Program-made: the position numbers and the translations under genes
Notes under the pieces: generated by a model
What the model was told of the DNA's origin: nothing
What the model saw: the letters and a program-made list of their open reading frames with translations, nothing else
Database searches by the model: none
Assembly: GCA_965202585.1 (NCBI GenBank)
Contig: OZ241830.1
Span: forward strand, 76,136,001 to 76,200,000
Reading direction: 5' to 3'
DNA from: Thalia democratica
Taxonomy: Eukaryota
Length of the DNA stretch: 64,000 nucleotides
Shown here: positions 1-64,000 of the stretch, piece after piece
Position numbering within the stretch: the first letter of the stretch is position 1
Layout: the number at the start of each line of letters is the position of its first letter

Positions 1-1385
1 AGAAAAATGAACAAGTTTTATATTTAAATAAATGCAATTGAATTACTCTTATAAACTCTTGTTTAAAAATTGTGAAATTTTCAATAAATATTACCAGATA
101 CGTTTACTTGCAACAACTAAATAAAAGCTGTCTATACTTAAGCAGTAACTTGCTTAATTAGAATTTATTATATTCAAAAATTCTACACTAGAATGTCACC
201 AACTTATAGTAACTTTAAAAAAATACAACTTGTTTAAACAAATAAACTCAGCACTAAAATAAACAACATAAATACTAAAGCATAAACAAAAATAATTTCA
301 CTTCATTTTTAACAACAAAAACAAAAAGCACTACAGCCTATTAAATTTTACGACTAAAATAATTCATTGCAAAACCAAAATTTTTAATAAACAAAAAAAA
401 AACAAATGAAAAATTAATTGAACTTAAATGACATCATGCTCAATTAACCTACTAATTGTTTCTTTATAACATTTTTCTTAAAATTTAAACAAATTAACTA
501 AGTATAATTCTAACTGTAAAACAAATGTTTCTTAAAAAGTGTTTCGATTTGTACATTTAAAATATATATTAGTTTTTATCTTTTAATTAAAAACTGTGTT
601 AAGATATCGACTTAGCTCATGACTTTTTTTAAATAGTTTGTTTAACATTCACCTATAACTTCTAAATTGTTTAAAATTACTACAACGAAAATAACTATCA
701 TAGGTATAAGTCGTAGTTATAAAGTTTTAAAGTAATTTGTATAATTAGTATACAACAAAACGAACTATAAAATATTAATAAAGAAATTTCAAAATAAATA
801 CAACAAAATCATCAAAAGAAAACTTAGATTTTTTTTTATTTGCTTTTCTATAATGTTTTCAAGTGGTACAAAAAATGCGGTTATCATTCTTTTAAATATT
901 AATTATTCATCAGTTATGAGATAGTTTTTAACATTCGCAGTTACTTCAAAAGCAGTCTAAAAAGTTATTTCAAAGCAAAATTTTTAAGTTTTGTAATATT
1001 TTTTGTACTGATCTTATATTTTTATTCATTTAAATGAGCTTTATAAAAATAGAGTTCTTATAACAGTGTGAAAAACTTTTATATAACATAAATTTTTAAA
1101 ACAAAAACCTGTACGAATATTTATACCTAAAATATTAGATAAATAAACAAATGTCTAAAATAAAGTTACTAAGAAAATGCATCGACTGTTTATTCAGAAA
1201 AAAAAACTTGTAAACAAACTTTATAGTTCAATTAAGTGTGTTCTAATAAAAGATTATTTGATATCACTTTTAATATCAAATAAATGTTACTTAATTAAGT
1301 AATAAAAAGATTTTATAAAATATCATAATTGAATTAAAGTTATAGTCGTCAATGTAGATTTTCATTAAAAACAAGTTGTAATCTC

Positions 1386-1687
1386 TAGGGGTAAGCAAAC
1401 TGCGCCCAGCAAAAATCGATGTACGTTTCAGCTAAAAACATATAATTCTAAAACTTCTTTTTAAATGTAGTAAAGTTTTAAAATAAGCTCACACTTAAAT
1501 AATTAGTAATTGACAGTGTTTATTTTTCTACATTCTATCACGTGTTGTGTTAAAAGCAGCGTTTTACAATTAGTTGCTGCAATTATTTTGAATTACTACG
1601 GCCAACATAACAGAACACTTTATACAAAGTAAAGTCAGGAAGACTTTTTCGAAAAATTCCTTATTGATAAAAGTTTGCCGAACCCTG
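1386..1687. mobile_element. Old hAT/Charlie-like MITE
   Basis: Left end taggggtaagcaaact versus reverse complement of the right end cagggttcggcaaact. A truncated homologue sits at ~12296-12545 in unit B. No clear TSD. Confidence 0.5.
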
Positions 1688-4647
1688 TTATAAAATCAGT
1701 AAAACTAACCTTAATTAAAATTGTTAAATAAAAATAAGCTGTTTAAACATAAACACTTTAAAGTTGCTTTAATTTTTAAGATTTTATTAAAGCTAAAGTT
1801 TACTAAAAAAGACTCTAAGTAATTTAAAATTAGTTATTAAACTAAGCATTATAATGAACAATATTAACTCTTAAGTACTAAGATTACATTAAAAAACTAA
1901 AATCAACTAAAAAAGTGATTTTATAAAGCTTATTGAATTTTAAAACATGTAGCCACTTATTAAACTTACAAAAAAAGTCTGAAATAATGCTTAGATATCT
2001 TATGACTGCAATATAAAGCCTAATCACGAGTTCTGTAATGTCAAATTTAACTGAATTAGAAAACTTAATCAGAAGGTTTTACTATATTTTCAGATGACAA
2101 CTAATTGACTGATAAAAACAACTGCGATCAAAAATAATTGAACTATAAAAGTTTGTCACAAGATTTTATATTTTTTATTTTATTTTTAGGTCACAATTAA
2201 TTGAACTATAAAATTTAATCACGAGTTTTTTTTGTCGTCTACAAAAAAGTTGTTATTTTATCAGCAATACTTAAGATGGAAAGGTATTACGAAATATGCT
2301 GACTTTAAGATTTTTTTCTTAAATAATTTTCCACATGTTTCTTTGTTCGGATTAGTCTATAATTTTACTTTAAAAAAGTTTTCTCGTTGTTACCTGAAAG
2401 TGTTATTGCTATCAGTAAATAAAAAATTAATGTTGATAAACTAAAATCCTTTTCATGTTACTTACAAGCATTGTTTTTAAGTGTAAATGTGTAAATATGT
2501 CTGTTGATATATTGAGCTGCACAACAAAGAAAAAATGTTTATTTTATACGTGGCTTTGGTTGACCTAACAAAACAAAAAACAATTAGTAAGTTAACTAAC
2601 ATCGGTTTTATTGTACCTTACATTATTAGTTTGTAATCTTTCTATTTAATTTAGTTTATAGGCTAATTAGATATGATTTCTTTTTATGAGGTTTTATGAG
2701 GCTATTGGAGATTTTTTTTTTTTTACTAGTCTATCGACTAAAACCATTCTCTTATTTCGATGTTAAGTGTTGTGATTTCTCATTTTTAAGTTATTTGCAA
2801 AATCAGAAAATATTTTTTATAAATAGACTAGTATGATAAATTAATCTCAAATGGCATCATGAAAAGTTTTGTGAATACTTATTTTTATCATTGAAAAAAT
2901 AAATAAATTTAAAAACATGATACAGCTAACATTTAGTTAAAAATGAAGTTTTACGAACATTATTTGATCGTGTTTTTTGTACATGAAATTAAATCTTAGT
3001 TTTTATTTGTTAGTAGCTTATTCTAACTACAAGTATCTTAACAAAAACTATTTAATTTTTTTTATTATTTATTCTTTTATAACTTGCTGTTTATTAAAAA
3101 GTTTTTTTAACAGTTTTATTAATTTTCTTCTTTTACACTTTAGAAATACTTAAACTTTTTATAAGCGAAATAAAGAACAACTTATTTTGTTATTTTGAAA
3201 ATGACAGAAGTTAGTATAGTTAAAAAAACTAAAACTTATAGAGCTAAACTAATTGTTGTTTTTTGAAAATATTTTACAAAACTTAAAAACACTATCTGTT
3301 ATTTGAAATTTATCGCTTGTTTTAAAAAATAAAAATCAAAGTTATTATTTATGAAATACATTGACGTAGAAAAGAGTAAGTTTTTAAGTTTAAATATGAT
3401 AATAATAATGTGGTAATTAAATATTTTATTTACTACCAAGTTTACATTTATATTTCAGTAAGTCGAACAATGTTTTTTATTTATTTTTCAATCATATACG
3501 TGTAAACTATAAACATAAATTTTGTTTTCAACTTTTTTGTTAAGTGTTCAGCTTTACAAATATTTGTTTAATACTTTACAACTGCATATTTAGAGTAAAC
3601 TTTTATATATGACGTTTATTTAGTACATACTATAATTTTTATTAAACTTTTATAACAGTAAAAAGTTTTAAGATTCTAAAAAAATAAAAAACAATTTTTA
3701 AATAGCTTAAAGAAGTGAAATATTTTGTTATGCAAAAGCAAGTTTAGAAAAGCTAGGATAGGTTTTATTAACGAAAAGATTTTTTTTAAATAACAATGAA
3801 CTATATGTCACCAGAAACTTTAATAATTTTTTTTCAGTTGAAGTTTTCAGTTAATGTTTGTTTTTAGTTAAACTTAAATAACTTTACATTAATAAAGGAT
3901 CAATTGGTAGGTTAATCAAGTTCGGGTTTACTTTTTATTTGAATAAAATTTCTATTACTTGTTAATTGTTTTATTGAGTTGATCTGCATTCATTGTACTT
4001 CAGTTTAAGAAGTATTTTAATTTAAAGTTACGTAATGTGTATTTTAAATATAAAAATTATTATACAGTATTTAATTTTTGCTACTAAATCGTCATACTTT
4101 TGATTTTTTTCATGCAAAATAAATTAACAAAGTTTTTGCAAAAGTCTGATTAAAACAGTTTGTATGTTACACCAAACGAGAAATCAATTAACCAATATAT
4201 CACTAACTTAACACATTTACATTCAAATTGTTACCAACGATAAAATTAAAGAAAACCGCAAGATTAAAATCGTTGTTGGCTAAACCCACTTTTTCTATTT
4301 AATTTTTTTAGTTGTTTTGTAGTTACATTAAGTTTATTACTTTTCTTAAACAAAACCTATAGAATTTACATCAAAAAATAAGTATTTTTCCTAATGTTTT
4401 TATACATTTCAAAATAAATTTATATCAAAATCGTTCTTTAGTTGTTCAGTATTTTAAAGGTTTAAACAAACTGCTTGTTAAGACTTCTTTTAATTCAAAC
4501 GTTATTATTGTTTATATACTAAATTCGTTCAGTAAAATTGACTAAAACTTTTAGCTGTAGTTTAAATATAAAATGTTAAACAAATTTGAAGAGACAGTTT
4601 TTTGACGAAATTCAGATCAATTACGAGAAAGTTAGAACGATAAACAA

Positions 4648-5412
4648 TTAGTTCGCTTCGGTGCTCGATCGCTCAATTTGCTTTTTTAAACTTTCTAGCA
4701 TAACTTCTGAATTTCTTTTTAAATCATCATCTAATTCTTGCAAGTGAGAAATACCATTATCATAAGCCTCTTTGGCGATGGATAGATCATCGGGCGAATC
4801 AAGATAGTAGTGTATTTCAGAAAGGTTCCGTGCAATTAAAAGTCTAGTTAAGTCAGCTGGGCTTTTATTTTCCTTCGCTAATTTAAACGCTTCTTCAAAA
4901 AGTTCTTTTGCTTTTTTGACATTATCATCAACATCTTCATCGTCATCATCTCTTTTATCATCTACTTCGTCATCTACTTCGTCATCAACTTTGTCATCTT
5001 CTTCGTCTTGTTCATCGTCTTTTAGAGCAAAAAATGCTTTTTCCAAATAGCAAAAAGCTTTGAAAGCCTTATAGTCAACAACGGCTTTGGGGTTATCATC
5101 TCTTTTTATCCAATAACTTTCAATTAGTTCTATAAATTCGTCACATATTTTGGCATGTTTCGACTTTATTTTATCTATTACTTCCAAACGCAGGTGATTT
5201 ACAACACTCACGCGTTTCAAAGAATCAAAACACTCTGAAAAATTATTTTTTATACGATTGTAATTTAAGTATAACAACCATCTTTCATTGTAATTTAAAG
5301 GAGTTGCCATTTTGATTACTTGCTTAATATAGTCAATTGAATCACTGTAGAGACCTATAACATGTGTCAAGTCTGCCAGAGATATTAGTTCTTTTCTATC
5401 AAAATATGACAT
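4648..5412 (-). CDS. Divergent 14-3-3-like protein, copy 1 (254 aa, acidic loop insertion)
   Basis: ORF 4648-5490; likely start is MSYFDRK at 5412, matching the paralogs. It aligns by eye to the 14-3-3 fold: DRKELISLA (zeta DKNELVQKA), PLNYNERWLL (ELSNEERNLL), FEEAFKLAKE (YQEAFEISKK), SIAKEAYD (SLAKTAFD). No coding introns. Confidence 0.88.
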   Translation of the reverse strand: MSYFDRKELISLADLTHVIGLYSDSIDYIKQVIKMATPLNYNERWLLYLNYNRIKNNFSECFDSLKRVSVVNHLRLEVIDKIKSKHAKICDEFIELIESYWIKRDDNPKAVVDYKAFKAFCYLEKAFFALKDDEQDEEDDKVDDEVDDEVDDKRDDDDEDVDDNVKKAKELFEEAFKLAKENKSPADLTRLLIARNLSEIHYYLDSPDDLSIAKEAYDNGISHLQELDDDLKRNSEVMLESLKKQIERSSTEAN

Positions 5413-5994
5413 TTTAACAAATCTGAAAAACACGTAAAACACGATTTTTTTGTTGTTCTTCAGAAATTTTTTTAACTTCTTAATAAACATATAAAAGTCA
5501 TGGCATGTTACATTTTAAAGATAATGAAGAACTAGCAAAAAATTCACAGGCTGTAAACAATTAAAAGTTTAATTGATTTTATGTTATCTTTATCTTTTTA
5601 ATAGTTTTCAAAACGTTAATGGATCGTTTTATTAGTCTGCACAAATAAAGTCAAAAAATTTAAAAAAAGAATATTAATTTTTTTTACAAACTTTTTGTTA
5701 AATAAGGTTGTAAAATGCTAAAGTAAACACTGTAGAAAGTATTCTTGAAATCCACTTTTTTAACAATATAAAACCTATTGCATTACTTACTGTTGAAGCT
5801 AGTCAAGTTATTTAAAATTATTTTGAAAACAAAAACAGAAGCTTTAGTTAAAAATTTTAATGTTGAAAGTAGTGAAACATAAATTCAAAGTTTTAGATTA
5901 AAATAAACTTTTTGACAGTTAGACTTCAAAAGTGTTTTAATATTTACACAAGTGGTAAAAACTCTAAAAAATAAACAAAACTTAAATTTAATGC

Positions 5995-6118
5995 CATGAC
6001 CTATAGGAGTTGAAATTTTAATAACTTGCTTCATATTTTCAATTGAGTCGTTGTAGAAATCTATACCATGTGATATTTTTGCAAGACACGTCACATATTT
6101 TCTGTCAAGTTCTGACAT
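5995..6118 (-). pseudogene. N-terminal remnant of a 14-3-3-like gene
   Basis: MSELDRKYVTCLAKISHGIDFYNDSIENMKQVIKISTP matches the first two helices of the intact copies. Similarity then stops abruptly. Confidence 0.75.
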
Positions 6119-7183
6119 TACAAATATTCTAAAATTAAGCATACTAATTACTTTTTGTTATTTGTAATATAGTTTATTACCTTTCTGATTAATTTTACGA
6201 AGTTTAAACACATTTAAATACCCTTATCTTGCATGATATAACAATATTATAAAACAGTTTTTAAACAACTTTTAATATAATTTCAAGATTTAAACAAGTC
6301 TATGTACATTAATTGTTTAAATAATTTAAAAGTATTAGTTAAATATATTGTAGTATGCATAAAACGTTTTTAATGGTTTACACGATAGTTTTAAAAGTTA
6401 TGGTTTGTTACATGTTGTTTTTTAAAAGTAAATTGTAACAGTAATTGTCAAAAGAACTGTTGTTAGTTATAATTTCAAATGGCCATGAAAACTTAATTAA
6501 TAAGAAATTATGTTAAAAAAAATAAAAACAAAACTATTATTTTTAAGATAACATTTAACAAAAAAATTTCAACTTTGAACTTCTATTTTTAAAGTATATC
6601 AAAAAATGAAAACCGATTTCGATTTTTACAACTCACATTTACTCAAAGTGGTTTGTTTTATTAATCAATTAGAACTAATTAGAATTTACAATTTTTTTCA
6701 AATTTTAATATGCTAAAAACCGGCACTTTTTACAAAATATTTAGAGAAAGCTTCTTTTTAGCAGATTTTGTTTTTGATAAAAGAAATTTCAAAAACAATC
6801 AAAATCTTACTAAGTTGAACACCGAACTCACTTTACCAGTTAGACATTTATTTTTCATTTTGTTATTTAAAATTAATTTAGTTTATCTGAAATAAAACAC
6901 TGTAACTTACAGTTAAAAAAACCTAGTTTTTTCAAAGTTTTTGTAGACTTTGTAGCATAATTTAAAGCTAATTTTTTTTAAATGTAAAATATTTTGAAGG
7001 TTTGCTGAAATTTTTTGTTAAGAGATTTTCAAAGTTAAAAATATTCTTAGTTATTTTTTATTAACCTCATGACTCAGCTAATTACAAACTTATAAAAAAT
7101 ACGGTTAAAATCATTTTCCAAAAAACTGGTATACGACAAAGTTATAATTAATTTTATAAAAGTTAAAAACAAAGTCTACTGGT

Positions 7184-7867
7184 TTAGTTTTGCTTAAAGC
7201 TCCATCTTTCAATATTCTTTCTTAACTTAAACAGATCAGAATTTCGTGAAATTTTAAAGTCGTCGTATATTTCATGTACTGCACTCTCATAAGCCCCCTT
7301 TGCAATGGAAATAGCTTCATCTGGTGAGTCGAGGATGTCACCGTATATTTCAGAAAAATACCTTGCAGTTGTGAGTCTGACATGATCATCTGGCTTCAAA
7401 AACTCTTCCACTATTTTCTGTGCTTCTTCAAATGCCTCTATTGCTTTTCTGACGTCTTCACTATCTCCTTTTATCCCACTAAAAACCAACTTGTTGTAAT
7501 GCTGATAGACTTTGAAATGATTGTAGTCAACAACAGATTCAGGGTTTTTGTCTCTTTTTACCCAATAACTGTCGAGTAATTCTAATGAATCATCGCATAT
7601 TTTGTTATGTTTCATATTAATTTTATCTACTAATTGTGAACGGAGGCTTTCTTTAACATTTTCTTTGTCCAATAGTTTCAAACGAATTTTGTCAAGATTT
7701 CTTCTCATACGAATATAACAGGTAAACAATAAATATCTTTCATCCTTGTTTAAAGGAGTTGACATTTTAATTACTAGCTTCCAATAGTCAATTGAATCGT
7801 TGAAGAGACCCAATTCCATACAAATTTTTGCCAGAGAAACTAGATCTTTTCTATCAAAATCTGACAT
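7184..7867 (-). CDS. Divergent 14-3-3-like protein, copy 2 (227 aa, no acidic insertion)
   Basis: ORF 7184-7888; likely start MSDFDRKDLVSLA at 7867. Motifs PLNKDERYLL, FEEAQKIVEEFLKPDDHVRL, ILDSPDEAISIAKGAYESA and LRKNIERWS correspond to 14-3-3 helices C, F, G, H and I. Confidence 0.88.
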   Translation of the reverse strand: MSDFDRKDLVSLAKICMELGLFNDSIDYWKLVIKMSTPLNKDERYLLFTCYIRMRRNLDKIRLKLLDKENVKESLRSQLVDKINMKHNKICDDSLELLDSYWVKRDKNPESVVDYNHFKVYQHYNKLVFSGIKGDSEDVRKAIEAFEEAQKIVEEFLKPDDHVRLTTARYFSEIYGDILDSPDEAISIAKGAYESAVHEIYDDFKISRNSDLFKLRKNIERWSFKQN

Positions 7868-10800
7868 TATAAAATTTCTGAAAAACATGTAAACTAGTTA
7901 TTTTTTTTGCTATTTGTTATACACTTAATCACCTTTCTTTTAATTTTTTTAAAATTAAACAATCTAACTTTATCATAAACATTATGAAGGCACTGTAAAA
8001 ATTCTAAAATATAAAACAAACAATAAACAACTTTGAAATTATCTTAAGGTTTAAATCATTTTGTGCAAACTTAATACCTTTAATAATTTAAAGTTTACTA
8101 TTTTTGTTATCGGGTTTGCATAAATAAATTGTCACAGTTTTAAAATATAGTCGTATAAATTTAAATTTTAGACAAGTTGTTTTACTACATTATGTTAGAA
8201 TAGTATATGTACGGAGTATTTTTGTAAGTTATAATTTTAAATAATAAAAATGTTCGTGCAAAATTTCTAAGTAATAAAAATAAAAATAAAAAATTGATTT
8301 TACTGAATTGAATTGCTAAACAGTTTTCAACGTTCTATTTTACAAACAATGTCTACAATTGATTTTCTAGACAACTAAAACTTTAGATAAAAACAATTAT
8401 GTTTTTTACTATTTACATTCTTCTTAAAAATTAAGACAGTGTTTCAATTCTTGTAATTTACTTTTTTAACAGAATAAAACCTATCGCATTATATATTTTG
8501 AAGCTTTAAAAGTAAATAAAATTATTTTGAGAACAAAAACAGACACTTAAGTTAAAAATTTACAATCTTGAAAGTAGAAAAACATAAATTGAAAGTTTTA
8601 TATGAAAATACACTTTTTAACAGTTCAAATTTAAGAATTATTTTCATATTTACACTACTGTAAATAACTCTAACTTACAAACAAGACTAAGATTTTATTT
8701 AAATAAAACTTATTACTTTATTTTTTAGATGAAACCAAGTTTAATTTAATGTAAAATTAAATGTAAAAATTCAAAGTTTGTATATTTAAAACACTAGTTT
8801 TCAAATATGTTATTTAGCTTGCAAAAGAAAATCTATTTTAACTTTAACACTAGCTGTTATATGTTTGTACTTAAGTTTTTTTTTAAGTTAAAAAATTAAG
8901 AAAATTAAAAAATATTGAAGCTCATTCAAAACATCATAAAAAATTGAATTTTAGTTTACCTGTTAAACTCATCTAAAACATGTTCATAGTTATATTAAAA
9001 TAACAGCTTATTAGAAAAACCTAAATTTAAAAAATGTAAGTGATAAACAACAATGAACTCAATCAAGATAAAACTGCTTTTTTTTTTTATTACATCAAAC
9101 AACACTAAAAAACAAAAAAAGTTAATGTTCTCGTTCTCTCTTTAAAAAAAAGTTGATTATCAATAACTGAATAAAGTTTTTTATATTTGCAGTGACTTAA
9201 AAATATATTTATACTAGTTTTAGATTTTGTAATATTAATTTTACTAGACACAGATAACATTCTTTCTAGAAAAAAAGTTTTGAAAGTAAAATAATATATA
9301 TACAAACAATTTTTACTGTGTCAACATCATTTTGAGTTTTATAAAACAACTTGTTTTTAGAGATTCTAGACAAGAGAAGTAAAATGTAAAAAATAACCTA
9401 CTGCTACTAACAATAAACGTCGGTTTGTTATACAACAAAACACTAATCAACAAACTTTATAGTTAAATTAAGTGTATTTTGGAAAGAAAAAGTACTTGAG
9501 AATAATTTTTATATTTGAATCAAATGTAGTATAATAAAAAACTAAAAATTATGATAAAGTTAAATGAATAAATTGAAATATTGTAAAAATAGTATGTAAT
9601 AAAACGTCTTTAATTCTTAACTAAATTATTTTACAAAAAATAAAAGTGTCTAATTAAAAGTATTAACTATTAGATGCTTTTACTGAAAGATGTTCTGAAA
9701 AAAACCTTAAGTAACTTCTAAAAACTTATTAAACTCCCTATTAAAATGGTAGCATTAACAATATATGAAGAGCTAAAACTAAATTGAAAATTAAAATCTT
9801 TTGAAGCTTACTGATTTTGAACGTATATTTTCAAAAAAACAAGCAAATTAAAAGAATAAGAAACAAGTTTAAGGTTGAAACGAAAGTTGATCGAACTCAA
9901 TCGACCCAATTATTGTTCCTTTATTACATGTTATTCTCAGAATGTTAAGGTTATTCAGTTCACAAGAAAACAAAAGAATATGTTTTTGAATAAAGGAAAC
10001 AGTCTACTTTAGTTTTACTTTAATTATAAAAGTGTGCTTTAAGGTTGTAACCTTATTAAATGTCTGTTAAAATTTTAGTGTTTTTTTAAATATAGCTAAA
10101 GTAAGTCCAAAAACAAAATATTTTAAGTACTACTTAGAACATTGCTAAAATAAATTTTTAAATAGGTTAATTCAAGTTTATTTTTAAATTTTTGTTTAAT
10201 AATGTTTCTTGCAGTTTTACTGTTATAGTGTTACAAATTAGATCTATAAACATTTTTTTTCAAGTCTATATTATTTTTTGAGATATACCATCTTAAACAT
10301 TAATTAAATAATTTGAGTTGTCGAAATTTCCATTACTCTTATTTGAATTGTCACGTTACTGAAACTTATACAAAACCAAATTAAATCACTTTATATACAA
10401 CTACATAATTTTTTTTTAACTTGTAAATATATCGTCTTTTAATGTATAAAGTATATATTTAGTAATTAAATTATAGTGTTTTACTAAATTTTGTTTTTAT
10501 GTAACTATTTTAAAGTTCTGCAAAACTTTAAAGAATTTTATTTTAGTTAACTGTTGCATGAATGCAAGTTTTCTTAATGTTATTCTAATCACTGTAGTTT
10601 GATATGATTATAAATAAATATTAAAAGACTCATTCACATCTATTAAAAAAAATAGTTTGATTTAAGACAAAAAATGTTTTTAACTATTATACTTAAGTGA
10701 CTTTAAAATATGGCTAAAAACTAAGCAAGGTTAATTTAAGATTAAAGAAAAAAAACATGTTGGAAAACTTTTAATTACAATTAACTGATTTTATCAAATG

Positions 10801-12894
10801 TAATTTAAAAGTTAGTAAAGGGTTTTAAGACTTTATATAGTTTATTAAAAATGCTTAACGTTCTACTAAGTGCGGAATAAAAGCTATTTAAACTTAAATA
10901 CAAGCTTACTGTTTTTATTCTATTTAAGTTTAAGTAAAAAAAAAAAAAGTTTATGTTGGTGAAACTCATTTAAAACAACTATTTTTTAAATAACTTTTTT
11001 AACAACTTATTTTGAAAATAAACACAGTTAAATGCATAAGATGATAACTTAGTATGAGATAAAGAGCTTAACTAAGTGTTTATTAAAGCTATCCTCTCAA
11101 ACTAGGTATAACAAATATTTTTTTTGTATCTTATCAAAACTAAGCTTATCAGTAGTCATGGGCAAATTGTCTCGTTCACAGTTACTTAAAAACATGTTTA
11201 GTATGCTGTTATTTCAAGTTTTGTAAGATGTTTTTATTAATAACTATTAGTATTACCTACCTTAAAAAATAGTAGAAAACACTAAATTAAAAAAGCATTA
11301 TACCAACAAAGATATTTTAATTGAAACAGCTGTTCTAAAGGTTAAGGTTAAATCTAATAGCTCAAACGGAGACAAATATATGTTAAAAGACTACTAACAA
11401 AATAACATCATAGAAGTACTTGTATTAAAATTTTGTATTTCATTTCAGTTAACCACGTATAACTCATCAGATGACTATGTAGTCAGATTAAGTTTAATGT
11501 AATTAATCTATAGAAATATTTAAAAGTTTTAAATTTGAGTAAAATGCAATTGAATTACTGTTACACACTTTTGTTTAAAAGTTGTGCAATTTTCAATAAA
11601 TATTTCTAGATATGTTTACTTGCAAATACTAAATAAAAGCTGTCTATACTTAAGTAGTAACTTGCTTAATTAGAATTTATCAAATTCAAAAATGCTACAC
11701 TAAAATGTCACCAAGTTATAGTAACTGTAAAAAACTACAACTTATTTAAACAAATAAACTCAGCATTGAAAAAAACAACATAAATACTAAAGCATCAACA
11801 AAAATCATTTCACTTCATTTTTAACAATATAGAACAAAAAACACTACAGACTATTAAATTTTACGACTAAAATAATTCATTGCAAAACAAAATAATTTAA
11901 TAAACTAAATAAAACAAATGAAAAATTAAATGAACTTAAATAACATCATGCTCAATTAACCTACTAATTGTTTCTTTATTACGTTTTTCTCAAACTTTAA
12001 ATAAATTCACTAATATAGTTCTAACTGTATAAAAATGTTTCTTTAAAAGTTTTATTTAAAACATATATTAATTTTTAGCTTTTAATTAAAAACGAGTGTT
12101 TTAAAACATCGCTTCGGTTGTTTATTTAAAACACAAAACTTGTAAACAAACTTTACAGTTCAATTAAGTTTATTCTATTAAAAAACTACTTCATACTGAA
12201 TTTTGATATCAATTTAAATGTTACTTAATTAAGTAATAAAAACGCGTATCAAAAGTTTTATTTTAATTTAAATTAATGACTTCAATGTAGATCTTCAGCT
12301 AAAAACATATAACTCTAAATAATTTGTTTTAATGTAGTAAAGTTTTACAACAAGCTCTCAATTTATTCATTATTAACTGACAGTGTTTGCGTTTCTACAT
12401 TTATCACGTGTTGTGTTCAAAGCAATATTTTACAATTAGTTGCTGCAATTATTTTAAATTACTGCGGCCAACATAAACTTTTTTAAAAGTAAAGCCCGGA
12501 TTTTTTTTGTAATTCGTTACTTATGAAAAGTGCCGAGCCATGTTGTAAACTGATAAAAACTAACCTCTATAGTAACATATTAGATAAAAGAAAGCTGTTT
12601 AAACTTAAGTGTAGTTTAATTTTCTAGTTTTTTCAAGCTAAAGTTTACTTAAATACTCTAAGTAACTTTATATTAAAAGTTCAAACATTATTAGCTTTTA
12701 TTTAAATGCATAACCGATATAAAACACTCTCTTCTATCACAGAAAAGCTTCTATCTCTCTTCTATCACATTAGTTACTAAACTCAGCATTCAAAAGGACG
12801 ATAAAAACACTTCAGTACTAAAATGAAGTAAACTCTTACTCAAGTATTAAAACTACATTAATTAAATTAAAAATAACTGATAAAAGTAATTGTG

Positions 12895-13045
12895 ACCAAA
12901 AATAATTGAACTATAAAAGTTTGTCAGGAGATTTTTAATTTATTTTTAGGTCACAATTAATTGAACTATAAAAGTTTGCCACGAGATTTTTATTTCATTT
13001 TTATGTCACAATTAATTGAACTATAAAATTTAATCACGAGTTTTT
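12895..13045 (+). repeat. ~58-bp tandem repeat (3 copies here, 2 copies at ~2130-2230)
   Basis: The unit aattgaactataaaa...gtcacaatt recurs, with different copy number in the two segmental duplicates. Confidence 0.7.
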
Positions 13046-15255
13046 TTTTTGTATTTTCACAAATATAATGTTGTTATTTTATTAGCAATACTCAAGATGA
13101 AAAGTTATTTCAAAGTATGCTGACTTTAAGTTATTTTTCTTAAATAAGTTTCCATGTTTTTTTGTTTAACTTAGTCTTTAATTTTACTTAAAAGCATTAT
13201 TCTCATTATTTTCTGAAAGTGTTAATGCTATCAGTGAATAAAAAACAAATGTTGCAAAAATAAATCCTTTTTTCACCTTATTATCTAGCATCGTTTTTAA
13301 GTAGGTGTAAAAGTTAAATAAGTCTGTTAATAAATGTAGCTGCAAAACAAAAAACAAAAGTGTTTTATTTATACAAAGCTTTGATTAACTTAACAAAACA
13401 AAAACAATTAGTAAGTTAACTTACATCGGTGTAATTGTACTTTACATTTATAAGTTTGTAATTTTTTTATTTAATTTAGTTTATAGGCTATTTTGGTATG
13501 TTTTCTTTTTATGAGGATTTATTAGGCTATTTGAGATTTTTTTATACTAGTTTATTTATTAAAACTATATTTTTTTATTTTGAAGCATAGTTTTGTGATT
13601 ACTTATTTTTAACTTTGAAAGAATCAATAAATTTAAAAACATGATATAGCTAACATTTAGTTAAAAATGAAGATTGACCAACAGTATTTGATTGTGTTTT
13701 TTTAAATGAAATTAAATCGTATTTTTTATTAATTAGTAGCTTATTCTAAATACAAGTATCTTAAAGAAAGCTATCTAATTTTTACATATTTATTCTATTA
13801 CAACTTACTGTTTATAAAATATAATTTTAAAACGTTTTAATAACTTTCTATTCTTACACTTTAGAATGATAAAAAATACTTTTATTTTTTTTAAACGAAA
13901 TAAAGCAACAACTTATTTTGTTTTTTCAAAAATAACTTAAATTAAAATAGTTAAGAACTATTATAGCTAAACAAACTAATCTTTATTTGAAAATATTCTA
14001 TAAAAGTTAAAAAAAAATTATCTACTATTTGAAATTTATCGCTTGTTTTAAAACATAAAAGTCAAAATTATAATTTAAGGTATACATTGACGTAGAGAAA
14101 ATTAAGCTTTTAATATAAAACAATAAAGTAGAAACTTAATATTCTATTTACTACCAGGTTTACGTTTACATTTCAGTAAATTGAGCAATGTTTTTTATTT
14201 AAGACAATTAACTATATAAATGTAGACAATATAGAAAAAAAATAGTTTTCAAATATTTTTTTTGTGTTAAGCTTTACAACTCTTCGTTTAATACTGTACA
14301 GCTACATATAAAGTACATTTTTATAAATGACGTTTATTTACTATAGAATTGATTTTTTATTAATTTTTAACAACAGTAAAATATTTTAAGTTCTACAAAA
14401 ACAAGAAAAATATTTAAATAAAATAATGTTTTTTCAGCTGAAAAGTTAATGTTTGTTCTTAGTTGAACTTAAATTACTTTATATTAATAAAGGAACAACT
14501 GTTTGGTTAATCAAGTTCGGTGTTTACTTTTTATTTAAGTAAAACTTTTCTTACTTTTTAATTGTTTTATTAAGTTGATCTGCATTCATTGTACTTCAGT
14601 TTAAGAAGTATTTTTAAAGTTACGTAACGTGTATTTTGAATATAAAAATTATTAAATAGTATTTAATTTTTAAGACTAAATTATCATTCTTTTGCTTTCT
14701 TTCATTCAAAATAAATTAAGAAAGATGTTGCAAAAGTTTAATTCAAAAAGTTTGTATGTACATCAAACGAGAAATAATTTAACTATTATATCACTAACAC
14801 ATTTACATTCAATTTAGTACGAACGTTAAAATCAAAGAAAACCGCAAGGTTAAAAACGTTAGATAATGCTTAACCAACTTAACCTATTAAATGTTTTTTA
14901 AACTGTTTCGAGTCAAATTAAGTTTAATATTTGCTTTAAACAAAATCAATAAAATTTAGATCAAAAATAAAATATTTTTCTTAATGTTTTTATACATTTC
15001 ACAATAAATTTATGTCAAAATTGTTTTTTAGCTGTGCAGTATTTTGAAGGTTTAAACAAACTACTTGTTAAGACTTCTTTTAATTAAAACGTTATTATTG
15101 TTTATATACTCAATTTTGTTTAGTAAGATTAAATATAATTTTTAGCTGTAGCTTAAACATAAAATGTTAAACAAATTTGAAAAGACAATTTTTTTAAGAC
15201 TTCTTAGTTAAGACAAAACAAAGATCAACTATGAGACAATTAGAATGAAAAACAA

Positions 15256-16020
15256 CTAATTATCTTCACTGCTCGATCGCTCAATTTGCTTTTTTAAACT
15301 TTCCAGTACAACTTCTGAATCACTTTTTAAATCATCATCTAATTCATGAAAGTGAGAAATTCCATTATCATAAGCTTCTTTGGCGATGGATAGATCATCG
15401 GGCGAATCAAGATAGTAGTGTATTTCAGAAAGGTGCATTGCAATAGAAAGTCTAATAAAGTCAGCTGGGCTTAAATTTTCCTTAGCTAATTTAAACGCTT
15501 CTTCAAAAAGTTCTTTTGATTTTTTGACATTATCATCAACATCTTCATCGTCATCATCTTCTTGGTCATCTACTTCGTCATCTTCTGCTTCATCTTCTTC
15601 TTCGTCTGCTTCGTCTTCTTCATCGTCTTCTAAAGCAAAAAATGCTTTTTTCAAATAGCAAAAAGCTTTGAAAGCCTTATAATCAACAACGGCTTTGGGG
15701 TTATCATCTCTTTTTATCCAATAACTTTCAATAAGTTCGATAAATTCGTCACATATTTTGGCATGTTTTGACTTTAATTTTTCTTTTAAATACAAACGCA
15801 GGTGATTTTCAACACTCACGCGTTTCAAAGAATTAAAACACTCTGAAAAATGATTTTTCATACGACTGTAACTTAAGTGTACCAACCATCTTTCGTCACA
15901 ATTTAAAGGAGTTGCCATTTTGATTACTTGCTTCATATAGTCGATTGAATCACTGTAGAGACCTACATCAAGTGACAAATTTGCCAGAGATACTAGTTCT
16001 TTTCTATCAAAATGTGACAT
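15256..16020 (-). CDS. Divergent 14-3-3-like protein, copy 3 (254 aa, acidic loop insertion)
   Basis: Intact ORF of the same length as copy 1 and its close paralog. The two share an identical 41-aa stretch, KSKHAKICDEF...KAFCYL. Confidence 0.88.
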   Translation of the reverse strand: MSHFDRKELVSLANLSLDVGLYSDSIDYMKQVIKMATPLNCDERWLVHLSYSRMKNHFSECFNSLKRVSVENHLRLYLKEKLKSKHAKICDEFIELIESYWIKRDDNPKAVVDYKAFKAFCYLKKAFFALEDDEEDEADEEEDEAEDDEVDDQEDDDDEDVDDNVKKSKELFEEAFKLAKENLSPADFIRLSIAMHLSEIHYYLDSPDDLSIAKEAYDNGISHFHELDDDLKSDSEVVLESLKKQIERSSSEDN

Positions 16021-16384
16021 TATAACAAATCTAAAAAAACTTAAAAACTGTTTTTTTTTGTTGTTTATCAGAATTTTTTTTAACTTCTTAATAAATATAT
16101 TAAAGTCATGTCATATAATATTTTATAGATAATGAAAAACTAGCAAACTTTTTTACAGTCAGTTAATAAATAACTAAAAGTTTATTTTAGTTTATGTTTA
16201 ATTACCATTTTAATTATTTAAAAAAAATTATAAATCGTTTTATTAGTCTGCACAAAAAAAACTCTATAAATGTGAAATAAAATATTTATTTTATTATTGA
16301 TAGCCTTTTTGTAAAATAAGGTTGTAAAATACTAAATTCAACACTGTAGAAAGTACTAACATATACACTAAATTACTAAAGTTG

Positions 16385-16505
16385 ATTTTCATTTATTTAA
16401 TTTTTCAATGCAAGTAACTTTAAAAAAAACTTTTTAATACTTTTTACACCTAATTCTAATGAAATTTTGCTAGAGAAGTTAGATCTTTTCTATCAAAAAC
16501 TTAAA
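16385..16505 (-). pseudogene. Highly decayed 14-3-3-like N-terminal remnant
   Basis: The minus strand reads FDRKDLTSLAKF and then hits stops. Its position after copy 3 mirrors the remnant after copy 1. Confidence 0.5.
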
Positions 16506-17399
16506 CTTTTAAAATCTAAAACTTACAAATTTATTTCTTTATTTTGCTTGTGTTTTTTATTTTTATTTTGTTTGTTTGAATTCATTATTTTTTTTTGTTT
16601 ATTACACTATTTTTAACTCACATGAGAGTTGAAATTTTTATTCTCAAAATTAATTTTTCACTAACTTTTGTTGTTTTTTTTAAGTTAAAGGAACAATACA
16701 TAGATAGAAAAAACAGAATATATTTAAAACTAAGAATGAGTACTAAATCAAATAAAATATTATAATCTAGCAAAAATAATTACTTTACGAAAAGAAGCCA
16801 TAAAGTAAAACGACGGCGGATTTAAAATTTTCTAATTCGTGTTTTTTATATACGACAGTACTTATAAAAAACATATATACTCTATTTAATACTAAAAAAA
16901 CAAAAATAAACAAAAAAACTTTAAATTGTTAGTAAAGTATCATTTGCTTAAGGTTACAAACTAATATGTATTTTTTAATTTTTTATCTAAAATCATGCTA
17001 ATAAAAAACTTTTTTCTTTTTAAAAATTGAGAGACTGGTGATCAAATTATATTGCTCGTTTAGTTGTCATCTTTAAAAAAAAAGTGAGACTTACTTTTAC
17101 AGCTCAATTAAATCATGTTTAAATTAGTTGTAGTTTTTTTCTTTTATTAAAACTGATCTAAATTGGAATTAAAAGATTTGTTTTCAGACTTTATAGCAGT
17201 AAATTATACATCATTTAAAAGTATTTACAGATTTTTGGTTTAATTTTTTATAAACAAAGCAAAGTATGACACTTTATTCGCAAAAACAACACTTAAACTT
17301 TCTTTACTTAAATATTTTTTTTTAAGTTTAATATTCAACAAAAAAACTTGAGCTAGATTAAGTACTTACTAAGCTGAAGTGCAATACAAATAATTATAT

Positions 17400-18350
17400 T
17401 ACAAACCATTTAATAAACAAGTAAGAAAATTGTTTTTAAGTAATAAGTAAACACCGAACTTAATTAACCTACCAATTACTTTATAACTGTAAAATTATTG
17501 AAGTTCATTTCCGCTGAAAAAAATAAATTAATATTCATCCGAAAAATTAATTTATTGTTATTTAGATGAAAGTATTTTTATTTGTATAATCTATCTTACC
17601 TTTTCTGAAAGTGCTTTTACTAACATAACAAGTACTGTGTTAAAGCTATTTAAACATTTTTTTGCTTTTACAAAACTTTACAACTTTTAATGTTGTACTG
17701 ATAAAAGAAAGTCTAGTTAAAAAAAATCTAGTACTATGTCACGCCAATTATAATAAAAGTGTTGTTTATATATTTTGTTCAAAAATGTTAAGCACATAGT
17801 TGTAAAATTACAACAATATAAAAATAAAACAACATGTTTTTTTAATTTAAACTAAAATAAACATCCTCTTTTCTATTTCAAAATATACTAGAAAATAACT
17901 ATGACTTTTATTTTTTAAACAAGCAACAAATTAAAACAGTAGATGTATTTTTTTAGTTTCGTAGATTATTTTGAAAAAAGATCGATTATTGTAGCGAAAA
18001 CAGTTTCTAATTTTTTATTATTGTAACTTACGTCATTGTTCAAATAACAAAACAACTTGTTGCATTATTTCGTTTAAAAATGTTTAAAATAATCACGCGA
18101 CGTTTTTTAAACTTCTCTAAAATTAGAAAAAGTAACTTAACATGTAGTTAAATATTTATATTTATTTTTAACGGTAGGTTATAAAAAGTCAATAAGTTGA
18201 AAATAATTTTTTTATTTAGATATTTGTAGAAAGAATAAGCAACTAACAAATAAAAACTGTCATTTATTTGAAATACATGATCAAATAATATTGGTAAAAC
18301 TTTATAGTTTAATTAAATGTTAGCTATAAACCATTAAAATTTAATATTAA
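17400..18350 (-). repeat. Inverted, diverged copy of 14-3-3 downstream flank (~2900-3990 and ~13630-14560)
   Basis: The reverse complement of aaacaccgaacttaattaacctaccaatt (~17450) matches aattggtaggttaatcaagttcgg (~3902). Part of it (17715-18065) also recurs directly at ~20740-21080. Confidence 0.7.
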
Positions 18351-18403
18351 GCATTTTATGCTTTAAACAACAAAGAACAATAACTAACTTCTAGATAACA
18401 AAA

Positions 18404-19150
18404 GGAATCTGCAATACTATTTTGCTTAAAATTCTACAACCAGCTTCGATTAAAGATAATAAGCATTTTCAAGTAGTTATTATAATTATGAACAGAGTAT
18501 TTTTAAGTTAGTACAAAAAAGTGAAACATATAATATAGTGACGTAACATAAAGTTTGATTGAAGTACAATGTTTCTCTTTATTATACATCTCAAAAAAAT
18601 GCTGAGTTCTTTAAAATCTATAAAAATAAGCAAGTTCTTTACAACTGTGTATTATTTTAAACGGAGTTTTGTAGTCTTAATCAGTTACAGAACACAAATT
18701 ACCTCAAATCTACTCCTTCCAGCACAGTATTTTTTGTGTGCTGGAGTTCTTTATAATTGTGTATCAAAAAATACACAATTATAAAGAACTCGCCTATTTT
18801 TATAGATTTTAAAGAACTCAGCATTTTTTTGAAACGTATAATAAAGAGAAACATTGTACTTTATTCAACCTTTATGTTACGTCACTATATTATATGTTTC
18901 ACTTTTTTGTACTAACTTAAAAATGCCCTGTTCATAATTATAATAACTACTTGAAAATGCTTATTATCTTTAATCGAAGCTAGTTGTAGAATTTTAAGCA
19001 AAATAGTATTGCAGACTTTTGCAATTTTTTAAGTGTATTTCGAAAAAAATTATTCCGAATAAGAAAAAGAAATCCAATAAAGAAAATATTGTGCTGGAAG
19101 GAATAGATTTAAGGTAGTTTTCAATTAATTTGTATTCTATATAAAAAAAA
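18404..19150. repeat. Foldback insertion with ~250-bp inverted arms
   Basis: Arms at 18408-18658 and 18771-19015 are near-perfect inverted repeats. The whole block is absent from the sister copy at ~20468-20490. Confidence 0.8.
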
Positions 19151-21740
19151 AGTTTTCATAAACATACTTGTACAGAACAAATAAACTTTAATAACCTCAT
19201 AAAACTTCATAAAAAAGAGATATTATATTCGAAATAGTTTGTAATCTTTATTAAACAAAACAAATTGATACTTTTAAGTTCTAAAATAAGATAACTTTAA
19301 ACCAATTTAACTCTAAAGTTTTTTTTTTAATCTTAAGGTCAAACAAAAGCTTCATTCAAAATAATTATTCTTGTTTTCTTATTATTTAGCTTAGTTTATC
19401 AATTGTTGTATTTTATATTTATACCTACTTTAAAAACAAAGGTCGAAAAGTAACGTGAAATAAGGTTTCAAGTTGTGTATTGTTTGTTTTATTAATCATT
19501 GGTAGCAATATAACTTTTGAAAACTAAAAAGAAATAATATTTTTTAATTAAGATAGACAACTAAACAAAATAGTAAATTTTAAAAATAATTAACTAAAAT
19601 GTTTAAATAAAAAAAACAATTAAAAGCTAAGCAGTTATTTTTTTTTTCTCGAAAAAGTCTGAGGTAAACTTAAAAAAAAAACTTTATACATCTGAATTAA
19701 TGTTTTTTTTTCTGAATTTTTTTAAATAGGAAGATAAACTTGTGATTAATTTCACAGTTCAACACAACAATAGTTTATAACACAATTAAATGTTATTTAA
19801 AAATTAAATAAAACACTAGTAACAAACTTTATAATCAGTTAGATTTAAATCCCATAAAACTCATGCTTGAACTCATGCTTGAGCTTTATAGTTAAAATAA
19901 ACATTTCCAAGACTTTTTTCTATATGCTTCATAAAAATTTTAATATATTTTTATGCGTTTAATTCAATAAGCTTTATACAGTTAAATTATTCAGCTACTT
20001 TTAATTCTTTTGGTGTAGCTTAAGTACAGTAGTCTTAATACTGTTCATCTAAATGCTAAGTTATTTTTTTTTAAATACTGAAAGTTGATTTTACAAGTAC
20101 ATTTTAAATTACTCAAAATGTCAATTAATAAACTACATATCAATTTAAGTTTATACTGTTTTTTTAAGCAAAGTAACATCAAAGGTAAGAATTATTATTA
20201 TAGAACAGCTGTCATCAGACTTAAGTAAGTTATAGGTCAATTTTCTTAGAAAAAGTTGCTTTTCGGGCAGGTTTTGTTTGAAACAGTTCTGTTATTTAAT
20301 ATTAAGATACAACTTTTAACCTTACTATTTGTAGAAAGTGAAAAAATATACACCACTAAAACCTTACTGTTAAATTTAGAGCCTAATTTCAAAAATTAAT
20401 ACAATTCTTTTAAATAGCTTTAATAAAATTATGTTTAAACAACAAAGAACAATAACTAACTTCAAAATAACAAAACAGTTTTCATAAACAGACTTATACA
20501 AAACAAATAAATTTTAATAACCTCATAAACCTTTATAAAAAAGAGATATTATATTCGAAATAGTTTGTAACCTTTATTAAACAAAAATGTTGGAACTTAT
20601 AAGTTGTAAATTGTTATAATTTTAAACCTATTTAACTCACAAGTTTTATTTTAATCATAAGGTCAAGCGAAAACTTCATTCGAAATATATATTCTTAATT
20701 TTCTATTGTTTAGCTTAATTAATTAATTATCATAAAAAAAACTAGTTTGAAAAAATCTAGTACTTGTCACGCCAATTATAAAAGTGTTGTTTATACATTT
20801 CATTAAAAATATTAAGCACATAGTTGTAAATTTACAATATAACAAAAAACAAAACAACATGTTTTTTTAATATTTAAATATCCTATTTTTTATGTTAAAA
20901 TATAATAAAAAATATTAGCTGTTTTTTTAAACAAGCAACAAGTTAAAATGGTAGATGTATTTTGTAAGTTTCGTAAATTATTTTCATAAAAGATTGATTA
21001 ATGTAGCGAAAATAGTTTCTGATTTTTTATTATTTTAACTTACGTTATTATTCAAATAACGAAACAACTTGTTGCAATTTTTATTTTAAATACTACTATT
21101 TTTAACTAATTAAAATTAACTATAATAAATATACCTTGTTATTTCAATTCTTTGAATAATTTTATTTAAGATACATCTTAAACTATGTTAAACAATAAAC
21201 AGTTTAACTTTTTATTTTTTCAATTTGGAGAGCAAAAATTTAGTTGTTATTATATAAAGTGTAAAATATAGTACTAGTATAAAAGAATTACTATATAAAT
21301 TTAAGTAACTTTTGTAGTTTAAGTAATTTTTACTTTTTTATAAAAAACTAGAAATGATAAGTATATGCAGTTACTTGCTTAAAATACGAGCTACTGATTA
21401 ACAAAAACTTCGGCGAAAGACTGCAGAGCAGAAGCCGGGACTTTCGTATACCGTGAGACAAGCTCAAGTTTAACAAAAGGGTTGATCATAACAACTCGAT
21501 TATCAGACTGCAATCTTCGGTAGACTGTGACCGGTTCTGAGAACTCGTCATTCACAACCGTCTTCAATTTACAAACGGTTTATCATGCTGTAGCATGAAG
21601 CCTGATAAACTACTAAATAAAGCTACTGATAAATCTACTGATTAAATAAAACCTTACATAAATAAGGAATTTATCAACTTGAAACGAATTGAAATGTTAA
21701 AAAAACTAAAACATTTTAAAACTTTGTAAAATAAAATTGA

Positions 21741-23185
21741 ATGGATTAGAAATTTTGTAATATCTGGCTTCTCTAGCTACAATGTCATATGAATTAGGCC
21801 TCTACACTGTAGTGTAGGGGTGGGCAAAGGTTTTCTATCAAAGGGCCGGATCCGGAAAAATTTAGTCTTTTGCGGGCCGGAGCACTTCGAATTAGTGATT
21901 TACCGGATCCAGTACCCGGAACAAGCCGAATAATGACTTTTTAGATCCGAATCCGACTGGAAACTAGTTTTAAGTCGAGATACAGATCCGGTCGGATTCT
22001 AATGTAAATAAAAGTTTCGGATCCGGCCGGAATATAAATTTATGGATACAGATGATCACTTTTTTAAATCCTTCAAATTCAAAAAACTTTCACAAGTCTG
22101 ACAACTTAATATGTATATTGAGATATGTCAGATGTTTAAATAATGTCTATAAATAGTATTGACATTATAACTGACAAAGGTACGTATGTAAAATATCGTA
22201 CTTAATAAAATCACTTTGCTTGGGGTAATTTTATAAAAAGACATCCAAACTAAGTTAGAACAGCACAAAATATTAGGACAAAATGGTGTATTTATTAGAA
22301 CACATTAATTTATAAAGTAATTTTTTAGCATGTTGTTGAAGTCAAATTCTTACAGGTTTGTTTTGTAAAAATATGATACAAAGTTTTGTAAAAAAATTGT
22401 AATATTGATCATTTGCAGGCCTATAAATTTTCTCGCGGGCCGGTCATTTTCATTTGCGGGCTGGATCCCATTAAAGTTTAATAAACGGTCGAGGCCGGTC
22501 ATTTTCACTCTGCGGGCCGGATCCGGCCCGGGGGCCGTACGTTGCCCACCCCTACTGTAGAGTCTACAGTGATGCAATTGACTGTATGAAACAAATCATT
22601 TAAATAGCAACTCCATTAAGTAGCAAGGAAGCAGTTTTATTCTTTTCTAGTTACGAACACATGAAATGTTTTCTCGATACTTCTTCGAAAAAGGTTAATT
22701 CCATGAGTATAGACGAACATTTTGTATAAGAACTAAAAAATAAAATTAAGTTAAAGCATGCCGAAATTTGCGATGACGCAATAGAACTGACTAATAGTTA
22801 TTGGATTAAAAGAGACGGAAATCATAAAACCGTTTTTATACAAGTACTTCAAAGCCCTCTAGTGTTAATTCAAAGTTTTTCTGAGCTAGGAATTTGGTGA
22901 AAAAGATGTTGCCAATAAAAAAGGCATCTAAAGTAGCGAAATATTTTCTAACCCAGCTCATACAAATAGACTTTCTATTGCAAGAGCACATTCAGAAATG
23001 AAGGGTTACAATTTAGGTTTACCTAGTGAAAGGTAAATTGCAAAGGAAGCTTATGCGGAATGTTTGCAAGATTTAAATGAGGACCTTAAATTATCAGAAG
23101 TAAGCGCTGATTCAAAAAGTAAATAAGAATCTGAATTGAAAATTTTAAATGAAAAAATGAAAAATGGAACGTTAAAAAAAATTAG
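21741..23185 (+). pseudogene. Full-length 14-3-3-like pseudogene interrupted by a hAT MITE
   Basis: Reads YLASLATMSYELGLY, then the insertion, then SDAIDCMKQII*IATPLSSKE...KHAEICDDAIELTNSYWIKRDGN...PAHTNRLSIAR...IAKEAYAECLQ...KWNVKKN*. It has several TAA stops and frameshifts and lies opposite to the other copies. Confidence 0.82.
21815..22554. mobile_element. Non-autonomous hAT (Charlie-like) element, 740 bp
   Basis: 13-bp perfect TIR taggggtgggcaa/ttgcccaccccta and an 8-bp TSD ctgtagtg/ctgtagag (7/8 match). Subterminal gcgggccgg motifs are repeated at both ends. Confidence 0.88.
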
Positions 23186-24763
23186 ATGTTCTTCTTTCAA
23201 ACTTTTTCATAACTTATCGTAATTAAAAAGTTTTAAAAACATTTATTTTGAAGTTTTTGATAGTATAAACATTTAGCCGTAAAGTTCTGAAACCTAAATA
23301 AATCTAATATAACAATAATAACAAATTTTAGGTTTAAAAAATGTAAACAAGCAGCTTATTAAAAGCTTCAAAAAAATCATCAACTAAAACATATTTAAAA
23401 TAAAAGTTTCTGTGAAATTAAAAATAAGTCTTGACAAAAATGTTTAAATTTGTAATGCAAATAATAGAGTTTGTAAAAAATTAACACTTTGAATGAAAAG
23501 AACTTTAGAAGTAAAATTTTGTCTTTTGGTTTACAAGTTTATCAAAATATGTGCACCCTAAATTAAAAAACTAAAGTTCTGTAAACCCCATTGTGCGAAT
23601 ACCTAGTATAAGTTTCAAATTTCCCGTAAAATCTATTGCAGGGTTTCCCAGAGATTTCTCAAAAAACGACCATAAAAACCACCTAAGACCTATTTTTTGC
23701 TCTTCATCATCAACTCCAGAATATCTAGCACAAGTTTCAAATTTAGTATAAATTTTATAACTACCACTAAAAAGTATTAAGAAACTTATTTCTAACATTT
23801 TTTTTGATTTAAACTTTTAAACCATTTATGAATATTAGCTAACAACTTTTAAAAGAAATTATTTGTAATAATATTAATCAAAATATTTCATTCAAGGCGT
23901 TACAATAATTCTAATTAAACAATTTTAGCTTATATAGAAATTTATTGAATTATGCTATTTGATTATAATTTTGTTCACATTTTATTTAGTAACTAAAATA
24001 GATCAAAAGTATGTATTATATTTGTTATAAGCTAAACAGCTATACAATATTTTTTAAGATGTAACTTTAAAAGGCGTTAAATCCTGGAGATCCTGATAAG
24101 CTAAGCTTATCGGAATATATACCACAGATATTTTTGTGTCAAAACTTTATTCCGACTAACGGCGTTTCACTGCTCTCAAATAAATTTAAGAACAGATCTA
24201 CGGAGTCTCAAAAAAGCTCAATATTTTTTAATAAGTTAGTTTTGAAAGATAAGGAAAAAGTTAAGTATAACCATCTGTAGACGATTTTTTTTTGGAATTT
24301 TAAACAGCAACAAATGATTTAAAGTATTTTAAAAATATATTTTGTTTTAAAAGGAATTTTTAAAGTAACGAATACTGGTTTTGTATAAGCTGTTTTAAGT
24401 TAGCTATACTATCAATACACTGGTTTAACTAATTATAGCCCGATCCGGAAAGTAAGAAAATACAACACTCTTTGATTTCTAAACATAAAGAAGATGGCTT
24501 ACTTTCAGTTATAGTTTCAGTTTGGAGACCAAACACTATTTATGTAGGGTAGTAATGACTTAAATTGTTTTAAAAGTTATAAAATAACTTTGAAATTTAG
24601 TAACTTTTTACAAACTGATGTAGCAACTCCTAATGTAATATGTTTATAACTAAATATTGAACAAGTTACTAGTCATATCTTTTTAGTTATAAACATTTTT
24701 TCTATAGGGTACTACTAAACAAAAAAAAAACAAATTAAATTTTTAATATATATTTTTTAAATC

Positions 24764-24961
24764 AAACAAATTATACAGTAATCTTCCTTTATTCTACCAA
24801 AATATGTTTCTGTGTGTCAACGAATCAACACACTTCAACTAGGTTGTTGATAGGAAAGATAGTTATCTTTCCTATTAACAACCCAGTTGAAGTGTGTTGA
24901 TTAGTTGACACACAGAAACATATGTTGGTAGAATAAAGGAAGATTACTGTATAATTTGTTT
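24764..24961. mobile_element. Near-perfect 198-bp palindrome, probable MITE
   Basis: 98-bp arms with 4 mismatches around a 2-nt loop. The tatacagt...actgtata motif near the ends resembles Tc1/mariner ends with a TA TSD. Confidence 0.78.
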
Positions 24962-26680
24962 TATTTATAGTCCAGTGAAGTTACTTCACTAGGATCTTTT
25001 GTTAGCAAACAATTAAACCTAAATTTTGAACAGTTATTTTTTAAATCTAATTTTTTTTTCTACTAGAAACTGATGGGGTAAATTTAACTAAATTAATTTA
25101 AAAAAGCAAAAATTATATCATTCTAACTTTTTTTAAACTTAAAACTTAAACTTTGCTCACCTTAATATTTATTCACTTAATAAAGAAATTATATTTACTT
25201 TGATGAACAAAAGATTTTATGCTACCATGATATTATTTTAAAATCATAGGTTGCCTTTTAAACTTTTCTTGAACATACTTGTTTATTTTACAAAACTCTA
25301 CAATACTCAAATCACTCTGAAAAATTAACGTAAATTGCTAATATTAATAGACGTTTAAAGTAATATACAAATCTGTGCATTCAGTTTAAAAAAAGAATAC
25401 GATTTATAAAGTTTAAAGAGTTACTAAGAGACGTTGTATTCTATGCACGTTTTTATCATGTATTCTTTTGTAAATTAAAAAATACTGTAAACTTATTTTA
25501 AAGTTTTTCATTAGCATAAAACCATCAAAAATTAATTTAAATGAACTGTGACAATAAAATAGATGCATTTAAAAACACAGTGTGTACATTGTTTTTCTAG
25601 TTAAAAAAAGACTTTAAAATTAAAAGCAACTAAAATTTTTTGAACAAAGCATTCCGCTTAATGCTTGTTGGGGTTATTTGTGTTATTTTATGAAGTATTT
25701 AAAACCGGTTTATAAATAACACTTAATATAACCCGTATAATTCGCTATGATAAAAGTACAGGTGCTACTAAGATAAACTTATTAACGTTAACTTTTTTCA
25801 ATCTTAGTTCGAGTTAAAGTTTAAACTGAGCTTTCCATTAAAATAGTCTGTATACCAGTAAAATGTTTAAACTTTCATTTCGTTGTAATTCCAAACTGTA
25901 TTTTGAAATTTACTTAAGTAAGACAACTAAAATTAACAAAAACAAAACTTTATTTTATATTTTTTTAGATTTATTTTACATTTAATCAGTAAGTTTTAAA
26001 GCTTACAAAAATAAATAAACAAAGACATTTTTTGATGAAAATTTTTTAACTTTTGTTTTTTAGATTTCAGTTTGCTATTCTCTTAATCAAGGGGCACAAA
26101 AACGAACCATAATAACCTAAAGTACAAAATAGCTTGCTTTATCGCATATGTTACTTATATCCTGTTAATTTATTTCGAGGCGTGTTTCGAGTATACAGTA
26201 ATACGGAAGTTATAAAAGTACTTTTTTACTAACTGATTGCAGAAAAAAGCGTCGTCGATAGCATTTTGTTTTGCATATAAAGAAGTAAACAAGTTTAGTA
26301 TATTTTTAACTAGTTTTTGTCCTTTTTAATGAACTGCTTTTGTTTTATAGGAGATAATCAGGAGACTTTGATTTACATATTTTTTAGGCTAAAATTGTCA
26401 GCTTTTAAACTTCTAAGTGTTTCAGTAAGTTATAAATCTATAAACTTATAATAGCTGTAAAAGGTGACAAAGTGTACATAAAAAAGTATATATAAAAACT
26501 CTTCATTCATTACACAAAAGTGGAGATAGCTAGCTTTTTATAGTTCTAGCCTAAATTGCATGTAAAAGTTTGCAATAGAAGCTTGTATATTTAAAGGAAC
26601 ATGTAGTTGTTGACTTTTATAGTAAATGGAATAGTTGTTAGTAATTAATTTCATATCCATAGAAACTTTGTAATAGTAAC

Positions 26681-26883
26681 AAATTTAAACAGTATTCTTT
26701 CTTTTTACATTAACACATGTTTCTGTGTATTAACAGGTTAATTCACTTCAACGGAGATAAGAAAACCAAGAAAATACATAGAAGAGTAGTTTCTTGATTT
26801 TCATAGCTCCGTTGAAGTGTGTTAACCCGTTAACACACAGAAACAATTGTTAATGTAATAAAGAAAATATACTGTATAATTTT
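26681..26883. mobile_element. Second, more diverged member of the palindromic MITE family
   Basis: Shares atgtttctgtgt...cacttcaac and gttgaagtgtgtt...acacagaaaca arms with 24764-24961 but has a different centre. Confidence 0.72.
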
Positions 26884-27133
26884 TTATTATTAAATATTCC
26901 AGTTTGGACTTTTAACTTAGATTTCAATAACATAACATTAGTTTAAAAGTAAAGTAAATAGATAAAAACAAGTTAGGCCTTAAAAAACGGAGAATATACC
27001 AACATAAAAAATCAAATGAACTAAATCATATTGGAAGAGGTTTTTGTTTAGTTATTAAATCATTATAACTACATTGTCATTATCATGAAGCCTTTTATTA
27101 TTTAACTTAACTTTTAATAAGGTCGTATTTAAA

Positions 27134-27351
27134 CAGGGGTCGGCAGGTTTTTGGAATTCGCGGGAAAAAATAAAATACTTGCTGGCCGCAATCGTATTTT
27201 CAGTTTTTAACTTACATAAAATACCCAGAATACCTAGAAGAATTTTCCTTAAACTTAGCCTTAGACCTTTTTTATTTTTACATCCAACCCCATAATATCT
27301 AATCTACGTTTCAACGTTTTTCTTTTGCGGGCCGCAGTTTTTCCATCCTTG
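27134..27351. mobile_element. Degenerate hAT/Charlie-like MITE
   Basis: caggggtcggca left end and gcgggccgcagttttt subterminal motif. Flanks tatttaaa/tttttata give a 6/8 TSD match. Confidence 0.5.
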
Positions 27352-27886
27352 TTTTTATATTTTGTCTATTTAATATTCTCTTTCAAGAAGCTTATATTAT
27401 CTGTATTTGGCTTAAGTTGTTTGTTTACATAAAAAGTCTTTTATTTCTAATTTTGTTTCACATTTCTTCATTTTTCAAAAGTGACGTTTTTATCACCTAG
27501 TTACAAAATTGGCCAATTTAAAGATTTGTTAACAAATTTTCTTAAATAAACTCTAATTTAATGATAAACATTTATGGTAATTTTGTAGGCATGAAAGTTT
27601 AATAATTCAAATGTGCGCTTAACTTAATTATTATGCAAAATCCGAGCCAGGAATTGCTGTTGAATACAGGACTGAAGGGAAGAAAATGTTTAATTTTGTT
27701 GAAAGTGCCTAAAAGAACAAAAAGGTTTGTTTTAAAACAATTTTCAATAATAATCTTTCTGTTGTTAGCTTTTTCAAAAAACCAACTGTTGTAAACTATT
27801 AACTCAATAATTTAAACTAAGAACACTCTAAGTTTTATATTTTGTTAATGTTCTTATTGTTCATAAACATAATTTATTATAAACAG

Positions 27887-30800
27887 CAATGAGTTACCAA
27901 GTAAAAAAGATGAAATAAATAATGTAAGCGAAAATGAACTAGACAAACCGGTTGAAAGCAAAACTTCAAATGACCAGAAGAAAAAAAATAAAAAGGATAA
28001 TAAAAAGGTAACTACTTAAAAGTTTTCTGTTCAATAAGAACTTAATTGTGACAGAGAATCTCATTATTTTCATTCATCAACTGATTGAAGGATTTTTTTA
28101 TAAACAAGCTCTTGAATAAAAAAATTTTTTTAAGTAATTTTCGTTTGCTGTTTTTAAAAGCTGTTTACATAATTTATTATCTTCAAAAAAAAATTAGACT
28201 TAGTCTGTTTTATAAACTTTTTATTACATACCTTTTGTTTCTAAATAAAATAAGCTTGTTGTGTATATATTTAATACAAACTAAAACTTGTATATTTTGT
28301 TGTGTGTAAAGCAATTTTCTTGGGTAACAAACAAATAGTCACAGATAGATTTATTCAGCAAATCTGATTTTTAGATTGCTTTGAAATTACCTTCAGCTTT
28401 TAGTTGTTTGTTTCTTTTTTTAATTTATATCTTTTTTAATGGGTATTTTTTTTTTATCTTTTAGTTTCTATCAAAACCACAGGTAGGGCCAACAAAGAAG
28501 TTTTCGGCAATTCTGACAAGATTTCTGCTACTCCTTCACTTGGCAGTAGCAATATGGAGGGTTTCACTTAATTACGACAAATTTTATTTGTTTTTCGTTT
28601 CTATCGGTGCTATAATGCTGCTTGTTGAAATGATCGTCACATTAGCTGTAAGGGGAGGAAATGAGATGAAATGGTAAAGTATACTTAAAAAAAAGTTTTA
28701 TTACTTCTTAATGTTTTTATTTATTTAGCAACGTAGTTTTTAATCAAGTTAAACTTTTTATTTAAACTAAAAAAACTAATAAAATTAAAATTAGCTATTG
28801 AAAAGGTAAATGTAGAATATTTTTTCTACTAGAGTCTAGCTAAACTCTTAACTACTATACTGGTGTGATAAATCAAAAAAAAAAATGAAGTTTAAAAAAA
28901 AGTTTATTTTTTTTTAATTTTGTTGAACAAATCTTTTTTTACTAAAAATCTTAAACTAATAAAAATAAGAATAAATTATTAAAAGGTTCAGTCCGAGTGT
29001 ATTCTTTTACCTGTTGAGTATTATTCCTTGTTTATGGTTTCTTGAAATAGCTGAACTACAGCATATTGTAGATAACTCTCCACAATGCAATCACACCTTT
29101 CTTATGAACATTTCTAATACTACTGTAAGTTTGTTTACAAAATTTAAAATAAAAACAATTTGCTCTTTTATAAAAGAACAAGAAAATTGAAAATAAAATT
29201 ATAAAAGTTGCTTTAAATAATTCTTTTACTTACGAATTAAAGAGTTCGTTTATGTACAAAGCTAAATTTTAATTTAAATAGCATCTTATAATAAAACTAT
29301 TCAAAAATATTTTAAGTTTTCGACATTTATAAAAAAACTTATAACAACAGGAAAACAGCCATACTACACCTGAACACCATAAGAGTTCTGTTTTATCAGA
29401 CATACATTCAAGAAGTATACTTTCTGTTGATAACAATGTTGGTGGGTATGCTAAAAAAGCTGACAGCAAATTAAACGACACTACTAACTTAGTTACTTCT
29501 GAACCTACTGGAGTTAATACATCAGAAAAAGTAAAAGATAAAACGTTTGGTAAGTGTAATATTAAACCTGTTTTATGTTTGATAAACTATTTGTTATTCA
29601 AAACAAAGTGTTTTCAAAAGAAACTAGTATTAATGGTTAAATAAAATTATGAAGAAAGTTATAAAAATTAAGTTCAGATTATTTACTCGTAACGTTTAGC
29701 AAAAATGTGTTTATATATATAAAAATTTATAGTTTTTATAAAAGCAATAACTATATCAAAAACTGTCAGCATTATCAATATAAAATTTATGATTTTTTTT
29801 GTGACTAAATATAAGACACTTGATGTATAACAACAACTTTAACAACAAACTAACAACAGTTGAGCGTATGGAAAGCACTTTTGAAGACACTGTTCAAGTT
29901 TTGAAACAAACAAAAGACGAAATGGTCAAGCAAGTTAAAAACTTCGTGAGTGAGTTTTAGTATTAGTTTGTATATTTTTTTCGTTATACTAATATGCTAA
30001 AAGTATGAAGTAAATCTTGTCTATTCTGAATAAAAAGAATATTTATTTTTTTATAACCTAACTTTTTTGAAATACCTTGAAACACGCGCTTGTTGATGTT
30101 AAATCCTATACTAAGCAAAATTTATTTAAATTTAAACATTGTTTTTGTGCTAAAACTCATTACAACTAAAAGTATAAATAAAAAGTATTTTAAAACAACA
30201 ACATTTAATTAGATTAGTATCAAGAACTTTAAAGGTTCTTGTGATCTAAAAAAACATCAGTGTGTTTTTAGTCGTTAGTATTCTTCGTGAAACAGTGAAA
30301 AAAACGCTTAAGGTCACGATAAAATAAAACATTAAAACCTGTTTAACTATTTACTAAGTACAAACCGTCTTATAAGTAAATTTGCTCAGTTGTATCGATT
30401 AATTTTCTTAAAAAGATAGCAAAGAAATATTTAATTGTAGCACAAACAATATATTGTTATTTTATTAAAGTTATTAAGTATGAACAGTCATTTTACTAAC
30501 ATTTATTAAGTTAACTCATTTATAGTAGTTTTTATTTGAAATATATAACATAATATACACTTTATTTAAAACAATAACTATTGTTAAATTTCTTCATTTG
30601 TTATAGTTTTTTTTAATAAATAACATAATATACACTTGTTTAAAACAACAACTGTTCTTTTTTATTTTAATTTTTGTATGACCAGTTATCTTAACATTAA
30701 TCATTAAAATAGAATGTATTTTTTTTTAGTTATCTTCAATCAACCGATTGGGAACGCGAAACTGGAAGTTAGCAATCCACCAGACCCTGATATTCGTTTT

Positions 30801-33690
30801 AGTGTTGTGCAGATGGTTATTCCCCATCGATGAAATTACCAGGGATGAGCTGAGCCAATTACTGCTGGTTTTCATTGGGATTGGAGGAGATATACTGGAA
30901 TTTGTTACTGGTAATTGTTTTTTAAAACTTGAAATTACAAACAAGTATTTTATCTATTTTTATAGATCTCGCGTTTATATTTGTACAAGCGTGAGATCAA
31001 GAAGAAAGATAAAATATTTGCAGATGCGCTCCTTATTTCATGCTTAGTTGTATTTAATTTAATGCTGAAGCTTAATTTCAAACTTGTTACGTTTAAAAAG
31101 TTTGTAAAGTATGTTATTATAAATTACGAAAATAATTTTAAACGCTACTCATAAAATTAAATATAGATTTATAAATGTCGAATTATCTTTAAACTTTTGA
31201 AGTAGTATTTTAAATGTTCTACTTTTTATACTTTACAAACAATCCTTGTTAGCAATACTGATAGTTTATTTTAATTGTATTGTTTACTTTTTGTAAGCGT
31301 TTAAAACTACAAAAATTTTACAGAAACTTTAGAAGAAGACAAAATTCACGATTGTAATTTTTTTCTGGTTTACTTTCTCTATGTGGTTTGGACAGTCAGC
31401 CTCTTTCAAGTGAGTTATTACACGAAATAGTTAAAGTCTACTTATTCATTTAAACTGCTTTTATTTAAATCTTTGTGCAAATAAGTGCTTTTAGCTCTTA
31501 AGTTTTAACAGTTAAAATACTTTGTTTCAAATATACCATATGTTTTTCTCGGTTAAGTAAACAGTAAAAACTACAAACTATTTTTTTTAATTTTTACTTT
31601 ACCAGTTCACACTAGTGATGACGGCAAGCAAGTCACGCAAGACCCGCATAGGGTTCGGTGAAAGCGGAATGACCAAAATAAGCAGGGCGAACAATTGCTG
31701 TGCCAGGTCAATATTCAACTCTGCCGAAGTGTGGGGTATCATTGTTACATTGTGTGTTCAGGTAAATTTACTAGGCTGAAAAAAAATAGTATGTAAAATA
31801 TATCTGTAAGTGTTGTTGGAAAACATAACAAAGCTTCTACATACTTTCGTAGTAAGCTATATCGACTGCTTGACTCGTTTCAGGTATAATCAAATAAGTA
31901 TAACTTACATCAATAAAAATAACAAAATATTCAATTTGTCTAAAGTGTGGCGATCATTGTCACTTTGTGTGTTCAGGTAAATATATAATAAGTATGAAAC
32001 TCTATTAGTTAACTTTACTTAATATACTTTCTAAAATAACATTCAACTTGGCTGAAATAAAGGGCGTTGTTGTCATTTTATGTGTTCAGGTAAGTTAACT
32101 TAGTTTATTAAAACATTTTTGTTTGTAAAATGTATACTCTAAGTGTTGTTGGAAAATACTACTAAGCTTCTACATAATTTCGTAGTAAGCTATATCGACT
32201 GCTTAACTCGTTTAGCTAAATAAATCTTAAGCTCAATTTTATTTTAAAGTTATAAAAATTTGGATTACTTAAAATAAAAAGAAGATAAAATATTTCTTAT
32301 TTCTTAAAAAAGAAAAAAATAGCTTAGTTTGATTCATTATCTTACTAGTTTTATAATATAAAATTAAACAGTTTAAAAAACAACTTCCGTAAAAATATAA
32401 AGACACTAGATAAACCTTTGAAACCTGTGTTCGTAATAACTTCAACTTTGTTTATTAGTTATGACATAATAACACCTTGGTAATTATTGCAATAATTAAA
32501 TTATTTTTACAGGACATACCATTCTTTTCGTTCCGATTGTACATGATACTGGTTTACCAGGAAGTACAACAAATGATGATATTCTTCACTGGAAAGAACG
32601 CACTTGTTATTGTGCTGCAGTTGTATAGACTTGTTGTCCTGAAAGTTAGTGTTAAAACTTTTAATTTACGAAATAACTATGGTTCGGTCATTTTTTAGTT
32701 TTTAGTTTAAATTTTGTTTTAAGTAGTAAACAGTTATTTTAATGTTTAATTTAGTCTACATAAGCTGTTGGTGTTCACATTAGATTTTGTTTACAATGAC
32801 ATAAAAAAGGATGACAATTTTGCGAAACTTAAATAAATTCAAGTGATTTGTTTTGTTTCTTAATTGCTGTCAATAATAATTAGTGATAAGCCAATTTTAT
32901 TTTTAATAGCTGGACAAGAAAACTACAGACAGAAAGAAAGTATCAAATTATGATAACGAACTGATTCCATTGAGAGGGGTCCTTCAAGATCTTACAATGC
33001 AAAATAAAATTTCTTTGAACAGTATAAACGACAAAATCATATCCAGTTAGTTTATATTATTGCTTGTGATAATGCTAAACTATTTTGATGCTTAAAATAA
33101 AAAATTAAAGAAACTCAAATGACCTAACTTGTAGTGATAAAAACAGTTTGAACGATAGATTTATGTCTAACACGATTATGAAAGTTATAAATACCTTGTT
33201 GTAGAAAATTGTTTAGAAAAATGTTGAAACTTAATCATTTAGCATTTCAAGTAGTATAAACGATAAATTTATAAAACTAATATTTGTGACAATCCTAATA
33301 ATTTTACTGCTGCAAATTGTTCAAAAGAATGTGGTAATCTTTAAATTACTTGACTTTTGTGCGCAGGTTAAATTTAATTCTTTGAACAGTTTCAACGATA
33401 AATCTACACCTGGAAAATTCGTAAAACTAATGTTAATAACAATGTTAATCTAGTTAGGGGCTTAATACAGTACTTATAATAAAAAAAATATCAAAAAGTT
33501 AACTTAATATGGTTTATATAAGTACAGTGCATAGCTTCTCATTAGTTTATCAGAGAAAAATAAAAAATCAAATTTTCATACAGATGCAACTTTCAAAACT
33601 AAAAGCAGCGGTGACGTCATAATAAAAATGACGCTGGACGGAAAACTTATGGGGAAAAAAGGAAAACTTTTCGATGATAAACTGGAATAA
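27887..33690 (+). CDS. TMEM26: TMEM26-like multi-pass membrane protein (start codon unresolved)
   Basis: Phase-consistent GT-AG exons: 27887-28007, 28465-28673, 28986-29124, 29351-29549, 29860-29945, 30730-30910, 31324-31409, 31606-31761, 32513-32644, 32910-33045, 33584-33690. Motifs AILTRFLLLLH..VAIWRV, KWFSPSVFFYLLSIIPCLWFLE, ITRDELSQLLLVFIGIGGDILEFVTETL and QDIPFFSFRL..FFTGKNALVIVLQLYRL match TMEM26 from memory. The last exon choice is less certain. Confidence 0.85.
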
Positions 33691-35280
33691 TATAAGAGTT
33701 TATAAATTATTCCTAATAAAACATTCAAATCGATGATATATACTTTTTTATTAACTAACTAGAACGAAGTTGATAGTTTTGTGTTAATTATCGAATAGAA
33801 GTTACTAAACTACATCTATCTCAACATATTTAATACTTTTGAGACGTTTTAAACATAGTAAAAAACGTTGTATTTTTCCAATTTTATAATGTTTGATAGC
33901 TTGACAACATTATTAAGTGTTTTTAATGAACAATGACTGTTAATGTTTTAACGTATTTTTTTTAATTGTTATACTATTGGAGAATTAAAACTTTAAACAA
34001 TAGTTTTGTTGCTCTCAGTAAAATCTTAAGACATATGTAGAAATCACTTAAAAATAGTTTAAAATTCAAGATAATGGTTTATTTTTATTTGTTTGTTTAA
34101 ACTGGAAGTTTAGAAATAAATTTTTTTATTAAGATTGTTATGTCATATAATAAGTAATTTACTAAAAGACTGCTTTTAAAACGTTCACAAAAAATGTAAC
34201 CAGTATTCTATTTGATAAAATATATTAACATGTTTCTAAATATATCAAAACACGTGTTAGAAATAGAACATTTAAAGTTTTTAGTAAATCTTCAATCACT
34301 ATACGTGTATCAGTTTGACATATTTGTCAAAACTTTCTACAGTTATAATAACAAATTTCTAAATTTAATAAATAAAACTGATTATTCATCTTTTATCAAA
34401 AAGTTTTATATTTTTCAAAACTAACAACAACTTTTTGTACTTGTGTCATCAGAATGTGTATTTTAGTAGCTATATACAGGGTTCGACATAACTTTATATG
34501 GAAATACGTAGTTAAAAAACACATTAGATAACTACGTTTTTCAGATAACTTTCCTTACACTTATGAATTAAGCTCTTTTAACAATATAAACATGTTTGTA
34601 ACAAAATAAAAGTTTACTAATAAGATAAAAGTAAGTTAAAAACTGATTTTAACACTTTTCTGTAAATTTTTAGTAGTTGTTTTTAGTATGTACTCAGTTT
34701 AAAACAGTTTAAGAAAGTTGTTCGTTCACCATTAGACCACATAAAACCACGCATTTATTAAAACAGATAGTTGTTAATAGAAATTTAACGCTCTTAATTA
34801 ATTCTAAGCTAATTGTTTAAAATTAAGTAAAGCCTTTATTTAAAAAAAAAGTTGCATTAGTTTCAGTTTACAAAATAAAACTTAACACATATAATACAGC
34901 TTTGTGGACTTATGTAAATGTAACTTTTACTTATATAATTTCTTTCATTTTCTAAAATATTGAGGATACTCAGTTCAACTTTGATAAATTGTTCGATTTT
35001 TATAAAGAAACATACTGAAATAAGTACTTATAATTTTTATACATTTACTTACCAAGCCTTTTTACCAAAATGTATGTCATAACTTGTTATTACTCTAATA
35101 ACTTTTATAATCACTAAACGTGTTCAAATCAAGTATTTTTGAACAAAATATGTACAAATGGTGTTGAGAAAACTAGTTTCATAGTAAATGCGTTCTCCAA
35201 TAGCCTGAAGGAATATTTACATGTGAGTATTTTCGCTTATCGTTTATTTCAAATCATTTACCAGCAGTGCAATACAAAGT

Positions 35281-38200
35281 ATGTTCAAACTTGCTTATTT
35301 GTTTTTGTTAATTTCGTTGAACTTGGGGATTTCATCAGCTTTTGGTCCAAGAAAGTTGTTTACTTTAGAAGTAGATGCAAACCTAGTCTCAGTCAATGTT
35401 AGTTTTTTATTTACAAAAAAAAAACTCGTTTACTTACTACTCTTAGTTTATTTAATTCTATAACATTTTATATTTAAAATAACAAGTAAAGAAAATTGTT
35501 AGTTCTTATGCATAAAACAACAGAAGTATTTACAACTTTTTTAAATGCATAAAAATATAGTGCATTTAGTTATTTAAGTTTTCTAAGTTTTTGTTTCACT
35601 TCTGAGATTTTATTATGAGCAATTCCTACATTTTATTTTTATTTTATTTTACAGTTATGAATGTTTAAAAAAGTTTAAGGTTAAAAAAACACAAGTTAGT
35701 ACTAAATAGTAAACAACCATTGAAAATAAAGATAATATAAAAACTAGTTTTTTCGTACAAAACTGCTTTATTATTTCAACTATTAAAAAGTAAATTGCTT
35801 TAAGTTTTAACAAATATCATTTTCTAATCTTTAAAAAATTTTATTTATTTGATTAAAAAATTAACTTGATTACAATAAAAATTGAATAATGTTTCCTCAC
35901 CTTTAAATTTTAGAAAATTATCCAAAAAAATTACTTAAAATAACTGATAAAATTTATTTCATTATATAAAAGTACATTTTTAGTTATTGTGAATAATTTT
36001 CAAAAGTCTAGTTTTATTAACTACTTAGTAGTTAAATGTTTAAAGCCTAAATAATATGTTTTACTAGCTTGAACTTGAAATTAAAATAAATTTTGGGTTA
36101 GTAAAGTTCAATTTGTTTTTAAATTGTAGATGAAAAATGAACATGTTTAAGACAGGCTTAAATTCTAACACAAATCTAATACTAGGCAGTTTGTAAACTG
36201 TACAAAAAACTATTCTTTTAATATATCATCTTAATAAATATGTTAGATTCTATTTTTAAGTATTATAAAAATATTATTTCCATAAACAAAAATAGTGGTT
36301 TTAACTCGTATTAAATTACACTTAAGCCATTACAAAGTTGATGTTTATGAAAATGAATTTTAAATACTAAAACACATTATATGTAAACTTAATACATTTA
36401 ATTAAAATTTTCTTAAAAAACATATTCAAACCTGTTGCTAAATGATAAAATATGATTTAAGAATACTGTATTCAAAAGGCTTTTAGAATTTGCAATAAAA
36501 AGTTCCAAATAACTTGTGTTAAATAGAAAAACGAGTACTTATAGTTAAAAGAAGTCTTATCAAAAAAATAAAACTTATGATTATTAAAACAAATAAAATT
36601 TGATCAAATAGATTTCAAAGTTTTACAAATTCTTAATTTTCAAATATTTCACCAGTTTATGTAAGTGTAACTACCAAGCGTTATGTTATCACACTCTTGT
36701 GTTAATGCGATAAAATCCGTAGTTTAATACTTCTGGTATTTCCGTTATCTTCGGCTACGATGTATTAGTCTCTATCGTTGATTAAAAAAATTTTTTTAAA
36801 CACTCTTTATCAATAGTTTTACTGTGTTTTACTTAACTTTTATAATAACTTGGGTTTATACAAACCAAAAAGCTTATTACACGTCTATACATTGTAATAA
36901 ACAAGCTTAAGGTAAAACTAACAGGCTCAAGGCTTTAAGGTTTATTTCTCGTGAAAAGTAAGTTGTTTAAAAATTTAATAATCTCATGCTTTGCTCACTA
37001 AAAAAGTTTTACCGAAGGAGTTCCAAAAAAAAAACCAAAACCTTTTTGGTGCTCAATTTAGTTTACCTTTGTAAGTACTTTGATTTTAATTTAAGCAACC
37101 AACTACACTTTATAATTTCTGAAAACTATTTATAAAACTTACATTGAAAACTTTATAGGTTACCCTACAGCTGTTTGACTGTTTGTCAACTATGAGTTTT
37201 AAGATAAAATGTTCCGTATACACTACAACTTCGCTTAATTCTTCAGAAAAACATGCTTCATGTTATTATTATTTTTAGTAATGATATTAATTCCATTATA
37301 AATATTGTATTACCGTTACTGTCAAAATCCCAAAACTACCGTAACAGGTGGTCGAAGGAACGAGGTTGGTTTTGTCGGGTACGTACTACATCGGGGTTAT
37401 TGAAAATATTCAGTGGAAGTATACCCAGCCAAACAGGTAACGTATATGACTTGCAAACTTCAAGTTTTTTTAGATTATGACTTGATAAAAGTAATAAATA
37501 AACTAAATTCGAATAGAATGAAGATTGATGTGATCAATACGGATATACCCGACCCGAGATACGTTGATAAGCTTCCTTGTTAGTTGTATTAAATGTTATA
37601 AATTATATGGATAACTGTGAACAACTACAATTAAACTTTATTGTTTAAATTCTAACAAACATTTACATACTTTCAAAGTTTACCAAAAAAACGTCTAATA
37701 AGTATAATTGATTAATTAATACAAACAATTGTACTTTTTCAAACTAAAACGTTTTTTTATTTTAGCTCCGAAATTAACGGTTGTGTGTAAAAAAAAAGTA
37801 AAAGTTTTACTTATACTGTAAGTTAAAAGTCTAAAAATTTCAATAATTTTCATAAACATTTCACAGACGGCACACTTAAAACAAAAGGGTTGTTGTATGC
37901 AGTATCTTCGTGGGCCACAAATGACACTGACGGACATATTGCCATTATGCGAACAGCTAATGGCTATGGAGGTTTATTTTTATGATGCTAAACATCTGTT
38001 ATTGTAAAGAATTCAAACATTTTTAAGTAGCTCTCTTAGCGCATAAACTGTTTAATGATGTCAAACTTCTACAAAAAAAAGAACCTATTAACTGTAATTT
38101 TTTCGATGTGATAATTTAACATTAATATAGTGAAGCTTAAGCTATGCAAAAAATTGTTCTTGAAATTATCAATAGTCATTAAGTTTACCTACAAGTAGTT

Positions 38201-41200
38201 TTTAACTACTGTAAAATAGTAATGTATCAAGCAAAAAGTTTTTTTTTTGAAATATGTTTTACAATATATTAAAACTTGATATACCATATTTAATATTGAT
38301 TTAACCTGTTGAAAAAAAAACAACTGAAAAATATTTGTATAGGATCACTTTTAAAAGAAAAAAATCATCATGTATACTACATGCTTGTTTTACAGAATAC
38401 AGGAATGTGGATGTTGGATCTGGCTGGAGTTACGATCGGGCAATTTGGGTTGACATGAACAGAGATGGTTTGAAAGATTGCCTCACTGCTAGGTACAGGG
38501 ATGGAGGTAATGTCTAAAACTCTAAAGTTTTAGTTTTATTATTTTTTTATTAAAAAACAAATCGTTTGACTGCTTTACTACGAAAATACTACACTTTTTT
38601 TTTGATTGCAATAACTAGTTTCTTATCAGATTTGTTAGAGAAACAATTTTAAAGCTTAAATTGTTGACATTACAAGGTTACTTTATCTAGTCTGAGTAAA
38701 AACTTCAGTACTATGTTGAATTTTGTTTTCAGTCGGTCAGCTGCTATTTTTCACGCAACCAAACGGTCAGGGGGTGTGGAACCAAAAGATAATAAATGAG
38801 GGAGAAGCGGACGGCAACTTCAAAACTATACAGCATTACAAGAGGAACTACATAGTTGTGGCTGCCAATCAGTTCTCGTCATTAAGTGTGTTTTGGACCA
38901 CTGGTGAGATGTTTTATATTTTTAATGAGATATTATACACCAGTAGTGCAAAGTTGGTACAGTTTGTACTTGAAAGTTTAACTGGTGCTAATTGAACTCA
39001 TTAAAAAACCTTGACCATTAGTTAGTGCCTTGTTTTCTTAACTTGAGTTTTCGTACATATAGCACATTGTAGTGGTTAAAAATAGTCATGATGAGTTTAA
39101 AAGGTTCAAATTGCTTAGAATACATAAAAGGTTTTTAGGATTTGTTTTTCATAGCCCGTCTCTGATGAACAATTATTAAAAAAAATATTCTGAGTTGTTA
39201 TTAATAAGCAGTATTTTCAAATTTTAAGGATTGTAAAAAAACATAAGTTTATGATAAAATTTGGTAATAAAATTATATAAATTGTATTTCAGATCCAAAA
39301 GGCAAATGGACAGATGAGAAGAAATTAAGGAAGAATGTAGTTGATAATTACGGAAAATATTACGATGTACAGCATGTTGATTTGAACAATGATAAAAGAA
39401 AAGACATTTTGACAACTACTATCAAGTTAGCTTCACATGTTTATATATGACAAAAAATATTCAGTAAAACTATTAAGAAAGCTTTACAATCTACAATAAA
39501 AATAAAAGAAAAGACATGATCACTACAAATATTAAGTAGAATTAAAAGTATATAACGCTTTTTAAAACTTTACATTGTTAAATTAACTTACTATTTTTTT
39601 TGTAGCAAAAACTATTTTTCTCTAATTTTTGAAATAACTAACTATTGACAAGTTTTTTGAGTGTAAAAAGCCTATAATTAAATATAACGTTAACTTAAAG
39701 CTCATTATTTCAACTGTTTGTAAATGTACATAGACAGAACTCAAATGTTAGTTTGCATGTATATCTTTTGCACAACGTCAATAAAAATAATTTTAAAGTT
39801 TTACAACTAAAGAAATATTCAAACCACTTTCAGGGTATCGGACGCTAGGGGTCAGGTTTTGGGTTACGACCTTCCTGACGACCTTAGGTACGGAAAGTGG
39901 AAAAGGAAGGTTTTGGCAACAGGGTTTGACAGCGCTTACTCGCCAGGAAAGGCGATCGCATATTTTCCCAACAAGTTTAGACAAAAGTGAGATTGTTATA
40001 ATCGTGTAATTAATTGTAGTATATTAACTGTCTAGTTATTTCATAAATTTTTGTGAGGTTGCAAAACAAGATAAAGCATAATTTCCTTACAAGTTAAAAA
40101 GTGAAATTTTACTAGTACTTTTATAACATAATAACAAAAATTATGTTGAGCAGTGTTTTTATCAAAGTTATTTATTAATTTTTTAGCTTTTTAATCTTAA
40201 GCTAATAAATAGCCACTTAAAATTAGCTGTAGCTATCACTAGGAAATTTGCACAAAAGTCTCTTTCATACAGCAAAAATACTCGACTTTTTATAATAAGG
40301 CATACTTTAAATTTTTTAATTAACTATATTGGTTTGTAAACTTTCATTTATCAGTATTGCAACACTTACCATTAAATAATCTAAATAAAACGAGTTCGTA
40401 CTTGAGTTGGTAAAACATAACCATCTAACAAAAGCTCGGTTGCAATTTTTTAAAACTCAGAAAATGCTTGGTTTTACTAAAAACCTTTGTTGATGAATTA
40501 CTTTGGTTTGTAAACTTTTATTTATTCTTTCAGAAGCGAACGACCCTCTATATTCCTGACGGGCGGTTCTTCGGGTAAACTCTTCATTCTTTCCCCTAAA
40601 CCGAAAACCAAAGGGTGGACTTACGTTAAAACATATGTGAGCTTATTTTATATATTGTTAGTGTAAAAACCGCGAGATATCACAATTAAATATTTTGTGC
40701 TACTAGCAAGTAAAACAAAAACAAGTTAGCTAACATTTATGTACATTAATCGAATTAAATCTTAAAAAAAAGAAACTACTTTTTGTTACTACGTAACCTT
40801 CTAACCTTAATTCTAAAAAATCAGTTCAAACAATTTTCAACACTGTGCTTATTTTATATTAAGCTTAAAAACTGCAAGACATCACAATTCAATATTTTGT
40901 GCTACTAGCAAGTAAAAAAAAAACAAGTTTATATACATTGCTCGAACTAAATCTTTGCAAGAAATATATGAAACTACTTTCTCTTAGTAAATAAGCTTCT
41001 AACCTCCATTAAAAATGATGTTTGTGCGATAATTTAAAGCCAAAAACTCTTCAACACTGTGCGCTTTTTACTGCAGTATTTTCAATTTTATGAAAAAAAT
41101 TTAAACTTACAACTTGATAAATAATTTGAAACTAAAAAAAAAAATAACAATCCAGATGCAAGTAGCAACAGTGGGAGCTGTTGGTATCCCCTGGATCGGT

Positions 41201-44200
41201 GACCTGAATGGGGATTCGTACCCGGAAATATTCGTGCCCCAGGGAAACAAGCTGCACATATACGCTTATGGTATCTGTTATTTGATTAATAAAATAATTG
41301 TACTTGAATAATTTTAACTTGGGACAATGAAAAACACTTTGTAAACATATTTTATAAATACACTTACAATTTATATATTTTTTTTTCAATCAGTATACTT
41401 TTAGTCAATAAACTTTTTTCAAAGCTCTGATTTTCTACAAATTGATCAAAAAACTGTAAGTTATAGATCGACAGAAGTTTTGAAACTTTATCGTACATAA
41501 GTAAAGCAATAATTATTTTATTCCAACAAATTAAAAAACTTTTAAAATTAACGTATAATTTCCACTCAGGTAACTAACTTAAAAGAGTTTATTTTTATAC
41601 ATTTTATTTAAGATAAACTCAAAAATAAATTAATTTTTCAAAGTTTAAACTATTTGGCAAGTTTGTGGTTTTAAAATATCAAATTTAATAATATACTTAC
41701 AAGTTTTTAAAATAAAGAATATTTACTTCTAGTACAACCGGTTTGTAATCGTATCAGTTCAGACCGCAATATACTTAACAAACTCATTAGTGATTTCAAC
41801 TGTGATAAAAAATACTCATAACGTTTAGCTGTGTTTTTTAGTAGTGTAACTAGTAGAATTTGATTTTTTGATTATATTTTTTCAAACAGTAGCATAATAC
41901 GACGTTTATAATACTCAATTATGCGTTTGTTAATGTTCAATATATGTGTAGTGTGCAAAAAAAAAGTATAAAGCTTGTTTTAGGTAAAAATACGTTTTAT
42001 TAAGGTTGAAACACCAAATAATGCTTCAAACTTGTTTCTACCAGTTGAAGACAAAAATAATTTTTAATCTGTAAATAAACTACAAACTTGTTTAGTATGA
42101 AATTTAATTGTCTTGCATAAGTGTTCTATACTTTCAAATTAATCGAACTTTTAAACATAAAACATTCAATCGAATATTTTGTAATAATCAATAAAAGTCT
42201 ATTATGTCAAACTGGAAATACTTAACTGTTTATTGTCTTGCTTAAGTCTCATCTTTGTTTTTAAACTCAATTCTTCAACATAAAAGATTTACATTCAGCA
42301 AAATTAAAGTTTAAACTATGAAAAATTCATTTTTTTATTATATAAAGTGTTTACCTTTTTTGTTGGGCAACAACTTTAACATACTTTTATATTTCAAACT
42401 CAAAATCTGCAGCTTGCTTATCTTAGTAACTGCTCATTGTAAAAGTTCTTTTTATCACACAAATTTCATTTTACTTAATTCAAGACTAATATTCAACCAA
42501 ATTGAAACAAAATATTAAAATAATACATCTTTTGAACGGATTACGCATATCTTCTGCTTAAAATTAAAGAATCTATTTTTCGTAAATGTTCTTTTTGTCG
42601 CCTTAGTCCCATTAATTTATGGTATTAGAAATTAATAAAGGTAATTTTATAAAAACAAATACTAAACTGATTTTTTCCAAACAGATTACGTAACATCGGC
42701 GGCGGACCCGCCCGCGTCAGCATTGGTCGATGACGATTCAGCGAAACCCGTTAAAAATAAACCAATCAAAAACCGACCTCCATACTACAGACCATCCATT
42801 AGTAGCGGGCCTGTTTTTCAGTGAGTTGTTTTTGATTAATAATATTTTAAACTATAGTTACCTCATATTTACAATACTCTTTATAGTTATAAAACATTTC
42901 AAATATGTAAACTTTCAATCTTTAGTTATTATTTGTTTAAAGTGTGCATAGATGTATTTTAAAAACCATTTGAAAGCATAGAAAACACATTTACTAAAAT
43001 ATTTAGAGGCGGAGAAAAGAAAAAGCCAGCAGAAACGGCTGATAAAAAAGAAACAGCAACTAAAAAGCCTGGTGTGGATAAAAAGGAAGAAACCAAAAAG
43101 GAAGAGGTTAAAAAAGAAGAAGTGAAAACAGAAGTTCTGAACAAAATACAGAATCCAGTCCAATCTAACAGCTATCAGGCAAACCCGAACATACCAGTTA
43201 CTTTGTTCAATGGAAAACAAACTGTAGTTGCTAAGCCGTACAGTAGGATGCAAAACGGACAAATTGTTTATCAGGTTCTTAGTTAATATTTTCGTTATGT
43301 TTGTTAAATTATATAATATAACAAATGTTATTACTAGCTAAGTTTTTTAAATCTGAACATTAACTGCTTAACTGTTCCTTAAAACCTTAATTTTTATCAT
43401 TAAATATTCAAGATAAAAAAGATTTCTATTATCTAAACTAAATGTTATATACTAGACTTTCAATAGCTAAAAAAAATTTATTCGTTATTCTGCATTAACA
43501 AAACATTAAAAGTTTGATTATAAGGAGATGGCTATTTACAAGTCAAACTTATTTCCTCAATGTTACTAATCACTTAATACTTCTCCAACTAAAAGTTTTA
43601 AATTTTGTAACAGGTAGATACAGCTAGTAGTGGTGCTTCTAATCAGCAGCCATTTATAGTGGTCAACCAGCAAACAGCCAACCCGCAACCAATCGTACCA
43701 ACCCAAGCACCAACAACCAATAAAACTAACAACCAATTACAACCTGATTCTCAGTTTCAAGTTATTCCCCAGCAGCCGACCTATGTTCAAGTCAGTTGAT
43801 CGTATCATTGGAGAAACCCATAAGTTCAAAAAATTACAAATTTGTTATTTACCAGTGTCAATCAAAAACTTTAACAAGTAGTGACTTTTACAAAACCAAA
43901 TACTTTGTAATGATTTTTTTGTTAATTCTTTTATTTTTAATACTAAGTTCACACATAGCAAAGTATTGATTTGAAAAGAAAGAAAACAGGTAAGCCGTAA
44001 TCCGGGGTCAAAAAACAACTCCAATTAACTATTGCTTCAGACAAAGCTTTTTTGTATTGATTTGAAACTTTTAAAATCGTCTTATAATTACAGATATCAT
44101 ATTTAAATTCTAATCAAACATGTACAACCTAAGACATAATTTGTTTTTCTTCTTTCCAGCCACAACCAGTGTACATGCCGAACCCGTTCTTGAACCCTTT

Positions 44201-47200
44201 CAACCCATTCGGACAGATGATGCAACCCCAAATAGTCCCTCAACCGTTTTACGTGGTCCCGCCTTCGACCAGCCTGGTCACACCTGTAACTACCAAGTTT
44301 GTTTTAATTACTTATATACAATGAAATATTTTAGCGGTTTTTATATGATAGTTGTGCGTAGTTTAGTTCAGTTCGATCTTTTAACTTTTTTACTATTGTT
44401 ACATTTTTGCGTTTTAAACCGATTTTAATATGTTTCATGTAAATAAAACTGTTTTTATAATTGTTAATAATTATACTAAATCACATATATAATCATATTT
44501 TAGAGAACAGCCAAAGATTTTACTCTTGTAAATAGAGCTTAAATTTTTAAAGCAAATAATACTAATTTTACTGTTCTAATTACTTAAGTGTTTTATTGGT
44601 GCATTCATTTAGAATTTAAAACCTAGTTTTCCTGTATTTTTCCAGCTTGGAAGTTCATTACAAAACATTGATAAAAAATTCAAAGTTTAAACTCAACTAA
44701 AACATTTTACTAAACTTTAGATAGCTATTATCAAGTTTTACATTCAAATAACGTGAAAAGTTAATGGTACCGAATAAAAGTATATTAAGTGTCTTGCATA
44801 TATAAATTGTGTACTCTGTTTAGAAAAACTAATTATTATTACTACTTGATAGATAGCACGTAGTATTTATAAATTCAAGAAGTTCGCCATTGTCTGTTAT
44901 TTGCAATTTTTAATTGTCTTTTGATCTTACTGTGTACCTATTGTCTTCTACCACACATATTTCGGTGTGTTGGTCAGCAGTGTGCATTTTTTGGAGCCTT
45001 GTGACAATAGAACTAAAAAAACTTTTGAATAACAGGAGCACTACTAAAGCAACTGAATCAACACCGATCACAACTACAGAAGAGAGAACGACTAACTTTC
45101 TTGATGCAATTAATTTAGGTAAGACTGATGTTGCTTATTTATCTGGACTTAATAACCAATCGTAAGTTCTTGAAACTAAGTAAGCATTAAAATTGTAGTT
45201 TTTACTTTAGAAAATGCACAAAAGCTTTGAAACATTTCAAGCAATTAAGCTCTAGCTTTTATAACCGAGACAAAGTATCTTATAATATAAGTTAAAAAAA
45301 GTATACCTGAAAATACACGAAAAAATTTAGTAGATAAAGTTAATTTGAGATTAGTATTTGAAAACCTAAAAAAGAGTTGTCAAGGCAATCATAATAAAAA
45401 GATACAAGTGTAAAAAACACTTAAGATATAGCATTTTTGTTCGTTTATTATTGTACCTTATTAAAGTATCATATCGTTTAATAGATCAAAACCTAACACT
45501 ACAGCGGACCGCAAATCCATCAAAAAAGGCCTGAATACCTAAAACTATTAAATAATAACTTGATAGTTGTCTTTAACATCTTACATATTTTATTATCAAT
45601 GTAGTTATGAAAATCTACAGCGGACTACAGAGCTATCAAGAAAGGACCGGAGTACCTGAAACTGACCAACGCGTTGTACGAGACTCACGACATAGCGGTT
45701 GTCAGTTGTCAGGCTATGGACAGGAAACTGTGCAGTTTGAAGGAGCTGCAGGTAAAAAAGTTCTACTATATCTAAAACATTTATATATAGAGAAATAATT
45801 AATTTAAGATAAATAAACTTTTGCCTGGAACATTTGTTTCTGCATCGAAACGCTTTCATCAGCTAAGTGTTTTGTTTGATGTTACACAAAAATAAATTTC
45901 GCCCTTCCTAAGCAGGCACAAAATAAATATAATGATAGATGTATTTAAACATTTTTATACAATTTTTTCTCAGTACGCGCTTACTGTGGAGCACGTGATA
46001 CCCGACACCGTGTGGGGATGGTACGAAGTTGGGGGGAGGGCGGCCAAGCTGGAGAGTTGTGTGCCAGGTTAGCCAAGTAGAATTATAATTATCAATATTG
46101 CGTCGGGTAATATGATTTTGAATGTTTTAATAAGTAAAAGTTTATAAAAAGTAAAGTTTAGTGAAACGGATGAAGGTTTTGAGGATTGAAATAAAGTATA
46201 TTTGTGTTAAACTAATAATATCTTTGGCTTAAAAATAAAATAAGTTAAAAGTAGCAGTTTTTGGAGAAAAGTATGATTTGCTAAAAAGTATAAAAAGTAA
46301 ATTTTTCTGAATTTGATAAAGACTTTCTGATTTAAAAGTAATTACAAAACTTCATTTTCAATAGCTTTAACTCAAGTTAAGCAACTTTGCTTAATTAACT
46401 ATAAAATATTGTTCTATCATTTTTTATTATTATTATATTGTTTATTGTGCAATGTTGGACTCAGGCATCAAAACCTGAGCCACTTAAACAGGACACACAA
46501 AAAGAGAAAAAGAAAATAAACTTATATTCAAAACTTTAAGATAAATTATACATATATATATATACAAACATAATTTAAATGGAAACACAAAGTTAAACAC
46601 AATATGATAAACAAATGAACTAAATTGAAAATTCAGTTCAAAAAATTCAAATTTATAATTTGCTTAGTACACACAGTAAAGAAGTTTGTCTAAAATCATG
46701 GCTTATAAAACAATATTCATAAATACAAAATATATAAGTAAACTAATAGTTTGTAGGGGGGAGGCGTAGGGAAACGAATATTTTTCCTTTTGTTACAGTG
46801 GAAAATTAGTTAATTTTACTGGTATTTATCGTATTTAAGTCAAATCTTTTTAGCTTTAAACGAAATTGTTCTACCCTCTCACAAGATACTATATCCTGAG
46901 GTAGTCTGTTCCACATAGCTTTTGCTCTGTGAAAAAATGCGCCTTGCCACTGACTGTTTTGAAAATCATGTTTACATTTTATTTTCAAATTATTTCCTCT
47001 TAGTTGATATTTATTTTGGGAAAAATTAAAAAACTGGTCAAAAAAACTTTTATATTTGCCATTGATAATTTTGTAAAGAATTAATAAATCAAATTCCCAT
47101 CTTCTATATTCCAGTGATTTCAATCCAAATTTAATCATTCTATCATTATATGACGTGTAAGATATGTTGCAACGATTACAAATATGACGGGTAAAACTCC

Positions 47201-49972
47201 TTTGCACAGATTCAATTTTGTTAATATCCTTTTTTAAATGGGGTGACCAAATTTGGGTACTAAACTCAAGTTTAGGGCGAACGTATGTTTTAAATAGTTT
47301 TGTCAGAATTGAAGCAGAATTAGTTTTAAAACTTTTCAATATTTGATAACATGTAGTTTTTGCAATCTTATATAAATAGTTGATATGTTCATTCCATTTC
47401 AAATCTTTGGAAATATAAATTCCTAAATCTTTAAAAACTTTAATTTCTGGTAACTTGATGTTATTGATTAAGAGGTCAGTTGGAGAAGATTCTTTTTTGT
47501 TAATGGTTAGAATTTTACATTTGCTAGGATTTAAGTTTAGTTTTCTTGTTTTTAACCATATGTAAATATTATCTAAAGATAGTTGTAATGAAGTATTTGA
47601 CTGACTAAAGATTTTGGCATCATCTGCAAATAAGCTTAACTCACTTTTAATATCAATGTTTGAACAAATATCATTAATATAAATTAAAAAGAGAAGGGGA
47701 CCAACTACACCACCTTGTGGTACTCCACTGTAGATTGTTAAAGAGTCAGAAAGCGTATTATTGATGAGTACTCTTTGTGATCTATTATTTAAAAAGTTAT
47801 CAAACCAGATAGATTTCAAACTAGATACTTAGCTAAATCATAGATACTTTTATTTTAAAGATTTTTTTTTTGTGTTTAGTCTAATATATACTTATTGTTT
47901 CCAAACACAACAAAAAGTATTTTTTATTTCATCAGGAAATGTTAAATTTGAGGGAATGGAATGTTTCAACGGGGACATAATCCACACTCCGATCAGAAAG
48001 AACCACGCTTTCAAATCTTTCTGTTGCGCCACAGTGAATGATGCTATCCTTACTAAAGATAAATACATGTACGTTATTATACAGTGTTTATTGTTTTATT
48101 TCAAGTAGTTGACAACCTTTGAAAATTGTTATTTTATATTTAGCTTATAGTACAAACTCGTTTGTTTCAGACTTTAAATATACACAAGTCTAAATAAGTG
48201 CGTAAAATATTGTTAATTGACAACACAATGAACTCTATAAGATATAAATTACTGCATTATAAACAAAATAAAAATAATTTTTTTTATTTACAAAGTGTTT
48301 TATCAAGCAGTTTTTACAGATAACAATATTTTCAATTTTTTTGGTAAAATATGTGTATTGCAAAGTTTTAATTTGACAACTAGTTTTATCAAGAAACTTT
48401 TTATTTAAGCTATTTTGCACAGGACACACGACGAAGCTTACGTGGGATGCAGGAAACACGATCATCATTTGTGCACTTATACGGATATGTTTGACGTGTA
48501 CACACATGTTAGTATTTTAGTAACTATTTATGTACAGACAAAGTAAATTATTGCTTGTTGTTCAGTATAAATTTACACAAAATTTCGAAAAAAAAAGTAC
48601 GTAAGTAAGCATGTAAAAAATGTTTTGGAGTGTAGTAACTTTAAACAATTGCAGTTGTTGCAAATTAATAAAACTATATTAAGCACTCCATTCTAACAAA
48701 ACTTTCTTTGCATAATTTTTAAATAAAAATCTGACTTAATTTTCTTTTTAATGTCTTCTTATGACTTTTTAAAATCCTTCATAAAAGATTTTTGCAGTTT
48801 TAATGTTCATTAGTTTTTTTCAATAAATTTCCGTTTTTATTGAATCAAACATCATGGTGTCTTAAACAGTAAATATACTAGGACATGACGCTTATAAGAT
48901 TTTAGTAATTCAAACAAAAATTAATTGGCTTTTCCGGTTTTATATTTTCAAACGAGACTTGTCTCATAAAGTTAAGTTTATGATAGTATAATCATCATTT
49001 GATCGAATTTTTTAATAAACCGGTAAGACTTCTCACTTAATTTTTTCAAAGGCTAAAGCCTACTAAAGTAGGTTTTTTTTAAAAGGTATTTGTCACACTA
49101 CTCATGTTATATTTTTCTCCACAGTCAACGTACAAGGACATGACTTGGGGATGGTTCCACGAGAAGAATAAGATGATAAGGATGTCGAAACAGTGCAATG
49201 AGAATGACGAGCCGTGGCAGGGGTACAAGTGCCATGAGGGACTGTTCGAAACTAGTCCTGTCAGGTAAACAAAATTGTAGAAATATTAATAAACTTTACA
49301 AATATTATATAAGTATGATGAGTAACTTTTTGAAACAAGTCCTGTGAGGTAAATATATTTATATATAAATTAATAAAATTTATAGTATAAGGATACAAAT
49401 GTCATCAAAATAAGGATACAAATTTTTTGAAACTATTATTGTCAGGTTTGAAAAATCTATATTTAACAGTAACTAGTCCTGTAAGATGTATTTAAAAATT
49501 GATAATAAAGTTAATAAAATGTTTTCGTGTAAGAGCCATGAGGGACTGTTTGTAATTATCTCTGTGAAGCAAATTTGATACTTTTATTTTTAAATAGTAC
49601 TTTTTACAGTTAATGTACCATACACTAGTTATACAACACTTATAAGCTGTTGAATATTTAAAACATCAACTGTAAAAAATATTTTTATAAGAACTCATGA
49701 TAGAACAATGAAAAATTATTTCAAACTTAACAGTTCTAATTAAAATTTTTAACCAAATATCATCTAAACAACCTACCAGTAGAAAAAATCTAAGTAATTT
49801 TTTTCTTAATAGTAGGCAAAATTTTAACATTATTTTTACTAATTTGTTTTTTACTTACAGATCTAGAGTGGAGGAAAGTGCCTACTGCTGCCCAAACAAT
49901 TCAACAAAAATAAACATTTCATTGTTCACACTAATTTCAATAATGATATTAACTACTAGCTGGTCTCTGTAA
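35281..49972 (+). CDS. 884-aa cell-surface protein: signal peptide, FG-GAP/VCBS beta-propeller, low-complexity stalk, 2 Link-like modules, GPI-type tail
   Basis: 21 exons, all GT-AG and phase-consistent, 2655 nt with no internal stop: 35281-35397, 37348-37436, 37517-37578, 37867-37971, 38396-38506, 38733-38903, 39293-39425, 39834-39986, 40534-40636, 41156-41270, 42685-42820, 43007-43274, 43614-43790, 44160-44296, 45036-45118, 45621-45751, 45974-46067, 47936-48068, 48423-48507, 49125-49264, 49861-49972. Ca-loop motifs are VDMNRDGLKD, VDLNNDKRKD and GDLNGDSYPE. The individual exons are well supported, but their joining into a single gene is inferred. Confidence 0.68.
40670..41075 (+). repeat. 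Intronic tandem duplication (~200 bp x2)
   Basis: atcacaatt.aatattttgtgctactagcaagtaaaa occurs at ~40678 and ~40880, and the downstream similarity continues. Confidence 0.75.
46420..47825 (-). mobile_element. 5'-truncated CR1-type non-LTR retrotransposon (RT C-terminal half, 3'UTR, AAT tail)
   Basis: Uninterrupted 337-aa ORF with GVPQGGVVGPLLFLIYIND and LFADD RT motifs and a CR1-like C-terminus (LRGNNLKI, MWNRLP). It has a 3' stem-loop ctcagg/cctgag at ~46460-46480 and an (AAT)n tail at ~46420-46440. It lies antisense within intron 17 of the host gene. Confidence 0.92.
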
Positions 49973-51839
49973 CAATTTTGTTAAAATTTGTAGGTAACAC
50001 TTGTATTTATTAACTTTATTTCTTTTGAAATTTATTTTTAAGGTATCTTTTAAATTTTTGGTGTTGTACACTAACATTTTCGCTCTGTAGATTGTTAAAA
50101 TGAAATTACCAAATTAATTTATGTAAAACTGTTATAATTTATGCTCTCACTGTCTAGAGTTTTTACAAAAGTTGCCTTAAAACGAGTTTAAATAAAATAA
50201 AGTTATTAGTTTTAAAAAACTTCATTTTATATTTCTTGTTCGGTTTACTTATTTTTTAAAAACACATTTTACTAAAATATCCGTAACTTTTGAAATATTA
50301 AGCTTTAAATATAAACAAATAACTTGTTGACCTGCTTTTTAAGTCCTCGTTTAAAGTTGAGATTTAAAGCTCATTTTTAAATGTATAATCATAATGATCT
50401 TTGTGTTAAATTCTGTAGGCAAATTTAAACTATTTGGTTTTGAACTTTTTTTCTTTAAATGTTTAGTGAAATTTCCAACTCTTGTAAAGTTATGTAAATG
50501 TTGAGAAATGATATTTCCTTTAAAAAAATATTAAATTTTAAACTTTTTTTTTTACTTTTACTTACTACTTTATTGCTCTTCTAAGCAAACAAATCGACGA
50601 ATATTGTTTTTATCTTATTTGTTAGTTTACAATAAATTATCGACAAATAAACTAAATTTCATCATGTAAAATCACATTGAGGATCTAACGATAACTGAAT
50701 TAAATCTAAACAACTCGATTTTTTGTGTCGTAAAACTAGCATAATTTATTAAATTATATTTTTTTTAATAATAATATTTATTCGACAGGAAATTTTGTTT
50801 TCATAGTTATAAACAAGTTATAATTATAAAAGCTTGTGAAAAAAAAAGTATACATAATAAATTTAAACAAAATTTTTACTTACTACCCACTTTAACACTT
50901 GGGAAAAATTCTTTAACACTTGGGAAAAATTACATAGCAATGTAAAATTTTTTGAAAAAACTAAAACAAGGTTGTATTTTCTTATACATATCTAATAAAA
51001 AAAGAAACTTAAGAGATATAAAATGATGACCTTCTAAGCATAATTAGAGAATAAAATATAGCATCGTTGATTTTTAATTTTCTTACACTCGAACAAAAAA
51101 AAAAGTTTGGATAATACTTATCAAGTTACAAAATTTGTTTTAAATCATAAAAAGTACAAGAGGGGATATTTGAGTTTCTAACCATTTTAAAGAGATACAC
51201 ATTGCAAACTTATAGTTTATTGGACGCCGTTTTAACTTTTCATCAGTCATTATTAATAAAAAAACTGTGCAATAAAACTAAAAATTAGTGTTAAACTACT
51301 AAATATATAAGAAAAATTAAGTAATAAGATAAAAATAAACAGTTATATATTAAAATTAAAAAATAGAGTAAAATTACAGGTTACATAAATGTTTATACTT
51401 ATGTATATATATATATATATATCTATAACTAATCTACAAAACTATATATATTTGTATATATAGAAAATATATAAAGTTTATTAGAAAAATACGATTTTAA
51501 AGATACTAGTACATATGTTTCATAAAACTAAATTCTTTAATCATCAGCTAGTTCAATTTAATATAAAAAAGACTTTGGTAAACAGAAATGCAAAAATTCT
51601 ACAAAAAAACAAAAAACATTACGACATAAGATTTGAATACTGTACATTACAAAAATTCGGTAAAAAAATTAAACTTCCATCTAACTAATCAAACAGCTAA
51701 AATTCACAAAAAACAACAGTTAAGTGACCATAAAACACTTTAAAATTTATTGTACTTTAAAAGGAGCTTTTTCATATGTCTACAAGACGACTGAACTCAC
51801 TCCTCTTATTTAAACAACCTTCCTATTAGAACGCATACA

Positions 51840-52760
51840 CAACGGCTGTTGATTCTTTTTAGCACAGCCTACAAACAGGGTTATTACCATCTGCTATACC
51901 TGTACTCTTTTTATCACCTCCCTTTTTAATTTAAAATCGATGTTTTTGCGTTTTAGGCTGCAAACACACTTTGAAAGCTCAGTCTCATTTTCGTATACAC
52001 CACCTTTAAAAGATTTTTATGTTAGCATAACGAAATCTGAACTGAGTTGAGCATAAGTCGATGTCGAACATCTTTCCAAGGTCAGAGTTAACTGTTGCCT
52101 TGTAAATTATGTTCTCCGAACGGCAATTGCACCCTTTTAAATCATATTTACAGCCACAAGCGCAGTTACAATGATTTTCGATTAAATTACTTTTGTTTAA
52201 AATCCTTTGATTGTGTGACTTAATTAATCTCTCCAAGTTTTTGTGCATACTAAGTTATATTGATCATACAGGACTATCTGTTTGTAATTTTTTACTATGT
52301 TATGTTTAGTTTTATAATTTTCATTGAATGTAATTTCTTTTTTATTGTGTATTGTTTAAGCGGCTCAGGCTTTAATGCCCGATTCCATCTTTGCACAATA
52401 AACTCCAATAATAACATTAATAATAATAAATTCGTCATACATGAATAACTGATTCGCATATTATATTTGTTAAGATCTTTGATAATGGGTTATTTTTGTT
52501 GAATTGTTTTTCACTAGATTTATAAATTCTCTTCCGATAATTGTTTTGACCGAACTACAGAATTGGGGGTTAAACCAAATTATATTACGCTTTCTTTTAT
52601 TTTTATTGTTCGTTTTAGTATTTCGCTCCGTTGTTTCAAAACTAAGTTTTTCATTGTAATCGCATTTTTTCATTAATAACTCGTAATTGTACTTTGTATT
52701 AAAAAAGTATTTTTTTTTCTTGATCTTTTACTAAATCGTTGATAAATTATATATTTGGTA
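51840..52760 (-). mobile_element. Penelope-like retroelement remnant (RT C-terminus and GIY-YIG region), interrupted
   Basis: KRKRNIIWFNP, ISYSCM, HNQRIL, CNC, NIIYKATV and FRFRYAN are typical Penelope-like motifs. The remnant has stops and frameshifts and is split at ~52250-52430. Confidence 0.78.
52255..52432 (+). mobile_element. LINE 3'UTR/tail fragment inserted in the Penelope remnant
   Basis: gtttaagcggctcaggctttaatgcccgattcca...tgcacaataaac followed by an AAT tail closely resembles the 3' end of the CR1 element at ~46440-46490. Confidence 0.68.
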
Positions 52761-52889
52761 TTTGTTTTATAATACTTTTTTGGTGGCTAGAACACTTATT
52801 TATATACATAATTTTTGCGTTTTGCTTTTTATAAGGCATATTGCAGAGATCATACAAACAGTCAGTTTTATTCTTGGAGTTTTATTCTT

Positions 52890-53200
52890 GGAAACAATAC
52901 ACACTAAAAAAGAAACAAACAAATTTCATTCAATGAAAATTATAAAACTAAAAATAGCATTGTTAAACAAATTACAAATAAACAATCCTGTATGATTAAA
53001 TACAACTTAGTATGCACAAAAATAAAAGAGAATTAATTTACATATATAAACTTTTGTTTTGACTATAAAAGATTACACATTAAAAAAAATTATATATAGA
53101 AATTTATAATCTGTAGGGGGAAATCGTAGCGAAGAAAATTATTCTTAGGGATATTATATTTATAAAACATTGGGTTAATTATATAAAACCAGAAACTTCT
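52890..53200 (-). mobile_element. Second LINE 3'UTR fragment
   Basis: The reverse complement of 52890-52995 matches 52262-52360. The motif gtagggggaaatcgtagcgaag at ~53113 resembles gtaggggggaggcgtagggaaac at ~46753. Confidence 0.55.
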
Positions 53201-53239
53201 TAAATGAAAAAGTATTATATATAATCTTTAATTCTTTGT

Positions 53240-53760
53240 TTCTGATTAATGTTATATATGGAATGTTGTGCTGGAGAAGAGCAATTAAAAAATGTATAAA
53301 TGATATCAATGTTCTCATAAACCGAGTTCTTAGATGCATACATCATAAGAAATTCGATAATAGTGTAAGTAAGAGAATTAAAAACCAAGAAAAAGATATT
53401 AGATGTTGAAAGTATGTATCTATATGAAATAGGTCTGTTTATGTTTAACAATAACTTTTTACCAGATAACTTTAAAAATTACTACAAAAGTGTAAAAAGT
53501 GTCCATAACTATCATACAAGGTCTTCAGAAACAAACCTTACTTGGATTCAACAGCAAATTAGGTCATAAACCATTATTCTACCAAGAAAGTAAGTTATGG
53601 ATTAAGCTACCATTAAGTTTGGAAAATATAACTCATTTTGGAAAGTTCAAGGATGAACATAAAAGTTATCTTTTAAATAGTTATTCTCAAGGTCGTTAGT
53701 AACCATTCCTACTCGTCTATTTTCTTTTGTTTAAGGAGTTAGTAGTATTTATTATTTAAT
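53240..53760 (+). mobile_element. Decayed LINE ORF2 C-terminus (L2/Crack-like)
   Basis: YGMLCW...LINRVLRCI...ILDV...GLFMF...LPDNFKNY...HNYHTR...LWIKLP matches the post-RT region of L2/Crack-type elements. It carries stops and frameshifts. Confidence 0.68.
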
Positions 53761-54904
53761 ATCTTTTTTTTTTTTGTTCGAAAGTTGGTTTGCTTGGTAA
53801 CAGTAACATTAGTTTAGTCCAGGTTTTAGCATTTTCTATCTGGTTATTGTTTAAGATTATTCTTTAAGATTACTATTTTGAATTAAGTTTAAAATACTTA
53901 CAAACTTTTATTTTCTTATGCTTACATTTTTTTTTAGCAAGCACATGTAAAAACAAAGTTATATATGTTTTTACTTTAGAGAAAACATTTAAATAGTAAG
54001 CTAAGATAACTGCTCCAAGCAATCTTAAGTTAAAAAATCTCTTTCTTTTTTTTAGTTAAGGAAATCAAAGAAAAAAATTTTAATTTTTGTGTTTGCAAAT
54101 GTTGCTACTTTCTATTATTACAGTTTTAGAATTGGACAAGTATTCAAAAAAAAGAGTATATTTTAAAATAGAAGGAAATTTGTGGTTTTCTATATCATTA
54201 TTGTTATAGGTATTGTTTTTTTTCTGATTAAAAGGATAAATTTTACATTACTTATCTTCATATTTTCATATAAAAGTTAAGTTCAGTTAAGGTTAATAGG
54301 GGTAGGTTTATTTTTATTGATGGATAGAACTTTGATTTTTTTGGATTTAAATTAAGTTTTCTTTTAATTTAATTGGTATTTAAATTTCAAAATTTTTGCT
54401 GTCTTAAAACTTAAAATAAAACTACTTTTTAAAAGTAACCAATAGCACGATAGAATTTTGAGAATATTTTGAGAACACAAACTGATATGAAAAACTTAAC
54501 AAAAAACTTTAACTTTTTCAAGCTGAAGTTTTGAATTAAATGATAGATAAGTTTATTAGACGTTGTAGCTGTTTATAAGATACACATTTTTAACAATGTT
54601 AAAATAAGTAAAATTCAGTAAGTAGTAGCACAAAGGTTCAATTTCGTAAAACCGATTATAATTTCTTTAGACTTGAACACGGTGTGTTGTTTATTTTCGA
54701 TTGTTTTAGATTCGCACTGTAATTATTAAACTAACATGTTTTACATATTTTTTGAAAAAATAATAAAAAACAAAAAAAAAAATTATTTTAAACAATTAAA
54801 CTCTTCAATTATTACGGTTTATTGCAAAATCAGAATTGAAAAGAAATTTATTTTCTTAAAAAAATAATAAATAAGAACTTCAAATTGTACACTCTATGTT
54901 TTAC

Positions 54905-55115
54905 CAATCCAAACTATCTACTGGCCCACCTTCTGCCTTCCCATACCAGTACACTACCCCTAAATGATGGGTTAAACATTTTTCTTGGCTCTCATAAAGG
55001 TTGTTTGAGGTTCCCTTGGGGACGCAAAAGTCACAAAACATCTAGCTGTCATGGTACAACGTGTCACCTTTCAAAACTACTGGCATATAACTGTCGCAGT
55101 CCGGCACTGTGTACA
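54905..55115 (-). pseudogene. Orphan Cys-containing exon with one in-frame TAG
   Basis: Bounded by tttcag and gtaaaa, and GC-richer than its flanks. It reads YTVPDCDSYMPVVLKGDTLYHDS*MFCDFCVPKGTSNNLYESQEKCL, with only weak Kunitz resemblance. Confidence 0.4.
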
Positions 55116-56895
55116 CTGAAAGTAAAAAACTTGTTAGGTAGAAAGTCTTTGTTCTGGTAAAAGCTAATGTATATGTTTGTTTAATTTAAAATTGACTTTT
55201 TTTATAATTAAAAAAGGAGAAAAGTTGCGCATTAGTTGCATGAAGATCAAGTGCAAAGCAAAAAAAAAAAAAACAACTTAAAATTTTCAGTTTATTATAA
55301 TATTCAACAGTTTATAGACAATTTATTGCTTTAGTATTATCTATTGAAACAATGAATTTATCAGTACATCAATAGTAACATTTTATATAACTAACTATAG
55401 AATTAAATTAGTTACATAGGTTTTATAGATTGTAATAATAAAAAAATATTGAAAAAATCAAAGTAACAACAAAGTCTACCTGTTTTTGCTGATGTAACAG
55501 CAATTAATCCAAAAGCAAATAACAATACAAGAAAAATTAATTCTAACTTCTTCATTCTATAATTTCTTATTCTGTTGGAAGTCAATAATTATTTTCTTTT
55601 ATATGCAAGACATTAATTAGTTACTTATTCTTAAGCTAATCCAATCCTTAAGCTAATCCAACTCACTGTTATTTAAAGTTGTTTTAAACTGTTTGTTAAA
55701 CTATGACATCGTTTATTATCTTTTGTTTAAGTACTACTTTACATCCCAGTAACTATAAGTACACAATTGAATGATTATTGATTAACTAAGAGTTATTGTA
55801 TAGTTACAAACAAAAATAACCAAATCAATATGTTGTTGACTAGATTGTAATTTGTTATATTCAGTAAATAAACAAAAATGAAATTTAAAAACTGCTATAT
55901 CCGATATAGAATTGTAGGTACGATTATAGTGTACTTTCAACCTGTAATATAATCCATTACAGATAAATAATAAAATACTCAAATTTTAGGTTTTTTTTTA
56001 GCACAAATTGCCAAATTTCAGGTTTTTCCAGCATTCCAGGTTTTTTGACAAACCGGAGAAAAGTGAGGAAAAGTAATTTCATTATTATACAGTTAATTTT
56101 CCCAATTCCATATAGAAATAGCAAAAAAAAAACTCATACAAAATTTAGATTTGTCTTAAACCCAGCTAAAGTTGAAATATTTAGGAAAAATACAGGAAAA
56201 AAAAAACGCTTCAAAAACATATTATAAACTTGGGTTTTTTTTATAAATTTTATGAATTGTGAACTCAAACTCATAAAATAAGAAGTTCATAAAAAAACCC
56301 AACTAAGGCCAAATTTTACAAATATTGACAATCTGAAAAAAAATAATTATAGCCGTTTAAACACATATTATTAAGAAGGTTAAATTGAACATCTTTTTTA
56401 TTGCACATCCTGTCAAAACTCTGTCATAGTTCAAAATTTTAAAGTGTTGAAACGATGTAAACAAAGCGAACTCTACAGCCTGGAATCAACATTGATTGAG
56501 GAAGAGCGACCTAACGTAAATACACAAATAGCATTAAATGAAAAAGAAAAATTTTTAACAATTTATTAATAAACATACCTTTACTTTAGTTTTACTTGCT
56601 AAATCTCTAAAATTTTGTATCAATTTGAATCTATTCATACGTCATAATTTAAAGTTATTTTTAAGCTGTTTACTAATATTTTTTTTTTTTTTATTTCATT
56701 TAACATTTACCACTTGAGAATGAATCTAGTATAGTTTTGAAAAGCTTTGTGAAATAAAAAAAAACAAATTGAGTAATCTGTTAATAATAAGTTGCAAATG
56801 GTGTATAAGTACTATAAAACATTTGTTTTAAAAAAGATCATTTTTTTCATTATTTATATAATTTGTTTTAGCTTTATCTTAGAAACTTTTTACAG

Positions 56896-57281
56896 CCACC
56901 AAATGTTACAGATCATACATGCCTGGCCTAGCAAAAAGCAACATCGCTTCTTTCTACTACGACTAAAATAAAGACTTGTGCTAGATCGCTTACAAGGGAA
57001 CTCCCCCAAAGAGAAACGAAAATGTGTTTTGGGATGTAGAATCTTGTAATAAGGAATGTCTTACTGATAGGCACAACTATGAAGATATTTTTCCAACTAA
57101 ACCTGTTACTGAAACTGAAGGTGGTTTGATATCTATTATTAAATGCTTAAACTAAAAAAACCTCTTTTAATATTGTTATAAATAAGTATTTCATATCTTT
57201 TTTTTTATGTTTTTCAAGGTAGTGTAGAATCTCAAAATATATAGAAAATAACTGAAACTTCTAAGGCTGAGAAAAAACGAG
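56896..57281 (+). pseudogene. Kunitz/BPTI-like exon (56896-57120) plus small exon (57219-57281), with stops
   Basis: Phase 1-1 exon reading KCYRSYMPGLAKSNIASFYYD*NKDLC*IAYKG...NENVFWDVESCNKEC. The Cys spacing and the FYYD and NxNxF motifs fit a Kunitz domain. Confidence 0.7.
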
Positions 57282-57699
57282 GTTTAAAGCTAATATGCTG
57301 AAAATAAGAACTAAAGAGTTATATTTGTTGGATAAAAGGAAGTTAAGGGCTTTTGTTATTCTTGCTACTGAAAAAAAAAATTAACACACTTTTTCTTCTG
57401 CTCAATTTTACAGTAACTCATTCGTTTTAGTTCTAGTATTTTAACTTTTTATAGTAAAATCTCTACTTTTTACTCTATTTATACACGGAAGACGGGTTTA
57501 GAAATTGAAAGTACTTTTTTAGTTTTATTAATCAAAACTTTTTAGTATGTTAAACTTAACTTTTAAGTTAGTTTATTAGCAAACAATATGTAGAGGCTTA
57601 TCATATTTATTTAACGTTAGATTTAGACCATAATTGAAATAAAGCTTAGCTGTTTACGAAAAAAGGTTAATGTATATCTGTTTATTAACTATTTTAGAG

Positions 57700-57998
57700 C
57701 AAGGGTCGACAGCTTTTTAGGAGGAACGAATAAGATTTACTTACAAAGTTCTCTGTGCTAAATTAAAAAAATTTCTTTTGTGGTACATACAAATTAAAAA
57801 AAAATCATTAAAATATACACGAGTGACTACTGTTAAATAACATGAATAAAAGTCATTATAAACACAATGTAGAAAACGGTTTACTCACAATCAAAAAATG
57901 TATGTTCACAAGCTTCTATCATAAATTACATGCTTGACTATAACTCTGCTAGTTGTGTTGGCTGAAAACACTCTGCTCGCCGCTAATGCCGACCTTTG
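57700..57998. mobile_element. Old hAT/Charlie-like MITE
   Basis: Imperfect TIRs caagggtcgacagc and gccgacctttg, with a gctcgccg subterminal motif. Confidence 0.55.
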
Positions 57999-58072
57999 CC
58001 TTAATGTTATCACGGGAGTGCTTATTTGAGCTTCGCAGTTAACTTTTTTTAACCCACATTTAAATTTTTCAG

Positions 58073-58283
58073 CCGCCAAATGTTACAGACCATACAAACC
58101 CGGTCTAGCAAAAAGCAACATCGCTTATTTCTACTACGACCAAAACAAAGACTTGTACCAAATCACTTTCGAGGGGACTGCCCCAAGTAGCAACAAAAAT
58201 GTGTTTTGGGTGTCGAACTTTGTAAGAAGAAGCGTCTTACTGATCAGCACAATTCAAAGAGTTTTTTCTCAATTGTACATTAG
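58073..58283 (+). pseudogene. Second Kunitz-like exon copy (frameshifted)
   Basis: Paralog of 56896-57120 reading KCYRPYKPGLAKSNIAYFYYDQNKDLYQITFEG...NKNVFW, followed by a 1-nt deletion. Confidence 0.68.
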
Positions 58284-60791
58284 CAATTTTTATTTTTGGA
58301 CTTGCAGCGATAGCAAGAATTATTTTAAATAATAATTTTAAATTCTAAATTTATTTTACTTGTTACAATATCATTGTACTTTTAATTTTTTTTTACTAAA
58401 ATTTTGTTAGTTAGTGATACAATTTTCCTTATTGTTTTGATGAAAATGTACATACAGTTACCCTTTTAACTTCAGATATTGATAAATAAATGATGAATGT
58501 TTTTGTTCTTGAGATATAGATTCATAAAACATGATATAAAACAAAACATATAGCATATTCAAATACACCACTTAAGTTTTCGGTTACTAATCACTTATGT
58601 GCGTAAAGTCTTAATTGCTGACTACTAGTTAGAAGGAAAAAAGTTGTGAAAGTAAGTTGTAGTCATTATGTGTTAAGCTATTATTTTTGATCGTTATGTT
58701 TTAAATAGACTCATACATTTTTATTAAAAATAATAACTAGTTTACATAAATTTAACTGCTTTCACTTTAGTATTTAGTTGATATAAGGCAATGATTAGGC
58801 AAACGTCAAAAAAATAGTCGACTAAAGGTTAAGGATTTTTATTATATGTATAATAAAGATTGATACTTAGATGTTGCAAATCTGAGGATTTATTTTCACT
58901 GTTTAGTTTCCATAAATTATAACACATTTAAGCTGTTTAAACACTGCAAGAAACCTTAACTCTGTTTGCAAACACCAAACTTGTTTTACATTCATCAACT
59001 TACAAACACCTTTTTTGAACATCACAACTAAGTCATTTGTTTTAAATGTTTATAGCTAAGTACTAGTTCTAAAAAGTATACTGTCAACTGTAGACAATGT
59101 TTTATTTTACTTGATTACTAACTTAACTAGATTTTTATATATAAAAATCTAAAAATTCTAGTTTTAGGTAAAGTTATTACTACAAACGTCCTTAAAATCA
59201 AAAAAAATACATGGTATCTATTAAACAAGATTATAAATGTTTAATCATATCTATACCTTGAAAAAACGTATGACATTTATTAAGTGAGTTTTTATAACAA
59301 AGCTTAAGAGTAACAATAAAAAAAGTAACAGACCGAAAAGTGTGAGCCATAAATACAAGAGTACAAAAATGTAAAACTGTTTTGAGTGAAAAATCGACAA
59401 AACTTGAAAACTCTAAGCAAAAAACAAACTGTTGCAAGTACAATGTACAGTAAAAAAATACCACCTGCTTTTAAGCAAGATGGTTGTGCAAAGACCAAGT
59501 ATGTTGAAATTCACAAACATGCTAAAATGTACGACGTTTACATTTGTAAGAAAAAAAGAAAACAGTTTAAAAAATAGTTTTTATTCATATATAGTTTTTA
59601 TTAAGAGTTCTTTAAATAAACTTATAATTTTATAAGAAGTTAACAAAGCTATTGAACAAAAGATAAAGGTGACATAAATAACTAAAATTTTTATTTTAAA
59701 ATTTGTAAACATTTTTTTACGTCTAAAATTCTAAAAAACAAAAATGAAAGATGATTGAGAAAAAAAACACAGAGAAAATATTTACAAATTTTACCATTTG
59801 ATAGTGGTAATAATGGAGTGAGAATTTGCAAGTTTCCTTTTAATAAATCATAAAAAAACATATATGCATATTTACATTAACAAACAGAAAATACTTACAT
59901 TTTAAAGAGTTTTATACAGTAAAATTAAATAAGAAATTTTAAGATATTTTATTTAAACGGTCTATCAAATCAATGGATTTCTTACAGTATAAAACATTAT
60001 AATAAGCAAGAACATTAAATTTTAAAACTTATAAAAGTTATTTTAAATGTTTTGTAAAATTAAACATGCACAATAGTAAGCTAAAAGTGAAAACGACGAA
60101 TAAAAAATGAAACAATCTATTTACAAAAATAGTTTTACAAAACTATTTGTATTGCAAAATATAGCTCCCCCTTAAATAATCGAACAATTGCAAGAATACC
60201 GCACTTAAATGATAACAGCAAATAGAAAAGTTAAAATGTGTCGGAATTACTTTAATCCGATAAGTGCTTTGTAACTAAAATTTAACAAAGTTAAATATTT
60301 TTACTGTGCTTTTTGTTGTATCAAAGTTATTTGTAGTTTTTATGAACTAATAATCTAGTATATTTTTCTTCAAGCAGTCTTACACGCATATATATTAAGC
60401 TTAAAGCTTATAGATTATAGATTATAGAGTTAAAGGCTTATTAAAAGTATTTATGCAAGATTAAAGTATCCTCTCACATCAAAATCGAAAAACTATGTAT
60501 AGATATATCGAGTTAAACTTTGAAACAAAGTTTACATTCAAAGCTATAAGCGTTTTTCAAAGCATATATAAAATTTGATACTAAACATGTTTTTTTTAAA
60601 GCCCCAAAAAATAAAAATATATATTTGTCTTCAAGCTTTAGTACATAAAAAAAGTTGTTTTTTGAATTTTTAAACGAAGGTAAATGAAGCTCTGTTATCA
60701 AGCTTCAACATATACAAACTCTCTTAATCGCCATAAAAAAGCTATAATAAAAACGCCAAAATGGCACGACAACTGTCCGCTTGCCCCCATT

Positions 60792-63409
<2,618 letters not shown>

Positions 63410-64000
63410 CTAAATATCAACAATAAATATTAATACTTTTAAATAAATTGCAAACAAGTATGTTGTAACTTGTAATATACCCACTTTTAAAATCTGATAG
63501 AATTGTTACTTTATTTTTTCCACAACAATCGTTGGATTACTATAATTTCGGGTCATTTTAATATTTAAAATGCTTTAATGCTCACGCACAATGAAAAAAT
63601 TTTTTGTAGGCGTTTGTGTTTACTCTAAAAACAAATTCCGAGAAAAAACTAAAAATAAAATTCAAAACAAGCTCAAGCTCATTTCATATTCATAAATAGC
63701 TCTTTTCAGATAAGCCAGACTGCGTTGGAAAGAAATAAAAAAGCGAAAAAGACAACGGGAAAATTACATTTAATATTCATAAGATGAAACCTACTATCAT
63801 ACACTTTCCCCTCTTTTTATACGCGTTTTTGTATCAAAAGAAACGGAAATAAAGCTGCCCCCTTTTCAGCTCATTGTGAAGAATAATAAATTTGTCTGCT
63901 AGAGAATTTATATATATATGTATCCTTAGCAAGGGGGTCATAAAATTTTATCGAGCTTTTTCCTCGCGTGATACGCAAATTTAAAGGACAATGCGAATAA

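What the first reader, a model, noticed from the sequence alone, without database searches (positions are those of the whole stretch)
4648..16020. A family of 14-3-3-like proteins that has lost the entire phosphate-binding tetrad
Seen: in a by-eye alignment to 14-3-3 zeta, K49/R56/R127/Y128 become N/S/L/E (copy 1), I/D/Y/N (copy 2) and S/S/L/K (copy 3). The helical scaffold and ORF length are nevertheless preserved in three copies. Established: these four residues bind pSer/pThr and are nearly invariant across eukaryotic 14-3-3s. Inference: these are pseudo-14-3-3 adaptors with a repurposed, phosphorylation-independent groove, or dominant-negative dimer partners of canonical 14-3-3. Caveat: all three have Arg at position 50 and Lys/Arg at position 52, which might rebuild a shifted basic patch.
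Basis: partly seen in the sequence, partly recalled or inferred. Interest (0 to 1): 0.82.

Follow-up and report, generated by a model that had tools for sequence, protein, structure and literature searches.

The report
Phosphate-blind 14-3-3 gene family, tunicate
Three intronless genes in this window belong to a family of roughly a hundred or more 14-3-3-derived genes in a probable open-ocean tunicate; they keep the 14-3-3 fold and probably its dimer, but have lost all four phosphate-binding residues, and their binding groove now changes freely from copy to copy.

Summary
The three minus-strand ORFs (4648-5490, 7184-7888, 15256-16020) match Pfam 14-3-3 well above its cut-off. Two of them were folded and give confident nine-helix 14-3-3 models.

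The scale is much larger than three copies. The genome gives 150 scored 14-3-3 matches, mostly intronless genes of about 225 codons in head-to-tail arrays on several chromosomes. About a third of the full-length copies carry stop codons. Almost all copies examined lack the tetrad, while the genome also keeps canonical 14-3-3 genes.

Selection is inverted relative to normal 14-3-3s. Thirty groove-lining sites evolve at omega 1.13, against 0.38 for the rest of the protein. A homodimer through the canonical interface is predicted.

Outside this genome, relatives were found only in unnamed Tara Oceans marine contigs. I found no description in the literature.

No RNA data could be obtained, so expression and ligands are unknown.

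My best reading is a set of phosphorylation-independent dimeric clamps with copy-specific grooves. A functionless groove is not excluded.

An earlier first-stage note on this window (s1-311499) made a related point about copies 1 and 3.

The parts
4648..5412 (-). Copy 1: intronless 14-3-3-like gene of 254 codons, counted from the family-consensus Met (the open frame runs on upstream to 5490). Tetrad positions are N/S/L/E.
   Evidence: (PF00244, 61 bits).
4903..5019 (-). Asp/Glu-rich insert in the loop between helices E and F of copy 1 (residues 132-170).
   Evidence: It splits the Pfam match in two. The equivalent stretch in copy 3 is modelled with low confidence.
7184..7867 (-). Copy 2: intronless 14-3-3-like gene of 227 codons, counted from the consensus Met (the open frame runs on upstream to 7888). 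Tetrad positions are I/D/Y/N.
   Evidence: (76 bits, one stretch covering 1-222 of 223 profile positions); AlphaFold2 pLDDT 94.2; Foldseek top hits are 14-3-3 beta, sigma and zeta with TM 0.72-0.80.
7868..7888 (-). Upstream in-frame ATG followed by a TTTTTCAG motif that looks like a splice acceptor, 13 nt before the consensus start of copy 2. It is probably 5' UTR or an acceptor site rather than coding sequence.
   Evidence: Sequence read; family consensus start. The splice reading is inference only.
15256..16020 (-). Copy 3: intronless 14-3-3-like gene of 254 codons. Tetrad positions are S/S/L/K.
   Evidence: (66.5 bits); AlphaFold2 pLDDT 87.3 and pTM 0.82.
15532..15630 (-). Asp/Glu-rich insert of copy 3 (residues 131-163), predicted to be disordered.
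   Evidence: pLDDT is 55-60 over residues 131-160.
1..5741 (.). First copy of a duplicated segment that carries copy 1. It is homologous to 11512-16355.
   Evidence: Self-BLAST: colinear blocks at 77-87% identity.
11512..16355 (.). Second copy of the duplicated segment, carrying copy 3.

Best explanation
The three ORFs are functional, intronless members of a large lineage-specific family derived from 14-3-3. The family is tandemly amplified, with copies being born and lost. Its members keep the nine-helix 14-3-3 scaffold and most likely still form the canonical N-terminal dimer.

They can no longer read phosphoserine or phosphothreonine in the canonical way. All four phosphate ligands and the conserved backbone-binding Asn/Lys/Glu residues are replaced. 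Constraint on the concave groove has been lifted, so the groove walls differ from copy to copy, while the hydrophobic core, the loops and the dimer contacts remain under purifying selection.

The mechanism I think most likely is inferred, not shown. Each copy would be a phosphorylation-independent dimeric clamp whose individual groove recognises its own ligand, with the repertoire renewed by duplication and loss.

Shown here: homology, fold, loss of the tetrad, family size and organisation, and the selection pattern.
Inferred: dimerisation, any ligand binding, and expression.
For: Homology and fold:
- PF00244 is matched above cut-off.
- The family profile matches 14-3-3 zeta at E = 1.5e-38.
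- AlphaFold2 gives pLDDT 94.2 for copy 2 and 87.3 for copy 3.
- Foldseek top hits are all 14-3-3.

Loss of the tetrad and of other groove contacts:
- It holds in nearly all of 59 copies and in relatives from metagenomes.

Family size and organisation:
- The genome gives 150 scored PF00244 matches, clustered on C1, C2, C4 and C6. The window's array holds at least 9 copies, all on the minus strand.
- By my hand count, about 41 full-length hits are intact and about 21 carry stops.
- Homology extends more than 1.4 kb into both flanks, so growth was by segmental or tandem duplication.

Selection:
- Over sister pairs, omega is 0.53 overall, 0.82 for the groove and 0.47 for the rest (bootstrap P = 0.002).
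- With an ML codon model on 48 genes, omega is 1.13 for the groove and 0.38 for the rest.
- Sites that are the most variable in canonical 14-3-3s give only 0.48, and 162 random 30-site sets reach at most 0.51.
- Groove omega = 0.5 is rejected (2dlnL = 46.5). Omega = 1 is not rejected (2dlnL = 1.0).
- In my site-by-site test, 70 sites are under negative selection and only one of them is in the groove.
- 14 of the 30 most variable sites between sister copies are groove sites (p = 8e-7).
- Against an orthologue on a Tara contig, omega is 0.26-0.41.

Dimer:
- D21 and K85 are nearly invariant, and positions 18 and 89 co-vary: R-E in 18 copies, L-K in 10, Q-A in 5.
- The homodimer model scores 0.68 against 0.34 for the best of 3 controls. 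That mark was reached by 21 of 30 proteins solved as pairs of one chain and 0 of 23 solved as single chains (microbes), and on eukaryotes by 17 of 29 and 0 of 30.
- The three runs agree in at least 96% of contacts, and the partner's pLDDT is at least 90.
- The interface covers residues 4-24 and 61-82 and includes the contact 24:82, which corresponds to D21:K85.
Against: - No RNA or protein evidence. No RNA run was on record. The two runs that hold the locus cover genes and spacers alike, so they are DNA. A third run from the same sample holds nothing of it.
- A groove omega of about 1 is exactly what a functionless groove would show. No single site passes multiple-test correction for positive selection.
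- The 30-site groove list comes from my knowledge of 14-3-3 zeta and sigma structures, not from coordinates. I had already seen family entropies for 25 of those sites before computing omega.
- Gene conversion between tandem copies, AT-biased codon usage, a FastTree topology and my own implementation of the site test could all distort omega.
- The dimer prediction may be recalled from solved 14-3-3 dimers.
- About a third of the copies are broken, so some intact ones may be decaying as well.
Confidence: 0.5

Rival explanations
1. The groove has no function, and the proteins act through what is still conserved: the N-terminal dimerisation surface and the scaffold. They might sequester or heterodimerise with each other or with canonical 14-3-3. 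This includes the reader's dominant-negative idea, in which a dimer with one dead groove cannot clamp doubly phosphorylated clients.
For: Groove omega is not distinguishable from 1. The strongest purifying selection falls on helices B and C, the D-E junction and the F-G loop. D21 and K85 are conserved, and a canonical-type dimer is predicted.
Against: A purely dimer-based role does not obviously need on the order of a hundred copies. In sister pairs, helices A and B are less constrained than the rest of the protein (omega 0.66 against 0.47). In the window's clade R18 has become L and E89 has become K, so a heterodimer with the canonical protein would lose one salt bridge and place canonical R18 opposite K89 (inference). 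A few groove-floor positions are conserved in a family-specific form (S45 to F, F117 to D, M121 to F), which is unexpected for a completely abandoned groove.
Confidence: 0.2
2. The copies are mostly non-functional. They would be by-products of segmental amplification in a repeat-rich, duplication-prone genome, and are decaying slowly.
For: About a third of the full-length copies carry stops. Some very recent pairs have dN/dS near 1, for example copy 2 against L030 at 1.1. No expression evidence was found.
Against: Open frames of 227-254 codons at 25% GC are wildly improbable without selection. Omega is 0.38 over 195 non-groove codons, with 69 of those sites individually under negative selection. 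dN is mostly well below flank divergence. Orthologues are kept open in a different species found in Tara samples, at omega 0.26-0.41. The buried-site periodicity is preserved.
Confidence: 0.1
3. The proteins still bind phosphorylated or acidic ligands, through a shifted basic patch rebuilt from other residues. Candidates are R50 and K/R52 in all three copies, R53 in copy 2, R172 in copies 1 and 2, and the family-conserved K119, K/R122 and K129.
For: R50 and K/R52 are present in all three copies. Position 52 is basic in 33 of 48 family members. K119 (43 of 48) and K129 (37 of 48) are family-specific conserved lysines on helix E.
Against: Position 52 is not detectably constrained (beta/alpha about 0.75, p = 0.76). 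Positions 50, 53 and 172 vary freely across the family. N173 and N224, which hold the peptide backbone in canonical complexes, are not kept. I could not obtain model coordinates or electrostatics, so I do not know where K119, K122 and K129 point.
Confidence: 0.08

Closest known systems
Canonical 14-3-3 proteins (Pfam PF00244), for example human zeta, beta and epsilon, and this genome's own epsilon-like gene (L001, G000:C2:31.71 Mb)
   Same: Homologous over the full length. Same nine-helix fold and about the same length. Core residues are shared (E40, R41, Y48, Y118, K85, P162, P165). A canonical-type dimer interface is predicted.
   Different: About 24-27% identity to the canonical protein. 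K49, R56, R127 and Y128 are all replaced, and K120, N173, E180 and N224 are not conserved. The groove is the fastest-evolving part instead of the most conserved. There is no acidic C-terminal tail. The genes are intronless and amplified into large tandem arrays.
Divergent 14-3-3 isoforms with partly substituted binding residues (unnamed representatives in the 50%-identity protein library; from my memory, also protist isoforms such as those of Cryptosporidium and Plasmodium)
   Same: They carry PF00244 and have substitutions within the tetrad.
   Different: Among 60 canonical-like sequences aligned (59 library representatives plus this genome's own L001), 41 keep K/R/R/Y. One other is a partial sequence with gaps at these positions. 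The remaining 18 changed one to three positions, with one exception: P0049 has lost all four, and it belongs to this same tunicate family. None of them is known as a hundred-copy family.
14-3-3-like domains of SMG5, SMG6 and SMG7 (from my memory, not tested here)
   Same: A 14-3-3-type helical domain reused outside classical 14-3-3 signalling. I recall that some members lack the phosphate-binding residues.
   Different: Those are N-terminal domains of large multi-domain NMD factors, ancient and low in copy number. These are stand-alone proteins of about 225 residues that match PF00244 itself.
Nematode cluster of hypothetical proteins carrying PF00244 and/or DUF7758 (ESM Atlas)
   Same: Another lineage-restricted, divergent group resembling 14-3-3.
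   Different: It surfaced only by language-model similarity (0.90). The window proteins do not match DUF7758 in Pfam. No relationship was tested.

Membership tests
14-3-3 (Pfam PF00244) by homology | Significant match to the family profile over its full length | tested here: met
   61, 76.3 and 66.5 bits against a cut-off of 33.2. Copy 2 covers profile positions 1-222 of 223. The family HMM matches PDB 14-3-3 zeta at E = 1.5e-38.
14-3-3 (Pfam PF00244) by homology | Nine antiparallel helices forming a cup-shaped monomer | tested here: met
   AlphaFold2 gives pLDDT 94.2 for copy 2 and 87.3 for copy 3, with the expected series of helices. The 50 best Foldseek PDB hits are all 14-3-3, with TM 0.70-0.80. 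Copy 1 was not folded; it is 81% identical to copy 3.
Functional 14-3-3 phospho-reader | Phosphate-binding tetrad K49/R56/R127/Y128 | tested here: not met
   N/S/L/E, I/D/Y/N and S/S/L/K in the three copies. The tetrad is absent family-wide, with entropy of 2.8-3.4 bits at these four columns.
Functional 14-3-3 phospho-reader | Conserved amphipathic groove: K120, N173, N224 and E180 as peptide contacts, and L172, V176, L216 and L220 as the hydrophobic wall | tested here: not met
   These columns have 2.8-3.6 bits of entropy. Omega is 1.13 for the 30 groove sites against 0.38 elsewhere.
Functional 14-3-3 phospho-reader | Dimer through helix A of one subunit against helices C and D of the other | tested here: inconclusive
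   D21 and K85 are nearly invariant, and positions 18 and 89 co-vary. The homodimer model scores 0.68 against 0.34 for the best control and uses the canonical interface, but this may be recalled from solved dimers.
Functional 14-3-3 phospho-reader | Binding of pSer/pThr mode-1, mode-2 or mode-3 peptides | not testable with these tools
   Needs FP or ITC with recombinant protein.

The most novel reading that the evidence does not exclude
The family is a germline-encoded repertoire of intracellular binders built on the 14-3-3 clamp. A conserved dimeric scaffold would present a hypervariable concave surface, diversified by birth-and-death evolution under conflict, for example recognition of viral, parasite or selfish-element proteins. 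This would parallel the variable concave faces of LRR- or TPR-type immune receptors, and would be the first 14-3-3 scaffold used in this way.
Probability: 0.2. Interest if true: 0.85.

Novelty: new variant of a known kind. Interest (0 to 1): 0.62.

Why it matters
14-3-3 proteins are among the most conserved eukaryotic signalling adaptors, and their phosphopeptide groove is their most invariant part. This family shows the opposite pattern. The scaffold and the dimer contacts are conserved, every phosphate ligand is gone, and the groove evolves at the neutral rate or faster, across copies numbering in the order of a hundred.

If the proteins are expressed, they form a natural experiment in what a 14-3-3 clamp can do without phosphorylation. 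They also form a ready-made library of groove variants on one scaffold, and possibly a new kind of diversified recognition family in a chordate.

The case also warns annotators. An automatic '14-3-3' label on these genes would wrongly imply phospho-dependent signalling.

Tried and rejected
- Single-sequence phmmer alignment of copy 2 to PDB 14-3-3s. It suggested that R56 and Y128 were retained. I rejected it because the family MAFFT alignment, the family HMM and the anchored helix registers all disagree.
- Expression. Two run searches found no RNA run. Laying contigs showed that X1 and X2 cover genes and spacers alike, so they are DNA. X3, from another organism, and X5 gave only matches of about 20-40 nt. 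There is no verdict on expression.
- Exact-protein look-ups for copies 2 and 3 found nothing on record.
- A 922-bp JGI contig brackets an orthologue of a different subfamily, but it is colinear with metagenome DNA and has no poly(A) tail or leader. I could not verify the sample type, so it is not used as expression evidence.
- Retrocopy or transposon-cargo origin of the array. I rejected it as the current mode of spread: homology runs on for more than 1.4 kb on both sides at similar identity, and the window's repeat unit holds no other ORF of 100 or more codons. An original retroposition of an intronless founder remains possible.
- A full IQ-TREE codon search timed out. It was replaced by fixed-topology fits.
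- Five literature searches for an expanded or tetrad-less 14-3-3 family in tunicates or elsewhere found nothing relevant. A 2026 comparative tunicate genome paper (PMC13746493) mentions 14-3-3 only once; that passage was not among those I read, and the passages shown did not mention this family.
Full report
**What is in the window**

The window (G000:C6:76136001-76200000) has about 25% GC. It holds only four ORFs of 150 or more codons. With a stop-codon frequency of 0.087, a 227-codon open frame has a chance of about 9e-10 per start, or about 1e-4 for the window. These are therefore not chance ORFs.

Each ORF matches Pfam 14-3-3 (PF00244) above the 33.2-bit cut-off, at 61, 76.3 and 66.5 bits. 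Copy 2 matches in one stretch over profile positions 1-222 of 223. Copies 1 and 3 match in two stretches, split by an Asp/Glu-rich insert.

AlphaFold2, run with a 43-sequence family alignment, gives pLDDT 94.2 and pTM 0.88 for copy 2, and pLDDT 87.3 and pTM 0.82 for copy 3. Both show the expected series of helices. The acidic insert of copy 3 (residues about 131-160) has pLDDT 55-60, so it is probably a disordered loop. Copy 1 was not folded; it is 81% identical to copy 3. The 50 best Foldseek matches of the copy 2 model in the PDB are all 14-3-3 proteins, with TM 0.70-0.80.

**Is the tetrad really gone?**

I tested this in three ways.

- A MAFFT L-INS-i alignment of 59 family ORFs with the genome's own canonical 14-3-3 is ungapped through both relevant helices.
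- An HMM built from 42 family members without the canonical protein aligns to human 14-3-3 zeta and beta (E about 1e-38). Helix E is ungapped from Y118 to G135, which puts variable, non-basic family columns at R127 and Y128.
- The registers are anchored. In helix E the residues E113, Y118, A130, A133, S/T134 and G135 have identical spacing in the family and in canonical proteins. In helix C the invariant E40, R41 and Y48 directly precede positions 49-56 on a helix predicted to be continuous. The alternation of conserved buried sites and variable groove-facing sites in helices C, E, G and I coincides with the canonical faces.

A single-sequence phmmer alignment of copy 2 moved gaps so that R56 and Y128 appeared to be retained. 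It is the outlier and I reject it.

R50 and K/R52 are present in all three copies, and position 52 is basic in 33 of 48 family members. That position is not detectably constrained, however.

**Scale and organisation**

A six-frame search of the 802-Mb assembly with PF00244 returned 150 scored matches out of 180 candidates. Most matches exceed the Pfam cut-off.

A few are canonical genes. One is an intronless epsilon-like gene at C2:31.71 Mb (352 bits, tetrad K/R/R/Y). Others are multi-exon loci on C6 at 45.14 Mb and on C9.

The rest are intronless ORFs of about 225 codons, clustered on C1 (93.7-94.8 and 37.3-37.6 Mb), C2 (18.9-19.2 and 73.5-73.7 Mb), C4 (73.3-74.6 Mb) and C6 (71.8 and 76.11-76.15 Mb). 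The window's array has at least nine members, all on the minus strand.

By my hand count of near-full-length hits, about 41 are open and about 21 carry one or more stops. This is a birth-and-death pattern.

Window positions 1-5741 and 11512-16355 are a segmental duplication carrying copies 1 and 3. Across the family, homology continues for more than 1.4 kb on both sides of the ORFs. The arrays therefore grow by segmental or tandem duplication, not by scattering of short retrocopies.

A maximum-likelihood tree shows many deep, well-supported subfamilies that largely follow chromosomal clusters. A Tara Oceans homologue (P0001) nests inside the copy 2 clade, so part of the diversification predates the split from that species.

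**The tetrad and groove across the family**

Among 50 core members, position 49 is mostly Q, S, R, N or I. Position 56 is mostly L, I, E or S. Position 127 is mostly Q, E, Y or H. Position 128 is mostly D, Y or N. The other canonical peptide contacts (K120, L172, N173, V176, E180, L216, I217, L220, N224, W228) have entropies of 2.8-3.6 bits.

The most conserved columns are core and dimer positions: E40, R41, L36, Y48, Y118, K85, D21, K27 and P162. Three groove-floor positions are conserved, but in a family-specific form: S45 to F, F117 to D and M121 to F.

Metagenomic relatives show the same loss.

**Selection**

*Sister pairs.* Pairwise Nei-Gojobori dN/dS is 0.43-0.63 for most within-cluster pairs and 0.26-0.41 against the Tara orthologue. 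Over 21 independent sister pairs, omega is 0.53 overall. It is 0.82 (bootstrap CI 0.54-1.25) for 30 groove-lining sites and 0.47 (0.40-0.54) for the remaining sites outside the groove and helices A-B, with P(groove <= rest) = 0.002. Of the 30 sites that most often differ between sister copies, 14 are groove sites, where about 4 would be expected (p = 8e-7).

*Codon model.* I fitted a GY94+F1X4 maximum-likelihood model on 48 genes, with fixed topology and one scaling factor per site class.

| Site class | Omega |
|---|---|
| 30 groove-lining sites | 1.13 |
| All other sites | 0.38 |
| 40 non-groove sites most variable among canonical 14-3-3s | 0.48 |
| 40 non-groove sites most conserved among canonical 14-3-3s | 0.28 |
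| 162 random 30-site non-groove sets (maximum) | 0.51 |

*Likelihood-ratio tests on the groove.* Omega = 1 is not rejected (2dlnL = 1.0). Omega = 0.5 is rejected (2dlnL = 46.5).

*Site-by-site test.* I wrote my own FEL-type test. It finds 70 sites under negative selection at p < 0.05, and only one of them (position 45) is in the groove. Six sites have beta above alpha at p < 0.1, and four of these are groove sites: V46, D124, E131 and V176 in zeta numbering. None survives correction for multiple tests.

*Flanks as a neutral yardstick.* dN is mostly well below flank divergence, although that comparison is noisy.

*Caveats.* The groove list comes from my knowledge of 14-3-3 structures rather than from coordinates, and I had seen family entropies for most of these sites before computing omega. 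Gene conversion, AT-biased codon usage and the simple codon-frequency model can all bias omega.

**Dimerisation**

D21 and K85 form an inter-subunit salt bridge in canonical dimers (established knowledge). Both are nearly invariant in the family.

The canonical R18-E89 pair co-varies across the family: R-E in 18 sequences, L-K in 10 and Q-A in 5. The window's clade is L-K. The number of independent changes behind this pattern is small.

A homodimer prediction for copy 2 scored 0.68, against 0.34 for the best of 3 controls. That mark was reached by 21 of 30 proteins solved as pairs of one chain and 0 of 23 solved as single chains (microbes), and on eukaryotes by 17 of 29 and 0 of 30. The runs agree in at least 96% of contacts and the partner's pLDDT is at least 90. 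The interface is residues 4-24 against 61-82, which is helix A against helices C and D, and it includes the contact 24:82, the counterpart of D21:K85. Many 14-3-3 dimers have been solved, so this pass may show likeness rather than binding.

**Distribution and prior knowledge**

A word-based search of 5.8 billion proteins found only five relatives of copy 2, all unnamed.

An exhaustive HMM search of 1.84 billion cluster representatives found about 30 proteins that score clearly above canonical 14-3-3s, at 139-319 bits against about 130-135. I looked up ten of the listed hits. The eight from this family come from ENA or JGI marine metagenome assemblies, which are Tara Oceans samples wherever a record was read, and none carries a name. 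The two named high scorers, from Branchiostoma and Polarella, are long proteins that contain an ordinary 14-3-3 domain.

The ESM Atlas's nearest cluster is a 65-member 14-3-3 cluster whose few assigned members are Chordata.

Earlier agents in this scan concluded that the genome is a pelagic tunicate. I did not test that independently, but the marine-plankton relatives fit it.

Five literature searches found no description of such a family.

Among 60 canonical-like sequences aligned (59 library representatives plus the genome's own L001), 41 keep K/R/R/Y and most of the others changed only one to three positions. One is a partial sequence with gaps at these positions. Only P0049 has lost all four, and it belongs to this same family.

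**Expression**

Expression is the main gap. No RNA run is on record. The runs that hold the locus cover genes and spacers evenly, so they are DNA. Another run from the same sample holds nothing of it.

**Interpretation**

These are real genes derived from 14-3-3. They keep the fold and probably the dimer, and they have given up canonical phosphate reading. The groove is the only part of the protein released from purifying selection.

My preferred mechanism is a repertoire of phosphorylation-independent dimeric clamps with copy-specific grooves, at a probability of about 0.5. Three observations favour it: the size and turnover of the family, the family-specific conserved groove floor beneath variable walls, and a groove omega that exceeds even that of the least constrained other surface sites.

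A dead groove, with function residing in dimerisation, is the main rival at about 0.2. Slow decay of non-functional copies stands at about 0.1, and a rebuilt basic pocket at about 0.08.

By homology the genes belong to the 14-3-3 family. They fail the defining functional features of a 14-3-3 phospho-reader.

Noticed in passing
window 4903-5019 and 15532-15630: Copies 1 and 3 carry a 33-39-residue, almost pure Asp/Glu insert in the E-F loop. It is predicted to be disordered, differs between the two copies, and is shorter in their closest relative L032. Canonical 14-3-3s have an acidic C-terminal tail that can occupy the groove; these proteins lack that tail. Whether the loop acts as an internal pseudo-ligand is unknown.
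   Followed up: partly
L047:850-2058 and L048:821-2020 (G000:C2:74.37-74.38 Mb): Two family members are 400-403 residues long: a 14-3-3-like domain (residues 13-220) followed by an extension of about 180 residues with no Pfam match. One search lists further open frames of 388-394 codons at C1:94.82 Mb and C2:18.88 Mb.
   Followed up: partly
G000:C1:94.16 and 94.66 Mb and C2:18.91 Mb (L042, L044, L043): Nearly identical family members lie on two different chromosomes, and the C1 (about 94 Mb) and C2 (about 19 Mb) clusters interleave in the tree. This suggests recent inter-chromosomal segmental duplication, or an assembly artefact.
   Followed up: no
G000:C4:73.3-74.6 Mb (L054, L055, L068), C8:22.84 Mb (L059), C6:71.77-71.83 Mb (L056-L058, L069, L070): Two still more divergent subfamilies match PF00244 only weakly or over part of its length (25-49 bits). 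One of them has F/Y/F/W at the tetrad positions. The family's true size is probably underestimated by the Pfam-based count.
   Followed up: partly
L078 (JGI 3300018893, 922 bp): A short JGI contig tightly brackets an orthologue of the C9:20.42 Mb family member, with 48 nt upstream and 214 nt downstream. It begins one base after an AG in the matching genomic contig. If that sample is a metatranscriptome (I recall that it is but could not verify it), this would be transcript evidence in a related species.
   Followed up: partly
window 7868-7888 (minus strand): A TTTTTCAG motif that looks like a splice acceptor lies 13 nt upstream of the consensus start codon of copy 2. This fits a 5' acceptor site, for trans-splicing or a 5' UTR intron, in a genome that others in this scan judged to be trans-splicing.
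   Followed up: no
G000:C6:76129606-76130217 (just upstream of the window; L053): A copy in the same array carries an in-frame TAA. It is an example of the decaying fraction of the family.
   Followed up: no
window 46806-47819 (minus strand): This is the only other ORF of more than 150 codons in the window (337 codons, TTG start). It lies within a region that other first-stage notes describe as an FG-GAP/Link-like receptor gene. I did not examine it.
   Followed up: no
ESM Atlas: A nematode cluster of hypothetical proteins mixes PF00244 with DUF7758. It may be an independent lineage-specific family of divergent 14-3-3-like proteins and would be worth comparing.
   Followed up: no

Follow-up and report, generated by a model that had tools for sequence, protein, structure and literature searches.

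A tunicate gene for a predicted surface protein combining an FG-GAP propeller with two Link-fold modules

One real and intact 21-exon gene under selective constraint occupies positions 35281-49972 (+ strand) of the window analyzed here, a stretch of 64,000 nucleotides from the tunicate Thalia democratica (contig OZ241830.1, positions 76,136,001 to 76,200,000), and its product is 884 aa long. With a probability of about 0.8, the product is a tunicate-family surface protein composed of a signal peptide, an FG-GAP propeller, a disordered stalk, two Link-fold modules, and a GPI-type tail, which would act by the mechanism proposed below.

The gene model was derived by a splice-chain search, in which dynamic programming combined codon log-odds scoring with generic weights for donors and acceptors; both ends were fixed to the start and stop of an earlier sequence-only reading, and training of the codon table used stretches picked by eye. 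This separate search returned 21 exons and 20 GT-AG introns (Table 1), with joins identical to those of the earlier reading, and thereby reproduced its 884-aa model. All of the features listed in that reading (signal peptide, three Ca-loops, stalk, two Cys-rich repeats, and hydrophobic tail) were found. The G+C content was 44% in the CDS versus 24% in the introns. The signal peptide was assigned by inspection, and the orthologues are divergent before the FGP motif and conserved from there on. Close relatives are represented by two marine metatranscriptome contigs that lack introns, L001 (2884 nt) and L002 (1861 nt); these were collinear with exons 1-21 and exons 8-21, respectively, and their alignment ends coincided with the predicted splice sites, or fell a few bases off, at most junctions. 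The transcript evidence comes entirely from contigs of relatives of the species, the nearest at 82-92% nucleotide identity. The reverse-transcriptase ORF within intron 17 contributes nothing to the 884-aa protein.

Table 1. Exons of the gene and the retroelement within it, in window coordinates
Feature	Position	Strand	Content and support
Exon 1	35281..35397	+	start codon; signal peptide (aa 1-20, 35281-35340); mature N-terminus FGPRK...
Exon 2	37348..37436	+	propeller blade 1; splice chain; L001 segment 160-248 matches 37348-37436
Exon 3	37517..37578	+	splice chain, L001 and orthologue alignments
Exon 4	37867..37971	+	splice chain, L001 and orthologue alignments
Exon 5	38396..38506	+	predicted Ca-loop 1 DMNRDGLKD (aa 144; 38452-38478); exon alone gives a weak Pfam FG-GAP_3 match
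Exon 6	38733..38903	+	invariant EGxADGNF motif; query that found the orthologues
Exon 7	39293..39425	+	predicted Ca-loop 2 DLNNDKRKD (aa 248; 39379-39405)
Exon 8	39834..39986	+	splice chain, L001 and L002 alignments
Exon 9	40534..40636	+	splice chain, L001 and L002 alignments
Exon 10	41156..41270	+	last propeller blade; predicted Ca-loop 3 DLNGDSYPE (aa 364; 41201-41227)
Exon 11	42685..42820	+	conserved YDY...PP junction, stalk start
Exon 12	43007..43274	+	stalk, Lys/Glu/Thr-rich; splice chain, L001 and L002
Exon 13	43614..43790	+	stalk, Gln/Pro/Asn-rich; splice chain, L001 and L002
Exon 14	44160..44296	+	stalk, Pro/Gln-rich; splice chain, L002 (91% nucleotide identity; no L001 blastn segment here)
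Exon 15	45036..45118	+	stalk, Thr-rich
Exon 16	45621..45751	+	Link-like module 1: two helices, Cys683/Cys691
Exon 17	45974..46067	+	module 1: WGW strand, Cys726
Exon 18	47936..48068	+	module 1 end (Cys738, Cys758-759), module 2 start
Exon 19	48423..48507	+	module 2 helices, Cys782/Cys790
Exon 20	49125..49264	+	module 2: WGW strand, Cys825/Cys837
Exon 21	49861..49972	+	last module 2 strand with Cys857-858, hydrophobic tail, stop codon
Non-LTR retroelement reverse-transcriptase ORF	46806..47819	-	intron 17; 337 aa; Pfam RVT_1 E 3.4e-17

The same domain order was found in six full-length orthologues: those of Styela clava (P0009), Clavelina lepadiformis (P0012), and Ciona intestinalis (P0013), which public databases list as 'uncharacterized protein LOC...', and three more among contig proteins (P0011, P0014, and P0015). 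The C-terminal part is also covered by two partial orthologues, P0016 and P0017. All 12 module cysteines are invariant across the orthologues, and ascidian genomic contigs have the intron positions of exons 6-10 in common with this gene. The gene is under purifying selection: the dN/dS ratio relative to L002 was 0.03-0.14 in those domains that offered enough aligned codons (stalk, Link, and tail), and pN relative to L001 was 0.02 for the propeller, where synonymous sites are saturated. The propeller-stalk-Link architecture is conserved across tunicates, and the family has so far been found in tunicates only.

The assignment of the N-terminal domain to the FG-GAP propellers, made in the sequence-only reading, was borne out by Pfam FG-GAP_3 matches in all six full-length orthologues (best E 6e-12) and by an AlphaFold2 model with seven blades and 28 strands (pTM 0.81; one of five models confident), in which the three Asp/Asn loops sit in inter-strand hairpins. 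In VIA, the Z score of the model was 28.3 for the aldos-2-ulose dehydratase FG-GAP propeller and 26-27 for integrin alpha, and CRTAC1 and TIP ranked highest in AlphaFold DB Swiss-Prot. Generic WD40/EPTP propellers nearly equal the FG-GAP ones in VIA (Z 26 vs 28), so that it is the Pfam matches and the loop motifs that identify the domain as FG-GAP. The propeller profile, compared with PDB sequences, had its best match in integrin alpha-6, which was non-significant (E 0.34). The modeled domain is a beta-propeller of the FG-GAP (integrin-alpha) type, with seven blades and three DxNxD-type hairpin loops that would bind calcium.

Integrin alpha, CRTAC1, ITFG1/TIP, ITFG2, and the fungal aldos-2-ulose dehydratase share with this domain the seven blades, the FG-GAP/VCBS repeats, and the DxNxD-type hairpin loops, at a sequence identity of 10-13% and structural Z scores of 26-28. 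Unlike the integrins, the tunicate protein has no thigh/calf domains, beta-subunit partner motif, or GFFKR; it also lacks the UnbV_ASPIC and EGF domains of CRTAC1 and the cupin and lectin domains of the dehydratase.

The stalk is disordered, fast-evolving, and approximately 270 aa long (268-276 aa depending on the boundaries; aa 388-655 for the shorter version). It is rich in Pro, Thr, Gln, and Lys, and is probably O-glycosylated.

The C-terminal repeats are two ~100-aa modules, each with the cysteine pattern C-x7-C-x34-C-x11-C-x19-CC, and are 26% identical to each other over 93 aa (E 2e-14). Their proposed likeness to Link modules was upheld at the level of the fold, which AlphaFold2 modeling (pLDDT 86.5 for the module pair) and structure searches recovered here as they did for the propeller. 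Foldseek placed the aggrecan G1 tandem Link first (E 1.5e-5); VIA gave Z 10.1 for aggrecan, 10.0 for TSG-6, 9.7 for LYVE-1, and 8.2 for CD44, with C-type lectin domains at 7.7 or below; and versican, aggrecan, and neurocan were highest among the AlphaFold DB clusters. The Pfam Xlink score was 29.1 bits in the Styela orthologue, above the gathering cut-off of 27, and 15.8-25.2 bits in every other orthologue (20.1 bits in the Ciona family member), below it; the family is therefore largely absent from Link-domain surveys. Profiles of the module pair gave no match among PDB sequences. These models indicate that the modules adopt a six-cysteine variant of the Link-module fold, itself a compact form of the C-type lectin fold.

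It is possible, if rather doubtful, that the modules are instead generic C-type-lectin-like domains, either mediating contacts between proteins or acting as a rigid pedestal, and that they resemble Link modules in fold only. Link modules lead C-type lectin domains by a modest structural margin (Z 10 vs 7-8), many of the latter lying near the Link matches at Z 7-7.7, the sequence support for Xlink is marginal, the module charge is not conserved, and the modules have two additional cysteine positions and no canonical Link cysteine ahead of Gly-Trp. However, Link modules rank first in three independent structure searches, the ~100-aa modules have the Link size and lack the long loop region seen in C-type lectin domains, and Xlink, above its cut-off in one orthologue, is the sole Pfam family match in the region. 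For the preferred Link-fold reading, the net charge and pI of the modules differ between species (4.4 to 9.0), being neutral to acidic in most, and both modules in the window are slightly acidic. This variation fits poorly with a conserved polyanion-binding site, and the lack of a conserved basic character argues against classical hyaluronan- or heparin-type binding.

Two consecutive Link-fold modules also occur in the G1 regions of aggrecan, versican, and neurocan and in the HAPLN link proteins. The tunicate pair differs from aggrecan G1 and HAPLN in that it has no preceding Ig V-set domain, has six cysteines per module rather than four, is only 13-17% identical in sequence, shows a different inter-module orientation (TM 0.3 over the pair), and is C-terminal and would be membrane-adjacent, with modules that are not basic. 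TSG-6, likewise a minimal ~100-aa Link module, superposes over 86 of 93 residues (Z 10.0, TM 0.62-0.67), whereas the identity is 16-18% and the cysteine pattern is unlike. CD44 and LYVE-1 share the Link fold (Z 8-9.7), the cell-surface character, and a Pro/Thr/Ser-rich stalk; in those proteins, however, a single extended distal Link module is followed by the stalk, a transmembrane helix, and a cytoplasmic tail, whereas the predicted tunicate order is inverted, with the Link pair at the membrane, the propeller on the stalk, and no cytoplasmic part. A tunicate protein with a Link module, Ciona A0A1W3JP67 (Pfam Xlink, F5/8 type C domain-containing, 297 aa), is encoded by a separate gene and has one canonical Xlink and a discoidin domain, but no propeller. 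Heparin binding by an ascidian Xlink protein was reportedly studied by Yoneda et al. in 2010, and A0A1W3JP67 presumably corresponds to the gene of that study. PMC12383584, which cites that study, describes Ciona XLINK as a binder of non-hyaluronan glycosaminoglycans.

The protein ends with the tail NNSTKINISLFTLISIMILTTSWSL, in which a candidate omega-site, Asn-Asn-Ser (from 49895), is followed by the spacer TKINIS, a 16-residue hydrophobic run (49922-49969), and the stop. GPI signals carry small omega-site residues upstream of a hydrophobic run. All of the orthologues end 25-32 residues past the final Cys-Cys, with small residues, then a hydrophobic run, and no cytoplasmic part. Judged by inspection, the tail would be a GPI-anchor signal. 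That the run is instead retained as a membrane anchor, leaving a type I protein almost devoid of a cytoplasmic tail, is unlikely. The GPI call was made by eye, and the run extends to 20-22 residues in Styela, Clavelina, and P0011; however, in the window it comprises just 16 residues, including Thr and Ser, and falls below the Kyte-Doolittle threshold of 1.6 for transmembrane helices. In addition, no orthologue has basic stop-transfer residues or cytoplasmic sequence past the run, and in all orthologues the stretch 6-12 residues before it contains small residues (Asn, Ser, Gly, Ala, Asp), as in GPI signals.

The single-gene model likewise held at the two joins regarded as doubtful at the outset, 41270>42685 and 44296>45036. 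Both are crossed by L001 and L002, and the two-gene alternative is therefore rejected in the relatives from which these contigs derive, and by inference here; in close relatives, a single transcript carries the whole gene. It is highly improbable that the locus yields a secreted propeller-only protein ending at 41309-41311 and a separate downstream stalk/Link gene or isoform: retention of the long intron 10 (1414 nt) would bring in an in-frame stop after 13 codons, NCBI lists isoforms of the Ciona and Clavelina genes, and stand-alone ~400-aa FG-GAP propellers in other invertebrates are a lead from an Atlas search alone, but exon 10 is joined to exon 11 exactly at 41270/42685 in both contigs, the junction sequence ...HIYAYDY... 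is conserved in seven of the seven covering proteins (the six full-length ones and P0017), and exon 11 has neither a start codon nor a signal peptide of its own. A minor isoform retaining intron 10 may exist beside the full-length transcript.

In the mechanism proposed for the full-length protein, it would enter the secretory pathway, where the signal peptide would be cleaved and the C-terminal tail replaced by a GPI anchor. This would place the Link pair on the outer face of the membrane, and the calcium-loaded propeller would be held out on a flexible mucin-like tether, able to capture ligand. The protein would thus serve as a cell-surface adhesion/recognition receptor, with a membrane-proximal carbohydrate-type site and a more distal protein-type site; the adhesion or glycan-recognition role, as well as the ligands, are what we infer.

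The sequence-only reading had also considered the union of a propeller with Link modules to be undescribed. This stands insofar as our literature search found no paper describing an FG-GAP propeller combined with Link modules, but the combination is not unique to this genome, since its orthologues are already in public databases. Undescribed and unstudied in the literature found, the propeller-Link combination has nevertheless been retained across tunicates.

The window is AT-rich, with a G+C content of about 25%, and a bacterial-style ORF listing showed only short fragments over the gene under study, in agreement with the sequence-only reading that most of the gene would be invisible in such a track. 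An independent splice-chain search was performed, in which exons were scored by codon log-odds, donors and acceptors by generic weights, and only GT-AG introns were allowed. With the start and stop fixed to those of the earlier model, the best chain consisted of 21 exons and 20 introns and gave 2655 nt, corresponding to 884 codons and a stop; the introns, the product length and the quoted joins were the same as those read from the sequence before. The G+C content was 44% in the coding sequence, as compared to 24% across the 12 kb of introns. Inspection of the 884-aa product showed every feature that had been listed for it, namely a signal peptide, a propeller region, a stalk, two Cys-rich repeats, and a terminal hydrophobic tail, the hydrophobic N-terminus being MFKLAYLFLLISLNLGISSA. 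The G+C contrast between exons and introns is very strong over this gene, where simple G+C islands mark the exons well, and such islands could steer gene finding elsewhere in the Thalia democratica genome.

The gene model was compared with two intronless JGI marine metatranscriptome contigs of close relatives, L001 (2884 nt) and L002 (1861 nt). In blastn alignments to the window, both contigs gave one segment per exon, in order, covering 20 of the 21 exons (L001) and exons 8–21 (L002), and nearly all of the alignment ends coincided with the predicted splice sites or lay no more than a few bases away. The alignments crossed both joins that had been regarded as doubtful. In addition, the exon 10/11 junction (...H[IV][YF][AS]YDY...PP...) is read straight through in all six full-length orthologues and in P0017, the partial protein encoded by L002. 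Because the two contigs cross both joins, the alternative that transcripts end after exon 10 and that the downstream exons form a second gene is rejected for the close relatives and, we infer, for Thalia democratica. A pseudogene is ruled out by the intact reading frame and the low dN/dS described below, and a paralogue array by a tblastn search, in which the window yielded a single copy. At position 124 of L002, exactly at the exon 8/9 junction, an A-run contains one extra A, which is probably a homopolymer assembly or sequencing error; the resulting frame shift causes P0017 to begin at the Met that corresponds to residue 349. A 21-exon gene hidden from ORF scanning among introns of 24% G+C was thus rebuilt, and environmental transcript contigs served to validate it.

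Positions of the gene, of its two joins in question, and of neighbouring features in the window
Feature	Position	Strand	Remarks
Gene under study	35281-49972	+	21 exons
First join	41270>42685		crossed by L001/L002 alignments
Second join	44296>45036		crossed by L001/L002 alignments
Reverse-transcriptase ORF, 337 aa	46806-47819	-	inside intron 17; Pfam RVT_1, E 3.4e-17
G+C-rich islands	28458-31782	+	upstream; hydrophobic open frames

The reverse-transcriptase frame is a non-LTR retroelement fragment, which makes up much of the 1868-nt intron 17. The open frames of the upstream islands include ...LLLLHLAVAIWRV... and ...LIFVLVLCRWLFP..., and these islands are probably exons of a neighbouring gene for a multi-pass membrane protein on the same strand.

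Orthologues with the same domain order, for which a search had been proposed, were found in three tunicates and among contig proteins. A phmmer search of 1.84 billion representative proteins with exon 6 alone (56 aa) retrieved the 1001-aa 'uncharacterized protein LOC120333741' of Styela clava, with the match at the equivalent position (residues 163–217). Searches seeded from this protein yielded Clavelina lepadiformis LOC143446302, Ciona intestinalis LOC100176022, and five proteins of transcript-sized contigs. Among the matches listed, the nearest relatives of the gene are transcripts from planktonic samples. P0015, the 884-aa protein encoded by L001, is 84% identical to the window model overall and 97% identical in the propeller, and the 534-aa P0017 is, as estimated by eye, about 95% identical to residues 349–884. 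The propeller of the window protein is about equally identical to those of Styela, Clavelina, and Ciona (51–53%). A metagenome scan with the propeller alignment retrieved only three ascidian genomic contigs, which share the intron positions of exons 6–10, and a scan with P0017 gave no match. Word-indexed searches with the full protein, the propeller region, and the full alignment returned tunicate-type proteins only among the matches listed (4–6 each), with no non-tunicate orthologue. These searches provisionally suggest that the family is restricted to tunicates.

The dN/dS values against L002 were 0.14 for the stalk, 0.03 and 0.05 for the two modules, and 0.13 for the tail; for the propeller, which was compared with L001, pN was 0.02 with synonymous sites saturated. 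These values indicate that purifying selection acts over the whole length of the gene.

For the N-terminal region, the FG-GAP propeller proposed from the sequence is upheld by profile matches, by a seven-bladed model, and by three loop motifs. Pfam FG-GAP_3 (PF13517) matched all six full-length orthologues, including P0015, at 33–46 bits (cut-off 26.9), and FG-GAP (PF01839) matched them more weakly; single exons of the window gave only weak FG-GAP matches (E 0.01–0.08). An AlphaFold2 model of P0015 residues 21–392, built from a six-sequence alignment and confident in one of five models (pLDDT 78.8, pTM 0.81), exhibited 28 strands forming seven four-stranded blades. The top Foldseek matches in the PDB and in the Swiss-Prot part of the AlphaFold DB were CRTAC1, the KICSTOR propellers, TIP homologues, aldos-2-ulose dehydratase, and integrin alphaM. 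VIA-align gave Z 28.3 for the FG-GAP propeller of the dehydratase (342 of 372 residues) and Z 26–27 for integrin alpha propellers. The Z scores of WD40 and EPTP propellers, which are not of the FG-GAP type, were nearly as high, and therefore the FG-GAP label rests on the profile matches and the loop motifs. Three putative Ca loops, Dx[DN]xDxxx[DE], lie at residues 144, 248, and 364, each between consecutive strands of the model; in integrins, the loop motifs likewise lie in hairpins between strands. A search of PDB sequences with the propeller profile gave integrin alpha-6 only (E 0.34). The feature search of the ESM Atlas pointed to FG-GAP proteins as candidate relatives of the propeller, and the nearest cluster by features is a 414-aa family of stand-alone FG-GAP propellers, mostly from molluscs. 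This mollusc family could represent an ancestral, propeller-only form.

The two modules C-terminal to the stalk are 26% identical to each other over 93 residues (E 2e-14), and each contains six invariant cysteines, C-x7-C-x34-C-x11-C-x19-CC, all of which are in register. In the canonical Link module, four cysteines form two disulfides, and one of the four lies a few residues ahead of the conserved Gly-Trp. The present modules contain no Cys in the 19 residues preceding the WGW motif and depart from the canonical four-cysteine pattern. For Pfam Xlink (PF00193; gathering score 27 bits), Styela was the sole orthologue above the cut-off (29.1), and P0016 (25.2), P0011 (24.9) and P0014 (15.8), all contig proteins, as well as Ciona (20.1), P0017 (19.7), and Clavelina (18.5), fell below it. 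The match was confined to module 2, and single Cys-rich exons of the window gave no Pfam match. Searches of PDB sequences using phmmer with exon 16, the module-pair profile, and Styela module 2 gave no match, even at E 1–10, and the ESM Atlas feature search with the module pair gave nothing usable (best 0.89, to unrelated protist clusters; Xlink 0.77).

The module pair was modelled with AlphaFold2 using P0017 residues 304–512 and an eight-sequence alignment (pLDDT 86.5, pTM 0.76). Each modelled module is a compact alpha/beta domain, about 100 residues long and in strand-helix-helix-strands order, with two helices and two sheets, and it lacks the long loop of C-type lectins. The top four Foldseek matches in the PDB were the tandem Link modules of human aggrecan G1 (E 1.5e-5 to 7e-5), and the Link module of TSG-6 gave TM 0.62–0.67 by target. 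The list of AlphaFold DB clusters was headed by the Link-domain proteins versican, aggrecan, and neurocan. VIA-align gave Z 10.1 for aggrecan, 10.0 for TSG-6 (86 of 93 residues), 9.7 for LYVE-1, and 8.2 for CD44, as compared to 7.7 at most for C-type lectin domains. The Link-like assignment made from the sequence thus holds at the level of the predicted fold, with a Pfam Xlink score above the cut-off in Styela only. Since Link modules rank first in the structure searches and the Xlink scores are mostly below the cut-off, the modules are predicted to have a Link fold of a divergent lineage. Net charge differs between species, and the pI of a module lies anywhere between 4.4 and 9.0; in the window protein, the two modules are slightly acidic. 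This variability argues against a conserved basic site of the classical hyaluronan- or heparin-binding kind.

The stalk of the window protein is 268–276 residues long and rich in Pro, Thr, Lys, and Gln. Its length ranges from 190 to 439 residues across the orthologues, in which it is always Pro-rich, the rest of the composition being lineage-specific (Gly-rich in Styela; 35% Pro in Ciona), and it aligns poorly between lineages. This variability fits a spacer role.

The window protein ends in NNSTKINISLFTLISIMILTTSWSL. A GPI-anchored protein is expected to carry an N-terminal signal peptide and, at the other end, a signal in which a small omega-site residue is followed by a spacer of 5–10 residues and a terminal hydrophobic run that leaves no cytoplasmic part. 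All of the orthologues end 25–32 residues past the last Cys-Cys, with small residues, a hydrophobic run, and no cytoplasmic residue. By inspection, the window protein exhibits the pattern NNS / TKINIS / LFTLISIMILTTSWSL, and a like pattern was found in all orthologues. The hydrophobic run of the window protein, 16 residues, is under the usual hydropathy threshold of a transmembrane helix. The tail would thus have the form expected of a GPI attachment signal. Conserved across the tunicates are an N-terminus of secretory type, a spacer, two folds of extracellular type, and a hydrophobic signal at the C-terminus.

On the basis of this organization, the mature protein would be GPI-anchored. The Link pair would sit directly on the membrane, because only about 2–10 residues separate the last cysteine from the candidate omega sites, and a calcium-loaded propeller would project at the end of a flexible tether, some 270 residues long and probably O-glycosylated. 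The simplest reading is a two-site recognition or adhesion molecule. In CD44 and LYVE-1, the Link module is distal, whereas the proposed topology of the tunicate protein is reversed.

Membership in known families was also considered. Hyalectan and HAPLN proteins carry an Ig V-set domain before their tandem Link modules; Pfam scans of the orthologues found no such domain, a low-complexity stalk preceding the modules instead, which rules out this assignment. An integrin alpha subunit is ruled out because neither thigh and calf domains nor a transmembrane helix nor GFFKR was found in the sequence or in Pfam scans. A CRTAC1 or ITFG member is ruled out by the absence of the defining accessory domains.

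Both domain families are well known; what is new is that they are joined in this order and followed by a probable GPI anchor, and a second new element is the Link variant with six cysteines. The literature search found no paper on an FG-GAP plus Xlink architecture, consistent with the earlier statement that no such combination had been described, and none on Ciona LOC100176022. The orthologues are already public as uncharacterized predicted proteins, two of which carry the precomputed Pfam pair PF13517 and PF00193, and so the architecture has been seen before but not described. No other family among the matches listed was seen to combine an integrin-type propeller with a mucin-like tether, a tandem pair of Link modules, and a probable GPI anchor.

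Link modules are central to vertebrate hyaluronan biology, their pre-vertebrate origin is debated, and Pfam-built surveys count very few tunicate Link proteins. The Ciona orthologue, at 20.1 bits, would be missed by such Link-domain censuses. A Ciona XLINK protein is reported to bind glycosaminoglycans other than hyaluronan (Yoneda et al. 2010, as cited in PMC12383584), and the Ciona Xlink entry in the Pfam-derived table of PMC12383584 is A0A1W3JP67 (F5/8 type C, 297 aa). This entry is a different gene from LOC100176022, and the glycosaminoglycan-binding result is therefore not transferable to the propeller-Link family.

These results suggest that tunicates keep a second, strongly constrained Link-fold lineage, mostly missed by the Pfam threshold. 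The protein is a candidate for cell-matrix or cell-tunic recognition in tunicates, and Ciona LOC100176022 allows routine expression and knock-down tests. A more specific reading, to which we assign a probability of only about 0.15, is that of a tunicate-specific receptor whose six-cysteine modules form a separate, so far uncounted Link branch that binds a non-hyaluronan polysaccharide, such as sulfated matrix glycans or the cellulose-based tunic or house, and ties the epidermal membrane to the coat while the propeller holds a second ligand. If this reading of a non-hyaluronan Link branch is true, the single-Xlink-gene account in tunicates would need revising, as would the view of how Link glycan binding evolved before the vertebrate hyalectans.
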